IMG/VR virus record: IMGVR_UViG_3300010048_000007
Location: 1-46,262 of that record
Reading direction: 5' to 3' (one strand)
DNA: 46,262 bases
Source of the DNA: a virus
Lineage: Duplodnaviria; Caudoviricetes
The translations under genes were made by a program, and so were the position numbers. The notes beneath the pieces are model-generated. The model made no database searches, had not been told where the DNA came from, and worked only from the letters and a program-made list of their open reading frames with translations. Every line of letters begins with the position of its first letter. Positions within the stretch are counted from its first letter, which is position 1. Below, piece after piece: positions 1 to 46,262 of this stretch.

Positions 1-123
1 GATATCGGTCTTGATTTGCGGCTCGGTCGACGCGTCAAAATAGGGGGCGCCGATGTCATCGAGCGCCGCCTGGGTTCGAATGATCGTGTAGGGATCGAGG
101 ACGTCGCCGGCAACGAGGTTGGC
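1..123. repeat. 123-bp direct terminal repeat (left copy); circular assembly overlap
   Basis: 1-123 is identical to 46140-46262 (gatatcggtc...aacgaggttggc); the capsid ORF reads in frame across the join. Confidence 0.97.
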
Positions 124-552
124 GCGCGACCCGCGCAGGTTCGGGTAATTGACTTGCGTGGCCCCCATCAACACCAAAAAGTCGTTGCGCTCGAGGCATT
201 CGCCGACCTGATAGCCGAGCATCCGCTTGGCTTGCTGGAAGGGGTCGTGAAAGATCGTCAGTTCGGCCACATCGGTGATGACGACCAAGCCGGCCCACTG
301 TTGTGCAGTGCCGATCACTTGTTGGATCGTCAACTGCTGCGAGGGCGGTGGAACGCCCTCTGCGATCGGACCGTATGGCAGCGGCAAGCGCTGGTAGCGG
401 GTCGCTGACCAGGTATTACCCCGGCCCCGCGGGATGCGCTTTCGTTCGCCAAATTGGTGGATCACCAGCCGGCGCTGCGCGATTGGCAGCACTTCCTCGG
501 CTAGATAAGCAAGGACGTCACCTTGTAACGAACCAGCAGTGGTTTGCGCCAT
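1..552 (-). CDS. Major capsid protein, N4-gp56-like, 5' part (continues at 46139..45330; ~453 aa total)
   Basis: Manual translation from ATG 552: MAQTTAGSLQGDVLAYLAEEVLPIAQRRLVIHQFGERKRIPRGRGNTWSATRYQRLPLPYGPIAEGVPP...QQWAGLVVITDVAE; open to position 1; directly downstream of scaffold; missing from the ORF track because it spans the origin. Confidence 0.88.
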   Translation of the reverse strand, partial: MAQTTAGSLQGDVLAYLAEEVLPIAQRRLVIHQFGERKRIPRGRGNTWSATRYQRLPLPYGPIAEGVPPPSQQLTIQQVIGTAQQWAGLVVITDVAELTIFHDPFQQAKRMLGYQVGECLERNDFLVLMGATQVNYPNLRGSRANLVAGDVLDPYTIIRTQAALDDIGAPYFDASTEPQIKTDI

Positions 553-589
553 TTATGGCTCCCGATGCGGGAGCCGCGGCGCGGCCCCC

Positions 590-1399
590 TTAAATAAGGA
601 CGCCCCGCAAGTGCTCGTAGCCGCGCCGCGCCGCGGCGGTGCGAGAGGGTGCCGCGACATTGCCGCGGCCGCCCGGCGGGCGAGCTCCGTTAGCTGCCTG
701 CACGGCAGCGGCCTGGTTGGTCTGGCGGGTCCGAGCGGATTTGAGATTGCGGCGGGTTGCCTCACCAACCGCCTTGTCGAGCAGATCGATTCGGGAAACT
801 CCGGGATATTGACGGTGGAGCTGCTCGACCTGATCGGCAAAGCGCTGCAGGCGAGGATTGTCAGCCAGCTCGCGGTCATAGGACTGCCGATCAGCGGCGT
901 CCCATACCTGAACTTGCGTAAGCTGGATGGCTTGCTGCACCTCGCGACGGGTGCGTTCGGAGTAAAATTGACTGACGCGAGCGGCGGCCTCATGCGGCGC
1001 CAGCATCGCGACTTGCTCGAACATCGCTTGTTCTTCGCGGCGCTGCTGCTCGGCAAGCTGCTCAGGGGTAGGGCCGCGTGGCTGCTGCTGCTGCCGCTCG
1101 AGCGCATCAAGGCGCTGCCGCAGATCGCGGTTTTCGCGAGTGATATTGTCCCACCGGGAGGTACCACTCGTCGGCCTTACATGCCGCGTCGGCCCGGTTT
1201 CAGCGGGCCTTTCTTCTTCAGCTTCGCTAGCGGTGTCGGGAGCTTCCCGCTGCGATCCGCGATCGCCGTCATCGGCGCTGTCTTCCGGCGCCCCGGCATC
1301 GGGCTCGTCGTCTCTAATGAAATCCTCTTCGGCCTGCGTGCCATCGTCGAGCGGCTCCGGCACCGATCCTGACGGATCGGAATTGCGATCTTCAGACAC
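590..1399 (-). CDS. Capsid scaffolding protein
   Basis: Acidic N-terminus and coiled-coil Q/E/R-rich body, immediately upstream of the capsid gene; GTG 1399 has a GGAG/GAGG RBS (track start 1435). Confidence 0.72.
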   Translation of the reverse strand: MSEDRNSDPSGSVPEPLDDGTQAEEDFIRDDEPDAGAPEDSADDGDRGSQREAPDTASEAEEERPAETGPTRHVRPTSGTSRWDNITRENRDLRQRLDALERQQQQPRGPTPEQLAEQQRREEQAMFEQVAMLAPHEAAARVSQFYSERTRREVQQAIQLTQVQVWDAADRQSYDRELADNPRLQRFADQVEQLHRQYPGVSRIDLLDKAVGEATRRNLKSARTRQTNQAAAVQAANGARPPGGRGNVAAPSRTAAARRGYEHLRGVLI

Positions 1400-1552
1400 C
1401 TCTTCCACTCCAACGGGGACTGCCGTCTGCCCCAACCGATGCCCACTACCGTCAGGGGCGACCGAGGGGGAAATTCTATCCGCTCAACATTTTACGATTG
1501 TCAAGAAATTTTCTCCTTAACAGCCCGAGATGCGCCGTACATATCTGCGCAT

Positions 1553-1720
1553 ATGGACGTATCTGGCGTTACCCCAATTCAGCTAAGAATACCCGATGCT
1601 CTCATGCTACGTATCGACAAATTGCGACTATCCCTCATGGTGCCACCCAATCGGTCGGAATTGATCCGTCACCTTCTGCTGGTCGGCTTGGAAGTGGTGG
1701 AAAAGGACCAAAAGAAATGA
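1553..1720 (+). CDS. Ribbon-helix-helix (CopG/Arc-like) DNA-binding protein
   Basis: TPIQLRIPDALMLRIDKLR...PNRSELIRHLL RHH pattern; ATGA overlap with next gene. Confidence 0.7.
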   Translation: MDVSGVTPIQLRIPDALMLRIDKLRLSLMVPPNRSELIRHLLLVGLEVVEKDQKK

Positions 1721-2472
1721 CCGATATCCTGGAATTCCGGATCAATCGCATGAGCGAAGAAGATTACAAGCGCGAGCGCGAGCGCATTCGTTCGACTTAT
1801 GGCGACAGCGGGATCGAAGCTGCCGCTAAACGCGACCAAGCGCTCGCCGCCCTGATGCATCGCAGCGGCTGGACCCAGGAACAGTTGGCGCAGGAGGAAG
1901 GTCTGTCACGGCCACGAGTGACACAAAGACTGACGTTTGGCCGGTTTCTTGATTTTGTTACCAGTGGTAACAATTCCCAAAACCTGCCCAAAAACCTCAC
2001 GGAGAGGCGTTTCCGAGGTTATTGGGAGCAGACCGAAAAGGATCTCGACGAGCGCTTCCGCTTCCGCGAAGTCGGCCGCCTAATCAAAGATGAACTAACC
2101 GCAATCAAGGATCGTGGCGAGCCGCTGACCAAACCAATTATCGAGGGATTTGCCGACGGCGAATGGCATGCCATCGCGACCATCGCGCGCAACCTCGAAG
2201 TCGAGCCGATCCGCGTCGAAAACGTCATCGGCCGAATGCGATCATCCAACAAACAGCCCAACCCAGAATTCAGAAAGACAGGCGCCGCGCGGCAAGTCCG
2301 CATGTTCCGGCCCGAAAAGATGATCAGCTCGCATGAGCTGGCAACAAAACTTTGGCCCATCATCAAAAGCCTAGTGCAGGAAGGCAACAAGCATATGGCC
2401 ACAATGTCACCAGACGCCGTGGCCCGAAATGCCCGCCAACTGCAACAGCTTCTCGATGAATGGACGAAGTAG
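1717..2472 (+). CDS. HTH DNA-binding protein (ParB/KorB-like HTH)
   Basis: SGWTQEQLAQEEGLSRPRVTQRL HTH; second possible wHTH (WHAIATIARNLEV); coupled start at 1717. Confidence 0.6.
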   Translation: MTDILEFRINRMSEEDYKRERERIRSTYGDSGIEAAAKRDQALAALMHRSGWTQEQLAQEEGLSRPRVTQRLTFGRFLDFVTSGNNSQNLPKNLTERRFRGYWEQTEKDLDERFRFREVGRLIKDELTAIKDRGEPLTKPIIEGFADGEWHAIATIARNLEVEPIRVENVIGRMRSSNKQPNPEFRKTGAARQVRMFRPEKMISSHELATKLWPIIKSLVQEGNKHMATMSPDAVARNARQLQQLLDEWTK

Positions 2473-2506
2473 CGGTGAGGTTGTCAGGCGACGGCCTCAC
2501 CGTTTT
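2473..2506 (+). terminator. Intergenic hairpin, possible intrinsic terminator or attenuator
   Basis: cggtgaggttgtc-aggc-gacggcctcaccg followed by tttt. Confidence 0.55.
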
Positions 2507-2528
2507 CTCATCGCCTGGAGAGTGAATC

Positions 2529-3401
2529 ATGTTTCACTTAGTCAAATCAGATACAGTGCCGCTGACAAAAGAACTCGCTGAACGGTTCCGCAACATGGAA
2601 CCATCGCCGACCGAGCGCGAAATCGACGGCGGTCGCATCAGACATCTGCGGCAAAAGGCCGATGCCGGTCTCCTGGTGCCATTCGATTGGGCTTCGGCCA
2701 CGCTAAACGGCACCGAATATCGAATGAATGCCCAGCACAGCAGCGCGATGCTGGGACAATTTGACGGTAATTTCCCGGCTGGACTGACGGCTCATGTCGA
2801 TCAATACAGCGTCGATTCGATAGAGGATCTGGCATTATTGTTTCGCCAGTTCGACGACCGCAAATCCTCACGCAGCACAGCCGATGTCTCGGGCGCTTAT
2901 CAAGGCCTGATCCCTGAGCTACGGGACGTGCCGCGCAAAACCGGCAAAGCAGCAATCGAAGGAGTTGCTTGGTATTTGCGGATGATCGAAGGGGTAAAGA
3001 CCCCGGCCGGCGACGAAGTATATCGCTTGTTCAACGACGTCGTACATCACGACTTCATCCGATTTCTTGGTGAAACACTGAGCACCAAAACGCCGGAGTT
3101 GTTCAGAGCTCCTGTCGTCGCCGCAATTTATGGCTCGCACGTTGCCAGCACCACCGGCGCCCGAGACTTCTGGTTTCAGGTCGCGCGCGGCGGTATCGAA
3201 TACGAAGAGGGCGCACCGTCTACCGCGCTCGACACATTTCTGCGCGCGGCCCACGAGAAGAGCGATGAACGGCTGAAAAATCTCAAGCCGGCCAACTACT
3301 TCCAAGGCTGCATCTACGCCTGGAACGCCTATCGCGATGGGCGGACGATCAAGGACATCCGGTGCGATACGAAAAAGGGATGGAATTCGATCCACGAATA
3401 A
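2529..3401 (+). CDS. ParB/Srx-like (DGQHR-type) protein with degenerate motif
   Basis: LTKELAERF...EREIDGGRI...YRMNAQHSSAM...FDDRKSSRSTADV resembles phage ParB-N/DGQHR proteins; GGAG RBS. Confidence 0.5.
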   Translation: MFHLVKSDTVPLTKELAERFRNMEPSPTEREIDGGRIRHLRQKADAGLLVPFDWASATLNGTEYRMNAQHSSAMLGQFDGNFPAGLTAHVDQYSVDSIEDLALLFRQFDDRKSSRSTADVSGAYQGLIPELRDVPRKTGKAAIEGVAWYLRMIEGVKTPAGDEVYRLFNDVVHHDFIRFLGETLSTKTPELFRAPVVAAIYGSHVASTTGARDFWFQVARGGIEYEEGAPSTALDTFLRAAHEKSDERLKNLKPANYFQGCIYAWNAYRDGRTIKDIRCDTKKGWNSIHE

Positions 3402-3418
3402 TGTTTCATGCCAGCCAG

Positions 3419-3446
3419 CGAGGCCCTTCGGGGCCTCGTTTCGTTT
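3419..3446 (+). terminator. Rho-independent terminator
   Basis: cgaggccc-ttcg-gggcctcg (cUUCGg loop) plus tttcgttt right after the 3401 stop. Confidence 0.85.
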
Positions 3447-3458
3447 AAAATGGCTGGC

Positions 3459-3836
3459 TCAGGCCAGGTCCACGATAAACCACTTACCCCCGTCGTTGGC
3501 ATATTTGCCAGCCGTGCGTCCCCGATCGAGCGCAAAGCGGATCGCGCTTTGCGACACGCGCCGCTCATCTTTGCTCGCCGCCATTTGCTCAATCTCGAGC
3601 GAGGAGGCCCCTTGCGGAGCGGTTTCGGTCAGCACGCGCATGACCAGCGCGTCAGGGGCGCCGCGCGGCGCCCGCGTCTTGGAAGCACCGTTCGATGAGG
3701 CAGGCTTCATCGCTATCGGCACTGCGATTTTAGCGGCCTCTACAAGACGACTGATCGCGTCGGTCTCGCCGCGCCGATAAGATTCCTCGAGTGCGGCGGT
3801 AAGGGCACTATGCAACCGCTCAATAGCATCGCTCAT
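3459..3836 (-). CDS. Small hypothetical protein, possible winged-helix C-terminus
   Basis: 125 aa, GAGGAG RBS, own promoter; helical N-terminus plus SSLEIEQMA...SAIRFALDR...KWF. Confidence 0.6.
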   Translation of the reverse strand: MSDAIERLHSALTAALEESYRRGETDAISRLVEAAKIAVPIAMKPASSNGASKTRAPRGAPDALVMRVLTETAPQGASSLEIEQMAASKDERRVSQSAIRFALDRGRTAGKYANDGGKWFIVDLA

Positions 3837-3866
3837 GGCCAGCTCCTCGTTAAATCCGGGAGCGCT

Positions 3867-3895
3867 ATATAGCGCCGCTATCGCACAACACCAAG
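3867..3895 (-). promoter_or_regulatory. Alphaproteobacterial-type sigma70 promoter overlapping a 14-bp palindrome
   Basis: CTTGGT-N17-CTATAT on the minus strand; perfect palindrome gcgctatatagcgc at 3862-3875. Confidence 0.55.
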
Positions 3896-3903
3896 GCTAA
3901 ATA

Positions 3904-6054
3904 TCACATCCGTCTCGGCATCGGAATGACACCACCGGCGCGCGGCATCTGATCGGGATGGAGCGCCCCCGGCGGACCCCGCATTAGCCGCGGCTGCTGC
4001 GGCTGAGCCCCCGGCTGTGAGCCGGTGGGTCCGCGCGCGCCACGCGGTTGCCGCCGCGGCTGAGCGCCAGGCTGCTGCAGCTGCGCCCCGGCTTGCGCCT
4101 GCATCTGCGCCATCGCCTTCATCTTCATCGCGATCTGATGCAGTTGTTGATGGCGGAATGTCACCATGTGCGCCGGGGTGCCGGGCGGTAGCGTTTGCAG
4201 CAGCTGCTGGTGCGCCTGCATGTGCTGCGGATCGTTGTCGAACGGCGACACCTCGGCTTCAAGCCCCATCGCCAGCATCTGATTTTCGAGCTGCGGGTCG
4301 ACCGAGACCTGGTCGCTGATGTCCTCAAAAATCTTTGGTGCCAGCCGCGGCGAGAACGCCGCCTCGACGACATGGTGGATCAGCGGCACCAAATTCAAGC
4401 GCTTGCCGGCTTGCTGCACCGAGGGGTGCTGCGCCATCGGCGCGATGACATTGACCGCCGCGATCTGCTGCTGGATCTGCTGCGAGGCGCGCGAGGCTTG
4501 CACCCCCCACCACTCGTACGCCCAACGTTGCCCGAGCTGCATCGGCGGCACCTCGACCATCGCCGCCTTCAAGCCGAGTTCGCCAAACGCCCGCACGGTC
4601 TTCTCGCGATCGCGGAATTGCGCATCATACTCGGCAAACCGCGTTATCATTTCGTTGAGCAACCCGGTTTCGAGGTTGTGCACCTCGGTGTCGGTCATCA
4701 GCATCTCGGTACGCTGAGCCTGCGCCACCTCGGCTTGATTGAGCTTCCGGTTGGTCGGAAGCTGCGCCATCTCCATCGGCGTCACCCCCATCGCCATATT
4801 GATCATTCTTTCCGCGGCCAAAACCCCTTCGAAGGCCTTGGGCAGCAGGTCGGGGAATTGAATCGGCTCGATCGCACCCGGCGGCGCCGGCCACAGCGCC
4901 ATCAGATCGATGATCAGCGCATCGGCATTTGGCACTTTGTCAGGGTCGTAACGAATCGGCGGCAGCATCGCCAAGGTCGCCTGGTCCAACCCCTGACAGA
5001 GCAAATCATTGGCGCCATATTGGAGCTCGGCAACGCCCGGTTTGATCTGCGACATTCCCTTGAAATTGCCCGGCAATTTGTCGATCGGCACGGAGATGAC
5101 GTCGATCTTGTCGCACCAGTACGGGTTGAGCCGGCACGACAAAAAGCGGTTCTCCCCGGCAAAATACGCCAGGCACAAGCGCTCTCGTTTGTCCTTGCCG
5201 GTGCCGACTTCGAGCTTGGTCCACGTACGATAGATGAGGGCATACTCGCCTTTGCCCTTGATCCCGGCGACGTCGAGGTTGAGCTTTTCTTGATCTTCGG
5301 AGCGGTCCCGCCGCATCGCCCCGAGCAACTCCTCGCCGGATGAGGCGTCGATCTCGCCCTCGTCGACCAACCAATCGATCTTGGCCTTGTCCCAGCGCCG
5401 CAGCACAGTGACCGAACCGCCCGCCGCAAGCGCCTCATAAAGCTTGTCAGAGTTTGCCGGCAGCACCACAAGGTCGGCGTCGAGCACAACCTCGACGTCG
5501 GGTCCGGCATCCTCGATCTCGCTGGCCCGCAGCGAGAGCACCGGCTCGGCAACCTCGGCCGGCATGTCCATACCTAACAGGCGGATCGGCTGCGGAATGC
5601 GCTCAACCACCGCGCGCTTGCGCTCGCCCCAACTCACCAGCACCGTCATTTGCCCTTCGACGATGCCGGCAACCAACAGACCGGGGATCACCAGCGAGCG
5701 CAGATCGGCACGCTTGATGTAGTACTCCAAGAGCGAGACCTGCGCGTCGGGCGACAGGTCGTCATGGCTGACGACTTGAACGTGACGCCCGGAATCGGGA
5801 AATGTTTGGTTGAGCCAGCGCCGCCGCAACGCCTTGATCGCGTTGCGCACCAGCGGTGCGTAGACCTTAGCGTTGCCGGAATAAAACTGATTTGTGCTTC
5901 TTTCACAGTTCCAGATCTTCCAAAAGTCCTGCAAATCGTTTGACCGGTCCATCTGATCCATAAAGCCCTTTTCGACTTTACGATAGACATCGATCAATTG
6001 CTCTTGTATATAGGGTAATTTAACGAGTTCAGCACCGCGCTTGGGAAAGGCCAT
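3904..6054 (-). CDS. Portal protein (P22-like size)
   Basis: 716 aa directly after TerL; Q/P-rich C-terminal tail typical of podovirus portals. Confidence 0.82.
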   Translation of the reverse strand: MAFPKRGAELVKLPYIQEQLIDVYRKVEKGFMDQMDRSNDLQDFWKIWNCERSTNQFYSGNAKVYAPLVRNAIKALRRRWLNQTFPDSGRHVQVVSHDDLSPDAQVSLLEYYIKRADLRSLVIPGLLVAGIVEGQMTVLVSWGERKRAVVERIPQPIRLLGMDMPAEVAEPVLSLRASEIEDAGPDVEVVLDADLVVLPANSDKLYEALAAGGSVTVLRRWDKAKIDWLVDEGEIDASSGEELLGAMRRDRSEDQEKLNLDVAGIKGKGEYALIYRTWTKLEVGTGKDKRERLCLAYFAGENRFLSCRLNPYWCDKIDVISVPIDKLPGNFKGMSQIKPGVAELQYGANDLLCQGLDQATLAMLPPIRYDPDKVPNADALIIDLMALWPAPPGAIEPIQFPDLLPKAFEGVLAAERMINMAMGVTPMEMAQLPTNRKLNQAEVAQAQRTEMLMTDTEVHNLETGLLNEMITRFAEYDAQFRDREKTVRAFGELGLKAAMVEVPPMQLGQRWAYEWWGVQASRASQQIQQQIAAVNVIAPMAQHPSVQQAGKRLNLVPLIHHVVEAAFSPRLAPKIFEDISDQVSVDPQLENQMLAMGLEAEVSPFDNDPQHMQAHQQLLQTLPPGTPAHMVTFRHQQLHQIAMKMKAMAQMQAQAGAQLQQPGAQPRRQPRGARGPTGSQPGAQPQQPRLMRGPPGALHPDQMPRAGGVIPMPRRM

Positions 6055-6055
6055 C

Positions 6056-8071
6056 TCAATTCAACCTCTTGCCAAAGCCCTGCCGGCCAAAATCGGACGG
6101 CCGGCCATCTTCGAAGGCCGAGGCGTAGCGCCGGTAACGGCGCCCATCCGAGGTGAAGGACCAGTGTGCGTTCTCATCGGCGATCCCGACCCCGGCCAGC
6201 GCCATGGTCGATTCTATGCCCTCCATTAAGATTCGATACACGCCGGGTGTGGGTTCAGGGTTTCCGGGCTTTCTGGCATAACCGCAACTGAGAGCGGCAA
6301 GGGTCCAGCGGGCGTCGACGGCGACTGAGAAGGCGGGAAGCTCGCGCGAAAAGTGAGCGAGCCCGCGTCGCAGAAAATCTCGACCGCGATCGGCGGCCCC
6401 ACCTTGTCGAACCGCCGATGGAATGCGAGCAATTGCCTGTACAAGGCCGATATTGTGCCACTGGTCGAAGTGTGCAGGAGGGAGGCTGACATCAATTCGA
6501 GCGCCAGCCGCGAGACCTGCTTCCCGGACAATCTGAGCCGCACCCACCCCGGGGTCTCCTTCTCGGACCCAGTCTCGGATGATGACGGTTCGGCCATTGG
6601 CATGCCCCACTAAAGCCCCGGTCGTGTAGGCCCCATCGGCATTCAGTGCAAGATAGAGCGGCTCGCCGCGCGGCCAGAAGATGCGCTCGGCAACGTGCAC
6701 CGAAGGCAGAAAGTCTTCATAGACCGGCAGCCCCGGACGCAGGATCAGCGCGTAGGCAAGCGCGTTGGGTCCATCGATTCGTCCTCGGGGAAAGCCTGCA
6801 AAAGCTCCGACAAGATCGGGCAATTCCCGTGCAAGCACGATCTCACCGCCACGCGCATGAGGTTCCAACCCTCGGATAAAGGTAAGTTTGTCCCGAGGCG
6901 ACCGCAGTGGTTGCAATGGTAGAAATACAGCCCTTTTGGCCGCCTCATTTCGGATTGGCTCAAGCGCCCACTCTTCAAGCCCAACCTCCTCAAAACCAAT
7001 CAACACCGGGTGGTAGCGCTCCTCGAGCTCGAACATAATCTCGAGGAGCTCGGAAGGTCGATAGAAACCCGTGCGGTCCTCCCACACGACAAGCTTATTT
7101 CCCACCCAGGAGAAGACAACGATGCCCGTAGCAGCAGAGGACGCGCGCACAGTTCGAGCAGGGTCGAACATACAATAAACGGGCTCATACGTTCGCACGC
7201 GCGGCTCGACCCGGAAGTACTCAGCCCGGAAATCTCTAGATTGATCGTCTGCGGCATTGCACATCATCTCCATTTCCCAGATCCCGGCCTCGCCATGCTT
7301 CTGGTATTCGAGCCGCTCGCGCTCGATCCACGCCATCGGGAAGCGCGCCGGCCACGAGGCCTGCTCGACGCCGTCAGCATCAAGGTAGGCGACCGGGAAA
7401 TATTTGACCGGCCAGCCGGCCCGTACCAGCTGCATCGGGACGCAATCGGCGTGCATGATCGTCGCCAGCACCCGCATCCGCGCGCGCGGATGACAGGCCA
7501 GGCGCAACTCTCGCAGAAACCACCGCAGCATGCCGCGCCGGCCCTCAGGCGAGAGCACATTCTCGGCGTCTTCAAAGTCGTCGACGATGACCAGATCGGG
7601 CCGGCTCGTCACCTGCTTCAAGCCGCGGATGTCCTGGCCGCGGCCCAGCGCCAGGATCACCGCGCCATTGCGCAGCGTGATTTTCGTCTGGGTCTGCCCG
7701 AGCGGGTCGAGCGGGTCCGGCCATAAGGTCAGTAAGAGATCATTCAAGCGTAGCTCGGCTGCCACCGCACCGAGCCGCTCGGCCGCGCGGGTCTCTGACG
7801 GGCCGATGAAGACACAGCACCGGAACGCGCCCTCGAGCCCGGCGACCGCGACGTGCTCCTCGGCAAAGGTCGACTTCGCGCCGCCGCGGAACCCGAGGAT
7901 GACCTGGCGCCCCTCGGGCGACCAGAAGCAATCGGAGAGCTCGCGGTGCCACAGCGCCGGCGCATCCTCGTGGCGGTGCCGGAAGACCTCCTCATGCGCC
8001 GCAAAGCGGTCCTCGCGCAGCCGCTCTTTCAGCCGGGCGATGCGCTGGGCCCCCGGCAGGTCAGCCATCAA
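6056..8071 (-). CDS. terL: Terminase large subunit
   Basis: Walker A GFRGGAKST, Walker B DLVIVDDFE, coupling motif LATIMH, nuclease FDPA...IDGPNALAYA. Confidence 0.92.
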   Translation of the reverse strand: MMADLPGAQRIARLKERLREDRFAAHEEVFRHRHEDAPALWHRELSDCFWSPEGRQVILGFRGGAKSTFAEEHVAVAGLEGAFRCCVFIGPSETRAAERLGAVAAELRLNDLLLTLWPDPLDPLGQTQTKITLRNGAVILALGRGQDIRGLKQVTSRPDLVIVDDFEDAENVLSPEGRRGMLRWFLRELRLACHPRARMRVLATIMHADCVPMQLVRAGWPVKYFPVAYLDADGVEQASWPARFPMAWIERERLEYQKHGEAGIWEMEMMCNAADDQSRDFRAEYFRVEPRVRTYEPVYCMFDPARTVRASSAATGIVVFSWVGNKLVVWEDRTGFYRPSELLEIMFELEERYHPVLIGFEEVGLEEWALEPIRNEAAKRAVFLPLQPLRSPRDKLTFIRGLEPHARGGEIVLARELPDLVGAFAGFPRGRIDGPNALAYALILRPGLPVYEDFLPSVHVAERIFWPRGEPLYLALNADGAYTTGALVGHANGRTVIIRDWVREGDPGVGAAQIVREAGLAAGARIDVSLPPAHFDQWHNIGLVQAIARIPSAVRQGGAADRGRDFLRRGLAHFSRELPAFSVAVDARWTLAALSCGYARKPGNPEPTPGVYRILMEGIESTMALAGVGIADENAHWSFTSDGRRYRRYASAFEDGRPSDFGRQGFGKRLN

Positions 8072-8271
8072 ACCGGCTCACTTCCCAACTTGCGAAGGGC
8101 TGCCGCGAGTGCTTCGCACGCTTGATTGTGCTCCTCATCAAGCGCCCACCTTGCACCGCCCCGCAGCACAATCAGGCTCTCAGCAATCCTCGCACAGCGT
8201 TCCCGCTCGTCGCTTCGGGCCGTGGCGATGATGACGTCTAGCTCATCCGGCGTCCTCGTCCTCATCATCAT
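8068..8271 (-). CDS. Hypothetical phage protein (ERERCARIAE motif)
   Basis: Common small-phage motif; 4-bp overlap with terL start. Confidence 0.6.
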   Translation of the reverse strand: MMMRTRTPDELDVIIATARSDERERCARIAESLIVLRGGARWALDEEHNQACEALAAALRKLGSEPV

Positions 8272-8374
8272 CCTCTCCCTCGAGCGGGAAGCCAGCCATC
8301 TCATCCCAGTCGACCGCGATCTCGTCATCGTCGTCCGGCGCGTCCGGATCGCCGTTGAGGCGGTCGTCCGGCAT
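8243..8374 (-). CDS. Very acidic 43-aa peptide
   Basis: MPDDRLNGDPDAPDDDDEIAVDWDEMAGFPLEGEDDDEDEDAG; TGATG coupling to the upstream gene. Confidence 0.5.
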   Translation of the reverse strand: MPDDRLNGDPDAPDDDDEIAVDWDEMAGFPLEGEDDDEDEDAG

Positions 8375-8580
8375 CAGTCGATAACCAGCTTCAAGGTCGC
8401 CGCGATAAACGACCCCATCATCAGCACTCCCGTCCCGTCCTCGGGGAACCACGCGCACTCAATCTGCGAGCCGTCCGCCGCAAGCGCCGTCACCGTCATC
8501 GCCGGGCCGCCCGAGGCCAGCCGCACGCAATCACCAACCTCGAAAACAATCGCCGCACGCCCTTCGCGCCCTTCGCTCAC
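8374..8580 (-). CDS. DUF2158/YodC-family protein
   Basis: FEVGDCVRLASGGPAMTV...IECAWF signature; GAGGAGG RBS before GTG 8580. Confidence 0.8.
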   Translation of the reverse strand: MSEGREGRAAIVFEVGDCVRLASGGPAMTVTALAADGSQIECAWFPEDGTGVLMMGSFIAATLKLVID

Positions 8581-8686
8581 GCCAACCTCCTCTGGCAAAC
8601 CGCCGTAGCCAGTACCGCGCCCAGTAGCGCCACTGCCGCCGCTCGCGCGACCGCCGAGGCGCGCGGCGCACCAACCGATGCCTCAC
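8531..8686 (-). CDS. Arg/Trp-rich 51-aa peptide (not in ORF track)
   Basis: Manual translation MRHRLVRRAPRRSRERRQWRYWARYWLRRFARGGWRERRARRACGDCFRGW; G-rich RBS, high GC3. Confidence 0.35.
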   Translation of the reverse strand: MRHRLVRRAPRRSRERRQWRYWARYWLRRFARGGWRERRARRACGDCFRGW

Positions 8687-8756
8687 TTATCCCCGCCTTC
8701 CACCGTTTTGCCCACAGCCGGCCGCTTGACGGCAAGGTTAACCCAGGCGTCACATA

Positions 8757-8787
8757 ACGCAAAAGAGCCCGGGGAGGCCGGGCTCTT
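8757..8787 (-). terminator. Intrinsic terminator upstream of the packaging operon
   Basis: 10-bp stem aagagcccgg/ccgggctctt with TTTT tail on the minus strand. Confidence 0.65.
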
Positions 8788-8885
8788 CGCAGTCCACTGG
8801 GGAATCGTGAACAAGGGTAGCTCTACGCATCCGGAACAGCGTCGGAGCGAACCGGACCCTGCCCCCAAAAATCGGGATCTGTCAA

Positions 8886-9185
8886 GTGGCGAGGGAACGC
8901 CTACCCAATGGCCGCTTCGCAAACGGCCAATTCCGACCACCCGAGCACCGCTGGCCGCTGGAGGCGTGGCGCCTGGCCTACGACCACGGCGCCTCGTACC
9001 GGCAAATCGCGCTCGACGCCGGCTGCCACTGGACCACCGTCGCCCGCTACCTCTCCAAAGACGCCAACCACCCGCCCGACCCCGGCCCCAACCGCTGGGA
9101 CCTCGACACCCGCTGGGGCGAATCCCCGCGGGAGCGCGCCTTCCGAAGGTTTCCTGTTGTTGCCCATAAGCCCGGAGGATGGTGA
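8886..9185 (+). CDS. HTH DNA-binding protein
   Basis: HGASYRQIALDAGCHWTTVARYL helix-turn-helix. Confidence 0.65.
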   Translation: MARERLPNGRFANGQFRPPEHRWPLEAWRLAYDHGASYRQIALDAGCHWTTVARYLSKDANHPPDPGPNRWDLDTRWGESPRERAFRRFPVVAHKPGGW

Positions 9186-9190
9186 TGACG

Positions 9191-9655
9191 CTATTCGATA
9201 AAGGTTCTGGCCCCATAGCGGCGATGCTTAGCGAGATTGGGAAGCCGCGGCGGCGGATCGCCGCCCATCACAATCGGAAACTCGCCGCCGCCATCTCGCG
9301 ACATCTCAACCGTCTTGGCGGGCCGCTTTCGCGGGAGGCGATCACGCTCCTCGTGGCGCCGTGGCACAATCTGCGCAGGCGCGCGCAGCCGAAACCGAAA
9401 CGGCTTGATTGGCCAACCCTGGTCAAAGGCGATGATCGATTGCTGCGCCCGATACGGCGTCAGATAGATGTAACGCTCGTCGGTGGCGGCGTAGCTGAAC
9501 CTGATCGTCGTCATGTCGACCAGCACATTGATCGCGTCTGGCAGCTTCGCCCGGATCGCCTCCGCGATCATGCAGTGGCTCGACGTTCGGTCGACCGAGT
9601 TCGCAATCTCGTCCGCCGTTATCTCGATCCTGATGTCAGTGGTGCGGGTCGTCAT
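9191..9655 (-). CDS. Hypothetical phage protein
   Basis: 154 aa, GAGG RBS, upstream TTGACA-N18-TAGAGC; SSHCMIAEAI motif. Confidence 0.65.
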   Translation of the reverse strand: MTTRTTDIRIEITADEIANSVDRTSSHCMIAEAIRAKLPDAINVLVDMTTIRFSYAATDERYIYLTPYRAQQSIIAFDQGWPIKPFRFRLRAPAQIVPRRHEERDRLPRKRPAKTVEMSRDGGGEFPIVMGGDPPPRLPNLAKHRRYGARTFIE

Positions 9656-9809
9656 ACCGATTGTCCTCTGTTCCGGAGATACAACCGCGCTCTACTCCCG
9701 CCAATGTTACGCTGTCAAGGGACACAAACCGAGGTTCGAATGAGCACTATCGGCGGGAAGAACAGCGGCAGGTGCGCAACCTCTAAGTAGCCAGGAGACA
9801 AACCCAGCC

Positions 9810-10448
9810 ATGAAAAACGCCCGGAAGCCACGCTGGTTCAAATGGTACTGTGATGAGCTTATCGCCGGCACAATGATGCTATCCAACGAACAGTTAGGGT
9901 GCTTTGTCCGCATCATCGCGTTCAATCAATCCACAGGGTATGGTATCCAACTAAAACAGCTAGTTACACTGTGTCATTCCCGAGTAGACAGAGTGCATCT
10001 GATAACCCGCCAATTGTTATCCACAGGCAAAATAGTTGCTTTCCACAATAAGTGCTACAATGAAGACGAAATCTGTCAACGTTGCGACAAATGCCCCCAG
10101 CCTGCGCACTTCCTGGGGAGTTCCCGAGCACTTCGTGAGCACTTGTTACACACTAACGGTATGATAAACAAAAAAACCGCCAGCATCGCGCGCGCGCCAG
10201 AACTAGAACCAGAATCAGAGTCTTCTTCTTCCTTCACTAGCCCTATCGCAACGCTCGCACCGTTCGTGCGACCCGCGGGCTCGCTCGCTTCGCCGAGCGC
10301 TGGGTCCGCGCTCGCTCCCTCGCCCGCGCCTCCCCTTTCCTCTACCGACGTCTGGAAACAACAACTCGGACTCCTCAACCCAAACCCCAAACCCAAACCA
10401 AACTACGTCGAAGATGGTGTCCCTAACCCCAGGTATATGCGGCATTGA
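9810..10448 (+). CDS. Replication initiator-like protein with DUF1376/YdaU N-terminus
   Basis: PRWFKWYCDELIAGTMMLSNEQLGCFVRII; PELEPESE linker typical of lambdoid initiators; AGGAG RBS. Confidence 0.65.
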   Translation: MKNARKPRWFKWYCDELIAGTMMLSNEQLGCFVRIIAFNQSTGYGIQLKQLVTLCHSRVDRVHLITRQLLSTGKIVAFHNKCYNEDEICQRCDKCPQPAHFLGSSRALREHLLHTNGMINKKTASIARAPELEPESESSSSFTSPIATLAPFVRPAGSLASPSAGSALAPSPAPPLSSTDVWKQQLGLLNPNPKPKPNYVEDGVPNPRYMRH

Positions 10449-10778
10449 CGTACTCAATCAAACCGGGTGGCAGCCAAACCTCCTCCACTTTCGCTCGCCG
10501 GAGCGCAAAATCCTCGGGGCCTCGCGCGAGGCCCGGAATTTCCCCGTACCGCGGCTCGCCTACAATCCGGGCGAGCGGGGCGAACATTTGTACACCAGCG
10601 CCACACTGTCCGCATTTCGTGTGTCGGGCTATCTCGACCAAGCGTCTTCACGCCGCAGAAACCCTGGCACAGGCCGCAGAACTGTCCGCATTTGACACGC
10701 TTTGCGGAATGTTGTCATCACTCGCACCCGGTTGCAAGTAGGTCGACAACAGTCGAACAAACTGATACGATCGCGTGT

Positions 10779-11180
10779 GTGCCTGGACATAAAGTAACGC
10801 GCGAACGCTATGCGGCAGCGGCCTCGAAGAGGCTAGTTGAGGTAATACCGCGTCTGACTAACGAGCAATTTCAGGCTCTCACACCAATGGAGAAGATCGA
10901 GGCGACGTTTGGCGCGAACATGCCAGCGATGTACGAGCTGGCGACATTACCATGGGCGGTTGCCGATTTACACGAGCGAACACTGAAGGTTCGACTTTAC
11001 GAGGTCTATATCCGGGCGGGATTGAAGTTTGCCGATCTGCGGACGCGGGAGAACCTGGGGACGCGGCTGTTGGAGCAGCTGGAGGCGGCGCTTGACGGGC
11101 GCGGCGCTGAGGGAGGGGCTGCGATGGCCTCAGCGGGCGCAGGCAAGGCCGCTGAGCGGCCTAAACGGCGATCGGGGTAG
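10779..11180 (+). CDS. Hypothetical helical protein (possible terminase small subunit)
   Basis: Protein-like 3' part of ORF 10467..11180; no canonical terS next to terL. Confidence 0.4.
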   Translation: MPGHKVTRERYAAAASKRLVEVIPRLTNEQFQALTPMEKIEATFGANMPAMYELATLPWAVADLHERTLKVRLYEVYIRAGLKFADLRTRENLGTRLLEQLEAALDGRGAEGGAAMASAGAGKAAERPKRRSG

Positions 11181-11254
11181 TTTGGGACGCCGGCGGTCGG
11201 AGGGTGCTCCTGCGGGCTTCTATCGGCTCCGGCGGGCCACTTGGGCGGTTGAGC

Positions 11255-11494
11255 TTAGCCTTTGACGAGGCGCAGTTTGGGGCGCCCTCTGCGCCCTGGT
11301 TGCATTTGCCGGTGATAGAACTGGGCTCTGGTGGCGCGCAGTCCGTCGGGGCCGGCCAGCGCGAACAGGCTGCGCCACTCGGCGAGCTCGGCGGCGGTGA
11401 TGCCGTGCTCGGCTTCGAGTTCGGCGAGGGTTGTGCGGCCCTGTGCGACGGCGAGGAGAGTGGCGGCCTTTTTGCTTTTGGTCCACCTGATCAT
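11255..11494 (-). CDS. sciP: SciP/DUF1153-like protein (CtrA inhibitor family)
   Basis: RWTKSKKAATLLAVAQGRTTLAELEAEHGITAAELAEWRSLFALAGPDGLRATRAQFY aligns by eye with the SciP pattern RW..RRKA.VV.AV.GG..S.EE.C.RY.L..EEF..W.......G..GLR.TR.Q.Y. Confidence 0.8.
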   Translation of the reverse strand: MIRWTKSKKAATLLAVAQGRTTLAELEAEHGITAAELAEWRSLFALAGPDGLRATRAQFYHRQMQPGRRGRPKLRLVKG

Positions 11495-11660
11495 GGCTGG
11501 GCGAGGACGAGCATGCGCAGCGCGGCCAGCACGAGGCCGGCCCACAGCATAGCGTCCAGCGCCAGGGCGGCGATGAGCGGGTAGTTGGTTAGGCTGGGCT
11601 CCGGGGCATGGCGGCGAGGATAGCACGGTCGGCGCGCGCGGGCAAACCTGCGGCACCACA

Positions 11661-11676
11661 TTAACACTGCACTAAC
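11661..11676 (+). promoter_or_regulatory. Putative CtrA box
   Basis: TTAA-cactgca-CTAAC, one mismatch to TTAA-N7-TTAAC, upstream of the sciP-like gene. Confidence 0.45.
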
Positions 11677-11804
11677 GAACGATTCGGGAACTTGCATCAG
11701 TTCTCATTAGGGGAACATGCATCATAGTGCATGAGGGACACTAGCGCTTGCACTATGCGTTAGTGGCATGCCATATTCCTGGTGTCAGCAAATAGGAGCG
11801 TCAA

Positions 11805-12044
11805 ATGCACAAACTTAACGTTATACGGTTTCCCTCTGGCCATTACGGCTTTGTAGGTTCGGTACTGTTCGCGCTTGCGTACATTGCAGACAAAATCACG
11901 CCGCAAGAAGTGCGCGGCTGCATGACCCAGTCCATCGCGCGTAGCATTGCTGAGCGCCGCGGTGGTTGTCTGAAAACTCGAACCTTCAGTTCATCGGAAC
12001 AAGCGGCCGCGTTTGCCGTCGATCGCGGATACGGCGTGATGTAA
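11805..12044 (+). CDS. Hypothetical protein
   Basis: 79 aa, AGGAG RBS, upstream TTGCAC-N18-CATATT, downstream hairpin gcgcggc-ctaagc-gccgcgc (12061-12080). Confidence 0.65.
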   Translation: MHKLNVIRFPSGHYGFVGSVLFALAYIADKITPQEVRGCMTQSIARSIAERRGGCLKTRTFSSSEQAAAFAVDRGYGVM

Positions 12045-12116
12045 TCGTGGCATTCGGAGAGCGCGGCCTAAGCGCCGCGCCATCCTCTCGTTTGCCCTCC
12101 GGGACAGCGGTTAGCT

Positions 12117-12239
12117 ATGCTGGTATTTTTAGTGGGCGTTCTCATCGGGTTTATCGCGGCTTTTCCGTTATCCGCATGGATCGTCCATAAAAGGATGCTC
12201 AGCGATGATTATAATCGTACCCTAGGCAACGACCCATGA
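12117..12239 (+). CDS. Small membrane peptide, 40 aa (not in ORF track)
   Basis: MLVFLVGVLIGFIAAFPLSAWIVHKRMLSDDYNRTLGNDP; ATGA overlap with 12236. Confidence 0.55.
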   Translation: MLVFLVGVLIGFIAAFPLSAWIVHKRMLSDDYNRTLGNDP

Positions 12240-12502
12240 CGCTCTGGATGCCCCCCGTGGGCCGCTTTTTTCTGTCCGTGGCCGCATTGTTAGCTATCAT
12301 CTGCATCACGGCAGCAATCTGGCTAATATTTTTCCGTGAATATGATTATGACATTCTCGCCGCCGCGTGGCCCTGGGCGTGCGTGCTCTGGCTATCTGCC
12401 TATCTGTTCGGTAAATTTCTGATTACAATAAATCGTGCATGGTGGAGTTTAACGCCTGAAGAGCGCGCCAAATGGCGCTCAATGGATGACAGCGGATGGT
12501 AA
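12236..12502 (+). CDS. Two-TM membrane protein
   Basis: Two hydrophobic segments; AT-richer DNA. Confidence 0.6.
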   Translation: MTLWMPPVGRFFLSVAALLAIICITAAIWLIFFREYDYDILAAAWPWACVLWLSAYLFGKFLITINRAWWSLTPEERAKWRSMDDSGW

Positions 12503-12511
12503 AACCCAACC

Positions 12512-12847
12512 TCACCGGCCCTTTAGCAGCCGCTCCCAGGTGCGCCACGGCAGCACGACGAGCGGGGGCGGGGCATGCTGCCCGGGCTCGGCGTCGTAGC
12601 GCAGGAAGAGCGCATCGGCCTCTCCTAGCGCTTGCGTGACCCCTTTGGTGCCGCGCGGACCGTGCAGCGCTTTGACCTGGCAGCGCAGCACCGCTGCGCC
12701 AACTTTGACGTCGACATCCTCATGGTTGCCTTGGTAGCGCGTCGCGCCCGATAGCGGCACGCGCTGCGCCTCCAGGCCGATTGCTTGGTGCAACCGGACG
12801 ACCTCTCGCTCTACTCTTGCGCCTTTGTTTCTGCTATGACTTCCCAC
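12512..12847 (-). CDS. Hjc-like PD-(D/E)XK Holliday junction resolvase
   Basis: SRNKGARVEREV...RVPLSGA...EDVDV...CQVK motif. Confidence 0.75.
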   Translation of the reverse strand: MGSHSRNKGARVEREVVRLHQAIGLEAQRVPLSGATRYQGNHEDVDVKVGAAVLRCQVKALHGPRGTKGVTQALGEADALFLRYDAEPGQHAPPPLVVLPWRTWERLLKGR

Positions 12848-13038
12848 TCTCCACACCATTCTTCGGCCGACACGATGGGCCATTGATCGACCACAAAGAT
12901 CGGCGTTTCACGCCGATTTTCGCAAAAAAGAAAGCTGCGCGGCAGCGGCGCGCGGCGATGGCAGGCACCTTCGTTATCAAAGGCATCGACGAATTGATCG
13001 GGTTCGAAGAAACGGCAGGTAGCGCATTTGGGTGTCAA
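12811..13038 (-). CDS. Small Cys-rich phage protein
   Basis: CATCRFF...GACHRRAP...WP.V...WCGEW motif common in proteobacterial phages. Confidence 0.7.
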   Translation of the reverse strand: MTPKCATCRFFEPDQFVDAFDNEGACHRRAPLPRSFLFCENRRETPIFVVDQWPIVSAEEWCGEWEVIAETKAQE

Positions 13039-13148
13039 TCGGGGCCTCCCCAGCCGCCCAGATAGGCGAGCAGCATGGCGAGCACGACGGCGCCGTAGAA
13101 CGCCAGCGCGGCGAGCGCCATGATGGCCCAGAGATCGTGATTAGCCAT
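13035..13148 (-). CDS. Small single-TM peptide
   Basis: MANHDLWAIMALAALAFYGAVVLAMLLAYLGGWGGPD; overlaps both neighbours. Confidence 0.5.
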   Translation of the reverse strand: MANHDLWAIMALAALAFYGAVVLAMLLAYLGGWGGPD

Positions 13149-13374
13149 CGGGCGGCTCGTCATCGTAAATGTCGGGACGTAGCGCGGCGCGGGAGATCCC
13201 CGACAACCTCTCAACCTGTCGGACCCACTCGACCGGGATGCGGCCACTATCAAGGTACCACATGGCGACGGCCTGGCGAGAGATACCGAGTTTTTTGGCG
13301 ACGACAGAAGGGCCGCCGGCGGCTTTGACCGCTTCGAGGGTGATAGCGCAATCGCGGAAGTCGATTTCTCGCAT
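13141..13374 (-). CDS. cro: Cro/YdaS-like HTH regulator
   Basis: AVKAAGGPSVVAKKLGISRQAVAMW...RIP...LRPDIY. Confidence 0.85.
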   Translation of the reverse strand: MREIDFRDCAITLEAVKAAGGPSVVAKKLGISRQAVAMWYLDSGRIPVEWVRQVERLSGISRAALRPDIYDDEPPDG

Positions 13375-13378
13375 GGTG

Positions 13379-13418
13379 TTAAGAGGTGGTTGACACGGGT
13401 TCTTGCCAAGGATAGCTT
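13379..13418 (+). promoter_or_regulatory. sigma70 promoter with overlapping CtrA-like box
   Basis: TTGACA(13390)-N17-TAGCTT(13413); TTAA-gaggtgg-TTGAC at 13379-13394. Confidence 0.6.
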
Positions 13419-13458
13419 ACCAGGTGTCGCTGAGGAAATCTCAAAGTGGAGGTTCGAA

Positions 13459-13674
13459 ATGAATGGCAAGAGGCTAACCACGGTAGCGGCCGCACTAGCC
13501 GCCCTGATATTTGCGGCACAGCAGGCCAGCGCAGCGCTGGCTGAGGTTGGCGCCTCCATCAAAGCCGCAAACCATCATATGCAATTGACTTCCGATTGCG
13601 GTGGAGGTGACTCCAGCAGCGGTGACGGCAGCGACGCAAGCAGCAGTCCTTGTGGTGGTAGCGTCTATGGATGA
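13459..13674 (+). CDS. 71-aa peptide with hydrophobic leader and Cys/Gly/Ser/Asp-rich core (precursor-like)
   Basis: GGAGG RBS; ends DCGGGDSSSGDGSDASSSPCGGSVYG; 8-bp overlap with next gene. Confidence 0.65.
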   Translation: MNGKRLTTVAAALAALIFAAQQASAALAEVGASIKAANHHMQLTSDCGGGDSSSGDGSDASSSPCGGSVYG

Positions 13675-14266
13675 GTTGCAAAAACTGACTCTAACCCGCA
13701 TCACACCGGTGATCGATGCGTGGATTGAAGCAAACGCGCCCTCCAAAGATCAGGGTCATTTAAAGGCGCGCCTCTCTTATATTGAGGCGTTCGATCTCTC
13801 CTTTATTGTGCCGAAACTTATTGAGGAAGGTAAGGGCGTTTTCAATCAGACCAATACTGATTTGGGCATCCGCGAGTTGAAGCGCTTCCTATCCCTTATG
13901 CTTTTATGCGATGCGACTCATACCCCGTCGGCCCAACTTGATATTGCGTGGCATCAATTTATCATCTTTACAAAGCAATACCGACGGTTTTGCCAGGATA
14001 GTTTTGGAGGTTACCTCGATCATAACCCTCGCCTTCCTACCGACCCGCATAAGGACGGCAATTTCGAGCATACTCTAAATTGCTACCGCACCCACTATGG
14101 AGAGCCACCGGCTGAAATGTGGGAGCCCTTCCCCAAATTAGAGGTGCCCAACTTTGCCGATCTAATCGCACATTTGGTTGTTCTACGGGATGCATTAGAT
14201 CAAATAATATCGATAGGAGAGTGGAGTGAGTGCGATCGAACACCAGATCCACCAAATCCTACGTAA
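13667..14266 (+). CDS. DUF1399/GRDP-like (glycine-rich domain-containing protein-like) protein
   Basis: ELKRFLSL...PSAQLDIAWHQFIIFTKQYRRFC...GGYLDHNP...TLNCYRTHYGEPPAEMW family signature. Confidence 0.78.
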   Translation: MDELQKLTLTRITPVIDAWIEANAPSKDQGHLKARLSYIEAFDLSFIVPKLIEEGKGVFNQTNTDLGIRELKRFLSLMLLCDATHTPSAQLDIAWHQFIIFTKQYRRFCQDSFGGYLDHNPRLPTDPHKDGNFEHTLNCYRTHYGEPPAEMWEPFPKLEVPNFADLIAHLVVLRDALDQIISIGEWSECDRTPDPPNPT

Positions 14267-14426
14267 TCAAATCGCCATAATGCATGCGCTAGAAACGGTG
14301 GCGACGGTTCACGGCGAGGAATTGCGGCGAGGAATAGAAGATACTGCACGGCTGCTGCGTGCTGTGGACGAGAGCGGCCCGAGATCCCAGAGATCCACAC
14401 GGCACAGTGTTTCGATATGGCGCTGA
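14226..14426 (+). CDS. Hypothetical protein
   Basis: 66 aa, GGAG RBS, overlaps flanking genes. Confidence 0.5.
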   Translation: MSAIEHQIHQILRNQIAIMHALETVATVHGEELRRGIEDTARLLRAVDESGPRSQRSTRHSVSIWR

Positions 14427-15277
14427 TTGATGAGGACGCCGCAACTTATCGGGCGCGGGCCGCGTGGTGCGCTTCGGACATGGTGCGCGGGGCGCAGACG
14501 TGTCCGGCGCAGATGTGGGCTTACGCCGATATGAACCCCGCCAAGCTCTCGGCAAAAGAGGCGCGCGAGCTCGACGACGGCACCGCGATCCATCTGGCGG
14601 TCTGCGAGCCCGGCGAATTCGAGGCGCGGACCCAAATCATCGATGCTGCCGATTACCGCACCAAGATGGCGCAGGAGTACCGCGAGGGCGCGCGGTTCTC
14701 CGGCCGCGTGCCGCTGTTAGTGCACCAAGTCAACCAGATCATGGCAATGCGGCGCGCGGTGCTGGCCTCGCCGGCCGGGCTGTGGCTCGAGGCTGCCAAG
14801 TGCGAGCAGACGATTATCTGGGATTGGACGCCTTGGGCAACGATGCAGCCGATGCCCTGCAAGGGCCGTGTCGATGTGGTCAGCGCGGCCCCTGGCGGTC
14901 CGCTGATCGACGTCAAAAGCGCCCGCTCAGCCTCGCCGGCGGCGTTCGAGCGGGCGCTCGTGCAGTACGGGCATCACATCCGCGCGGCGTGGTACCAGGA
15001 TGGCTGGGGCACGTCAGAAGGCGAGCGGCGGCGCTACGGCTACCTGGTGGTGCAGAAGGAGGCGCCGTATCTGGTCAACCTGTTCTGGCCGTCACCTCGG
15101 GCGCTCGAGTGGGGCCGGCGCGAGTATCGCCGGGTCTTGCAGCAGATCGGCGAGTGCCAAGAAGCCGGAGTGTGGCGCGGTTACGAATGGGGCCGCGAGG
15201 TCGAACTGCCGGTTGGTGCCGAGTACCGTCTGGCCGAAGCATTCGCCCAGGAGGATGCGGAGGAGGAGGACGCATGA
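14417..15277 (+). CDS. RecE/ExoVIII-like PD-(D/E)XK exonuclease (DUF3799-like)
   Basis: DGTAIHLAVCEP, CKGRVD, LIDVKS, YGHHIRAAWY, VVQKEAPY. Confidence 0.85.
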   Translation: MALIDEDAATYRARAAWCASDMVRGAQTCPAQMWAYADMNPAKLSAKEARELDDGTAIHLAVCEPGEFEARTQIIDAADYRTKMAQEYREGARFSGRVPLLVHQVNQIMAMRRAVLASPAGLWLEAAKCEQTIIWDWTPWATMQPMPCKGRVDVVSAAPGGPLIDVKSARSASPAAFERALVQYGHHIRAAWYQDGWGTSEGERRRYGYLVVQKEAPYLVNLFWPSPRALEWGRREYRRVLQQIGECQEAGVWRGYEWGREVELPVGAEYRLAEAFAQEDAEEEDA

Positions 15278-15465
15278 CCAAACACTACATCATTCTAGCG
15301 ATCTGCTTGACAGCGTCACTGATCTGCAACCTGTCACTAATGATAGTATTGAACAAAGCCAATAGTGACATGACGCGGGCCAACGATGTTATGCTCCGAG
15401 GCGCGTCAGCGTTGCGGGAATGCACTGATATTGTGCGAGAAGGTGTGCGAGGGCAAGGGCTGTGA
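15274..15465 (+). CDS. Small membrane-anchored protein
   Basis: MTKHYIILAICLTASLICNLSLMIVL...; 4-bp overlaps on both sides; GGAGG RBS. Confidence 0.55.
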   Translation: MTKHYIILAICLTASLICNLSLMIVLNKANSDMTRANDVMLRGASALRECTDIVREGVRGQGL

Positions 15466-16475
15466 CCGAGCTCGTCTTCCTGCCGGCGGTTCGCGAGCGC
15501 ACTCCGGTCTTTATCGCATTAGCAGGACCAAGCGGCTCGGGTAAAACCAGATCCGCGCTCGAGCTCGCCACCGGCTTGGCAGGCCCGGGGCGGATCGCGG
15601 TTGCCGACAGCGAGGGCCGCCGCGCGCTGCACTATCGCGATATGTACGAATTTGATCACCTGTCCTGGCAGCCCCCCTACACCCCGAAAGCGACGGCGGG
15701 CTTGATCGACGCGGCCGAGAAGGGTGGTTATGCGGTGCTGATCGTCGATAGTGCGTCGGACGAATACGAAGGCCAGGGCGGCCTGTTAGAAATGCATGAG
15801 GGAGCCGGCAAGAGCGACGAATTTTGGGCGAAGACGAAGGCACAACACAAACACTGGCTGGTTAACCGCATCCGGCGCGCGGCGATCCACACGATCTGGT
15901 GCTTGCGCGCCGAGGAGCGGGTCAAGATCAGCGAGGTTGGCGGCCGCGCCTCGGTCGAGCACCTCGGTTGGCAACCGATCTGCGAGAAGCGGTTTCTCTA
16001 CGAGATGCAATCTTCGTTCATTTTCGACGTCGAGCGGCCAGGGGTGCCGCGGCCGATCAAGCTGTATGACATCCATGCGCAGTTTTTCCCACGCGACAAA
16101 CCGATCACGCGCGAGGCTGGCGCTGCTCTTGCAACCTGGGCGGCCGGCGGCGCACTGCCCTCTGCCGGAGCTCGGCAGGGCGCGGTCGAGGGCGGGCCAC
16201 GTTCCCCTGTGGCGGGCGACACAACCTACCCCCCCGTGGGTGCCCAAGACGCCCTCGATCGCGATTCTCTCGTTGCCGAGGCCTGGGCCGCGGCGCGGCA
16301 GGGGATGGCTGTGCTCGAGGCGTACTGGTCCGATCTAAAGCGAGCCGAACGCCGGCTGATCGGCGCCGATTTGCTGCCGCACCTAAAAGACGCCGCCAGC
16401 GAGGCGGACGAGGTCGACAAGCTCGGGTTTGGTGAGGGGAAGACGGAGGATACGAAAGGCGGCGGAATATCTTGA
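15462..16475 (+). CDS. Sak4-like AAA_24 ATPase (recombination / single-strand annealing)
   Basis: GPSGSGKT Walker A, DSE, LIVDSAS Walker B; follows RecE-like gene. Confidence 0.8.
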   Translation: MTELVFLPAVRERTPVFIALAGPSGSGKTRSALELATGLAGPGRIAVADSEGRRALHYRDMYEFDHLSWQPPYTPKATAGLIDAAEKGGYAVLIVDSASDEYEGQGGLLEMHEGAGKSDEFWAKTKAQHKHWLVNRIRRAAIHTIWCLRAEERVKISEVGGRASVEHLGWQPICEKRFLYEMQSSFIFDVERPGVPRPIKLYDIHAQFFPRDKPITREAGAALATWAAGGALPSAGARQGAVEGGPRSPVAGDTTYPPVGAQDALDRDSLVAEAWAAARQGMAVLEAYWSDLKRAERRLIGADLLPHLKDAASEADEVDKLGFGEGKTEDTKGGGIS

Positions 16476-16477
16476 AG

Positions 16478-17767
16478 CTACCACTCAAGCCCAATGGCAA
16501 AGCCGTGCTCGTTCAGGGCAGGTATATCCTTCTGTAAACGTTGCCCTATATCAACCCTCCAAAAAGGAGAACCTGGCATAGAAAGCTTATCAAGCACTTT
16601 ATGTGACCCGCGCCTTCCCTGTCTTACGGTGTCACCAACGCCGACAGCTACGCCAACATAATGCCCGGCAGTGGCATACTTACTATTGCTACCAGCCATC
16701 ACTTCACAGGGGTGGAAATGATCTTCATCGTCGATACCAAAGATTGGGATGCCAACGATCTCGTCGTAGTCGCGGGGCGGGTGAGGGTATGGAGGTACAC
16801 AGGCGATCGTTCCCACCGCTGGCTGATTAAGAAGATGCGCGCCGCGGGTTTGCTCACCGGCCGCCACAGCGTAAAGAAACTCGAGGGGGTCGCACTCGAA
16901 CAAGTCGGTCTCGATGTTGAACGCGGGCCAGCCGCACCTCATGGTGAACTCGAGAGGCCAGGTGGTCCCGTCGTCTGAGATAATGCAGTTGACATCGACA
17001 TTAAGAGCAATGTCGCCGAGTCGTTCCAACTGCGGCTCCAGCGGTTTGAGTACCATTTCAGCAAGTTTTGATCTTCGTACAAAACGCAGTACTGTGCCCA
17101 TTTCGCCAGTATTGGGACCGATATCACCACTACAAAACCTTTTGAATTCGTGGTTCTCCTCCCACACATCGGCCCACCCCGCCGGACCCCACCAGCCGCC
17201 AACGGCAAATTCGGTACCCTCGATCGCCTCTTGCAACAGAAACGGACACGGAGGCCGCCCGTGCTTTTTGCGCCAGCGACGCAGCTGATAGGTCGGATCT
17301 TCCGGCACGCCGGTTTTCGCACTCAGGCTTTTCTCGGCCGTATCCGAGCACGGCTTCGAATACAGCACTTCTCCTCGGCGTTCGACGAACGCAATCGCCG
17401 TATCGTAATCATTGAACTCGCGGTAGGTTGGAACAGCTATCCCGGCTTTTTGGAATACATTCATGCCGGCGCTGCGATCGAGCTCCCAACGGGCGCTTTG
17501 TTCATTCCCGCCTATGATGGCCACGCCTCGGGACCGCCATACATCCATTTCGCCCATATAGACCCCGTTCGTTTCGAGGACGACAAGGTCCGCCCAGTGA
17601 ATAAAGTACCTCCAGTTGTCCACTAACTCAACCAGCCCTTTGCCGATCGGGCGGGTGTTGCGATCGAACTTGCGCACGAACATGCGGACTTGGTGTCCGA
17701 CGCGCTGCGAGCGGAGCGCGAGATCTAACAGGCCGTCGCCAGCATCGGCGATCAGGAGAACACGCAT
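16478..17767 (-). CDS. PurD (GAR synthetase)-like ATP-grasp ligase, divergent
   Basis: RWELDR, GIAVP, SKP, LQEAIEGTE, GPNTGEMG (PurD GPNTGGMG), LEFTMRCGWP (PurD EFN.RFGDP). Confidence 0.85.
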   Translation of the reverse strand: MRVLLIADAGDGLLDLALRSQRVGHQVRMFVRKFDRNTRPIGKGLVELVDNWRYFIHWADLVVLETNGVYMGEMDVWRSRGVAIIGGNEQSARWELDRSAGMNVFQKAGIAVPTYREFNDYDTAIAFVERRGEVLYSKPCSDTAEKSLSAKTGVPEDPTYQLRRWRKKHGRPPCPFLLQEAIEGTEFAVGGWWGPAGWADVWEENHEFKRFCSGDIGPNTGEMGTVLRFVRRSKLAEMVLKPLEPQLERLGDIALNVDVNCIISDDGTTWPLEFTMRCGWPAFNIETDLFECDPLEFLYAVAAGEQTRGAHLLNQPAVGTIACVPPYPHPPRDYDEIVGIPIFGIDDEDHFHPCEVMAGSNSKYATAGHYVGVAVGVGDTVRQGRRGSHKVLDKLSMPGSPFWRVDIGQRLQKDIPALNEHGFAIGLEW

Positions 17768-17794
17768 GTGGGATGGGTCATTTACGCTGCTCAG

Positions 17795-18904
17795 TCAGAT
17801 GGTAGTGGTATAGAGGTTTATCGGGAAGCATATCCCGGAATTGGAGACATTGCTCATGTTGACCGCTATCCCAATGAGATAATTATTGGCCGCCAACGAC
17901 GAGCTCGCCGCGTTGAGCTGGGTGCCGCTAATCGTGAACAAAGTGTTGTTGTTACTGCCAAACGTTAATACCACTGAACACGCACCAGTGGTCGATAGCG
18001 AATAGGTCGGTGTACCGGGGCAGGCCGCCGAGCAGCTAACAGATATCGCTCCTGTGTAACCTGGCGCGGCAAAGTAATTGGGCACCTGCACGTGGGTGAT
18101 TTGCGGCAGCGCCGTCGACGGGGATATCGCGATCACCCCGAGGAACGCATCCCAAGTCTGCGCGGTCTGCGCGTTGACTGTGGCGGCGATGGGGGCGGTC
18201 GAATGGTAAACTCGCCACTCATCGAGAAGCGAAAATGTGCCGGGAACAAGATTGGTTGCTTGCGTCCACCCACTCCCCGCCGACCACGGCGAAGGACTCC
18301 CATCGTACAACATTGCCGGGCCATACAGCAGATCACCCGAGTTGGCCGGTGTAATCGTCGGCGACGAGAGAATACCGTTTGGTATGCCGCTGGTGGTATT
18401 ATTGGCAAATGCCGTGGCGGCGCTAGCATCGATCGCCGCAGTGCTCGGCACCCCCACAAATTCCGCCATCACGGCGTCCTCGAGATAAAACGCCTGCGAT
18501 TGATCGGTTATAAAATGAACTGTCGTGGGGGAACCTTGGACATTCGGCATCCACCACAACTGCACACCGAGCGTATCGCCGACGAATCTCCCGTTCTCAG
18601 CGCGCTGCAGCAGGAAGACATTCTGGCTGCCGAGGGTTATTCGGTCAAGCGAGGCTGGCAAACTGCTGTTGGTCTCGCTACGAACCATGCCGACCAGCGT
18701 GTTGCCCACCCCTACCGCCGGGATCGTCCAGGTATAGTCGGTCGCCCCGGCATTATGCTGCAAATTAACACTGCGCACTATGGATGGAGCAAAACTTGAC
18801 GCCACGGTCGGCACCCCACCGAGCACAAACTGCGCATCAGTATGCGCCGTAAACAGCAGCAGACCAACCAAGCCAAATAAGATCAATCGGCCAGGATGGG
18901 TCAT
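17795..18904 (-). CDS. Signal-peptide beta-rich adhesin-like protein with C-terminal cadherin/Ig-like repeat
   Basis: MTHPGRLILFGLVGLLLFTAHTDA|QF; C-terminal repeat shared with 27378..30050; 4 Cys. Confidence 0.65.
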   Translation of the reverse strand: MTHPGRLILFGLVGLLLFTAHTDAQFVLGGVPTVASSFAPSIVRSVNLQHNAGATDYTWTIPAVGVGNTLVGMVRSETNSSLPASLDRITLGSQNVFLLQRAENGRFVGDTLGVQLWWMPNVQGSPTTVHFITDQSQAFYLEDAVMAEFVGVPSTAAIDASAATAFANNTTSGIPNGILSSPTITPANSGDLLYGPAMLYDGSPSPWSAGSGWTQATNLVPGTFSLLDEWRVYHSTAPIAATVNAQTAQTWDAFLGVIAISPSTALPQITHVQVPNYFAAPGYTGAISVSCSAACPGTPTYSLSTTGACSVVLTFGSNNNTLFTISGTQLNAASSSLAANNYLIGIAVNMSNVSNSGICFPINLYTTTI

Positions 18905-18977
18905 CCCGTTACCTCGGAACGAATTTGAAGCCATTTTTGCCGGTGCGAGCGGGGTTGCTCGGCAGTGAGGGCAAGCT

Positions 18978-20924
18978 TCACGGCGGCGGCGTGGTTCCGA
19001 GCGCGTCCATGCCGCGGCGCCAGTCGTAGGTGCGCTGCCGCATCTCGCCGGCGGCTTGGCTGCCGCGGGCCTGCATCTGCGCACCAAAGCCAGGCCCAGG
19101 CCGATCGAGGGTTCGAGCGCGATCCTGGAAGAGCTTGGTGACGGCGCGGTTGGGGCTATACCAGTAGCGCTGAAATTGCTTCATTGCCTCAGCCCCCAAT
19201 GCACCGGCGGTAAGTCTCCATTCGCCACTCCACACGCCACCCACGAGCGCACCAACGGCGCCGACATCGGTCAGTTTACCGAAGGCGCTTTGTTTTGGCC
19301 GGGCCAGCTGCGTCTTTACGGCATCGGCAACGGCGCTCTCAATAGAGGTTAAGTTGCCGTGCTGTAGGCGTAAGGCTTGATATTGGGGTTCTTTAGCGTT
19401 GGCAATGGCGGTGTTGAGGGTATAAAGCAAAACATCGCGCACCTGATTATCAGCATAGTCCCGCATAGCAGATTTGCTGGGATCTTTGATAGTTTTCGCC
19501 AACTCATTATTCATCGTGCGGAGGTTGTTTTGCGCCTCTATTGGGGTCAAAGTACCTTTCTGCGCATAGCGCATAGCTTTGTCATTCAGATACGGCACCA
19601 ATTCGGGGTGGTCCAATATGATGTCCGAACGGGTGGCAAGTTCACGTAGCTTGGTAACCACCGGCATCAATGAGATTTGGATACCCGCGCCACCGACGCG
19701 CGCGGCAATGTCGTTGTATTGCTGGAACAAATTGGTTTTTTGTTCAAAGATCGCCTGGCTAAACTCGCGCAGCGTGCGCGGCAAACGGTCCTCCGGCAAC
19801 GGTCGATCGTACTCGTCGACGAGATGTAGTGCGCCGCGGTTCTGGATAATGTTGTCGACCGCGCCGGTAATCTTGGCGTCCTGGATATTCATCCCCTCCC
19901 AAGCACGCCGATCGGCAAAGCCGGGGCGGATGGCTTGGCGAAACTGTTTGGTGAGATGCCGATCGACGGCAGCGACATCGCCGCTCGCCAAGGCCGTCGC
20001 GAGCGGCGAGGGTGGATCTTTGATCGCTTCTTCGAGTGGCGCTCCGGGCTTGGCGGCGCCCTCTGGCGGCGGCACCTGGGCCTGACGGCCGTGGTAGACG
20101 ACGCCGGGGTACTGTGGCACAGCAGGGGCGCCAGGGAGCGCTACGGGGGCCGCTGGCGCCGGTTGCAGTGGTGGCGGCATACGCACCATCTGCGGCGCCT
20201 GTCCCGGCCCTACAGGCGGCTGCTCGAGCGGCGGCCGCATTGTTCCGCCGGGGGCTCCGGGGAGCATGCCCTGGCCGGTCGTCACCCATGATCGACCCGG
20301 CACACCTGTGGTCTGAGGCGGCGGCAACGCGAGCCGCGGGGCTGGCAAGCCAAGGGGCTGCACATTCATCATCGGCGGGGTGACGCCAGCGCCTGGCGGC
20401 GGCAGCTGCAGCTGTGGGCGGGCTGGTGGCAGCGCCAACGGCGCTTGCGGCGTCAGTCGGTCGATCGGCTGGATGCCGCGCCCAGGCGGCTGCATCGCCG
20501 CTCCTTGCCCTAGCGGGGAGGTCAACCCCCCGCTGAGGAATGTTCCGATATCACCGAGCTTGCCGAGCACACGACCGCCAGCCTCGGCACCGCCGCGGGT
20601 CGGCAGCAGGCTCTTGAAGAGATCGGCGAGGAACTCGGAGCCACCTTCGAGGATATCGCGGCCGGCCGCCTTGATGCTCGAAACGCCGGCCGCGGGTCCT
20701 TCGCCGATATCAGCGGCTAAGCCGCCAGTCAGCTGGCCGAGGTTTCCGCCGAAGGTTTGCGGCCGCGGGCTCCCTTCCGTACGACGCGGGAATCCCCAAT
20801 TGAAACCTTCGGGCTGGTCGACCGAACTCGGCGGAAATTGCTTCCGTAGCACCTGCTCGATTTGCTCGTGCGGCATGTCATCGGGAAATGCTGCGGTTCT
20901 ACCATCCGGCAAACGCACATTCAT
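18978..20924 (-). CDS. Internal virion / DNA ejection protein
   Basis: N-terminal VRLPDGRTAAFPDDMP.EQI motif; helical; third of three large coupled genes after the tail module. Confidence 0.65.
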   Translation of the reverse strand: MNVRLPDGRTAAFPDDMPHEQIEQVLRKQFPPSSVDQPEGFNWGFPRRTEGSPRPQTFGGNLGQLTGGLAADIGEGPAAGVSSIKAAGRDILEGGSEFLADLFKSLLPTRGGAEAGGRVLGKLGDIGTFLSGGLTSPLGQGAAMQPPGRGIQPIDRLTPQAPLALPPARPQLQLPPPGAGVTPPMMNVQPLGLPAPRLALPPPQTTGVPGRSWVTTGQGMLPGAPGGTMRPPLEQPPVGPGQAPQMVRMPPPLQPAPAAPVALPGAPAVPQYPGVVYHGRQAQVPPPEGAAKPGAPLEEAIKDPPSPLATALASGDVAAVDRHLTKQFRQAIRPGFADRRAWEGMNIQDAKITGAVDNIIQNRGALHLVDEYDRPLPEDRLPRTLREFSQAIFEQKTNLFQQYNDIAARVGGAGIQISLMPVVTKLRELATRSDIILDHPELVPYLNDKAMRYAQKGTLTPIEAQNNLRTMNNELAKTIKDPSKSAMRDYADNQVRDVLLYTLNTAIANAKEPQYQALRLQHGNLTSIESAVADAVKTQLARPKQSAFGKLTDVGAVGALVGGVWSGEWRLTAGALGAEAMKQFQRYWYSPNRAVTKLFQDRARTLDRPGPGFGAQMQARGSQAAGEMRQRTYDWRRGMDALGTTPPP

Positions 20925-22858
20925 TCGAGCTTGCCCGTCGCAGGATTGAATTGCATGTCAGCGCCATCAGAGGGCGCCGCGGCTGCCGGTGCGGCGCTAG
21001 GCGTGCCGCCAGTCTCGGATGCTCCAGGCGGCTGACCAATCTGCTGCCGCGTTTTTGCTACCGCACCACGCTCGCGCTGGATAGTGGTGGCCATCTGATC
21101 GAGTGCGGCATCAACCTGACCTTGCGACCACGCCTTGTTAAAAATCTCGTCAAAGTGATTCAAATCGGCGACTCGCACTTGGCCGCCCCGCGCCAATACT
21201 TGCGCGTAGGTGTATCGTAATGCGTTTATGAGTTCTCCGTACTCAACAATAGTGCGACCGCCGATCTTGAGATCGGCAGCCATTAACAGACTATTAACAT
21301 CCGGATAATTTGTCCGCCAGGTCTTGTCAGAAAGCTCGTGTGATTTTTGTCTGACCAATGGAATCAACGCTTCGGCCTTATTCCCCGCCATTTCAACACC
21401 GCCAGCAGCGGTGCCAACTGTCCGACCCTCCGCTGTCGCCGCCGCCTGTTGCGCTTGAAACTGAACGATCTCCTCATGATTGGGGGCGCGGCCGTAGGGT
21501 TGGCCTGTCGCGGAATCGATCATCGTTGGGAAATCATCGAGGAACTGCCGTAATGACATCCCCGCGGCTGAACGCGGCTGTGACATGCTATTGATAAAAC
21601 GAGTCATTTCGGCGGGTGGCGGATCTTGACCGCCGTGTGTCGAACGCCACTGATCAACGAATGCGCCAAAGGCGGCCTTGCGCGGATCACTCTCGATTCT
21701 CGTTTGCGCGGTGACCTCGGCTTGTGGCCGTGCCCCTGGCGGCAGCATCTTGATTGGACCGCCTTTGGTTTGAAAACCCCATTGACCAGGCGCAAATTCG
21801 ATCGCAGGTCCCGTGGTTTCGCCTTCTTCGCGCGTTTCTTTGGCTCTCTCCCGCTTCTCCCGCAGGATTTTGAGCGCATTTTCGAGCTGCTGCTGTCCAT
21901 CCTCGGACATTAGCGGCGCCAGCTTGACAAGCGCCAGGCCCTTCACGTCGTTGGGCGCGTCGGAGCCGAGCACCCGCTGCAGGATTTGTGCGTAGATGTT
22001 GGGGCCGACGCGGCCGATCAGCTGCGGCGGGGTCTGTCCGGCGGCGGCGATCGCGGCATCCGATGACTGCTGGTGCGTCTCCGGCGGCATGCCTTTTTGC
22101 AAATCGGCGATCACCGCTTGGCGGTAGGCGGGATCGAGCTTGATGCCATCGAGGCGATCGCCTTGCGCTTGAAAGCGCCGCATTGCACCGGGACCGGCGT
22201 CGTAGCCGACCAGCGTCCTTGCCTCCCGAAGTTGGGGAGAGGGCTGACCGGCACCGGCTTGCCCGTAGAGATCCCACGCGATGCGGTCGCCGAGCGCCTT
22301 GCCGACTTGCGGATCGCGAAGCAATGCGCCGCCGACCCCATAGCCCGCTGCAGTTGCGGGCATGACCTGCATTGGCCCCACGGCACCTGCCGGGCTGTCA
22401 GGAACCCCTGCCATCCGGCGGCCACTCTCGAGCCCCCAGATTTTATCATCGACGGCAGGGAAGCCGCTTGCAAAACCGCCGATCGAACGGGGCGCAGGTG
22501 CGCCCGCCGGTGAGGGTGTGGGGGGAAATGCCGTCTGGTAGTCCGGCACCTGCGGCAGCGTCGTCGGCAGCGGCGGCAGGGCCTCGCGCTGCACCCCCGG
22601 TAGCCCCGCCTGTGTCGGCGCCGTCTGCGGCCCAGGCTGACCATACGAGCCGAGGATGTCGAGACCCTTACTCGCCGCTCCGAGCGTCGAGAGGTACTGG
22701 TTCTGGCGTGCGAACTCAGCGAACTGCTGCTGTGCCTCCTGCTGCGCCAACCGCATGCGCAGCGCGTTCCACGCCTGTTGTTGCTGCCCTTCCTGCCCGG
22801 CCAGATAGCTGCCGTAGATACTTCCGAAGCCGGTGCCGAAAGGGTATTCGGGAGGCAT
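20921..22858 (-). CDS. Ejection protein with lytic transglycosylase (SLT) domain
   Basis: WGLESG...SPAGAVGPMQVMPATA...GYDAGPGA SLT motifs. Confidence 0.8.
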   Translation of the reverse strand: MPPEYPFGTGFGSIYGSYLAGQEGQQQQAWNALRMRLAQQEAQQQFAEFARQNQYLSTLGAASKGLDILGSYGQPGPQTAPTQAGLPGVQREALPPLPTTLPQVPDYQTAFPPTPSPAGAPAPRSIGGFASGFPAVDDKIWGLESGRRMAGVPDSPAGAVGPMQVMPATAAGYGVGGALLRDPQVGKALGDRIAWDLYGQAGAGQPSPQLREARTLVGYDAGPGAMRRFQAQGDRLDGIKLDPAYRQAVIADLQKGMPPETHQQSSDAAIAAAGQTPPQLIGRVGPNIYAQILQRVLGSDAPNDVKGLALVKLAPLMSEDGQQQLENALKILREKRERAKETREEGETTGPAIEFAPGQWGFQTKGGPIKMLPPGARPQAEVTAQTRIESDPRKAAFGAFVDQWRSTHGGQDPPPAEMTRFINSMSQPRSAAGMSLRQFLDDFPTMIDSATGQPYGRAPNHEEIVQFQAQQAAATAEGRTVGTAAGGVEMAGNKAEALIPLVRQKSHELSDKTWRTNYPDVNSLLMAADLKIGGRTIVEYGELINALRYTYAQVLARGGQVRVADLNHFDEIFNKAWSQGQVDAALDQMATTIQRERGAVAKTRQQIGQPPGASETGGTPSAAPAAAAPSDGADMQFNPATGKLE

Positions 22859-24093
22859 CAGGCAAGCGCCGCCAACGCGGCCGCCAAGCTGACGTCCGGA
22901 GCGAGCGAGCCGGAAAGTGCGGCCGCGTTGGCAAGATTGCTGTCCAACACATCGGCGGTTGCGCCAGCCCCGCCACCGCCAAACAGGCCGCCGAGCAACC
23001 CGGTTGTCGGGTCGATTCCGAGCGCACCACCGAGCCCCTGGCTGCCAAATAGCAGCGGATTTGCAGCGTTAAACAAGCTGCCTAAACCACCCAACGTCCC
23101 TTGGGTCTGCCCATAGGCCGCGCCACTGGCGGCCCGACCGCCACTCAGGTAACTCAGCAGACTCGAGAGCAGGTTTTCCGGCAGCTGATATTGCGACTGC
23201 CCGAGATCGCTCGCCTGGGTCAGATCGGTGACGCCCGTTGTCCCGAGGCCTTGTAGACCCTGCAGCTGCCCCAGGTAGGTTTGATAAGGCAGCGCCGCAC
23301 CACCCGCCGCGAGTTGCGCCTCCTGCCCGGTCAGGCTGGCCATGTCGCCAAACACCTGCGGCATTGCACGCGCCCCGGTGATCGCCTGGTTGAGCCCCAG
23401 TCCTGAGAGGTTGCCGATGTCGGTCCCGAGTTGGCCCGCGGCCCCAGCCGCTTGGGCCTCGCGCGCAAGCTGCTGGGTCTGCCAGTTGATCCCTAGGTTT
23501 CCCAGGACGTTGCCTTCGACGTTGGCGCCATAAGGAGAACTGCTCAGTCCCGATGCATAATTCGCCGCCCGGACAGCATCCGTGGTCTGCTGCAGCAGCC
23601 GGTTGTAAAGCGCCTGCTGCGGATCATAGCCGGCTTGCAGGATATTGGTCAGCGCGCTTTGCAGCTGTGGGATCGCCGCGGTCGTCGCCGCGGCGGCGGT
23701 CTGCCCGGCCTGCGGAAGCCCGGCACCGATGTTGGCGAGGTTTGCCCAGAGCCCCCCCGCGCTCTGCGGCGTAATCGGACCCAGGCCCGCCAGCGCAATA
23801 TCGGACCCAAAACCAGCCCCAGCGCGGGCTTGTTCGCCCCACACCGGGTCCCATGCCGTAAGGTTCGCCGGCTGGGCCGCGATGTTTGCTGCGAGGTTTG
23901 CCGTTTGTGGATAAAGCTGCTGGGCGGGCGTGTTCCCGCGCAGAAACTGGTTCTCAAGAGAAGTGACGAGGTTGCCGTAATTGACGTCGGCCTGCGGCTG
24001 GCCCTGCGGCACAAAGACGTTGCCCTGCTGTCCGCCCGGCCGCGCCCCGCCGCCAAACAGCCCCGCGATCGGACTGGTGATTGCCGATGGCAT
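22858..24093 (-). CDS. Ejection / pilot protein (G/Q/A/L-rich)
   Basis: Composition and position like P22 gp7-type injection proteins. Confidence 0.65.
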   Translation of the reverse strand: MPSAITSPIAGLFGGGARPGGQQGNVFVPQGQPQADVNYGNLVTSLENQFLRGNTPAQQLYPQTANLAANIAAQPANLTAWDPVWGEQARAGAGFGSDIALAGLGPITPQSAGGLWANLANIGAGLPQAGQTAAAATTAAIPQLQSALTNILQAGYDPQQALYNRLLQQTTDAVRAANYASGLSSSPYGANVEGNVLGNLGINWQTQQLAREAQAAGAAGQLGTDIGNLSGLGLNQAITGARAMPQVFGDMASLTGQEAQLAAGGAALPYQTYLGQLQGLQGLGTTGVTDLTQASDLGQSQYQLPENLLSSLLSYLSGGRAASGAAYGQTQGTLGGLGSLFNAANPLLFGSQGLGGALGIDPTTGLLGGLFGGGGAGATADVLDSNLANAAALSGSLAPDVSLAAALAALA

Positions 24094-24554
24094 CAGAAGG
24101 TAACCTCAAACAGTGTCGCGATGCGCCGAGCTTGACCAAAGTGCCGGAAGGCGCGCGCGAAAACCGCGTCGTCCCGATAAAAATTGTGGGCGAGCAACTT
24201 GCCCTGCCCGTGTTCGAGTAGCCAGGCCTTGGCGCGCCCAGCGATCATGCGCATCAACTCCGGCGGTCCTTCGCTGTAAACCAAAATTCCCTGCGCAGCA
24301 ATCTGCACGGGAGTGGTCGGCAGCACCGCGGCTGCCACCGCGAGCGGCTCCCGACCCTTGATGCCGGCAAAGAGGCCAAAGTGATCAGCGCCGACCGCGC
24401 CCGCCATCTCGGCGTAGAGCTCCTGCGGCGTCGTGCCAGGGTACTCGACAGCGGCGATCGCCCGCAGGATCAGCGCCTTCAGCTTGGGATGCGCGATCGT
24501 CTCCGCGCTCCGGACGCGGATGACGCGGCGATCAGCAGACACACAGGGACGCAT
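24093..24554 (-). CDS. Possible GNAT-fold head-assembly protein
   Basis: 153 aa directly before ejection genes, the position of P22 gp14-like genes. Confidence 0.45.
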   Translation of the reverse strand: MRPCVSADRRVIRVRSAETIAHPKLKALILRAIAAVEYPGTTPQELYAEMAGAVGADHFGLFAGIKGREPLAVAAAVLPTTPVQIAAQGILVYSEGPPELMRMIAGRAKAWLLEHGQGKLLAHNFYRDDAVFARAFRHFGQARRIATLFEVTF

Positions 24555-24750
24555 TCATTCGCGCAGGCAATTTTAACTGCACCTCCGCTAAATCCTCTCC
24601 TTGTTGGTTTCGCGCAACCTCCCGCACAACAGTCGGTCCTTGATATGTCTTCGCTACAGTTGGACTCTCCGAGCACACGCACATTTCATTAGTACACCCA
24701 CCAGACCCTGTAAGTGCCACCACCATACAAACACAAGCAAACAGCCTCAT
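24532..24750 (-). CDS. Small putative exported protein or lipoprotein
   Basis: Hydrophobic N-terminus ending GSGGC; ATGA overlap with the upstream gene. Confidence 0.4.
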   Translation of the reverse strand: MRLFACVCMVVALTGSGGCTNEMCVCSESPTVAKTYQGPTVVREVARNQQGEDLAEVQLKLPARMNASLCVC

Positions 24751-25037
24751 GGTTTGCCCTCTAACCTCTTCTCTACCTGCTTACATGTCTCAAGCACCGC
24801 AATAAAATTCCCACCCCCAACAATAATGATACAGCGCGCATTCGGCGAGACAAGTCTGCCATACTGTCGCGGTTCCCTGACAGAAACAACCGCTATCGGA
24901 TTAACTGCAACCTCCTCCCCATCTAGCCCTGTAAATGTAACCAACTCAATTGTCCCTGCAACAGATTCCGGCGGCGGATCGTCTTGGCAGGCACTCAGAA
25001 CCGCTAACCACATCAACAGAACACCAAGAGAAGCCAT
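24747..25037 (-). CDS. Lipoprotein with FlbD-like domain
   Basis: Lipobox VLSA|C; IELVTFTGLDGEEVAVNP...FIAVLETCKQVEKRL resembles FlbD family. Confidence 0.5.
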   Translation of the reverse strand: MASLGVLLMWLAVLSACQDDPPPESVAGTIELVTFTGLDGEEVAVNPIAVVSVREPRQYGRLVSPNARCIIIVGGGNFIAVLETCKQVEKRLEGKP

Positions 25038-25077
25038 CGCATCAGTTTGGCGCTAAATCCACGCCATCGGATAGAGC

Positions 25078-26364
25078 CTAGCCAGCCACTAGCTGCCATA
25101 CCCGTACATACTGAAAATAAAACGGATTATTAAACGACGTGTTACTCGTGCACGGAGTGCCAGCATCCCAATACGATCCCGACGGCAGACATGTCCTAAA
25201 GATCATCACCCACACAATGCCGTTATCCCAATCCGCCGACTGCAGCGCATACGGCGAATTCCCGGCGCTGGACCAATTCACCCCATCCAAAAACATCGAC
25301 ACAATGCCATGCGCCGAGCCATTATTATCCCACTTCAGAGCTATCGTGTGAAATTGGTCATCAAGCGGACCCCCGCTGGTAAAATAATTAGGACTGGCAT
25401 TATCACTACACCCCAAACACGTCGTAATCGGCGCGACAATACTAGGACCACAATAATTTCGGCTCGCCGGATTTGTGCTCTGAACTCGTTCGCACAAATC
25501 TATTTCCCCTTCCCAATCACCCCTGGCCCTAAAATAAATGTCAACATGATACCCATCCCCCTCACCGCTCACATCAGTCGGATACTTTGCGGAAGTCTCA
25601 AAATAGCCAAAGCGTTGGCCAAACCCATTCGTGGTATCTCCTCCCGCCGCCGAAGAAATCCTAGTCCAATAATTCCAATTGCCGGCAGGGATCGAGTTGG
25701 TCGGTCCCATGATCGCCAGCCCGGTCGTCGGACTGCAGCATGATATATAGTCGCCGGTGGCAGGGGGGCCGCTGGGGTCTTGGCCAATCTGCGGGTTCCA
25801 GCTCGACGCAAGTGATGAATCGCTTGTGAACTCATCATCAAATGTTAAATTCCAATGATACCCCGCCGGTGCCGGATTATTGAACGGACACGGCGTCGGT
25901 ACTGGGCCGCCAACCGACGATGTGCACGCACTACTAACCGCACCAGACACATCAAAATGCGCTGACGCACCAATATTCGTGTCTGCCCCATGAATCTGAT
26001 AATTGACCTTGTACCCCCCATTTATTTGCGCTGACGGAGCCGTAAACTGACATGACCAATTCAGCTGACCCGTCGATGGCGCCGTGCGCGCGCAATTGCT
26101 GAATTTCCAGTCATATCCAGCGCCGCCGCACCCGGCCCAATTCGTCGCCGCCGCCGTGCATATCGTCATATTATCATCAGCATTGCCCTGACTTCCCGAA
26201 AGACTGACCGTCATCGTCCCTCCGCCAGTCACTGTCACCGGCGCAATAGTAATACTTGCGCTCGGCGCGCTGACAACCGTAAAACTCGTGCTTACCGCCG
26301 CCCACGCCATCGCCCCACTGCAAACACCTACAATACAAAGGGCAACAAACCGCCAATTAAACAT
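25078..26364 (-). CDS. Signal peptide + Ig-like repeat + GH16-like (ConA-fold) domain
   Basis: WNLTFDDEF, FGYFETSAK, EGEIDLCE (ExDxxE), FHTIALKW, QYVRVWQ; 14 mature Cys. Confidence 0.78.
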   Translation of the reverse strand: MFNWRFVALCIVGVCSGAMAWAAVSTSFTVVSAPSASITIAPVTVTGGGTMTVSLSGSQGNADDNMTICTAAATNWAGCGGAGYDWKFSNCARTAPSTGQLNWSCQFTAPSAQINGGYKVNYQIHGADTNIGASAHFDVSGAVSSACTSSVGGPVPTPCPFNNPAPAGYHWNLTFDDEFTSDSSLASSWNPQIGQDPSGPPATGDYISCCSPTTGLAIMGPTNSIPAGNWNYWTRISSAAGGDTTNGFGQRFGYFETSAKYPTDVSGEGDGYHVDIYFRARGDWEGEIDLCERVQSTNPASRNYCGPSIVAPITTCLGCSDNASPNYFTSGGPLDDQFHTIALKWDNNGSAHGIVSMFLDGVNWSSAGNSPYALQSADWDNGIVWVMIFRTCLPSGSYWDAGTPCTSNTSFNNPFYFQYVRVWQLVAG

Positions 26365-26420
26365 AGTTTATCCCCTTGGGTCTTAGTCAACCACTAGCTG
26401 CCATACCCGAGCGTACTTAA

Positions 26421-27356
26421 TCAGGGATGATACACATGAACGTATTGCATCGTACCATCGGTGGTTTGCGGTGGACAATAAAAAGAGCCACCACCGCCTG
26501 TGTACCAAGCCACCGTTTGAACCACCGTGTTCGTGCCGTAAGGATACATAACTCCGGACTGTACTTCTATTTGCGTCCCGTCGATGTAGGTGCCATATAT
26601 GCCGTGATTATATGTGTTTTGCTGGTAGCCATCGATGTATAGGTAATAGTTCCCGCTGAGGCGTTTCATTCCGACGGTGTGCCAATTCCCATCGCGTATT
26701 ATCTTATCTACATTTACCCAACCACCGCCGTTGTCTAATCTCACGGCACTGGCCTGAGATGATGCTGTTGCATTGCCCCAGATAATCCTGCCCCAGCCGC
26801 CGTATTCCGGCATATCTATTTCCATCCCGGTGGGATTATAGCTCTGAAAAGCGCCGCCCGCACTCTCAAACCAAAAATCGGTATCGTCGGTACTGGGACT
26901 CCCGGGAGGCGTGATTCGACGTTTGTATTCAACATAAAAGTCGCCGGGTAAATTCAAATTGGAGTTCCATATATAAGGAAGAAAATGATAGGTCCCTGTT
27001 CCATAACTGCCACTCACGAGATATTCTCCGGTGTGCACTCCCTCATTGGTATAATATGGGAGTGCTTGCTGGACAGTGCAGGTTCCCGTTGTGTCCGGTA
27101 CAGCGAAGCCCTGGCCATAACCCGGCGGGAGTGATGTCACCTTATCAAAATCTGCAGAAGCCGTAGTGTCACACGGCCACGACACCCCGGCGGCGGCACT
27201 GTTGTCGGCGTCACCGCAGGTGCCACCACCACCGCCGCCACCGCCACCACCACCACCACTAGTGACGGTGAACGGTGTTGATACAACTGCATTGGCGGCG
27301 CCGACAAGAAGGCATAGTATCAATACCGCAAGAATAACCACCCGAGCGTTCCTCAT
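26421..27356 (-). CDS. Signal peptide + poly-Gly linker + GH16-like domain
   Basis: FYVEYK, MEIDMPE, WHTVGM, YIDG, QYVHVY; 4 mature Cys. Confidence 0.72.
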   Translation of the reverse strand: MRNARVVILAVLILCLLVGAANAVVSTPFTVTSGGGGGGGGGGGGTCGDADNSAAAGVSWPCDTTASADFDKVTSLPPGYGQGFAVPDTTGTCTVQQALPYYTNEGVHTGEYLVSGSYGTGTYHFLPYIWNSNLNLPGDFYVEYKRRITPPGSPSTDDTDFWFESAGGAFQSYNPTGMEIDMPEYGGWGRIIWGNATASSQASAVRLDNGGGWVNVDKIIRDGNWHTVGMKRLSGNYYLYIDGYQQNTYNHGIYGTYIDGTQIEVQSGVMYPYGTNTVVQTVAWYTGGGGSFYCPPQTTDGTMQYVHVYHP

Positions 27357-27377
27357 TGCGCTGTCACCGAGAAGTGA

Positions 27378-30050
27378 TCACGGATGATATACATGAATAT
27401 ACTGATATACAGTGTCGGAATTAGCTTGCGGGCAGCTATATTGCGGATAAGGGTGCCACCCTTGAAAAATCCAAACCATTTGTGAAGTAGCAAAACTCGA
27501 ATATTGTGGCCCACCAATGCCTTTTTGCGGTCCAGGCCACGGAGTACCGCCAACCGAGTTCGTCGATACCTGAACACCATCCACCCAAAACGTAAATTGG
27601 GCAGTAGCACTAGAGCCGGAGCCGGAGGTTGTCCTAACCATTCCTACCGTGTGGGGATTGGTATCGGCATTAAAATTGCCGAGTTGCGGCCATGCACTAG
27701 GCGGATAATAATTGTATCCTTGATCGCCCGGTCCGCTACCACCCCAGCCTGGGCTCCACAAGAACCAGTTCAATGTTGTGCCTTCAGGTAGATCGATTTC
27801 CGTACTCGTGCTCGAAGCACCCACAAGCGGTTCAGGCGGTCCCGGAACACCAGAATTTTCTGAAAAGAAATCCGAGTTTATCCAATAGTAATTTCCTGGT
27901 GGAAGCTGCCTTTTCTTATACTCGATATAGAAGCTGCCCGCTGGGCCGCTCCACTTGGAATAGGTTTGTGCGCCCACAAAGGTGGCGTTAGTACCGGCAA
28001 CATTTGACTGATGCAATCCCTGACTATCTAGCATGGGAGGATACCCAGTAATTGTGCTACAAGCGCCTGTACTTGTATCTACCGGCGTCAGATTGCCAAG
28101 ATAATACGAGCCTGCTGTCCATTTTGATGTGTTGAACACACCTCCATCGCGGTCAAAATCATCGCTCATCGCTGAGTCACAAGTCCAGTTTGACGGAACA
28201 CCAGCCGCAACATGATTATCGGCATCCTGACAGCCGGTGCCGCCGCCGCCCCCACCGCCGCCGTCGTAGGTGTTGCTGGCAAACCATGCGGCATAGTAAC
28301 TCTGCGGCGTACTTGGTACGGACATGTTGCAGGATCCCGAAGGAACGATCGCGGTCCCCGCCGTCTGCGAGCAACTATTTGTATACGCCCATGAATATCC
28401 CGCAGCGTCACAATTCGCACTATTAAAAGTAGCAGAATTACAGATCATAATCCGGCTATTTGCATTCTGCCCCGGCAGCGGCCCATTGCTCCAGGCAAAT
28501 GCCGCTGTAGAGCCGGCCGTCACTGTAGCATTACTGCTTCCGTTGACAGTGATGGCAGGCGAACCGCTGGTCACCGAGAACGGTGCCGATGCGCCGACAT
28601 TATAAGCAGAAACTGCAACATTAAAATAGTTAGCAACGTAATTGCCCGCCACCGCTGGTGCGATGAGCGAGCAGTTATTTGATGTAACCCCGGGGGCTGA
28701 AGGCGCCGCTTGACTGCAATTTTTTAGATATGCCCAACTATATCCTGCGCCGTCACACTGCGCGTTTGATGCCGTCACCCCAGCATTACATATTCCAATC
28801 CAGTCGTTCGCATTCCCGGCGCCGCCGCTCACCGCCACCGTCATGGAAGCACCGCTCGCCACCGTTGCGCCACTTGACTGCCCATTCACCGTGATCCGCG
28901 GCCCCGCAGCAGCAGTCACCGTCACCGTCTGCGGCCAGCAGCTCGGAGAATTGCTCACCCCACTCATCGTCGCAACTACACCTACGCGATACGCCCGTAC
29001 TGTACCAAGATTGGTTGATGCCGCCGTATTCAGATTGGCTGTCCCAGACGGCACGGTGAACGAGTTATTATCTGCGGTATCTGCCGCCGCGCACCCAGTT
29101 CCCGTCCCTACCGCATAGGATGCCGACGCCGGACACGTCGCCGAGCACGTCGTTGAGAGCGTGCCAACCGTTCCAGCGAAACCCTGTGCTATATTGTTAG
29201 GAGGAGGACTAACGGAAACTCCAGTGATCGATGGCTGGGTGGAGCCGCCAACCGTGAAGGGAGCGCTTGCATAAACCGGAAGGCTAAAATTATTACCAGT
29301 CCATCCCGCGAAGACAGCAAAATAATTGCCGTTCGTACCCGGCGCTGTCATCGCGCATGTTGCCGATGCCAGCCCCGTTGCTGGCGGCGGCTTGTTACCC
29401 GGCGGCTCACCGCTAAGAGAACTGCAATCTAAATACTTCCCGTCATAGCCGGCCGAATAACAGGACCCCCCCGAAACGGACGCCCCATCCGCATTGCAAA
29501 TCATCATTGTATCTGTATTATGCGCGGGGCCACCGCTGACCGCCACGCTGATCGAGGCCCCAGCGGTCACTGTCGTGCCCGTCGTCGAGCCATTGACGGA
29601 AATAGCTGCGGTAACCGCGCCTTGGGCCGTTATACTCTGCCCAAACCCCACGCCATTGACATATACGTTCCCAGTAACAGTGGTACCAATACAAATCAAA
29701 TATGATCCGGCCCGAAGTCCGCCGCCGGAGATATCGGGGCCACTTGGATTGATGCTCAATGTGTTACCCTGAACCAAGAAATCCTGATTGTTTGCTGAAT
29801 TTGTGGAGGTGCAATTTGGTGCCGTCACTGACAGTGCATAGGACGGACTAGTACATTGCGCCGGCGTGCTGCACACCGTCGAGATCGTAGCCACCGTACC
29901 CGAGCAGGGCGCCGTACACGTATTGGCGCTCAAATTCTGCTGCTGAATCACCGCACCGACAGTCAATTGCGTCTGCTGAACATACGCCAATGCTCCAGCC
30001 GACATTCCTATAGCAACAATGACGCTGACTATCCAGCCGCTGCTTTTCAT
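27378..30050 (-). CDS. Signal peptide + five cadherin/Ig-like Cys-paired repeats + GH16-like domain
   Basis: Repeats ITVNG...IC...C...GY.W...C...C and CS..C...C...NN.F; TEIDLPE, HTVGM, QYIHVY; 26 Cys. Confidence 0.75.
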   Translation of the reverse strand: MKSSGWIVSVIVAIGMSAGALAYVQQTQLTVGAVIQQQNLSANTCTAPCSGTVATISTVCSTPAQCTSPSYALSVTAPNCTSTNSANNQDFLVQGNTLSINPSGPDISGGGLRAGSYLICIGTTVTGNVYVNGVGFGQSITAQGAVTAAISVNGSTTGTTVTAGASISVAVSGGPAHNTDTMMICNADGASVSGGSCYSAGYDGKYLDCSSLSGEPPGNKPPPATGLASATCAMTAPGTNGNYFAVFAGWTGNNFSLPVYASAPFTVGGSTQPSITGVSVSPPPNNIAQGFAGTVGTLSTTCSATCPASASYAVGTGTGCAAADTADNNSFTVPSGTANLNTAASTNLGTVRAYRVGVVATMSGVSNSPSCWPQTVTVTAAAGPRITVNGQSSGATVASGASMTVAVSGGAGNANDWIGICNAGVTASNAQCDGAGYSWAYLKNCSQAAPSAPGVTSNNCSLIAPAVAGNYVANYFNVAVSAYNVGASAPFSVTSGSPAITVNGSSNATVTAGSTAAFAWSNGPLPGQNANSRIMICNSATFNSANCDAAGYSWAYTNSCSQTAGTAIVPSGSCNMSVPSTPQSYYAAWFASNTYDGGGGGGGGTGCQDADNHVAAGVPSNWTCDSAMSDDFDRDGGVFNTSKWTAGSYYLGNLTPVDTSTGACSTITGYPPMLDSQGLHQSNVAGTNATFVGAQTYSKWSGPAGSFYIEYKKRQLPPGNYYWINSDFFSENSGVPGPPEPLVGASSTSTEIDLPEGTTLNWFLWSPGWGGSGPGDQGYNYYPPSAWPQLGNFNADTNPHTVGMVRTTSGSGSSATAQFTFWVDGVQVSTNSVGGTPWPGPQKGIGGPQYSSFATSQMVWIFQGWHPYPQYSCPQANSDTVYQYIHVYHP

Positions 30051-30063
30051 ACCGCTAGTCCTC

Positions 30064-33000
30064 TCAGTTTATCGTGAGAGTGAAGTCTGTGCAAACCGTC
30101 GGCCTGAATTGAACGCATATGTGTGTCACATGTGTGCCTATATCGCTCGGAGTGAAATTGCGCGCTTGATAGACGCTTAGATTATAAACAAGGAATAAAT
30201 CTTCATCGCTGGTGGTTATCCCCTCGTTAACAACAGTTCCGTTATTCGTTGGAATTGTTGCGGTAGCTAATGGATTGGTAACAGCGACGAGATTGCCGTT
30301 CCCACTGGGTATGGTAGCAGTATTGGGGCGGGTGGCGGCGGTATGATCCAACGTGATTCCCGTAACTCCCACCGCCGTAGTAGACGTGCCGTTCCATGGA
30401 TTAATCGATGCCACTGGCAATTCCGGATAATAACTCCCATCATAATGGCTGTTGCCAAAGCCATTTGGCCATAGTCTGTCCATAGCAACCATCTTAAATG
30501 AATCATTGCCCATATTGCACGCTTCTTGATCAGTATTGACCTGCATGTTCTCTCTAAAATGAGTGTTGCCCGGACCTTGGATACTCGCAAACAAATTATA
30601 TTGCCACGTTAGTAATTTGTTATTGTGCTCCCAGGGGGAGCGGCTGCCATCACACCACTCTGTCCAAAAGATAGCTTTGTTATGCTTTGCCGCAAAGCCA
30701 GTCACCATCTGTCGCTGACTATTTGAAAACTGGTCAATATAAATGTTAGCTGAGCTCGGTGGGCCTTGAGTATAAACGTAGTCATCTAGAGAAAACGCAT
30801 CCACCAGATCAGCGATAGATACTGGTACTCCGGGTCCAGTATACTCTAAATATGGTATCATATTGAGTCTGGCGGGGCCGTCTATGTCGAATTTTAAATT
30901 TGGGTTACAGCCATTTGCCACGCCGCAATCACGGAGCAATGCTTGTAACATTTTGAGTTCGTGCGCAACAGCGGTCGACCAACGGGCAGGAGATACATAT
31001 GCAATAAAGGCATCTTGCTGCCATGGAGAAAAGTATTCCCAGCCACAGCACCATTCTCCCTCTATGCGTATGTAATACAGCATATTGGCGTCGGGCCTGA
31101 GATACGTCGTAATGATGTTACTAATCGAACTATCCCATGTGCCCGCTGCAATTGCATCCCACTCTACCGGGCCCTGTATATGATAGATCGCTTCGCTGGT
31201 CATTGCTTCGCTGGGAATCGTTCCAACATTTACCTCAACTTGATAATTACCAAGGCCGGGTCCTCCGCTGGTGACTTTGACTTGCCCCGATGGAATGCCG
31301 GCGGCAAACAATCCATCTCCCACCCTTGGTCCGTTGCCGCTGCTTATCGCGGTGATGGTGAGGGTGGTGCCCGAGATCGAGCCGGTGAACGCCGAATGAT
31401 AGGCAGCGCTGCTTATCGTACTAGCGAGTGGGTATGGGGTCCCGTCGCGGCTGTCCACCAAATTTATCGTATAAACTCCTGCGGTCGGACCAGTGATTGA
31501 TCCAACGCTCGCGCAGCATGCCAGAGCACCGTTCCATTCACTAAACCAGATCTGCCATCCGGGGTTGATCTGGGAAGTCGCCCAGCCCTGCGCGCCATTT
31601 ATCGCCGCCAGCGTTGTGAACGTGAAGTAGGTATTCCCTGCCGTGCCGTTTACCCCACCCATGTAATTGGCATGCGGACCCCCGTCCGACGGCGACCCAT
31701 TGATATTGACGAGCACCGTGCCCCACCCCGCATTGCCCGGGATGCCCGGCTCGCCCCCCCATGTGTTGCTGTCCACGCCCCAACCGCAAATGTCACACGA
31801 CGGCTGCCCACCAACGCCATTCGGCAATCGGCCCAAGAAGGCCGTGGAAAATGGAGCAAAGCCGGTGCTGTAGGCCCACTGCGACAGCTGCATCGTCATT
31901 GGAATCGCTGTCTTGTTACACTGCCCTGGAGGCGTGGTGCTGCCCTGCACCGGCCCCGGCACACCCGGGTTGCATGGGTCGGTGTAGATGTGCCACGCCG
32001 ATCCATCCCAGTTAAACCATTCAAAATTCCTCAAATCATAAGCGTATAGATTTGGGTCACCTGGAATTGTTTCTAGTTGAAACGCTCCATAGTTTGTCCC
32101 AGGTTCTTTGAAATTACCGATCGTCGGTGGGTTAGTGAGCACACCGTTGCGCAACACCGGCCAATTGCCCTCGAGATCGGGCGCAAAACAGCCGGAACAG
32201 AGGGGAGCTGTTTTGTCAAACGACCATGTCGCACCAAAGCTGTCTTGAATTGTAGCCATAGAGGCCGGATTATTGGCATTAATAACTGTCGCCTGCAGCT
32301 GAGTTGTTCCAGTAATAGTAAATTCCGTATACTTCGAAGGGCCCGCGCTTGGCTGGCTGGTCTGTACGCAGATGTGATACGTGCCAGCCGCCGGGGCTGT
32401 CGTATTTACTGTTGCATTACCAGCACCGCCAAGTGAAAAATTTGTGGTATCTCCTTGATCGGTACAACCGCTGCTGACCAAATTATACGACCCGGCAAAC
32501 CCAGGCTGCGACGGAATCATCACCGTACTCAGTGTACCCACCACTTGTGGGGTTCCCGGCACAAATAAGCAACTCGAGGGGCACGCCAGCGTCGTCGCCC
32601 CAAGCGTCTGCGATGCCGCGCTCCCAACGATCGTAAATTCCTGATTCAGGGAGGCCATTCCCGACTGCGCTGCCCGAACACAGACATAATAGGTGCCTGC
32701 CGGTGGTACCGTTGCCGTTGTCTGCAGGGTAAACGTCGGAGCACTTCCAGCAATCTGGAAGTGAGTCATATCGATTGTGCCCGTACTACAATTAGTCCCG
32801 CCACTAACCAGCGTCATCGAGCCCGCGAAGGTTTGCGATGTGGGTTGCATCGTAGCCGACAATGTGCCAATCGTAAGAGGACCGCTCCCTCCCGTATTAA
32901 ACCCACAGCTGGGATTGCATGATAAGTTAATCGCGTAGATCTGAGTAGTACTGCCAGCCACTGTTGCAACAACCGACCACGTACAGTTGTCTTGGCTCGA

Positions 33001-33384
33001 TGTACAATCCGGCAACACCGGCGCAGCGTTTGTCGACAGCGCCCCGCTCGACGACATTGTCAAATACCCAGGCAACGCGCTGGCAGTAGCCGGGCACCCG
33101 GATTGGCTCGGAGTGCAAAGCGCAAAAGTGCCCGACGGAGTCGTTCCATCACTCATATGAATGACATACTGCGCAATCGTCGAGTTCTGGGGAGTCGTGT
33201 CCGGGATACATAAAGAGACATTAGGGCCAGTCGGACACACTCCACTGCCAGTCGCGGTCACTGACGCGATCGTAGGCGGCCCAGCTGGCCCTGGCGGTGA
33301 GCCGCCGCTCGGCATAAACAGCGCGTCAGCCCGCCACGCTAGCAGCACCAGAATGGCTACAAGCGAGAAAAGCCGCCGCATCAC
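30064..33384 (-). CDS. Signal peptide + cadherin-like repeats + GH26-like TIM-barrel domain
   Basis: WDAIAAGTWD, YIRIEGEW..GW, VDAFSLDDY, KHNKAIFWTEW match GH26 acid/base and nucleophile contexts; 30 Cys. Confidence 0.7.
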   Translation of the reverse strand: MMRRLFSLVAILVLLAWRADALFMPSGGSPPGPAGPPTIASVTATGSGVCPTGPNVSLCIPDTTPQNSTIAQYVIHMSDGTTPSGTFALCTPSQSGCPATASALPGYLTMSSSGALSTNAAPVLPDCTSSQDNCTWSVVATVAGSTTQIYAINLSCNPSCGFNTGGSGPLTIGTLSATMQPTSQTFAGSMTLVSGGTNCSTGTIDMTHFQIAGSAPTFTLQTTATVPPAGTYYVCVRAAQSGMASLNQEFTIVGSAASQTLGATTLACPSSCLFVPGTPQVVGTLSTVMIPSQPGFAGSYNLVSSGCTDQGDTTNFSLGGAGNATVNTTAPAAGTYHICVQTSQPSAGPSKYTEFTITGTTQLQATVINANNPASMATIQDSFGATWSFDKTAPLCSGCFAPDLEGNWPVLRNGVLTNPPTIGNFKEPGTNYGAFQLETIPGDPNLYAYDLRNFEWFNWDGSAWHIYTDPCNPGVPGPVQGSTTPPGQCNKTAIPMTMQLSQWAYSTGFAPFSTAFLGRLPNGVGGQPSCDICGWGVDSNTWGGEPGIPGNAGWGTVLVNINGSPSDGGPHANYMGGVNGTAGNTYFTFTTLAAINGAQGWATSQINPGWQIWFSEWNGALACCASVGSITGPTAGVYTINLVDSRDGTPYPLASTISSAAYHSAFTGSISGTTLTITAISSGNGPRVGDGLFAAGIPSGQVKVTSGGPGLGNYQVEVNVGTIPSEAMTSEAIYHIQGPVEWDAIAAGTWDSSISNIITTYLRPDANMLYYIRIEGEWCCGWEYFSPWQQDAFIAYVSPARWSTAVAHELKMLQALLRDCGVANGCNPNLKFDIDGPARLNMIPYLEYTGPGVPVSIADLVDAFSLDDYVYTQGPPSSANIYIDQFSNSQRQMVTGFAAKHNKAIFWTEWCDGSRSPWEHNNKLLTWQYNLFASIQGPGNTHFRENMQVNTDQEACNMGNDSFKMVAMDRLWPNGFGNSHYDGSYYPELPVASINPWNGTSTTAVGVTGITLDHTAATRPNTATIPSGNGNLVAVTNPLATATIPTNNGTVVNEGITTSDEDLFLVYNLSVYQARNFTPSDIGTHVTHICVQFRPTVCTDFTLTIN

Positions 33385-33893
33385 TTTGCCCCCAACCCCC
33401 AGAGATCGTATTCCGGCTTGCCAGTTGTCTCATTCAAAAAGAAATGCACCGTAACAGCCGAATCCTTCCCCATCGTCTGTGTAAACCCTAACGGCGATGG
33501 ATTTGCGGTCACGCCCGGACCAGGAACAACCAAAACAGTCCCACCACTTGTTCTTTGTACAAGCGACAGATCACAGGGATCACTCAGCCCATTATTATTA
33601 ATCGTCACAGTGACCGGCGAGCTCGAAGTATAATGTATGTGCTTGGCACAATCCGCGAGCGTCGGCGCGTCAGCCACACCAGAAAACACTCGCTTGGGCG
33701 ATTGCGGCCCTGGCGGCGCCGTCATCGGCACAGGAGTCCGCGGCGCCTTCACGTCTGTAGAAAACGGCATATATGGAGTACCCCTCTCCATTGGCGGCCT
33801 CAACTGATGCTTGGTGGACGGCGGCATTCCCGTTTGCGCGAATGCTGGCAGCCCCGATGCCATCAACAGGCCCACCATCACGAGCATTTTCAT
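33381..33893 (-). CDS. Signal peptide + tail-fibre distal-type domain
   Basis: MKMLVMVGLLMASGLPAFA|Q; TLADCAKHI...VTVTI...LVQ..GGTV.VVPGPGVT...YDLWG resembles fibre C-terminal domains. Confidence 0.6.
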   Translation of the reverse strand: MKMLVMVGLLMASGLPAFAQTGMPPSTKHQLRPPMERGTPYMPFSTDVKAPRTPVPMTAPPGPQSPKRVFSGVADAPTLADCAKHIHYTSSSPVTVTINNNGLSDPCDLSLVQRTSGGTVLVVPGPGVTANPSPLGFTQTMGKDSAVTVHFFLNETTGKPEYDLWGLGAK

Positions 33894-33903
33894 GTATCGA
33901 TCC

Positions 33904-34656
33904 TCATGGGTGTTTCAATGCCGCGATTACCCCAATTACGGCGCCGGTACCATTACTAGGATAATTGGCCGTAACACTATTGGCACCGAGAACACCGTTA
34001 GGGTTATACCCAAAGAACGAAGTCCCAGAGAACATTGTCCAGCCGCTGCTCAAGCTCGCACTGGCACCACTATTTGCAACAAATCCCGCAAAGATGAGCA
34101 GCTCGCCCGTCTGTGACGCGCCCGCACCAGCAAGCGCGACTGTTACTGAGGTGCCAGTGGTTTGTTGCAGGTTGCCCACGCCATCATCGGGTGAGGCATT
34201 CGCACCACCTACATCGACATAGGCTATCTCTGGATAATAGACTCCTGTATAGCTCACGACCGGAATAATCGTCCCGTCGCCAGTCACTGGGCACCACCAA
34301 ATCTCCGCCTTTACTGGAGCGGCTGCCGTACCAGGACCACCAGCAAACCCCTGACAAGAACCAATTGTCGCTGTCCCTGAGCTTTTCGTTATACTTGTTG
34401 TGTAGTCGGTCAAGGTACCTGTGCACGACGAATCAGGGCAATAACTCGTCATCACCAACAGAATATGACCATGCGTAACGGTTGTCGCCGCGGTCGGCGT
34501 ACAACTCGTCAATGCGCTGGAGCCTGGGCAAATATATATCTGAAAACCAGTTAGCACAAAGCCGCCGCCTCCGCCGCCGCGAGCCAGTACCATATTGGCG
34601 TGTGCCGCTCCGGGCAGCAGCAGCAATATCGGCATCAATAAAACAAGCCGTATCAT
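33904..34656 (-). CDS. Signal-peptide beta-rich adhesin-like protein
   Basis: MIRLVLLMPILLLLPGAAHA|N, poly-Gly, two-lobed beta-sandwich pattern like 17795..18904; 6 Cys. Confidence 0.6.
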   Translation of the reverse strand: MIRLVLLMPILLLLPGAAHANMVLARGGGGGGFVLTGFQIYICPGSSALTSCTPTAATTVTHGHILLVMTSYCPDSSCTGTLTDYTTSITKSSGTATIGSCQGFAGGPGTAAAPVKAEIWWCPVTGDGTIIPVVSYTGVYYPEIAYVDVGGANASPDDGVGNLQQTTGTSVTVALAGAGASQTGELLIFAGFVANSGASASLSSGWTMFSGTSFFGYNPNGVLGANSVTANYPSNGTGAVIGVIAALKHP

Positions 34657-34694
34657 CTGATGCCCCTTGACTTACTCTGAAATACCTGACAGCC

Positions 34695-34883
34695 ATGGCT
34701 CCCATGGATGAAGAACATTGGAAGCCCATTCCCGGCTACCCAGGATATGAAGCCAGCAGCCGAGGCTGGCTTTACCACAAAGGAACCGTGACACAAGTTG
34801 CTCTCGCCAAACGCTTCGGCGTTTCGTCCATGACTATTTCTCGCGTTGTTCATTACTTCACTTACCCTGTAGCTCATCTGTAA
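34695..34883 (+). pseudogene. Internally deleted NUMOD4-HNH homing endonuclease remnant (NUMOD4 start fused to terminal HTH)
   Basis: EEHWKPIPGYPGYEASSRG (NUMOD4) joined directly to TQVALAKRFGVSSMTISRV (HTH); no HNH core. Confidence 0.7.
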
Positions 34884-37800
34884 GTGACTTGTACAGTTCC
34901 CCACCCTGTACTGCTCGCCCACCCCGCTCCTGTAGCTATCGCCCCGACCCAGTACCCCGATGGTATCGCTGGATAGGCCACTCCCATCGCCTGTTCGGTT
35001 GCCGCTCCGCTATTCGCGTTGCAAGAAGTGCTATTGACCTTGTACGCAGAACCACTATTAAACGCCACCGCACTAGCCGCAGTGTAGATATCTATTGTCG
35101 CAGTGCCTCCTACCAGGACATCAGGCCGGCAAGTGACCCCTGTAATCACCCGCGGCGTAGCCCAACGCCCAAATGATATTCCAACTGCAGCAGCCGAAAG
35201 ATTTTGCCCCGACCCCCACGTCAGATCGAAATATTGGGCTGGACCCAAAGGTACCAAGAACGCCCCCGTTCCTGTCACTCCGCTGGTCGTTACATAGGTG
35301 TCAATATCAGCCGGGATGGTTATTGCTGCATTAGCCGCCCCACCGCCGACTTGACCATTGTCAATCGCATCACCTGATGCGGCAGTCGGCGCAAGTTGTA
35401 CGGTTACTCCGACCGTCTGGATGTGAACTCCACCATTGGTCGCCAATGTCACCGCTGCCGGCAGCGTCAAAGTCAATCCAGCTGTAGTAAAACGAAATAC
35501 GGCCGCTGAATTCCATTCGCCCCCGGTAACCGTATGAGCTGATGGATTTGTCGACACCAATGGCGCCACAGGCCCATTGAGGCACACCCAATTCGTCCCA
35601 TCAGTAACAAACTGCGCATCCCAGGTTATCGCGGGAAGTGTAGCCGTAAGATTGAAACCGCAGCCGTAAATTTGCCCCGCGGCACTCGAAACTGAATAAG
35701 AGTGATTAGCGTCAGAAATTGTCGAAAACGACGACGTTCCGATAGCACCTGGTGCCGGTAACTGCACCGTAACTCCAGCCACTGTCGGCATATTCAGATA
35801 AGCCCCATCTGTTGCCGCCAGAGGAAAGGTACCTGCCGTGCTTATCGTCCGCACCCAGGCCTGAATCGAAAGAGTACCACCATTTGCGATGTTCTGGGTG
35901 CCGGTATTGTAAACGCTAGCGTTACTAGTAAGGCCGGGGTTCAGAGTGAAGTTGGTCATTGGGCAACCGCCACCACTGCATGGCGAAAGTGCTATTAATC
36001 GACCATCTGCTCCGACGCTGATAAGAGGATTCACTACCCCGTTCTGCGGCGACACCGTTGTATTCGGAATAACCGCCGGGTTAATATGGCCAGCCCCATC
36101 GAGCTGCACCAGCGCATTGTTGGTCTGACCCGTTGAGAACGCGAGTGGGGCATTCGTACTACCATTCGCGGTCGTCGCGGAGCTAGCAACCGGAATTAGC
36201 CCTGCCGTCTGGTTTGAGAGCCCGCCAACCGGCGCCTGAAAACTTGGCGCCACCCCAGCTCCGCCTGAAGTTAATACCTGACCTGCCGTCCCAACGCTCG
36301 CCAAACAGGAAACCGCCGTTCCCGTCGCCGCATAGTAGGCGGTAGAAAAGGCAGTGGTGCAATTATTAACTGTGCCGCTTCCCGACGCTGGCGTCCCGAG
36401 CACAAACTGATTGCTCGCATTGAGGCCGATCCACTGCGTGACTGTACCGGCCGCCAGGCCTGTCGCTGAGATCGCGCCACCTACCGACAAGGCCCCCGAG
36501 AAGGCGCCTGTCGTCGTGGAGATCGGCGACTTCTCGTTACCGGCCGCGTCGGTCGTCAACACGGTGTTGACGCCGGTGGTGTTAACCGGAAGGCTGCTCG
36601 TAATGGTCGTCGCGGAGCCGGCTACCGCGAGTTGGCCGCTCGACATTCCCGAAAGCGCCGCCTGGAAGGACGGCGGCCCAGAAGTGCTCCACGTCAGCAC
36701 CTGGCCGTTAGCGGTACCGTTCGTCAGGCACGACACCGCTGTGCCCGCGGCCGCGTAATAGGCCACGGAGGGAAATGTCGTACAATTGTTGACGGTCCCC
36801 GCACCACCGCCACCGCCCGGGGGGCCGAGCACGACCTGGTTGTTTGAATTGAGCCCTAGGGAGTTGACCACGGTGCCGGAGCTCAGGCCCGTGAACGTGA
36901 GTGCACCACCGACCGATAGAGTGCCGGTAAAGGCACCTGTCGTCGTACTCACCGGAGCGAGCATCAGGCCCGCCGCGTTAAGCTGCACCAGCGCGCTAGG
37001 ACCTGTGTTCGCCACCGCCAGTCCGGTGTTCAAAGCGGTGCCGACGGTGTTGGCCCAAGTCGGAACGTAACCAGGTGTGGTAACACCAGGGCCACTGATC
37101 CCGCCGCCGCCTCCGGCTGGCGGGATCCCCCAGCCGTTGTCCCACAAGATTTGCGTGTGATTGCTCGTGCCGGGTGGCGGAACGGCGCCTGACAGCGCGC
37201 TGGTGTAGACCTGGATGTTGCCGGTCAGCTGCGTGTTGGTTAGCCCGGCAAAGGAAGCAGGCGTTCCGCCAGCGTTGTACTGCACTTGCCCGGGCAGACC
37301 TTGTGCCTGGGTCACCGCGGCGTTCAAAGTTTGATTTGGGTAGGTGCCGCTCAGCGTGAGGTTATTGCCGATACCCAATGGTGCCAAGCTCGCGCCGCCG
37401 CTGACGACAATACCAGGATTTGGCACGGCAAGCTTGCCGAGGGCGCCGCCGCCGAGATTATTCCAGGTCGTCGCGGTCGACGCCACATCGGCCAGGTTAT
37501 TGACCGGGTTGAGCGGCGTGTAGCCAATGTTCGCCACGGCCGCGCCTACCGCCATCTTGGCGTTGCTGACCGCGTTGTTTGCGATCGTGTTCACGGTGGC
37601 GCCGGCGGCGCTGACCACATCGCCGCTGTAGGCCGGCATTTGGGTCGACGCCAACTGTCCCGCGAAATCAGGGAAGCCCAAAGTCAGCGTGCCGCCGAGC
37701 GAAAGCGAGTGCGTGTTGATCGTGACGCTACTGTTCGCAAGCTGCGCATTCGGCAGCGCCGAGATAGCGAGTTGCGAGCCCGACAGCGTCAGGTACGACG

Positions 37801-38059
37801 CCAGCGTGCCGGGGCTGACGGTGACCCCCGAGGCATTGTAGATCGTGATCGCTTGCGGTCCGCCGCTGTTGATCGTGGCGGTCGCGGTAAACGCCCCGCA
37901 GGGAGTGGCCTGTCCGCCTTGGATCGCGGTGACGCCTTGGCCGCCAGTGCAGGTGACGTTGCCCGGCGGCGGCGGATTGACCGGACCACCAGCTCGAGAA
38001 CCGGCTGGGATGAGCGCGATCAGCGCCGCGAGGAGAAGTGCCCTTAATTGTAGTTGCAT
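34874..38059 (-). CDS. Long tail-fibre-like protein with N-terminal signal peptide
   Basis: MQLQLRALLLAALIALIPAGSRA|G; fibre motifs LANSSVTIN, TIANNAVSNAKMA, GYTPLN..NNLADV, GTAGQVLTSGG...PSFQA; internal ~140-aa duplication; 12 Cys. Confidence 0.75.
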   Translation of the reverse strand: MQLQLRALLLAALIALIPAGSRAGGPVNPPPPGNVTCTGGQGVTAIQGGQATPCGAFTATATINSGGPQAITIYNASGVTVSPGTLASYLTLSGSQLAISALPNAQLANSSVTINTHSLSLGGTLTLGFPDFAGQLASTQMPAYSGDVVSAAGATVNTIANNAVSNAKMAVGAAVANIGYTPLNPVNNLADVASTATTWNNLGGGALGKLAVPNPGIVVSGGASLAPLGIGNNLTLSGTYPNQTLNAAVTQAQGLPGQVQYNAGGTPASFAGLTNTQLTGNIQVYTSALSGAVPPPGTSNHTQILWDNGWGIPPAGGGGGISGPGVTTPGYVPTWANTVGTALNTGLAVANTGPSALVQLNAAGLMLAPVSTTTGAFTGTLSVGGALTFTGLSSGTVVNSLGLNSNNQVVLGPPGGGGGAGTVNNCTTFPSVAYYAAAGTAVSCLTNGTANGQVLTWSTSGPPSFQAALSGMSSGQLAVAGSATTITSSLPVNTTGVNTVLTTDAAGNEKSPISTTTGAFSGALSVGGAISATGLAAGTVTQWIGLNASNQFVLGTPASGSGTVNNCTTAFSTAYYAATGTAVSCLASVGTAGQVLTSGGAGVAPSFQAPVGGLSNQTAGLIPVASSATTANGSTNAPLAFSTGQTNNALVQLDGAGHINPAVIPNTTVSPQNGVVNPLISVGADGRLIALSPCSGGGCPMTNFTLNPGLTSNASVYNTGTQNIANGGTLSIQAWVRTISTAGTFPLAATDGAYLNMPTVAGVTVQLPAPGAIGTSSFSTISDANHSYSVSSAAGQIYGCGFNLTATLPAITWDAQFVTDGTNWVCLNGPVAPLVSTNPSAHTVTGGEWNSAAVFRFTTAGLTLTLPAAVTLATNGGVHIQTVGVTVQLAPTAASGDAIDNGQVGGGAANAAITIPADIDTYVTTSGVTGTGAFLVPLGPAQYFDLTWGSGQNLSAAAVGISFGRWATPRVITGVTCRPDVLVGGTATIDIYTAASAVAFNSGSAYKVNSTSCNANSGAATEQAMGVAYPAIPSGYWVGAIATGAGWASSTGWGTVQVTYR

Positions 38060-38406
38060 GCGTAGGTTGACCCTGTCGCCGACGCGATGATCGAAATCCG
38101 CGGCGGGATCGGATCAGAAGCGTTCCAAATAAATCCCGCGCCTGGGGCCATGCCTGTCGAATTGCCGGTGCACAGCGTTCCCGAGATCGTCGCCGTACCG
38201 GTCAGACTCCAACAGAGCTGCGCACTGGAAATGTTTGTCAGCCAGACATAGCCCTGCGGTGACGGCGGCCCGGTACCGCTGGACGGAAAAACCACATTGG
38301 ACGCTGTGGTGGTCGCCGTGCCGTTGCACGCGCTAACCTGGCCCGCAGCGGCCAGCGCAGCCACCGGAAGGAGCCACAACAGCAGGAAGGCTATCAGGTG
38401 CATCAT
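38044..38406 (-). CDS. Small signal-peptide beta-sandwich protein
   Basis: MMHLIAFLLLWLLPVAALA|A; 4 Cys. Confidence 0.65.
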   Translation of the reverse strand: MMHLIAFLLLWLLPVAALAAAGQVSACNGTATTTASNVVFPSSGTGPPSPQGYVWLTNISSAQLCWSLTGTATISGTLCTGNSTGMAPGAGFIWNASDPIPPRISIIASATGSTYACNYN

Positions 38407-38576
38407 CTCTTCCTCGAGGCTCCACGCTTGCCCTTACCGGCCCCTTGTTTCACAATTGTTGCGTAGCCGATCGACTTAGCCTCTTTGGCCGATTTGCCCG
38501 CCTTGCGCTCGGAGGCCGCTATGTGGGCGGCTTGCCGATCTTGCTTTTCGCTGAAGCGATGTCCCTTTCCTGGCAT
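38403..38576 (-). CDS. Small basic protein (KQ.RQA.HI...YAT..K motif)
   Basis: 57 aa, GGAGGAG RBS, ATGA overlap with the downstream gene. Confidence 0.6.
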   Translation of the reverse strand: MPGKGHRFSEKQDRQAAHIAASERKAGKSAKEAKSIGYATIVKQGAGKGKRGASRKR

Positions 38577-39768
38577 CAAGCTCCTCCTCCAACTGCGCGA
38601 CACGCGCCTCAAGCCGCTGCACCGCCACCACCAGCGGCGCGATCAGGCCGGTGTATTCGAGAGTTTTGGAGCCGTCCGGTTGGGTTGTGACGAGCTCGGG
38701 GAACACCCGTTCGACATCTTGCGCGGTAAACCCGAGATGCTCGGGGCCATCCGGCGCGCGCGTCCAGCGAAACGATACCGGGTGCAGCTGCGCTATCCGG
38801 GCCTCGACATCAGGATCAAGTGGTCGAGTGGTCTTAAGCCGCGCATCCGACGAGCACGACCACGATGTGCCGCCATTAAAGAAACAGCTGCCACCGCTTG
38901 TGTCGACAGATACCGATAAGTTGCCATCCCCCAAATGTACATAACTGGTAGTATTGTCAATATGCGCGATATTTCGATACGTGTTTGATGTATCTTTTGC
39001 AACAAACGATTGATTATTATCTATACCAACACTCCCACCCGTTACCGTGATGCCACCGTGTATCGTGGCGGTGTTGTTTATAGTGGCGCCACCACTTATC
39101 GTTAAGCTGCCGCTAGAATTAAGAGCGGTAGAGTCGATGCTTGTGGCATGGAAAGCATTAGTAAAGAAAATTCCGCTGCCATCAAGGCGTACCACACAAT
39201 TCGATGTATGAGTGTCAAAGCAAACCCCATTTAAAGCAACATCGCCGACATGAATATTATTTGCGGTGTCGATGTAAGTTCCATTACGGTAAGTACCGCC
39301 CGTATCTTTGTATTGTATACCGACGTTGTTATCCATTTGGACGCGGCCGCCGGAACCAAAGTTGCTAAAGAGATTTATATTGCCGGTGTAAATCGTGCCG
39401 TTAGCTCCGGTATTGCCCACGTTCAAAATGCGAGAACTGTCATTAAATGACAGATTTGGCGGATCTTGCCCAAGCTGAGTTGTGGTTGTTGCAAAGACGA
39501 CGGCACCCTGCACCCAACCCGAAGTGTTGCCAGTGCCGCCATAAGTGACACCCAAAATGCCCGAATTGATGTTACTGGCGTTGGCGGCGTTGTTGCTGCC
39601 GGCGCAGTTCTCCACGGTGGTAAAATTTGCGTTCATCTGGCCGGGATCAATGACGGTGCCGGCAACGAAAGTATTCGGAACTTGGCACGGCGCCGCCATC
39701 GCGCGGCCCGCGAGGAACAGGAGAACCCCGAGGAACAGAAGAACAAAGAAAACAGCGAGCAGTTTCAT
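38476..39768 (-). CDS. Tail fibre with signal peptide, N-terminal anchor domain and C-terminal peptidase S74 intramolecular chaperone
   Basis: MKLLAVFFVLLFLGVLLFLAGRAMA|AP; PNTFVAGT...QMNANF anchor; SDARLK...HLGFTAQDVERVFPELV...LEYTGLIAPLVVAVQ; ATGA coupling to the nozzle gene. Confidence 0.85.
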   Translation of the reverse strand: MKLLAVFFVLLFLGVLLFLAGRAMAAPCQVPNTFVAGTVIDPGQMNANFTTVENCAGSNNAANASNINSGILGVTYGGTGNTSGWVQGAVVFATTTTQLGQDPPNLSFNDSSRILNVGNTGANGTIYTGNINLFSNFGSGGRVQMDNNVGIQYKDTGGTYRNGTYIDTANNIHVGDVALNGVCFDTHTSNCVVRLDGSGIFFTNAFHATSIDSTALNSSGSLTISGGATINNTATIHGGITVTGGSVGIDNNQSFVAKDTSNTYRNIAHIDNTTSYVHLGDGNLSVSVDTSGGSCFFNGGTSWSCSSDARLKTTRPLDPDVEARIAQLHPVSFRWTRAPDGPEHLGFTAQDVERVFPELVTTQPDGSKTLEYTGLIAPLVVAVQRLEARVAQLEEELDARKGTSLQRKARSASRPHSGLRAQGGQIGQRG

Positions 39769-41405
39769 AGGCCTGGCGACGACATATAGCCGGTGCGCTG
39801 ATAGCGCAGGTAGAGGTTGCCGATTGCCACCGGAACCGTCGACTGCCCGGCAAAGAGCATCTGCATCTGTTTGAAAACCAACGGCTGAGACCACGGTATC
39901 GTGCGCTGCACCAAGGCCCCGGATTCAGTTCCCCACCTTGCCTGACCCCAGACCGCCTGACCCCAGATCGCCGCCCCGGTGCCGCCATAGCCCTGGATCA
40001 TGACAGTCGGAGCCAGCATCACCCCCGTTTCGTCCAGGGCCTGAACAGTGAGCGCGTTGCCCGCGGGCAGTGCCAGCAGCAGCGAGCTCTCAACCATGAA
40101 ATTCATTGCCATCGCGCCAGTGTCCGGCATAAGGCACGATGTCGCGATGAACGTCAGCGGCACGCCATTCTCGGCATAAGTCGAGTTGGCACGCGCCATC
40201 ACCTCGGATTGCCATATACCCGGCGGCGTACCGGCTGGCGGAAAGAGATAGAACGATTGATCGGTCGCGCTGGCGGCGATGACCCCATAAGGAAAGGTAT
40301 GCGGTCCCGACCAAGTACCCTCCGGATTGCCCTGATCCTTGATCGTCGGGTGATACCAGTAATCGAACGAGCCCAGCGTGCCTGAAATCGCGGTTTGGAT
40401 CGTGACCCGGTAGACATCCTCCTGATACGCGGCGGCGGCTCGGGTCGGAGTGACTATGTTGACAAACGGCGACTGCACCCCCTTGCCATCTGTCCCGATC
40501 GGCTCCTGGATGATGCCGAGAGGGTCGATCCGTCGCAGCCCATCATGCGCTAAGAAAAATAAGCCATAGGGCGAAGATGCAATCGATAGCGGCGCCAACG
40601 TCCCGGTTTCGTTACTCAGTTGATTGACCGCCAGATTACTGGTGGTCGGATCACCGGTAATCTGCTGGATTGCTGAAGCCCCTTGAAAAGCGATCAGGGC
40701 CTGCGTAATACCACCGGTCGTTGTCGCCAGCGGCAAACCGGCAAGGGCGGTGATCGTCAACCCGTTGCCCATGCCGAGCACTTGCACCCCAGAGGCGCCG
40801 CTGGCCTGCAGCGGATTACCGACATCGGAGAACGCCAGCGCATTGCCGACCGCGTAGTAGGCTCGACCGAAAAACTCGGCGACGGCTTGCGGCACCGCTA
40901 CCAACGGGTTGGTGGCCAAGTCGCCGGCCGACCACGCCGGAGATGCCGGGTTTGAGGCGTCGACCCAGCCGAATTTGGTTGCCCCGCCCGGAAAGCCGGG
41001 GTGCGTGTAGATAAACCGAGGTCCCACCTGCGCGATCGTCGGCGGCACCCAGTCACCGCTCGCGCTGGTCGACACCGGCGTGTTAGCTGAGGTCACCCCG
41101 GAGATCGCAACCAGGCTTGAGATCGAGGTGTCCCAGCAGAACGGCTCCGAATGGCCGGTGAAGGTGCCGGAGGTCACCATGCCGTAGATCCGCGCGCCTG
41201 AGACAAAAGCGGACTCGACCCTGCCCGAGAAGCTGGCCACTTGGATGCAGGCCGGCCGCAGCACGAACAGACCGCGGGTATGCAGGCTCGGGATCAGGTT
41301 CTGCAGGCTCGCGGCCGCACCGCGGCCGACATTAGTGCTGTCGAGCGCGTCGCTGAGGGTGCGCCAGCGAAATGTCAGCGGGGTGGCGTTGCGCAGCGGC
41401 ATCAA
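39765..41405 (-). CDS. Tail nozzle / tubular protein B (P22 gp10-like)
   Basis: 546 aa beta-propeller-like, GLFFLAHDGL; follows adaptor. Confidence 0.7.
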   Translation of the reverse strand: MMPLRNATPLTFRWRTLSDALDSTNVGRGAAASLQNLIPSLHTRGLFVLRPACIQVASFSGRVESAFVSGARIYGMVTSGTFTGHSEPFCWDTSISSLVAISGVTSANTPVSTSASGDWVPPTIAQVGPRFIYTHPGFPGGATKFGWVDASNPASPAWSAGDLATNPLVAVPQAVAEFFGRAYYAVGNALAFSDVGNPLQASGASGVQVLGMGNGLTITALAGLPLATTTGGITQALIAFQGASAIQQITGDPTTSNLAVNQLSNETGTLAPLSIASSPYGLFFLAHDGLRRIDPLGIIQEPIGTDGKGVQSPFVNIVTPTRAAAAYQEDVYRVTIQTAISGTLGSFDYWYHPTIKDQGNPEGTWSGPHTFPYGVIAASATDQSFYLFPPAGTPPGIWQSEVMARANSTYAENGVPLTFIATSCLMPDTGAMAMNFMVESSLLLALPAGNALTVQALDETGVMLAPTVMIQGYGGTGAAIWGQAVWGQARWGTESGALVQRTIPWSQPLVFKQMQMLFAGQSTVPVAIGNLYLRYQRTGYMSSPGL

Positions 41406-41944
41406 CCGCCTCGATCGATGTAGTCGGCAATCAACCGAAGCTCCGCCGCAGTAGCGTCGTTCTTTAATCTATTGGCACGCCAAGAAATCACACGAACATT
41501 ACTAAGCACGTAACCTAATTCTGGAACAATCCTATCCAATGTCGGAGAACTATCACAACGCGCCCCATTGCCTCGCTGAATAGGTATTCCTAAAACTGGG
41601 CAGATTCCCGGGATAGCGAGATCTTTCCAATGAGGAATATCGAACGGCAAACCACACTTTCTTGCACGCATTCGAGCGTCCCTAAACATAAACCATTCGG
41701 GATTATCGGCCGTCCACTTTGGTATCCAGACAGCATTCTGCCTTTTCCGAATATAATCTTGCCGCATATACGCCCGCCCCTTCTCGCGCATGACCTCGCG
41801 CTGTTGGGGCGGGCGGCTGTCGCGATACCGTTGGGCTGACTCCGCAATTCGTTCAGGATGACGTTGTCTATAAGTAACTTTGCTGACGTGCCTGCGCTCC
41901 GCCCTCTCCTCATCAGTATATTTACGCTTCGGTCCTGGTGGCAT
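41402..41944 (-). CDS. HNH homing endonuclease
   Basis: CPVLGI...SPTLDRIVPELGYVLSNVRVISWRANRLKN; AT-richer insert between tail genes. Confidence 0.85.
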   Translation of the reverse strand: MPPGPKRKYTDEERAERRHVSKVTYRQRHPERIAESAQRYRDSRPPQQREVMREKGRAYMRQDYIRKRQNAVWIPKWTADNPEWFMFRDARMRARKCGLPFDIPHWKDLAIPGICPVLGIPIQRGNGARCDSSPTLDRIVPELGYVLSNVRVISWRANRLKNDATAAELRLIADYIDRGG

Positions 41945-41964
41945 AAATACAGTCTCCAATACAA

Positions 41965-42939
41965 CTAGAAGCCGAACGTAGCCTTACTCTTCGGGAGGTT
42001 GCTCCATCCCGCGCCGAACCTTCGTCTATCCAAACTTACTCTTCTGGCTCTATTGGCCATATCGTCTTTCATCTGTAACAAACTTCGCATTTGAGTTGGC
42101 ACGCTGTTGGGCTGGCCCTCGCCGAGAAACTGCAGTGCGCGTGAGTCATCGCTCTCGTGCATGAGGCGGCCGGTCACCGCATCAACAAGCGTATCCTGCC
42201 ACTCAAACCAGGGGACGGCCTCGCTCGTCGTGGGGTTGAGATAATCGGATGGTTTACGATAGTAGCGTACAAAGCACGGGTAAGCGCCCCCAGCTGGTGG
42301 CCAGACATATGCGACCGGGTTGGTCGCAAACGTTATTCCCAAATTGTCTCCGGTGGTCAGCACGTCTTCCCCATGCGAGATGTTGACCGTATAACCAGTG
42401 GAAGTGGCAGTAAAAGAAGTGACCTGTGCAACGGTTCCTTGTTTAATAAAATCGCTATAAATCCCGCACCCAACAAAGAAGCTATTACCCACAACATTGG
42501 TCATCACGCCGCTGCCTCGGGTCAAACTAGCAGTCGTTGTGTGAAGATCTCGGCGTAACGATGTATCAGTCGCCCAAAATATCGGGTAATTCTGAAACCC
42601 TGCCTGTTGCCACTGATGATCGAATTCATTGAGATCGATCGGCGTCAGCTGAAACGGGTACCCCGCGACCGGGTAGAACTGGATATCACCGCGTTTGGCG
42701 CGCAGATAATCGGCCGGCAGCGTGAACGGCCCCGAGGCCAGGGTTGCCTGCAGGTTGCCAATCGGTGCGGTGGCACCGGTGAAATTAAAGTTAAACGGCG
42801 CTTTCAGGACTTCAAAATCATACCTTTGCGCAAACCATTGCAACGCCAAATTGAGGCAAGCACTCTGATCGGCGGTAAACCCCGGAACCTTGGCCCTATT
42901 AGCGGCGATCGAGCAGATTTGCGCGGCGGTCAGCGGCAT
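41965..42939 (-). CDS. Head-tail adaptor / tubular protein A with inserted beta-domain
   Basis: MPLTAAQIC, FTLPADYLR, YVWPP..AY, VPWF; position before nozzle. Confidence 0.7.
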   Translation of the reverse strand: MPLTAAQICSIAANRAKVPGFTADQSACLNLALQWFAQRYDFEVLKAPFNFNFTGATAPIGNLQATLASGPFTLPADYLRAKRGDIQFYPVAGYPFQLTPIDLNEFDHQWQQAGFQNYPIFWATDTSLRRDLHTTTASLTRGSGVMTNVVGNSFFVGCGIYSDFIKQGTVAQVTSFTATSTGYTVNISHGEDVLTTGDNLGITFATNPVAYVWPPAGGAYPCFVRYYRKPSDYLNPTTSEAVPWFEWQDTLVDAVTGRLMHESDDSRALQFLGEGQPNSVPTQMRSLLQMKDDMANRARRVSLDRRRFGAGWSNLPKSKATFGF

Positions 42940-43541
42940 CAGGCACCATCAGGGTCATGCCCATTGGTTAGGTGGCTTGCCTGGGCAATAACCCCGTCCT
43001 TCTCCGCCAGCGCCAACCTCTTGGCGATAATATCGTTGGCTATCTGCGATTGCTGCGGCGCGAAATCCTGGTAAGCTTTTTGCTGTTCAGCCTGTTTTAC
43101 TTTGATGGCCGTATCAAAATTATTCAGCCGGCCTTGCTGACCCCCACTGGGAACAAATTCTCCCCGTTTGCCGCTGGCAACCCATTCTTCCGAATATTCA
43201 AGTTGTTTCTTGGTTTTCTTCCGCACGAGTTCGGCGATGGTATTTTCCCGATCAGCCGTCGCCGCCTCGAACTCCCGCTCCAGCTTATCGAGCTTCTGCT
43301 GATTTTGCTCAAGGATCGCAGCGTCCACGACACGTTCTTTCATCAACGCCGGTACGCTCGCCATCCTGGCTTGCCGCTGTGCGGCGGCGATCAGCCGATC
43401 CAAAACCTCATCCAGGATTGCGCCGCGATCATCCCACCGCAGCGTGGCGGTCAGCTCGACCTGGGTGCCGTCCATGCACCCAACCCCGATCCGCATGCTG
43501 AACCCACGCGGCAGCTCCAGCTGTTTTTCCGGTTCGCTCAT
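42939..43541 (-). CDS. Coiled-coil hypothetical protein
   Basis: ATGA-coupled start at 43541; helical composition. Confidence 0.6.
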   Translation of the reverse strand: MSEPEKQLELPRGFSMRIGVGCMDGTQVELTATLRWDDRGAILDEVLDRLIAAAQRQARMASVPALMKERVVDAAILEQNQQKLDKLEREFEAATADRENTIAELVRKKTKKQLEYSEEWVASGKRGEFVPSGGQQGRLNNFDTAIKVKQAEQQKAYQDFAPQQSQIANDIIAKRLALAEKDGVIAQASHLTNGHDPDGA

Positions 43542-44149
43542 GAGACGATCGGCTCCCCGCTCACCCCACCGGTACGGCCGTTGACGGTGGTCTGGCGATG
43601 CAATAGCGAGCCGTCGCCGAGCGTCTTCTGCAACGCAAACGGATCTTGCTGCTGGGTCGACCGGCGGTAGAACCGCTTGTTTGGATTGCCGGCGCGATCC
43701 TCGCTCAACCAACCGTCTGTTTCGATTTTGCAGACGTCGTTATAAACCCGGCGGGTGAACGTATAGGTGTAACCCTGATGGTACTTAACGCCATCGATGG
43801 TTATGCCATCCGAAAACGGCGCAACATTGATGGTGTGCATGATCAAATCATCGAGATGGTCCGTCAGTCCGGCCGAGCGGCGCTGACGCTCCAGCTCCTG
43901 CTCGGCGAAGCGCGCCTCACGGCCAGCATGCTGCGCCTTCTCGAGCCGCCGCAACTCGGCGTCGACCTTGGCCTTCTGCTCCTGGCGGATACGCGCCACG
44001 ACCTCGGGCGGCAAGCCATAGCGCTCATTGCCCGGTTCGTCCGCCGCAGCCGGCGGCGGGTTCACACCCCTTCTCGCGTCCCGCTCGGCATCACGGGCTG
44101 CCGCGTCGCGGTCAAACCGCGCCAGGCGTTCTTCTGCGGTAGCAGCCAT
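43538..44149 (-). CDS. Hypothetical protein in head module
   Basis: 203 aa coupled ORF; ITIDGVKYHQG motif. Confidence 0.65.
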   Translation of the reverse strand: MAATAEERLARFDRDAAARDAERDARRGVNPPPAAADEPGNERYGLPPEVVARIRQEQKAKVDAELRRLEKAQHAGREARFAEQELERQRRSAGLTDHLDDLIMHTINVAPFSDGITIDGVKYHQGYTYTFTRRVYNDVCKIETDGWLSEDRAGNPNKRFYRRSTQQQDPFALQKTLGDGSLLHRQTTVNGRTGGVSGEPIVS

Positions 44150-44722
44150 TTAGACAAACGTCCATTGAGAGCCCGGGTAATTCACGCTGGCGCCTGACAC
44201 CAGAATTGGCCAGCCGGTGTTGTCACGCGCGATCACATCGCCAGGGCGGATCTTAAGAACGCCGCGACTAGGGATGAACAGCCGGCCATCGCGTTTGAGG
44301 AAACAGCTCGGATCGTCGACCACCGGAATGATCAGCAGGTATTGCCCAGTCAGCGAGGTTGTGGCGGCCGGATTGATCACCAATGTGCCGGCGCTGTACG
44401 ACACGACGTAAGCCTGGGAAGGGATGCCGGCACCGATCACCGTGTCGCCCTGAGTAATCGACGCCAACGGCGCACCAGCCACAAAGGTCACGGCGGTGAT
44501 CGTCGTCGAGCCGGCGGTCGTGCCGGTCGCCACGACACCCGTCGGTCCCGGTGAGTCGGGCACCTGCGGCGCACTCGGCGTACCCCTTTGCGCCGTCCAA
44601 TTGTCGGAGGCGAGCGAGGTCTCGAGGTTTCCCAGGTCGGTATCGAGCGTCGCGCCGCCGGGGAAGTACTTCAGCGCGACGAGCGAATTGTTGGCATTGC
44701 TGCCGAAGGTATGCAGCGCCAT
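44150..44722 (-). CDS. Putative virion structural / decoration protein
   Basis: Thr/Gly-rich, GAGIPS beta-domain insert, LFIPSRGVLKIRPGD...GWPILVS; TGATG coupling. Confidence 0.6.
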   Translation of the reverse strand: MALHTFGSNANNSLVALKYFPGGATLDTDLGNLETSLASDNWTAQRGTPSAPQVPDSPGPTGVVATGTTAGSTTITAVTFVAGAPLASITQGDTVIGAGIPSQAYVVSYSAGTLVINPAATTSLTGQYLLIIPVVDDPSCFLKRDGRLFIPSRGVLKIRPGDVIARDNTGWPILVSGASVNYPGSQWTFV

Positions 44723-44937
44723 CAGGCGTCCTCGGCGATCTTGCCCCAGGTCGCCTTGTCCTCGTCGGACAGGCTCTCCCACGGCGCATTGGCGGCCGGG
44801 GCCGCGTGCTTGATGTAGCTCTCATAGAGCTTCTTGCCGGCCGCCTCAGACGCCGCTTGCTGGCGGGCCGACGGTGCGGGCGCCGAATCCGGCTCGTGCG
44901 CCGAGGGCATTGATCTCGAGCTGCTCTCAGCCATCAC
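44722..44937 (-). CDS. Hypothetical protein
   Basis: 71 aa coupled ORF, PWESLSDEDKATW motif. Confidence 0.55.
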   Translation of the reverse strand: MMAESSSRSMPSAHEPDSAPAPSARQQAASEAAGKKLYESYIKHAAPAANAPWESLSDEDKATWGKIAEDA

Positions 44938-45320
44938 CCACCTCCAGAAGTCCAGGCCTGCAGGATGGGCAGGGCGGTTGCGAGTTGTGCGTCAAGATCA
45001 CCGGCCATCGACGCGGGACCGCCACCAACTGGCGCGGTGTTGACGCCATGCAAGGCCAGCCGCAGGTTTGCCTGCGTCAGCGGATAGCCGCCCGGCACCA
45101 GGATGCCGACCGGGCCGGGACCCACCGGCCAACCGCCGGTCGTCGCCATCGGCGAGAGGCCGGCGATACCACCGAGCAGCGTCCCACCGGTACCGACCAC
45201 GTTCACCTGCGGACCCGGCTGCGGCCGGAATACACGCTTCTGCGCCCCGGCCTGGGTCATTGCCCCGGCGCCGTCCGGGTACCAAGCGCAAGTAAGCTCG
45301 TACTGAAGAAAGTAGGCCAT
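44934..45320 (-). CDS. Putative capsid-associated protein
   Basis: AGGAG RBS, immediately after the capsid gene. Confidence 0.6.
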   Translation of the reverse strand: MAYFLQYELTCAWYPDGAGAMTQAGAQKRVFRPQPGPQVNVVGTGGTLLGGIAGLSPMATTGGWPVGPGPVGILVPGGYPLTQANLRLALHGVNTAPVGGGPASMAGDLDAQLATALPILQAWTSGGG

Positions 45321-45329
45321 GCGGACTCC

Positions 45330-46139
45330 TTACCCGAAGGTCGCGCTAAACGCCGAGGCGCACTCAATGCGCGCTACGAAGTTGGAGTTGAGGATCATCG
45401 CGCCGATGAATGCTTTCCACGCCGCGGTGCGCAGCTGGTTTACCGGGTCGATCTTCTCGGCGGCGTTCAGATAGCTGTATTCGATGTTTTCGAGCTCGAC
45501 GACGGCGAAGGCGCCCTGGCCGAAGACGAAGACCGTGTGCACCGTTACGCCGACAGCGGGCGAGGCGGGCGGCACCTGCGGCATGCCGATGCCGGTGAGG
45601 TTTACCGTCGTGTTGCTGGGTAACTGCACGGCCTGACCGGCAAGCGGACCCGAGGTCGGACCGCCCGGGATGCCGGTGGCCAGCGCCAGGGCCTGTGGGC
45701 TCGTCGTCAGCCCAACATAGACGTTCCAAGTATAGCCAGCCACGTTTGGGGTGGTGATCGGGATGTTCTGGCCCGCGGTTACCGCGGTACCGGCCGAGAC
45801 CGCGCAGATGTAGGATTCGTACTGATTCTGCGTGTCCGAGCCGGTGACGATAACGAAGTAAGTGCCGGCGGCAAATCCCGATCCGGTTCCGGTTGGGGTT
45901 CCGACAGTATATGCAGTGTTAGCAGCACCGAAGAAACTTGGCGTCATATTAGAGCGGCAGAAGCGAATACTACTCCACTCCCCAACTTCATTATTATAAA
46001 GTCTATTTATGTCGGAGTAGGACCAAGCATTGACAATCGTCGGGTTCTGCCGCAGGTCCGCGAGGGCGAGACCACGACCTACTGCCACGTAATGCTCATT
46101 GGCGCGTGGGTTCGTCGATGCTCTAGATCCGCCCTCGCG
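45330..46139 (-). CDS. Major capsid protein, 3' part, with inserted beta-rich domain
   Basis: In frame with 552..1 (...KTDI|REGGSRASTNPRANEHYVAVGRG...); motifs LYNNEVGEW, VFGQGAF, DPVNQLRTAAWK. Confidence 0.88.
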   Translation of the reverse strand, partial: REGGSRASTNPRANEHYVAVGRGLALADLRQNPTIVNAWSYSDINRLYNNEVGEWSSIRFCRSNMTPSFFGAANTAYTVGTPTGTGSGFAAGTYFVIVTGSDTQNQYESYICAVSAGTAVTAGQNIPITTPNVAGYTWNVYVGLTTSPQALALATGIPGGPTSGPLAGQAVQLPSNTTVNLTGIGMPQVPPASPAVGVTVHTVFVFGQGAFAVVELENIEYSYLNAAEKIDPVNQLRTAAWKAFIGAMILNSNFVARIECASAFSATFG

Positions 46140-46262
46140 GATATCGGTCTTGATTTGCGGCTCGGTCGACGCGTCAAAATAGGGGGCGCCGATGTCATCG
46201 AGCGCCGCCTGGGTTCGAATGATCGTGTAGGGATCGAGGACGTCGCCGGCAACGAGGTTGGC
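46140..46262. repeat. 123-bp direct terminal repeat (right copy)
   Basis: identical to 1-123; unique genome length 46139 bp. Confidence 0.97.

Follow-up and report, generated by a model that had tools for sequence, protein, structure and literature searches.

Two overlapping genes lie between a Cro/YdaS-like gene and an exonuclease VIII-like gene in the genome of a phage found in soil metagenome runs. The first specifies a peptide of 71 amino acids, and the second specifies a protein of 199 amino acids that belongs to the PF27765 (UCP032817-like) family. The window, by which we mean the whole stretch of 46,262 nucleotides analyzed here, is a circularly assembled phage genome with a 123-nt terminal repeat and 59% GC. 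No RNA dataset is listed among the runs carrying its sequence. PHROG matches in the window include terminase, major head, and tail-fibre genes. Neither an integrase nor a CI repressor was found when 46 window ORFs were compared with the PHROGs, and no tRNA was found in the window.

Table. Features of the peptide/PF27765 locus and its flanks
Feature	Position	Strand	Basis
Cro/YdaS-like HTH gene	13141..13374	-	PF15943 E 6.1e-15; PF14549 E 9.3e-6; phrog_35 E 2.4e-10
Candidate promoter, TTGACA-17 nt-TAGCTT	13390..13418	+	read from sequence
GGAGG ribosome-binding site	13448..13452	+	6 nt before ATG of peptide gene
Peptide gene, 71 aa	13459..13674	+	ORF read from sequence
Start/stop overlap ATGGATGA, 8 nt	13667..13674	+	peptide gene / PF27765 gene
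PF27765 (UCP032817-like) protein, 199 aa	13667..14266	+	precomputed domain, Atlas clusters, conserved residues
Exonuclease VIII-like gene, next conserved early gene	14417..15277	+	phrog_412 E 1.8e-50

The peptide gene and its genomic setting

An earlier note on this DNA had described a 71-residue ORF with a hydrophobic leader and a core, a GGAGG ribosome-binding site, and an 8-bp overlap with the ORF downstream; all are present. Specifically, the peptide runs from a basic N-terminal end through a hydrophobic stretch and a short spacer to a core of Gly, Ser, Asp, and Cys that carries Cys47 and Cys65. It has a predicted Sec signal (KD 2.64), judged by eye and hydrophobicity rather than with a dedicated predictor, and cleavage is likely, again by eye, near A25–A27. 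The mature peptide is acidic and of low complexity. RiPP-type systems are expected to have a short precursor, made up of leader and core, beside a partner gene, and the 71-residue peptide displays this arrangement. The peptide matches no Pfam, NCBIfam, or PHROG family, and no homologs are detectable, all Atlas matches falling below 0.8. When a hydrophobic N-terminus, at least 11 Gly, Ser, or Cys residues in 15, and two cysteines were required together, this peptide alone passed among 360 candidate short ORFs of the window, by thresholds that were derived from the peptide itself.

The 8-nt overlap is consistent with translational coupling of the two genes. It recurs without an indel in contigs of six runs (X1, X2, X3, X4, X6, and X7), of which X1 and X2 may be the source of the window sequence. 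Because the six-run contigs reproduce it, the split between peptide and partner is not an assembly error; a frameshift joining the two ORFs was ruled out by identical letters in contigs of other runs. The DNA of the pair had also been called richer in AT than its flanks. That description fits the partner gene, whose GC content is 0.478 (genome, 0.59; a value this low occurs in 10 of 457 windows), but not the peptide gene, at 0.593.

Divergence of the pair from cro is borne out by the Cro/YdaS gene on the minus strand. The sigma70 promoter, described as good, is so in part: its −35 hexamer is perfect (TTGACA, 13390–13395) and its spacer is 17 nt, but the −10 hexamer, TAGCTT, matches the consensus at three of six positions, and a consensus promoter scan made no call there. 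No terminator-like site was found on the plus strand between 14266 and 14417, from where an AAA gene shares the rightward direction of exonuclease VIII, and the intergenic DNA showed no conspicuous operator-like repeat. The simplest account of the position between Cro and exonuclease VIII is that the promoter of the early recombination arm would drive the pair first. Whether this is the place where CI should sit, as had been suggested, can be judged from two Cro relatives in viral contigs: one (L034) has a divergent CI-like HTH gene in the slot, but the other (L033) has Cro without CI. By this comparison, the Cro-divergent slot can hold CI, and an empty slot is not exceptional. A search by way of exonuclease VIII revealed no close phage relatives.

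Elsewhere in this Cro/YdaS-bearing phage, with no CI or integrase found, an HTH protein at 1498–2472 has a weak ParB-HTH match. A GARS-like ATP-grasp gene (16478–17767, minus strand; PF01071, E 1e-6) lies at the end of the late arm and is not counted with the pair because it is on the opposite strand, 2.2 kb from the peptide. Ten virion-arm genes on the minus strand (17795–18904 and 24747–38406) have signal-peptide-like, hydrophobic N-termini (KD 2.3–3.7) and no PHROG match, and several of them are large and rich in Cys. These features are unusual for tail genes and suggest phage proteins that are exported or assembled in the envelope.

The partner protein and its family

The earlier note had assigned the partner to DUF1399 (PF07173), the GRDP-like family. 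This assignment did not hold: a Pfam search with E values up to 0.1 gave no PF07173 match, and the family is PF27765. PF27765.1 is the precomputed domain of the 199-residue protein. Its top Atlas clusters carry PF27765, both by features (0.92) and by structure (TM 0.57–0.62), and the share of PF27765 in the matched clusters is 61–100%. NCBIfam yielded no match at E values up to 10, TIGR04222 included, and PHROG yielded none. No HTH or TPR match appeared in Pfam, NCBIfam, PHROG, or structure searches, and the protein has no clear membrane helix.

The motifs D..WH, T..Y...C, and G...H.P are common to the protein and its PF27765 relatives. The residues singled out in the earlier note (D92..W95H96, F108C109, and H119.P121) are present and conserved; D92, W95, H96, Y105, and H119 are invariant among 109 aligned sequences, and C109 is nearly so. 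We infer that the conserved Asp, His, Tyr, and Cys residues of PF27765 may build a metal site. An AlphaFold model from the 109-sequence alignment (pLDDT 86; a model from two sequences, with pLDDT 42, was not used) is all helical. It has a C-terminal helix at residues 163–183, a single Cys189, and no multi-Cys tail.

Solved structures gave no match by sequence (best E 0.12) or by Foldseek at E values up to 0.001, and the best Z in structure comparison was 4.3, with no known catalytic fold recognized; such absence does not prove a new fold. The best match among viral structures in BFVD, a comparison of predicted model with predicted models, is a Harvfovirus glycine-rich domain-containing protein-like entry (E 1.7e-4; TM by target 0.68). 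An Atlas structure cluster with PF07173 in 50% of its members also matches the model (TM 0.61), and PF07173 is matched by 12 of the 109 aligned relatives. PF27765 is thus a sister of the GRDP-like/DUF1399 family, and the phage protein is a GRDP relative at one remove. The plant GRDP proteins (AtGRDP1/2, GhGRDP1) are large; the phage protein lacks a PF07173 match yet, model against model, shares the fold of the PF07173 family. The plant proteins have growth and seed phenotypes. Judged by title, the DUF1399 papers found were plant, fungal, or review papers. For the PF27765 domain itself, HMMER found 4,226 or more representatives (50% identity), and the domain occurs in bacteria, phages, and giant viruses.

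Cysteine tails across the family and their absence in one clade

The earlier note had described GRDP-like proteins as often carrying a Gly/Ser/Cys-rich tail in cis. This is right for PF27765: of the best 150 homologs, 102 have at least two cysteines C-terminal to the domain, 11 have a hydrophobic helix at the end instead, and 35 show neither feature, while two lacked the motif used for scoring tails. Among more distant HMMER matches, a cysteine lies within 45 residues of the conserved Trp, on its C-terminal side, in 103 of 140 (median distance 10). The same holds for 58 of 64 viral loci. Those 64 came from a general motif scan of viral contigs; all are true PF27765 members, 53 of them with two or more tail cysteines. 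The family is common in these contigs (L035–L098); most of the members there are small, have a tail of two to five cysteines, and lie near the ends of prophages, and many look actinobacterial in sequence.

Distant members in plasmid and genome loci adjoin genes for glycosyltransferases, ABC transporters, radical SAM enzymes, 2OG/JmjC/TauD oxygenases, and methyltransferases. Specifically, a glycosyltransferase and an ABC transporter lie beside the cis-tailed members of L001, L003, and L004, and other cis-tailed members neighbor TauD (L030), radical SAM (L025, L028), or methyltransferase (L022, L029) genes. By this gene context, the family is at home in clusters resembling those for peptide biosynthesis. 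In plasmid clusters of Rhizobiales type (L001, 120–4483; L003, 3857–5835; L004, 3226–7571; L027, 2321–4628), a glycosyltransferase and/or an ABC transporter follows one or two CxxCxxC-tailed PF27765 proteins. All four have the look of glycopeptide clusters not yet described. L001 was deposited as a phage but matches L004, a plasmid cluster of Agrobacterium. In an Azospirillum member (L008, 3875–4567), the domain is followed by nine near-identical copies of ADCLRE, an arrangement reminiscent of a multi-core precursor. The domain is also found in tandem copies, and it forms the N-terminal part of membrane proteins named TIGR04222.

Against this background, the closest relatives of the phage protein stand apart. 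Its nine closest single-domain relatives, at 33–41% identity (alignment A3), have no multi-Cys tail, compared with 102 of 138 others that do (Fisher p 1e-5; the group and thresholds were chosen after the sequences had been viewed, and four multi-domain matches of similar rank, P0005, P0011, P0012, and P0014, were kept out of it). A quick tree of 69 domain cores places the phage protein and the nine relatives on one side of a branch with SH-aLRT 83, which is not starred. Six of the nine have a hydrophobic C-terminal helix and two more fall just below the cut-off; the last helix of the phage protein (KD 1.32) falls below that of most of the group in hydrophobicity.

Some of these relatives may also retain the trace of an upstream peptide. 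In the window, the frame of the partner upstream of its ATG reads as runs of Ala and Val because the Gly, Ser, and Cys codons of the peptide occupy the −1 frame; conversely, Ala/Val codons force Gly, Ser, Cys, or Arg in the −1 frame. Three of the nine relatives (P0003, P0008, and P0015) have called N-termini with 10, 7, and 8 Ala or Val residues among the first 15, against 2 of 138 others (p 0.0015). In P0003, the back-translated −1 frame gives a Gly, ten residues of Gly/Ser/Cys/Arg type, two more, and Tyr/His-Gly, with a possible stop over an inner Met-Asp, and this ending matches the layout of the window, where ...YG and a stop fall in the overlap. P0004 has a weaker Ala/Val trace, and the other five relatives are uninformative or negative. 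The over-called N-termini of P0003, P0008, and P0015, which gene callers had extended upstream, are of the kind that an overlapping Gly/Ser/Cys-rich upstream ORF would leave. By the same indirect route, back-translation, the pairing of a peptide with a tail-less PF27765 protein may be conserved. The proposal that a segment ordinarily carried in cis is supplied here in trans is supported by the frequent tails of the best homologs and their absence from the nine close relatives, and indirectly by the trace in three of these.

Direct inspection of more distant neighborhoods went against the expectation of small Cys/Gly-rich ORFs upstream of the domain. No comparable Gly/Ser/Cys peptide adjoins the domain in 28 plasmid, phage, or genome loci or in 64 viral loci, and these 92 distant loci include six tail-less members. 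Only L021 (825–3127, a Streptomyces plasmid) has a Cys-tailed ORF two genes upstream of the domain: a 178-residue ORF with a five-Cys tail is followed by a gene of no known kind and then by a tail-less PF27765 fusion protein, possibly another form of splitting. When viral sequences were scanned with P0002, P0003, A2, A3, and A6, no locus of a close relative was confirmed, and a metagenome scan returned only the record of the window itself. A genome scan gave three weak Streptomyces loci with no profile match, which were not counted; tblastn with P0004, P0008, and P0010 found nothing or distant members only.

The contexts of the peptide cysteines were compared with those of the family tails. 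Both score like first tail cysteines in a matrix built from the HMMER matches, a level reached by 1 of 146 background Cys contexts. Scores as high are reached by 16–18 of the 146 with a matrix of upstream residues only and by 30–32 with a viral matrix. Because the match vanishes with these two matrices, it mostly reflects Gly/Ser composition. The motif [A/S][D/E]C, which occurs in 18 of 103 tails and in 2 of the 146 background contexts and is present in the peptide as SDC, was considered as a recognition motif shared by tails and peptide; suggestive as it is, it failed the upstream-only test.

A proposed split tail, its partner, and the alternatives

The notion that we favor, with confidence a little short of even, is that the peptide represents the cysteine tail of the family, detached and furnished with an export signal, and that the PF27765 partner binds and probably modifies it. 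The two genes likely form an undescribed module for peptide maturation. They would be co-transcribed at the head of the early recombination arm. The partner would bind the peptide tail in the cytoplasm and would probably act on Cys47 and Cys65, in a metal-dependent manner, at its conserved Asp/Trp/His/Tyr/Cys/His site. Modification would precede Sec export of a product of about 45 residues. Our guess, for the weakest step, is that the product benefits the phage at the host envelope by binding metal or by excluding rival phages. The module would be an accessory insertion in a slot where related phages can have CI, with CI's function not replaced.

The pair differs from the systems it most resembles. 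PF27765 is uncharacterized, and most of its members have the Cys tail in cis, whereas the phage protein is tail-less with a separate signal-bearing peptide upstream. TIGR04222 membrane proteins, as described in the relevant passages of PMC12452194, have Ser/Gly-rich tails with interspersed Cys that are predicted to be extracytoplasmic, like the peptide core; those passages assign no function to the N-terminal domain. TIGR04222-named genes were matched by tblastn, whereas the phage protein lacks a TIGR04222 match. The MNIO-modified bufferins of the same source are Cys-containing precursors with Sec signals that are modified before export (PMC12452194), which gives the maturation route proposed here a precedent. 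MNIO/bufferin clusters combine MNIO and DUF2063 genes, but neither lies at the phage pair, whose flanks are Cro and exonuclease VIII. The pair would work like a precursor and a maturase, and its affiliation is with PF27765 rather than with PF07173, TIGR04222, MNIO clusters, or CI.

A substrate–enzyme pair, as the earlier note had inferred, is plausible. Its main rival fits nearly as well, even if on balance we regard it as somewhat unlikely. It holds that the two products cooperate and the PF27765 protein is non-catalytic: a carrier that binds the tail or a chaperone that loads metal, akin to a recognition domain or a leader, which would keep the peptide close to the membrane or pass it to host enzymes. 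Such a role fits because cis-tailed members often have their own, distinct tailoring enzymes next door. The ADCLRE repeats of L008 and the tandem or N-terminal occurrence of the domain in TIGR04222-named membrane proteins, putative substrates in the passages of PMC12452194 that concern them, point the same way. In the phage, however, no tailoring enzyme adjoins the pair, and the variety of enzymes elsewhere suggests that these add secondary changes. Invariant Asp, His, His, and Tyr with a near-invariant Cys also count against a purely binding role. Such a set suits a metal or catalytic site better than a leader. We consider it improbable that the two do not act on each other, being either unconnected accessory genes or a decaying piece of DNA acquired together. 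The unequal GC of the two genes (0.593 and 0.478), the lack of any peptide homolog, and the lack of such a peptide beside the 92 more distant loci would fit independence, as would the overlap, since overlaps of 8 nt are common in phage operons. Yet tail loss falls in exactly this clade, three relatives carry the −1-frame trace, and the only peptide of its kind in the genome sits directly upstream of the partner.

Two further readings would put the peptide to work unmodified or as a signal. An envelope toxin–immunity or superinfection-exclusion pair, in which the exported peptide acts as made and the partner neutralizes or anchors it, would suit the first position in the early arm, the predicted export signal, and the membrane-anchor helix of six of the nine close relatives. 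We hold it very unlikely, given that the pair has no phage-family match, the family's context elsewhere looks biosynthetic, and the mature peptide is acidic and of low complexity. In arbitrium systems, a phage signal-peptide precursor, AimP, lies beside a helical partner of TPR/HTH type, AimR, in the regulatory region. The Cro-divergent position, the combination of a signal-bearing peptide with a helical cytoplasmic protein, and the CI-like HTH gene that L034 has in the same slot bring such a signal and receptor to mind, which would govern the choice between lysis and lysogeny instead of CI. The partner, however, matches neither HTH nor TPR families, the peptide core is rich in Cys, Gly, and Ser, and no integrase is found among the 46 ORFs scanned; L033, one of the two Cro relatives, also has Cro without CI, such that an empty slot is not unusual, and the family is common outside phages. 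We give this reading very little credence. The role in phage decision-making raised in the earlier note has nothing beyond position in its favor, and a CI-like or lysis–lysogeny function of the pair is unsupported.

Returning to a partner that modifies a split-off tail, we can speculate more broadly, on a reading that we consider less likely than not. PF27765 and GRDP-like proteins could be an unrecognized family of enzymes that modify cysteines with the help of a metal, have a fold so far absent from the PDB, and normally act on their own tails. One clade would have moved the tail to a separate secreted precursor. The phage would express this minimal pathway of two genes from its earliest promoter and so deliver a modified peptide to the host envelope during infection.

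In the literature searched, which took in main texts and few subscription papers, no paper was found that treats the pair or assigns the domain an activity. PF27765 is a widespread domain for which the papers found report neither a solved structure nor an activity. Its naturally split form offers the simplest assay of domain function: one small protein and one short peptide. If the partner is a carrier, this would explain why many different tailoring enzymes lie beside the tailed forms. If it is a maturase, the pair would represent a new family of RiPP enzymes and a phage-encoded two-gene pathway.

Follow-up and report, generated by a model that had tools for sequence, protein, structure and literature searches.

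Leaders of signal-peptide type and even numbers of cysteines in the first tail fibre and nine accessory proteins of a short-tailed soil phage suggest periplasmic folding of exported fibre parts

The genome of a short-tailed soil phage (a complete virus record of 46,262 nucleotides, analysed over its whole length and here called the window) encodes a first tail fibre and nine accessory proteins which all begin with signal-peptide-type leaders and carry even numbers of cysteines in their mature chains, a combination suggesting that the virion is built in two cellular compartments. Capsid and tail core would form in the cytoplasm; the host Sec system would export the first fibre together with the nine accessory proteins, of Ig/lectin type, by means of their leaders; the exported proteins would fold in the periplasm with disulfide bonds, and the fibre parts would join the cytoplasm-built particle only once the envelope is breached. 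Taken whole, and for all ten proteins, this account is probable; export and leader cleavage are predicted with high confidence, and it is very likely that the host Dsb system forms the disulfides. A literature search surfaced no description of such exported, disulfide-paired fibres for tailed phages.

All ten reading frames lie on the minus strand where an earlier note on this DNA had placed them (Table 1), and its ten mature cysteine counts, all even (6, 4, 12, 6, 2, 30, 26, 4, 14 and 4), proved exact; each protein has a basic residue at its start, a hydrophobic core and an A-x-A-like site. The ten fit the pattern of a Sec/SPase I substrate (basic n-region, hydrophobic h-region, small residues at −3/−1, no lipobox, no later membrane helix): a purpose-made leader rule (not SignalP) passes 10/10 of these proteins vs 0/26 of the other genes of the genome, which include capsid, portal, terminase, adaptor, nozzle and three ejection proteins; by this rule the expectation that capsid, portal and nozzle carry no leader is borne out. 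Cysteine counts are even in 13/26 of these control genes and in 8/21 of those with any cysteine (Fisher p=0.006 for the excess among the ten, or 0.001 counting only controls with any cysteine), and capsid, portal, adaptor and nozzle show neither leader nor parity bias. The odds of 1 in 1000 previously attached to the parity overstate it, since paralogous domains recur in five of the ten proteins; taken as six units they give p of about 0.016. In the mature chains no 19-residue Kyte-Doolittle window rises above 1.36, which indicates that none of the ten has a membrane anchor. The Shine-Dalgarno duplex reaches −5.8 kcal/mol or better at seven of the ten starts, the remaining three having 0, −3.0 and −3.3; the value of 0 belongs to the first fibre, whose start instead overlaps the nozzle stop (ATGA). 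Internal starts with fair Shine-Dalgarno scores are also present in some other listed reading frames.

Table 1. Features of the window discussed in the text (aa, amino acids; Cys, cysteines of the mature chain unless stated otherwise)
Feature	Position	Strand	Remarks
Head-tail adaptor-like protein	41965..42939	-	no leader; named from gene order; kept in related loci
Tail nozzle-like protein	39765..41402	-	no leader, cytoplasmic; 209 homologues; name taken from its place in the gene order
First tail fibre, 430 aa, 6 Cys	38476..39768	-	PF13884 E=2e-15; tail-fibre PHROGs to E=4.5e-19
Signal peptide of first fibre, 25 residues	39694-39768	-	leader rule
Conserved docking-type motif of first fibre, with Cys28/Cys55	about 39559-39693	-	motif survey
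C-terminal S74 chaperone of first fibre	38686-38850	-	PF13884
Small exported-type protein, 120 aa, 4 Cys	38044..38406	-	leader; no family match
Long Gly/Ala/Thr-rich fibre-like protein, 1061 aa, leader, 12 Cys	34874..38059	-	
Exported-type protein, 250 aa, 6 Cys	33904..34656	-	short N-terminal peptide and Gly linker; no family match
Exported-type protein, 170 aa, 2 Cys	33381..33893	-	N-terminal half Pro-rich; no family match
Exported-type protein, 1106 aa, 30 Cys	30064..33384	-	Ig/cadherin-like repeats
Exported-type protein, 890 aa, 26 Cys	27378..30050	-	SKICH E=0.003
Last SKICH-like repeat of 27378-30050, final strand absent	28260..28562	-	candidate donor-strand acceptor
Exported-type protein, 311 aa, 4 Cys	26421..27356	-	candidate donor strand, Gly linker, lectin-like domain
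Candidate donor strand of 26421-27356 (mature N-terminus)	27258-27287	-	matches missing last strand
Exported-type protein, 428 aa, 14 Cys	25078..26364	-	SKICH-like Ig, GH16-like lectin domain
Weaker candidate donor strand of 25078-26364	26269-26298	-	score equalled by 7/4757 windows
Lipobox-like small protein, 2 Cys after lipid Cys	24747..25037	-	lipobox read by eye
Second lipobox-like small protein, 4 Cys after putative lipid Cys	24532..24750	-	lipobox read by eye
Exported-type protein, 369 aa, 4 Cys	17795..18904	-	C-terminal cadherin-like repeat

The strongest support for the predicted export comes from the comparison of related loci, where the N-terminal motif of the first fibre opens the gene after the nozzle in 76/86 cases. 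In 53 motif-bearing clusters the motif is leaderless in 31, Burkholderia and Paraburkholderia prophages included, and stands behind a signal peptide in 22, so that the leaders which the earlier note proposed to look for in relatives do recur there; the start of the leader and the stop of the nozzle overlap in 17/22 and are at most 15 nt apart in the others, and small-residue −3/−1 sites, often followed by Gln, stand immediately ahead of the motif across the family. A cysteine pair lies within the motif in 11/22 leader-bearing fibres, spread over three separate subgroups of the tree, vs 0/31 leaderless ones, a single cysteine never being found. Complete first fibres that contain cysteine have an even number in 17/21 leader-bearing vs 6/17 leaderless cases; in an independent set, the top 150 proteins (54 leader-bearing, 92 leaderless), counts are even in 48/54 vs 57/92 and, where any cysteine is present, in 40/46 vs 19/54 (p=2e-7), Fisher values overstating independence because the nozzle tree shows just two changes of leader status. 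Motif cysteine pairs number 12 among the leader-bearing proteins of this set vs 0/92; odd counts occur in 4/21 complete leader-bearing first fibres and in 6/54 of the independent set, and other leader-bearing tail-module genes of the clade are even in 27/33 (the window's own copy, L001, left out). The leaderless fibre of locus L007, 27% identical to the first fibre over 400 aligned positions including S74, has five cysteines and no motif pair. Since the same motif occurs with and without a leader, starts are coupled and motif cysteine pairs accompany leaders only, export and oxidative folding are supported. The earlier proposal of periplasmic export followed by joining to particles is to this extent supported in part, and the first fibre is likely on the virion; that all ten proteins are virion parts joined at lysis is something that we infer.

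The first fibre is the one protein of the ten recognisable by Pfam and PHROGs, the other nine having no tail-fibre family match in either, so that the earlier description of a ten-protein tail-fibre system holds for this member. Its identification as a tail fibre, made from sequence, and its likely place on the virion are supported by its S74 chaperone, the tail-fibre PHROGs and leaderless orthologues at the same position; the gene directly follows the nozzle-like gene, in a tail module with the adaptor. In the model, the motif is a short extended-plus-helix element behind the leader; all six rows of the PDB comparison are T7-type tail complexes, the match being weak (best Z 4.0, for residues 1-44 against residues 78-122 of chain 8E4G_Y, rmsd 2.4) and below significance (Foldseek E 5-9 in the PDB, best 0.24 in BFVD; Z 3.4-4.0). 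The fibre quite likely trimerises via S74 and docks on the tail by this motif, common to leaderless relatives, the adaptor-like protein being a candidate docking partner. The nozzle-like protein has no Pfam or PHROG match; when 50,697 phage records were searched with nozzle and adaptor, neither had a match there, and no cultured member was found. An endolysin was looked for in this genome and none was found, which counts against the account as regards the moment when fibres and particles would meet.

Among the accessory proteins, 27378-30050 is laid out as two cadherin-like and three SKICH-like Ig repeats, a Gly linker and a C-terminal lectin-like domain, with Ig-like/SKICH neighbours in the ESM Atlas at TM about 0.76. 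The lectin-like domain of 26421-27356 (laminin-G matches weak, E=0.02-0.05) is paralogous to its end, the two proteins matching at 30% over 335 aa, and 17795-18904, which resembles 27378-30050 at 27% over 175 aa, has an N-terminal domain common to P0275/P0276 and lies outside the main block, with the last ejection gene on one side and a PurD-like gene on the other. The repeats of 30064-33384, which has a PPC match (E=2e-7) on residues encoded at 32305-32937, align with repeats of 27378-30050 and 17795-18904. For 25078-26364 the GH16 match is weak (E=0.02), and both homologues found have leaders. A possible hub is 34874-38059, whose C-terminal 245 aa share 40% identity with a leader-bearing gene of locus L002 and whose nearest ESM clusters are viral, one being named tail-fibre C-terminal (score 0.86, a lead only). 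The small protein 38044-38406, which a loose lipobox pattern picks up, aligns only loosely with small genes that relatives have in the corresponding position; two lipobox-like exported-type genes (24747-25037 and 24532-24750) had been overlooked earlier.

In the acceptor repeat of 27378-30050 the profile match ends at position 95 of 114 and is followed by poly-Gly; three other repeats of the window and six of P0275/P0276 extend to positions 112-114. With a profile built from six non-window strands, the score of the candidate strand of 26421-27356 is equalled by 2/4757 windows, both real last strands. A repeat without its last strand and a matching mature N-terminus suggest donor-strand assembly, and the insertion of the N-terminal strand of 26421-27356 into the incomplete Ig repeat is predicted at slightly less than an even chance. 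That most accessory proteins end up as a branched appendage of the particle is evenly balanced; the fullest version, a two-compartment virion whose exported, disulfide-stapled branched appendage would be partly donor-strand assembled in the periplasm and attached at release via a conventional tail-docking motif, is tentative.

Only the first fibre, perhaps with 34874-38059, might belong to the virion, the Ig/lectin proteins acting at the infected cell's envelope or free, as adhesins, superinfection receptor masks or decoys. The nine proteins without a tail-fibre family match, the recurrence of their SKICH-like repeats in P0278 (a subtilase-containing protein of cellular look), an accessory set varying among relatives from none to many genes, the position of 17795-18904 outside the block and the two nearest complete relatives, in which a leaderless first fibre accompanies exported-type accessory genes, all speak for such a division; nonetheless it is unlikely, the accessory genes standing directly behind the fibre in the late structural operon, their products having no membrane anchor, no secretion channel being recognised in the genome and 34874-38059 being most like viral clusters (again a lead).

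The virion fibre might also be a leaderless product of an internal start, oxidised spontaneously after lysis in the way that virions rich in disulfides may be, the leader form being a side product or having another job. Codon 24 of the first fibre is an in-frame ATG, six codons ahead of the motif and where leaderless relatives begin, which would yield a leaderless form; some start codon is present there in 6/22 leader-bearing fibres, and PMC13576161 proposes that virion cysteines oxidise spontaneously. However, such a codon is missing in 16/22, the window's internal ATG has a weak Shine-Dalgarno score (−2.6), and the motif cysteine pairs are absent from both sets of leaderless fibres, making this reading quite improbable; a true start downstream of the hydrophobic segment, named earlier as refuting export, thus has a codon in its favour and the coupling of leader and nozzle against it. 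More improbable still are uncleaved leaders tethering the fibres to the inner membrane, where particles would collect them or mature before release: the long, strongly hydrophobic core of the first-fibre leader (12-residue mean 3.3) and the missing endolysin agree with it, but the family-wide −3/−1 sites right before the motif and the ordinary endolysins of several clade members do not. Coincidence or misassembly as the source of hydrophobic N-termini and even counts is already largely refuted and has a negligible probability. A second assembly of the phage does carry a 1-nt insertion near window position 31262, shortening 30064-33384, but one public-run contig (possibly the source itself) covers 24500-40000 without any difference, 31119-31553 recurs exactly in a contig from a different study, and the comparative leader and cysteine counts exclude chance.

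In the textbook view, tailed-phage particles are finished in the cytoplasm before lysis; a clade that retains the ordinary N-terminal fibre motif but has acquired a signal peptide along with cysteine pairs implies that morphogenesis has a periplasmic branch. If the export account is true, these phages would gain access to disulfide-stabilised Ig and lectin folds, infectivity would depend on the Sec and Dsb systems of the producer cell, and fibres and particles from different infections might mix after lysis. For a direct test, orthologues with and without the leader are a ready-made pair; moreover, receptor-binding proteins can be missed when annotation drops signal-peptide genes from structural modules.

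Podovirus tail fibres (T7 gp17 type) and tailspikes are the textbook case of cytoplasmic folding without a signal peptide. As in T7 gp17/P22-type fibres, the first-fibre gene sits after the nozzle, as in many phage fibres it bears an S74 chaperone, and its docking-type motif has a weak similarity, below significance, to T7-type fibre N-termini; unlike in podovirus fibres and tailspikes, a leader of cleavable type precedes the motif, within which there is a cysteine pair. Donor-strand complementation is used by chaperone-usher pili, with which the predicted pairing shares an Ig domain minus its last strand and a partner with a similar mature N-terminus; unlike in these pili, no usher or chaperone gene is recognised in this phage, and one acceptor faces two candidate donors instead of a homopolymer. 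The pIII of filamentous phages is a receptor-binding protein with signal peptide and disulfides that passes the host export pathway, but it is membrane-anchored and its virion is extruded without lysis, whereas here the proteins are unanchored and the phage has capsid and tail.

Late attachment has a parallel in the P22 tailspike, which, according to bioRxiv 10.1101/2021.09.20.461090, is the last part to be added and can attach to tailless heads in the test tube, outside cells. Disulfide-crosslinked structural proteins are described in Agrobacterium phages Milano and 7-7-1 and in a siphovirus tail tube, where the subunits joined by these bonds are those of capsid, neck, sheath or tube, the main texts containing neither 'signal peptide' nor 'periplasm' (PMC10811340, PMC12796354, PMC13576161); even cysteine counts alone therefore do not require export, and, unlike in the main-text accounts of those virions, capsid, portal, adaptor and nozzle are here without leader or parity bias. 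In the main text of PMC10769870, in which the word 'disulfide' does not occur, the MAT fibres of Bdellovibrio bacteriovorus are signal-peptide-bearing, phage-like trimeric fibres ending in an S74 chaperone, which shows that export, and maturation outside the cytoplasm, are possible for a fibre of this kind. Compared by their described features, MAT and the first fibre have in common the signal peptide and the S74-terminated fibre; MAT are bacterium-encoded cellular surface adhesins with a ~130-aa domain, conserved and beta-rich, after the signal peptide, whereas the first fibre is phage-encoded and carries behind its leader a tail-docking-type motif of ~45 aa.

The ten proteins considered here are encoded by nine genes in 25078-39768 and by 17795-18904; their coordinates and mature cysteine counts, all of them even, are as an earlier note on this DNA gave them, and the leaders which it had read on them pass a rule of our own for signal-peptide-type N-termini in 10/10 cases, versus 0/26 for the other window genes. 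Among these leaderless control genes, an even cysteine count occurs in 13/26. The odds of 1 in 1000 formerly attached to the parity are too strong: since five of the ten proteins have common domains, a figure closer to 1 in 60 applies within this genome. No membrane helix was found in the mature chains of the ten proteins; the combination of leaders and even cysteine counts is a real feature of the window.

The window, which has direct terminal repeats, is a complete virus record; its sequence is contained in soil metagenome runs, with no RNA run among the holders listed, and its minus strand carries a late operon of the short-tailed-phage type (see the table). One public contig covers the whole block without differences, but may be the window's own source; pieces of the block are matched exactly in three other studies. 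A second assembly of the same phage (L001/L006) has, near 31262, two substitutions and one inserted base truncating 30064-33384, and the window's reading at this point is backed by a contig from another study. Between 23000 and 42000, the predicted promoters (18, with 12.0 +/- 3.6 expected) and terminators (20, with 18.3 +/- 4.3 expected) are uninformative. In the related locus L003, a gene of similar size occupies the same adaptor/nozzle interval as the window endonuclease, and the PurD-like gene is retained behind the ejection genes in leader-bearing and leaderless relatives alike.

Late operon of the window in gene order; portal, scaffold, adaptor, nozzle and ejection labels are taken from gene order and size, without family matches
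Feature	Coordinates	Strand	Remarks
Terminase		(-)	PHROG 38; first in late-operon order
Portal-like gene, then scaffold-like gene		(-)	After terminase
Major head protein		(-)	PHROG 1357; after scaffold-like gene
Adaptor-like gene		(-)	After major head protein
Endonuclease gene	41402-41959	(-)	Inserted between adaptor and nozzle
Nozzle-like gene		(-)	After endonuclease; followed by nine leader genes and two lipobox-like genes
Three ejection-type genes		(-)	After lipobox-like genes; Cys-free; SLT domain in one (20921-22858)
Tenth leader gene	17795-18904	(-)	Between ejection-type genes and PurD-like gene
PurD-like ATP-grasp gene	16478-17767	(-)	After tenth leader gene

Relatives of the window provide a natural experiment with the first fibre. 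A search with the nozzle alignment gave 80 further loci (the best 80 of 332), and in 76 of the 86 loci compared, the gene after the nozzle opens with a conserved motif some 45 residues long; these 76 loci fall into 53 clusters at 90% nozzle identity, 24 of which are leader-bearing by our own rule. Two of them, L022 and L028, were counted as leaderless, since the N-terminal extension there is 16 residues long and does not end in a cleavage-type site, so that a leader is present in 22 clusters, while 31, including prophages of Burkholderia semiarida and Paraburkholderia tropica, are leaderless at the same motif gene. That the leader is the true start is indicated by its position, since it overlaps the nozzle stop in 17/22 clusters and begins at most 15 nt away in the remaining ones, and by the absence, in 16/22 leader-bearing fibres, of any start codon 4-10 codons upstream of the motif. 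The first fibre of the window (38476-39768) is one of the 6 which do have such a codon; an in-frame ATG with a weak SD lies at its codon 24 (39697-39699), just ahead of the cleavage site, and a leaderless isoform could start there. The leaderless fibre of the related locus L007 is 27% identical to that of the window across 400 positions, S74 domain included.

In seven loci (L018, L022, L028, L035, L045, L053 and L056), forming two clades basal to the leaderless group, the first post-nozzle gene has an N-terminal extension of 12-19 residues which is not a signal peptide and in most cases carries Phe and Arg near its end; it is possibly a vestigial or a different kind of leader. Burkholderia-type relatives have a second gene, upstream of the nozzle, with a distant version of the motif (L016:3358, L051:3576, L077:3533 and others).

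The cysteines of the first fibre track the leader. A cysteine pair lies within the motif in 11/22 leader-bearing versus 0/31 leaderless fibres, a single motif cysteine being never seen, and among complete first fibres having any cysteine the count is even in 17/21 versus 6/17; these are not independent events, because the leader trait is clustered on the nozzle tree, with two changes (a quick tree, in which the window row is a long branch). The motif pair itself occurs in three separate subgroups of that tree. A search of 1.84 billion representatives with the motif profile returned 3430 proteins, and the best 150 of these (54 with a leader, 92 without, 4 unclassified), a set which partly overlaps the loci proteins and may include some fragments, gave even counts in 48/54 leader-bearing versus 57/92 leaderless proteins, or 40/46 versus 19/54 when only proteins with cysteines are counted, and motif pairs in 12 versus 0.

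As to its identity, the first fibre is likely a virion fibre, a reading based on its position, its S74 domain, its tail-fibre PHROG matches and its leaderless orthologues combined. The motif, a candidate docking element, is modelled (pLDDT 70) as an extended segment followed by a helix; all 6 of its structure matches in the PDB are T7, Kp9 or PhiM1 tail complexes, and many of those in BFVD are T7-type fibre or spike proteins, none being significant, and the best structural re-alignment (Z 4.0 across 43 residues) is below significance. Sequence searches of the PDB decided nothing: the motif profile weakly matched the shafts of two tail fibres (E 0.04 and 0.08), the nozzle profile had a single match, to a decoration protein, and those with the adaptor, 26421-27356 and the first fibre were uninformative.

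The other nine proteins have a mosaic build, with lectin-like domains (the matches being weak, E about 0.02) alongside cadherin-like repeats and Ig repeats of the SKICH-like type, and the four SKICH-like repeats of the window all conserve four cysteine positions. Leader-bearing tail-module genes are a clade trait: 39 lie downstream of the nozzle in 25 clade loci versus 4 in 29 other loci, and cysteine counts are even in 27/33 of those of the clade, the window's own copy left out. In the two nearest complete relatives the first fibre is leaderless and the accessory genes are leader-bearing, so that the clade holds both a cytoplasmic-anchor and a fully exported design; twin-arginine (Tat-type) leaders, read by eye, stand there among Sec-type ones on some fibre-module genes (L007:16320-17123 and 19309 onward; G001 24982-27780). 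Some relatives also have portal-adjacent leader-bearing genes with even cysteine counts (G004 8061-10436, G005 5847-7595 and G008 13494-15546), possibly exported head or neck fibres. The related phage genome G003 encodes, at 3840-4424, a protein which has both a signal peptide and a PEP-CTERM sorting motif. T4 gp10-like docking domains, suspected by eye in 34874-38059 or 33381-33893, gave no match in family searches and were discarded.

A candidate link between two accessory proteins lies in the last SKICH-like repeat of 27378-30050, which ends at the turn preceding the final strand and continues into poly-Gly; this strand is retained in the three other window repeats and in six repeats of the non-window proteins P0275 and P0276. 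The next gene, 26421-27356, has a ten-residue stretch directly behind its leader, followed by a Gly linker. Scored with a profile from the six non-window final strands, this stretch is equalled by only 2/4757 windows, both genuine final strands, and the candidate N-terminal strand of 25078-26364 by 7/4757. The sequences thus fit donor-strand complementation, in which the strand of 26421-27356 would complete the Ig repeat of 27378-30050; a gene split could also have left a strand-like N-terminus on 26421-27356 with no binding involved. A second such link, from the N-terminus of 27378-30050 to the first repeat of 30064-33384, was not supported, 79/4757 windows scoring as high and the repeat having no profile match.

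Window gene 11255-11659 carries a DUF1153 domain, the family of SciP-type cell-cycle regulators in Alphaproteobacteria; it points to an alphaproteobacterial host and is a possible tool of host manipulation. Host assignment from genome collections was rejected, the three MAG contigs with leader-bearing matches having conflicting labels (uncultured Burkholderia, Burkholderiales and Ca. Cybelea). Among 50,697 phage records, neither nozzle nor adaptor found a match and no cultured clade member was recognised; matches of the window first fibre were confined to its C-terminal part. No integrase or polymerase match was seen in the window.

A periplasmic maturation route is likely for this podovirus fibre module. 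Late transcription would supply both the particle parts, which stay in the cytoplasm, and the fibre parts destined for export; the ten proteins would be exported by Sec and released by signal peptidase, their cysteines paired by the Dsb system and the first-fibre trimer folded with the help of S74, these host steps following from established biology. The accessory proteins may then associate via short N-terminal peptides and, once the inner membrane gives way, particles still lacking fibres would meet the finished fibres. As regards lysis, family searches recognised no endolysin in the complete window genome, whose sole muralytic match is the SLT domain of the ejection gene, nor was one found among 43 ORFs scanned from the nearest relatives, G001 and G003; endolysins are present in the related G004, G005, G008, L003 and L088. 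As a probe, phrog_7 matched 6/23 records and is no test of endolysin absence, because it missed genomes later found to have other lysins.

In the literature covered, in which subscription journals are thinly represented, no description of signal-peptide fibres in tailed phages was found; the available text of PMC3556154, PMC13412088 and PMC13596461 has no bearing on such exported fibres. Late, cell-free addition of fibres is feasible, since in P22 the tailspike joins after all other parts and can attach to tailless heads in vitro (bioRxiv 10.1101/2021.09.20.461090). Disulfide-rich virions are themselves already known, from papers whose available text makes no mention of export (PMC10811340, PMC12796354, PMC13576161), and the leader-bearing podovirus fibre module is a variation on the known fibre module; a cellular precedent for an exported S74 fibre is offered by the MAT proteins of Bdellovibrio (PMC10769870).

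Follow-up and report, generated by a model that had tools for sequence, protein, structure and literature searches.

A tail-fibre gene with a predicted signal peptide, an anchor domain and an S74 chaperone in a soil podovirus, and a candidate dock for it on the nozzle

The tail module of a phage found in soil metagenomes contains, directly behind the nozzle gene, a tail-fibre gene whose product shows a predicted signal peptide (leader), an anchor domain, a predicted beta-rich shaft and a C-terminal S74 chaperone (Table 1). This anatomy is confirmed. The reading that we prefer, with a probability of about 60%, is that the fibre would be exported by the Sec route, matured in the periplasm and joined to the finished particle at lysis, through a nozzle loop containing three tryptophans. 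An earlier note had proposed a virion fibre docked outside the cytoplasm, an interpretation which the present analysis supports in part.

The window, which is the whole stretch of DNA analysed (46,262 nucleotides), corresponds to IMGVR_UViG_3300010048_000007, a whole circular phage genome with a 123-base terminal direct repeat, classed as 100% complete; the sequencing runs that contain it are soil metagenomes, and no RNA run is listed among them. The phage is a short-tailed podovirus of approximately 46 kb, and its terminase and major capsid protein match PHROGs. Neither the nozzle nor the portal had a match in 50,697 phage records, and no cultured phage matched an 80-residue leadered anchor protein or the Trp loop of the nozzle. 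None of the ORFs scanned matched an integrase. A gene encoding a DUF1153 protein (11255-11659, minus strand, E 2e-10), which we take to be SciP-like, and a relative that sits on a contig of an Acetobacteraceae bin together give a weak hint of an alphaproteobacterial host. The late operon is closed by a gene encoding a PurD-like ATP-grasp protein (GARS_A, E 1e-6; 16478-17767, minus strand), found at the same place in two relatives (L055:17082-18389 and L058:3261-4706). Between the adaptor and nozzle genes there is an endonuclease gene (phrog_3322, E 1e-30; 41405-41959, minus strand), and a similar-looking gene occupies the same gap in one relative (L003:9420-10004).

Table 1. Coordinates, in the window, of the fibre gene, its parts and the genes discussed with it.
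Feature	Position	Strand	Basis
Putative adaptor, 324 aa, no leader	41965..42939	-	Synteny in related loci; named by position only
Nozzle (tail hub), 545 aa, no leader	39765..41402	-	Fold
Nozzle loop with W480, W485 and W490, predicted to dock the fibre	39933..39965	-	Loop modelled with low confidence
Tail-fibre gene (430 aa) for leader, anchor, predicted beta-rich shaft and S74 chaperone	38476..39768	-	12 PHROG families, 9 of them named tail fibre
Predicted Sec/SPase I leader, M1-A25	39694..39768	-	Sequence, rule-based call, homologue register
Met24, internal, 7 residues upstream of the conserved Pro, no Shine-Dalgarno signal	39697..39699	-	Register comparison
Anchor, about residues 26-66, with C28 (39687) and C55 (39606)	39571..39693	-	Sole match in the genome
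Fibre body, predicted to be beta-rich, containing C183/C191 and C295/C305	38851..39570	-	PHROG fibre matches, cysteine positions
S74 intramolecular chaperone with S307-D-x-x-x-K312, then coiled coil	38569..38850	-	PF13884
Ten further consecutive leader-bearing genes	24532..38406	-	Own rule
Twelfth leader-bearing gene, behind putative ejection genes	17795..18904	-	Own rule

The start codon of the fibre gene overlaps the stop codon of the nozzle gene as ATGA, as the earlier note had read it. A contig of run X4 (sample S3, study P3), a run that is not flagged as a possible source of the record, spans positions 39442-40720, which include the leader and the ATGA junction, with 0 differences, so an assembly error is unlikely. 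An upstream in-frame GTG at 39894 was rejected as a start because it is inside the nozzle gene and has no ribosome signal. The predicted signal peptide shows M-K, an uncharged run of 19 residues, and then AGRAMA before the next A, an A-x-A site; thus, the 25 residues claimed in the earlier note agree with the call made here, which rests on our own rule (a hydrophobic 8-mer plus a small-x-small site). Tat export of the fibre was ruled out because the twin arginine is absent, and the lipoprotein route because the lipobox is absent. The anchor motif begins at P31 and is bracketed by C28 and C55, and the C-terminal part contains a Peptidase_S74 domain (PF13884, residues 307-361, E 2.4e-15, scoring 57 bits where the cut-off is 22), preceded by the pair C295/C305 just before S307-D; both claims of the earlier note therefore stand. 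The S74 catalytic motif is SDxxxK according to the accessible text of PMC10769870, and the fibre contains it as S307-D-A-R-L-K312. A single-sequence model of the mature fibre reached a pLDDT of 37, and the PHROG fibre matches reach into the body. A word search with residues 1-130 returned only the fibre protein itself.

The anchor is the sole match of its profile in the window genome, and three relatives whose whole sequence was checked have a single match each. The motif which the earlier note called a podovirus-type anchor is present, but it belongs to no named family: no Pfam match and no PDB sequence match of note were found, phrog_20115 (function unknown) was matched by four of 24 anchor rows, and the Atlas TM to PF03906 (T7 gp17) clusters is 0.28-0.29, under the Atlas bar. 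Anchor searches of 10 fragmentary virus records gave no match; as they had no positive control, they were left out of the evidence. When a leaderless protein with anchor and S74 was compared with cultured phages, the matches (best 40 of 643) covered only residue 46 onwards. After the anchor, homologues bear S74, Collar, Mtd and gp53-like fibre domains, leadered and leaderless proteins alike, in a domain scan of 78 and 101 proteins of which most had no family; leadered and leaderless anchor fibres also alternate at the same place behind the nozzle. From its position and company we infer that the anchor would dock the fibre to the particle. The fibre is likely a virion part, given that it bears the only anchor match of the genome, lies behind the nozzle and is accompanied by a nozzle that keeps the dock loop.

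Export of the anchor-bearing fibre, as proposed in the earlier note, is well supported by the comparison of homologues. Nozzle scans gave 52 loci, and 25 distinct loci show an anchor: 11 are leadered, ten of them with the Cys pair, and 14 are leaderless, none with the pair. A profile of 24 mature anchors, nine of whose rows are Cys-paired, was run against two libraries, where it retrieved 576 and 5,818 proteins. The best 120 of the 576 and the best 150 of the 5,818 were examined, which gave 234 proteins including the query. After setting aside 18 multi-anchor proteins and two without a clear anchor, 214 single-anchor proteins remained: 138 leadered and 76 leaderless. The counts that follow are of the matches listed, which are the top matches of that profile and are not independent. 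The anchor Cys pair is present in 124 of the 138 leadered proteins and in none of the 76 leaderless ones, a distribution that points to real export and oxidation; 14 leadered homologues are without the pair. Cysteine counts of the mature leadered proteins are even and non-zero in 128, odd in nine and zero in one, against 16 even, 34 odd and 26 zero in the leaderless proteins. A small-x-small site precedes the anchor in all 138 leadered homologues by a lenient pattern, their leaders have a median of 23 residues, and these leaders stop where the leaderless homologues start. Two close phage relatives (L025 and L026) show unrelated leaders on the same mature fibre, and their DNA is near-identical from the cleavage site on. 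Most of the 138 leadered proteins are without genomic context, so that bacterial proteins are probably present among them. At least five changes of the leader fall on the nozzle tree, and the three independent pairs available (two agreeing, one uninformative) give p 0.5. In one single record (L047:5727-9746) nozzle, leader and Cys-paired anchor are in one stop-free frame, by fusion or by a one-base error.

Among known fibres, Burkholderia prophage proteins P0100, P0112 and P0115 share the anchor and the S74 SDxxxK motif, but they are leaderless and without the Cys pair. The K1F endosialidase and T5 pb1, which fold in the cytoplasm, share S74 with SDxxxK and also differ in having neither leader nor Cys pair. 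The MAT fibres of Bdellovibrio, surface displayed, combine a signal peptide, a fibre and S74 self-cleavage (PMC10769870, in the accessible text), so S74 fibres can be exported. By that same text, they are cellular adhesins with a beta-rich domain of about 130 residues after the signal peptide and are not particle parts; the window fibre falls outside their definition, with a 40-residue anchor after the leader and a gene in a phage tail module.

The nozzle was confirmed by its fold. Its model (pLDDT 83) gave a Foldseek list led by the podovirus nozzles of PhiM1, Pa223, Pan3, GP4 and P22; the best match by Z is the Pa223 hub (Z 25.0, rmsd 3.3, 447 residues aligned), and P22 gp10 reaches Z 24.1 and the SU10 nozzle Z 23.0. 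Between strands 468-471 and 498-502 of its C-terminal sandwich the nozzle contains the motif W-x4-W-x4-W, with a spacing of 5. A strict three-aromatic loop was found in 24 of 36 nozzles, against 0.6 expected from shuffles, and looser forms in six more; the loop had no PDB sequence match of note. For its co-occurrence with the anchor, 32 of the 52 loci were used, nine duplicates and 11 partial loci being dropped. The loop is present, in some cases degenerate, in 27 of the 32 nozzles: 26 of these loci have an anchor gene and one has a weak repeat variant. It is absent in five nozzles of three lineages, and none of the four with downstream DNA has a canonical anchor: one (L046) keeps a shortened anchor remnant and two begin with a different leader-bearing domain. 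In a tree built without the loop, the loop-less nozzles represent three separate changes; the association of loop and anchor has a Fisher p of 2e-4, a value that ignores kinship. The two different domains (L023:3042-4187 and L032:11149-12264) lie behind loop-less nozzles, are N-terminal, leader-bearing and Cys-paired, and may constitute a second exported anchor type. Five relatives (L002, L042, L049, L031 and L007) show several Trp motifs per nozzle, up to four; L002 and L049 show them in the adaptor too, and the L002 genome has one anchor match, so that in these five relatives docks possibly outnumber anchor genes. An insertion in the nozzles of many relatives (positions 161-226 of alignment A3) matches a phage decoration protein (8eci, E 6e-5); the window nozzle is without most of it, and the window adaptor has an insertion at 128-206.

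Two solved podovirus tails show how such a loop can work. In the Pa223 hub gp59, a loop with W363, W370 and W377 is the single anchoring point of the gp60 fibre trimer (10.1101/2025.06.11.659172, accessible text). The window nozzle resembles this hub in fold and in having one loop with three Trp; but the Pa223 spacing is 7 and its loop comes from the propeller, and the Pa223 fibre, modelled from residue 1-2 in that text and thus with no cleaved leader, has no sequence match to the window anchor. In SU10 the nozzle gp17 presents W839, W847 and W857 as a quasi-threefold star under the short fibre trimer (PMC9509320, accessible text). Nozzle fold and three Trp are again shared, but the SU10 spacings are 8 and 10, its loop is on blade 1, and the accessible text mentions no leader or disulfide. 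Since Trp spacing and loop place differ from both systems, they are taken as working alike, and the same loop is not implied. From the co-occurrence and these two structures we infer that the nozzle loop may bind the anchor, and it is likely the fibre dock. The adaptor, which the earlier note had proposed to model together with the anchor and which has no PDB sequence match, is probably not the partner, the evidence favouring the nozzle loop; a complex prediction of three anchors with two adaptors scored 0.00, which carries no weight for or against adaptor docking.

The same pair of anchor and Trp motif was found in bacteria. A class-wide sample of 401 genomes gave five anchor matches, two of them strong (the three weak ones were not counted), and two YD matches, and it shows the anchor with leader and Cys pair in a chromosomal, non-phage setting. 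The chromosomal order is the anchor gene, a 91-residue leader-bearing YD protein ending in W-G-x-G-x-W-G-C-F-x-W, and a 1,599-residue Rhs protein. This operon is present in three of 11 genomes of one family, and three aromatics end 98 of 116 relatives of the YD protein. All six plasmid records that match the YD protein, from cultured Hyphomicrobiales, show one to three leadered, Cys-paired anchor genes adjoining it, with its other side occupied by an Rhs or C39-annotated gene. The operon loci are L067:1942-8034, L072 and L073, and the plasmid loci are L076-L081; the hosts are Rhizobium leguminosarum 248, R. etli IE4803, Neorhizobium galegae, R. rhizogenes, Methylosinus sp. C49 and Hartmannibacter. 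The YD mini-protein shows a leader, a conserved Cys pair and the Trp tail, and the large Rhs gene is sometimes annotated as peptidase C39. The large Rhs protein of these operons is mostly leadered, which recalls the Sec-exported Rhs/YD polymorphic toxins of the WapA type as described in the accessible sources. No description of an accessory leadered anchor fibre and a Trp-tailed YD mini-protein accompanying Rhs toxins was found in the open-access literature, and this alphaproteobacterial operon is apparently undescribed.

A third setting consists of single chains. Five of the 18 multi-anchor proteins (P0122, P0128, P0155, P0171 and P0185) combine the Trp motif with anchor repeats on a single polypeptide, and a sixth (P0125) does so in a near form; by the strict pattern 13 of the 18 have no upstream Trp motif. 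The order in these chains is leader, Trp motif, membrane helix with a basic tail, second leader, two or three anchor repeats and a variable domain, which in P0128 is an FGE-sulfatase. They may serve to display proteins on the surface by docking to themselves. The presumably oxidised anchor thus occurs together with the Trp motif in three unrelated settings (phage loci, bacterial operons and single chains), and two of these would apparently be wholly outside the cytoplasm.

The bacterial operons also bear on one unlikely alternative: that the fibre is exported and never joins the particle, serving as a secreted adhesin, a decoy or a lysogen surface fibre whose dock would be a Trp motif of the host or none at all, perhaps after capture from an Rhs-type operon. 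The leadered, Cys-paired anchor does serve non-phage operons, and the surroundings of the fibre gene fit such a role. The leader rule picked out a run of 11 consecutive genes (39768 to 24532) plus 18904..17795, hence 12 of 27 genes in the window, and none of the other 15, which include head, portal, terminase, adaptor, nozzle and ejection genes. The 15.2-kb block 24532-39768 formed by those 11 genes has a G+C of 0.55, against 0.60-0.64 in its neighbours and 0.59 overall, and none of the ten leadered neighbours of the fibre has an anchor match. Eight of these ten have even Cys counts after residue 22, one ends in a GH16-like domain (26364..25078), and the last two look like small lipoproteins. 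Proteins of the block have up to 30 cysteines, the products of 30050..27378 and 27356..26421 end alike, and two block proteins had no PDB sequence match of note. The ten neighbours may hang on the anchor fibre or act free. Against the non-particle alternative, it would leave the particle without an anchor-bearing fibre even though the nozzle keeps a perfect three-Trp loop; moreover, the loop is missing in relatives without a canonical anchor, and leadered and leaderless forms take turns at one place behind the nozzle.

The main rival, likewise improbable, is the use of two starts, Met24 giving a cytoplasmic particle fibre and the long form, if made, being exported for another use. Met24, the internal Met to which the earlier note had pointed, is at the position where 52 of 75 leaderless homologues start, among the matches listed; no other protein of the 138 leadered ones listed has a Met in that register. 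Also, the relatives nearest to the window by nozzle (L002, L042 and L049) have leaderless anchors. Since Met24 is exactly at the leaderless start, an internal start stays a live rival. However, Met24 lacks a Shine-Dalgarno signal (-2.6 kcal/mol), as Met1 does (-1.9 kcal/mol), and Met1 is coupled to the nozzle stop by ATGA, like other weak-signal genes in the window. The window fibre also has the Cys pair never found in the 76 leaderless forms among the matches listed, and a Met near the cleavage site is present in just six of the 138 leadered homologues listed, so two starts cannot explain the family.

It is very improbable that the leader remains as an uncleaved signal anchor, with fibre trimers in the inner membrane that capture or tether particles and possibly a non-lytic or vesicle-borne exit: its uncharged run is long (19 residues against a median of 14 in homologous leaders) and no endolysin was recognised, but an A-x-A site directly precedes the anchor, the leaders of homologues are not unusually long, a lysozyme is present in one relative, and the solved dock loops insert at the fibre N-terminal base, which a membrane anchor would presumably block. 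Between docking outside the cytoplasm and membrane tethering, both offered in the earlier note, the former is thus favoured. As to lysis genes, none of the 70 window ORFs scanned matched an endolysin or holin family, the only peptidoglycan-enzyme match in the window being an SLT domain in 22858..20921. PF00959 is absent from the four complete genomes (the window, G001, G003 and G006), and the lysozyme of the relative mentioned above is a PF00959 match in a partial genome (G002). A PF05838 search matched nothing, its controls included.

In the preferred reading of export and late joining, the fibre would be exported by Sec and cleaved after A25, which would leave its N-terminus in the register of the leaderless fibres, as the homologues suggest. 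Disulfides, most simply C28-C55, C183-C191 and C295-C305, would form in the periplasm, again by comparison with the homologues. S74-guided trimerisation and self-cleavage before S307, as in the S74 family, would give a trimer of residues 26-306. Each nozzle subunit would then receive one trimer, whose anchor has a three-fold base into which the three Trp would fit, as the joint loss of loop and anchor and the SU10 and Pa223 structures suggest. Fibre and nozzle are assumed to come together once the inner membrane breaks, and since a short linear dock requires no co-folding, this could happen late; P22 and T4 reportedly add their fibres last, and in vitro, which makes late joining plausible. As no endolysin was recognised in the genome, the step of joining at lysis stands without a gene behind it.

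A broader reading, which we hold tentatively and at a little less than even odds, is that of a two-compartment particle, with a cytoplasmic head and nozzle and a periplasmic disulfide-bonded fibre, in which the anchor and W-x4-W-x4-W would be a general extracytoplasmic connector shared with rhizobial Rhs containers. Up to eleven lectin- or glycanase-like partners would perhaps be hung on the periplasmic fibre, rhizobia and their kin would use the anchor/Trp pair to mount interchangeable receptor-binding fibres on a secreted Rhs container, and phage tails and an undescribed bacterial toxin-delivery system would share and trade one docking module.

Tailed-phage particles are generally considered to be completed in the cytoplasm, a reducing compartment. 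The pIII protein of filamentous phages is also a Sec-exported, disulfide-bonded, receptor-binding virion protein; it is, however, joined at the membrane during extrusion and does not belong to a tailed phage with a cytoplasm-built particle. The virion of Xanthomonas phage Xacm4-11 contains four fibre proteins, and the accessible part of its description mentions no signal peptide. No tailed-phage fibre with a Sec leader was found in the open-access literature, taken as main texts.

S74 fibres themselves are already known; two-compartment assembly and a connector common to phage and bacteria would, once demonstrated, be new in kind. The anchor and the candidate dock peptide are found on plasmids of cultured, tractable bacteria, and export, oxidation and docking are therefore testable without the phage. 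If the reading is true, the 11-residue peptide, by capturing a 40-residue trimer, would provide a small protein connector, lysis would become an assembly step, and phages could recruit disulfide-bonded lectins and enzymes from the bacterial secretome for host recognition.
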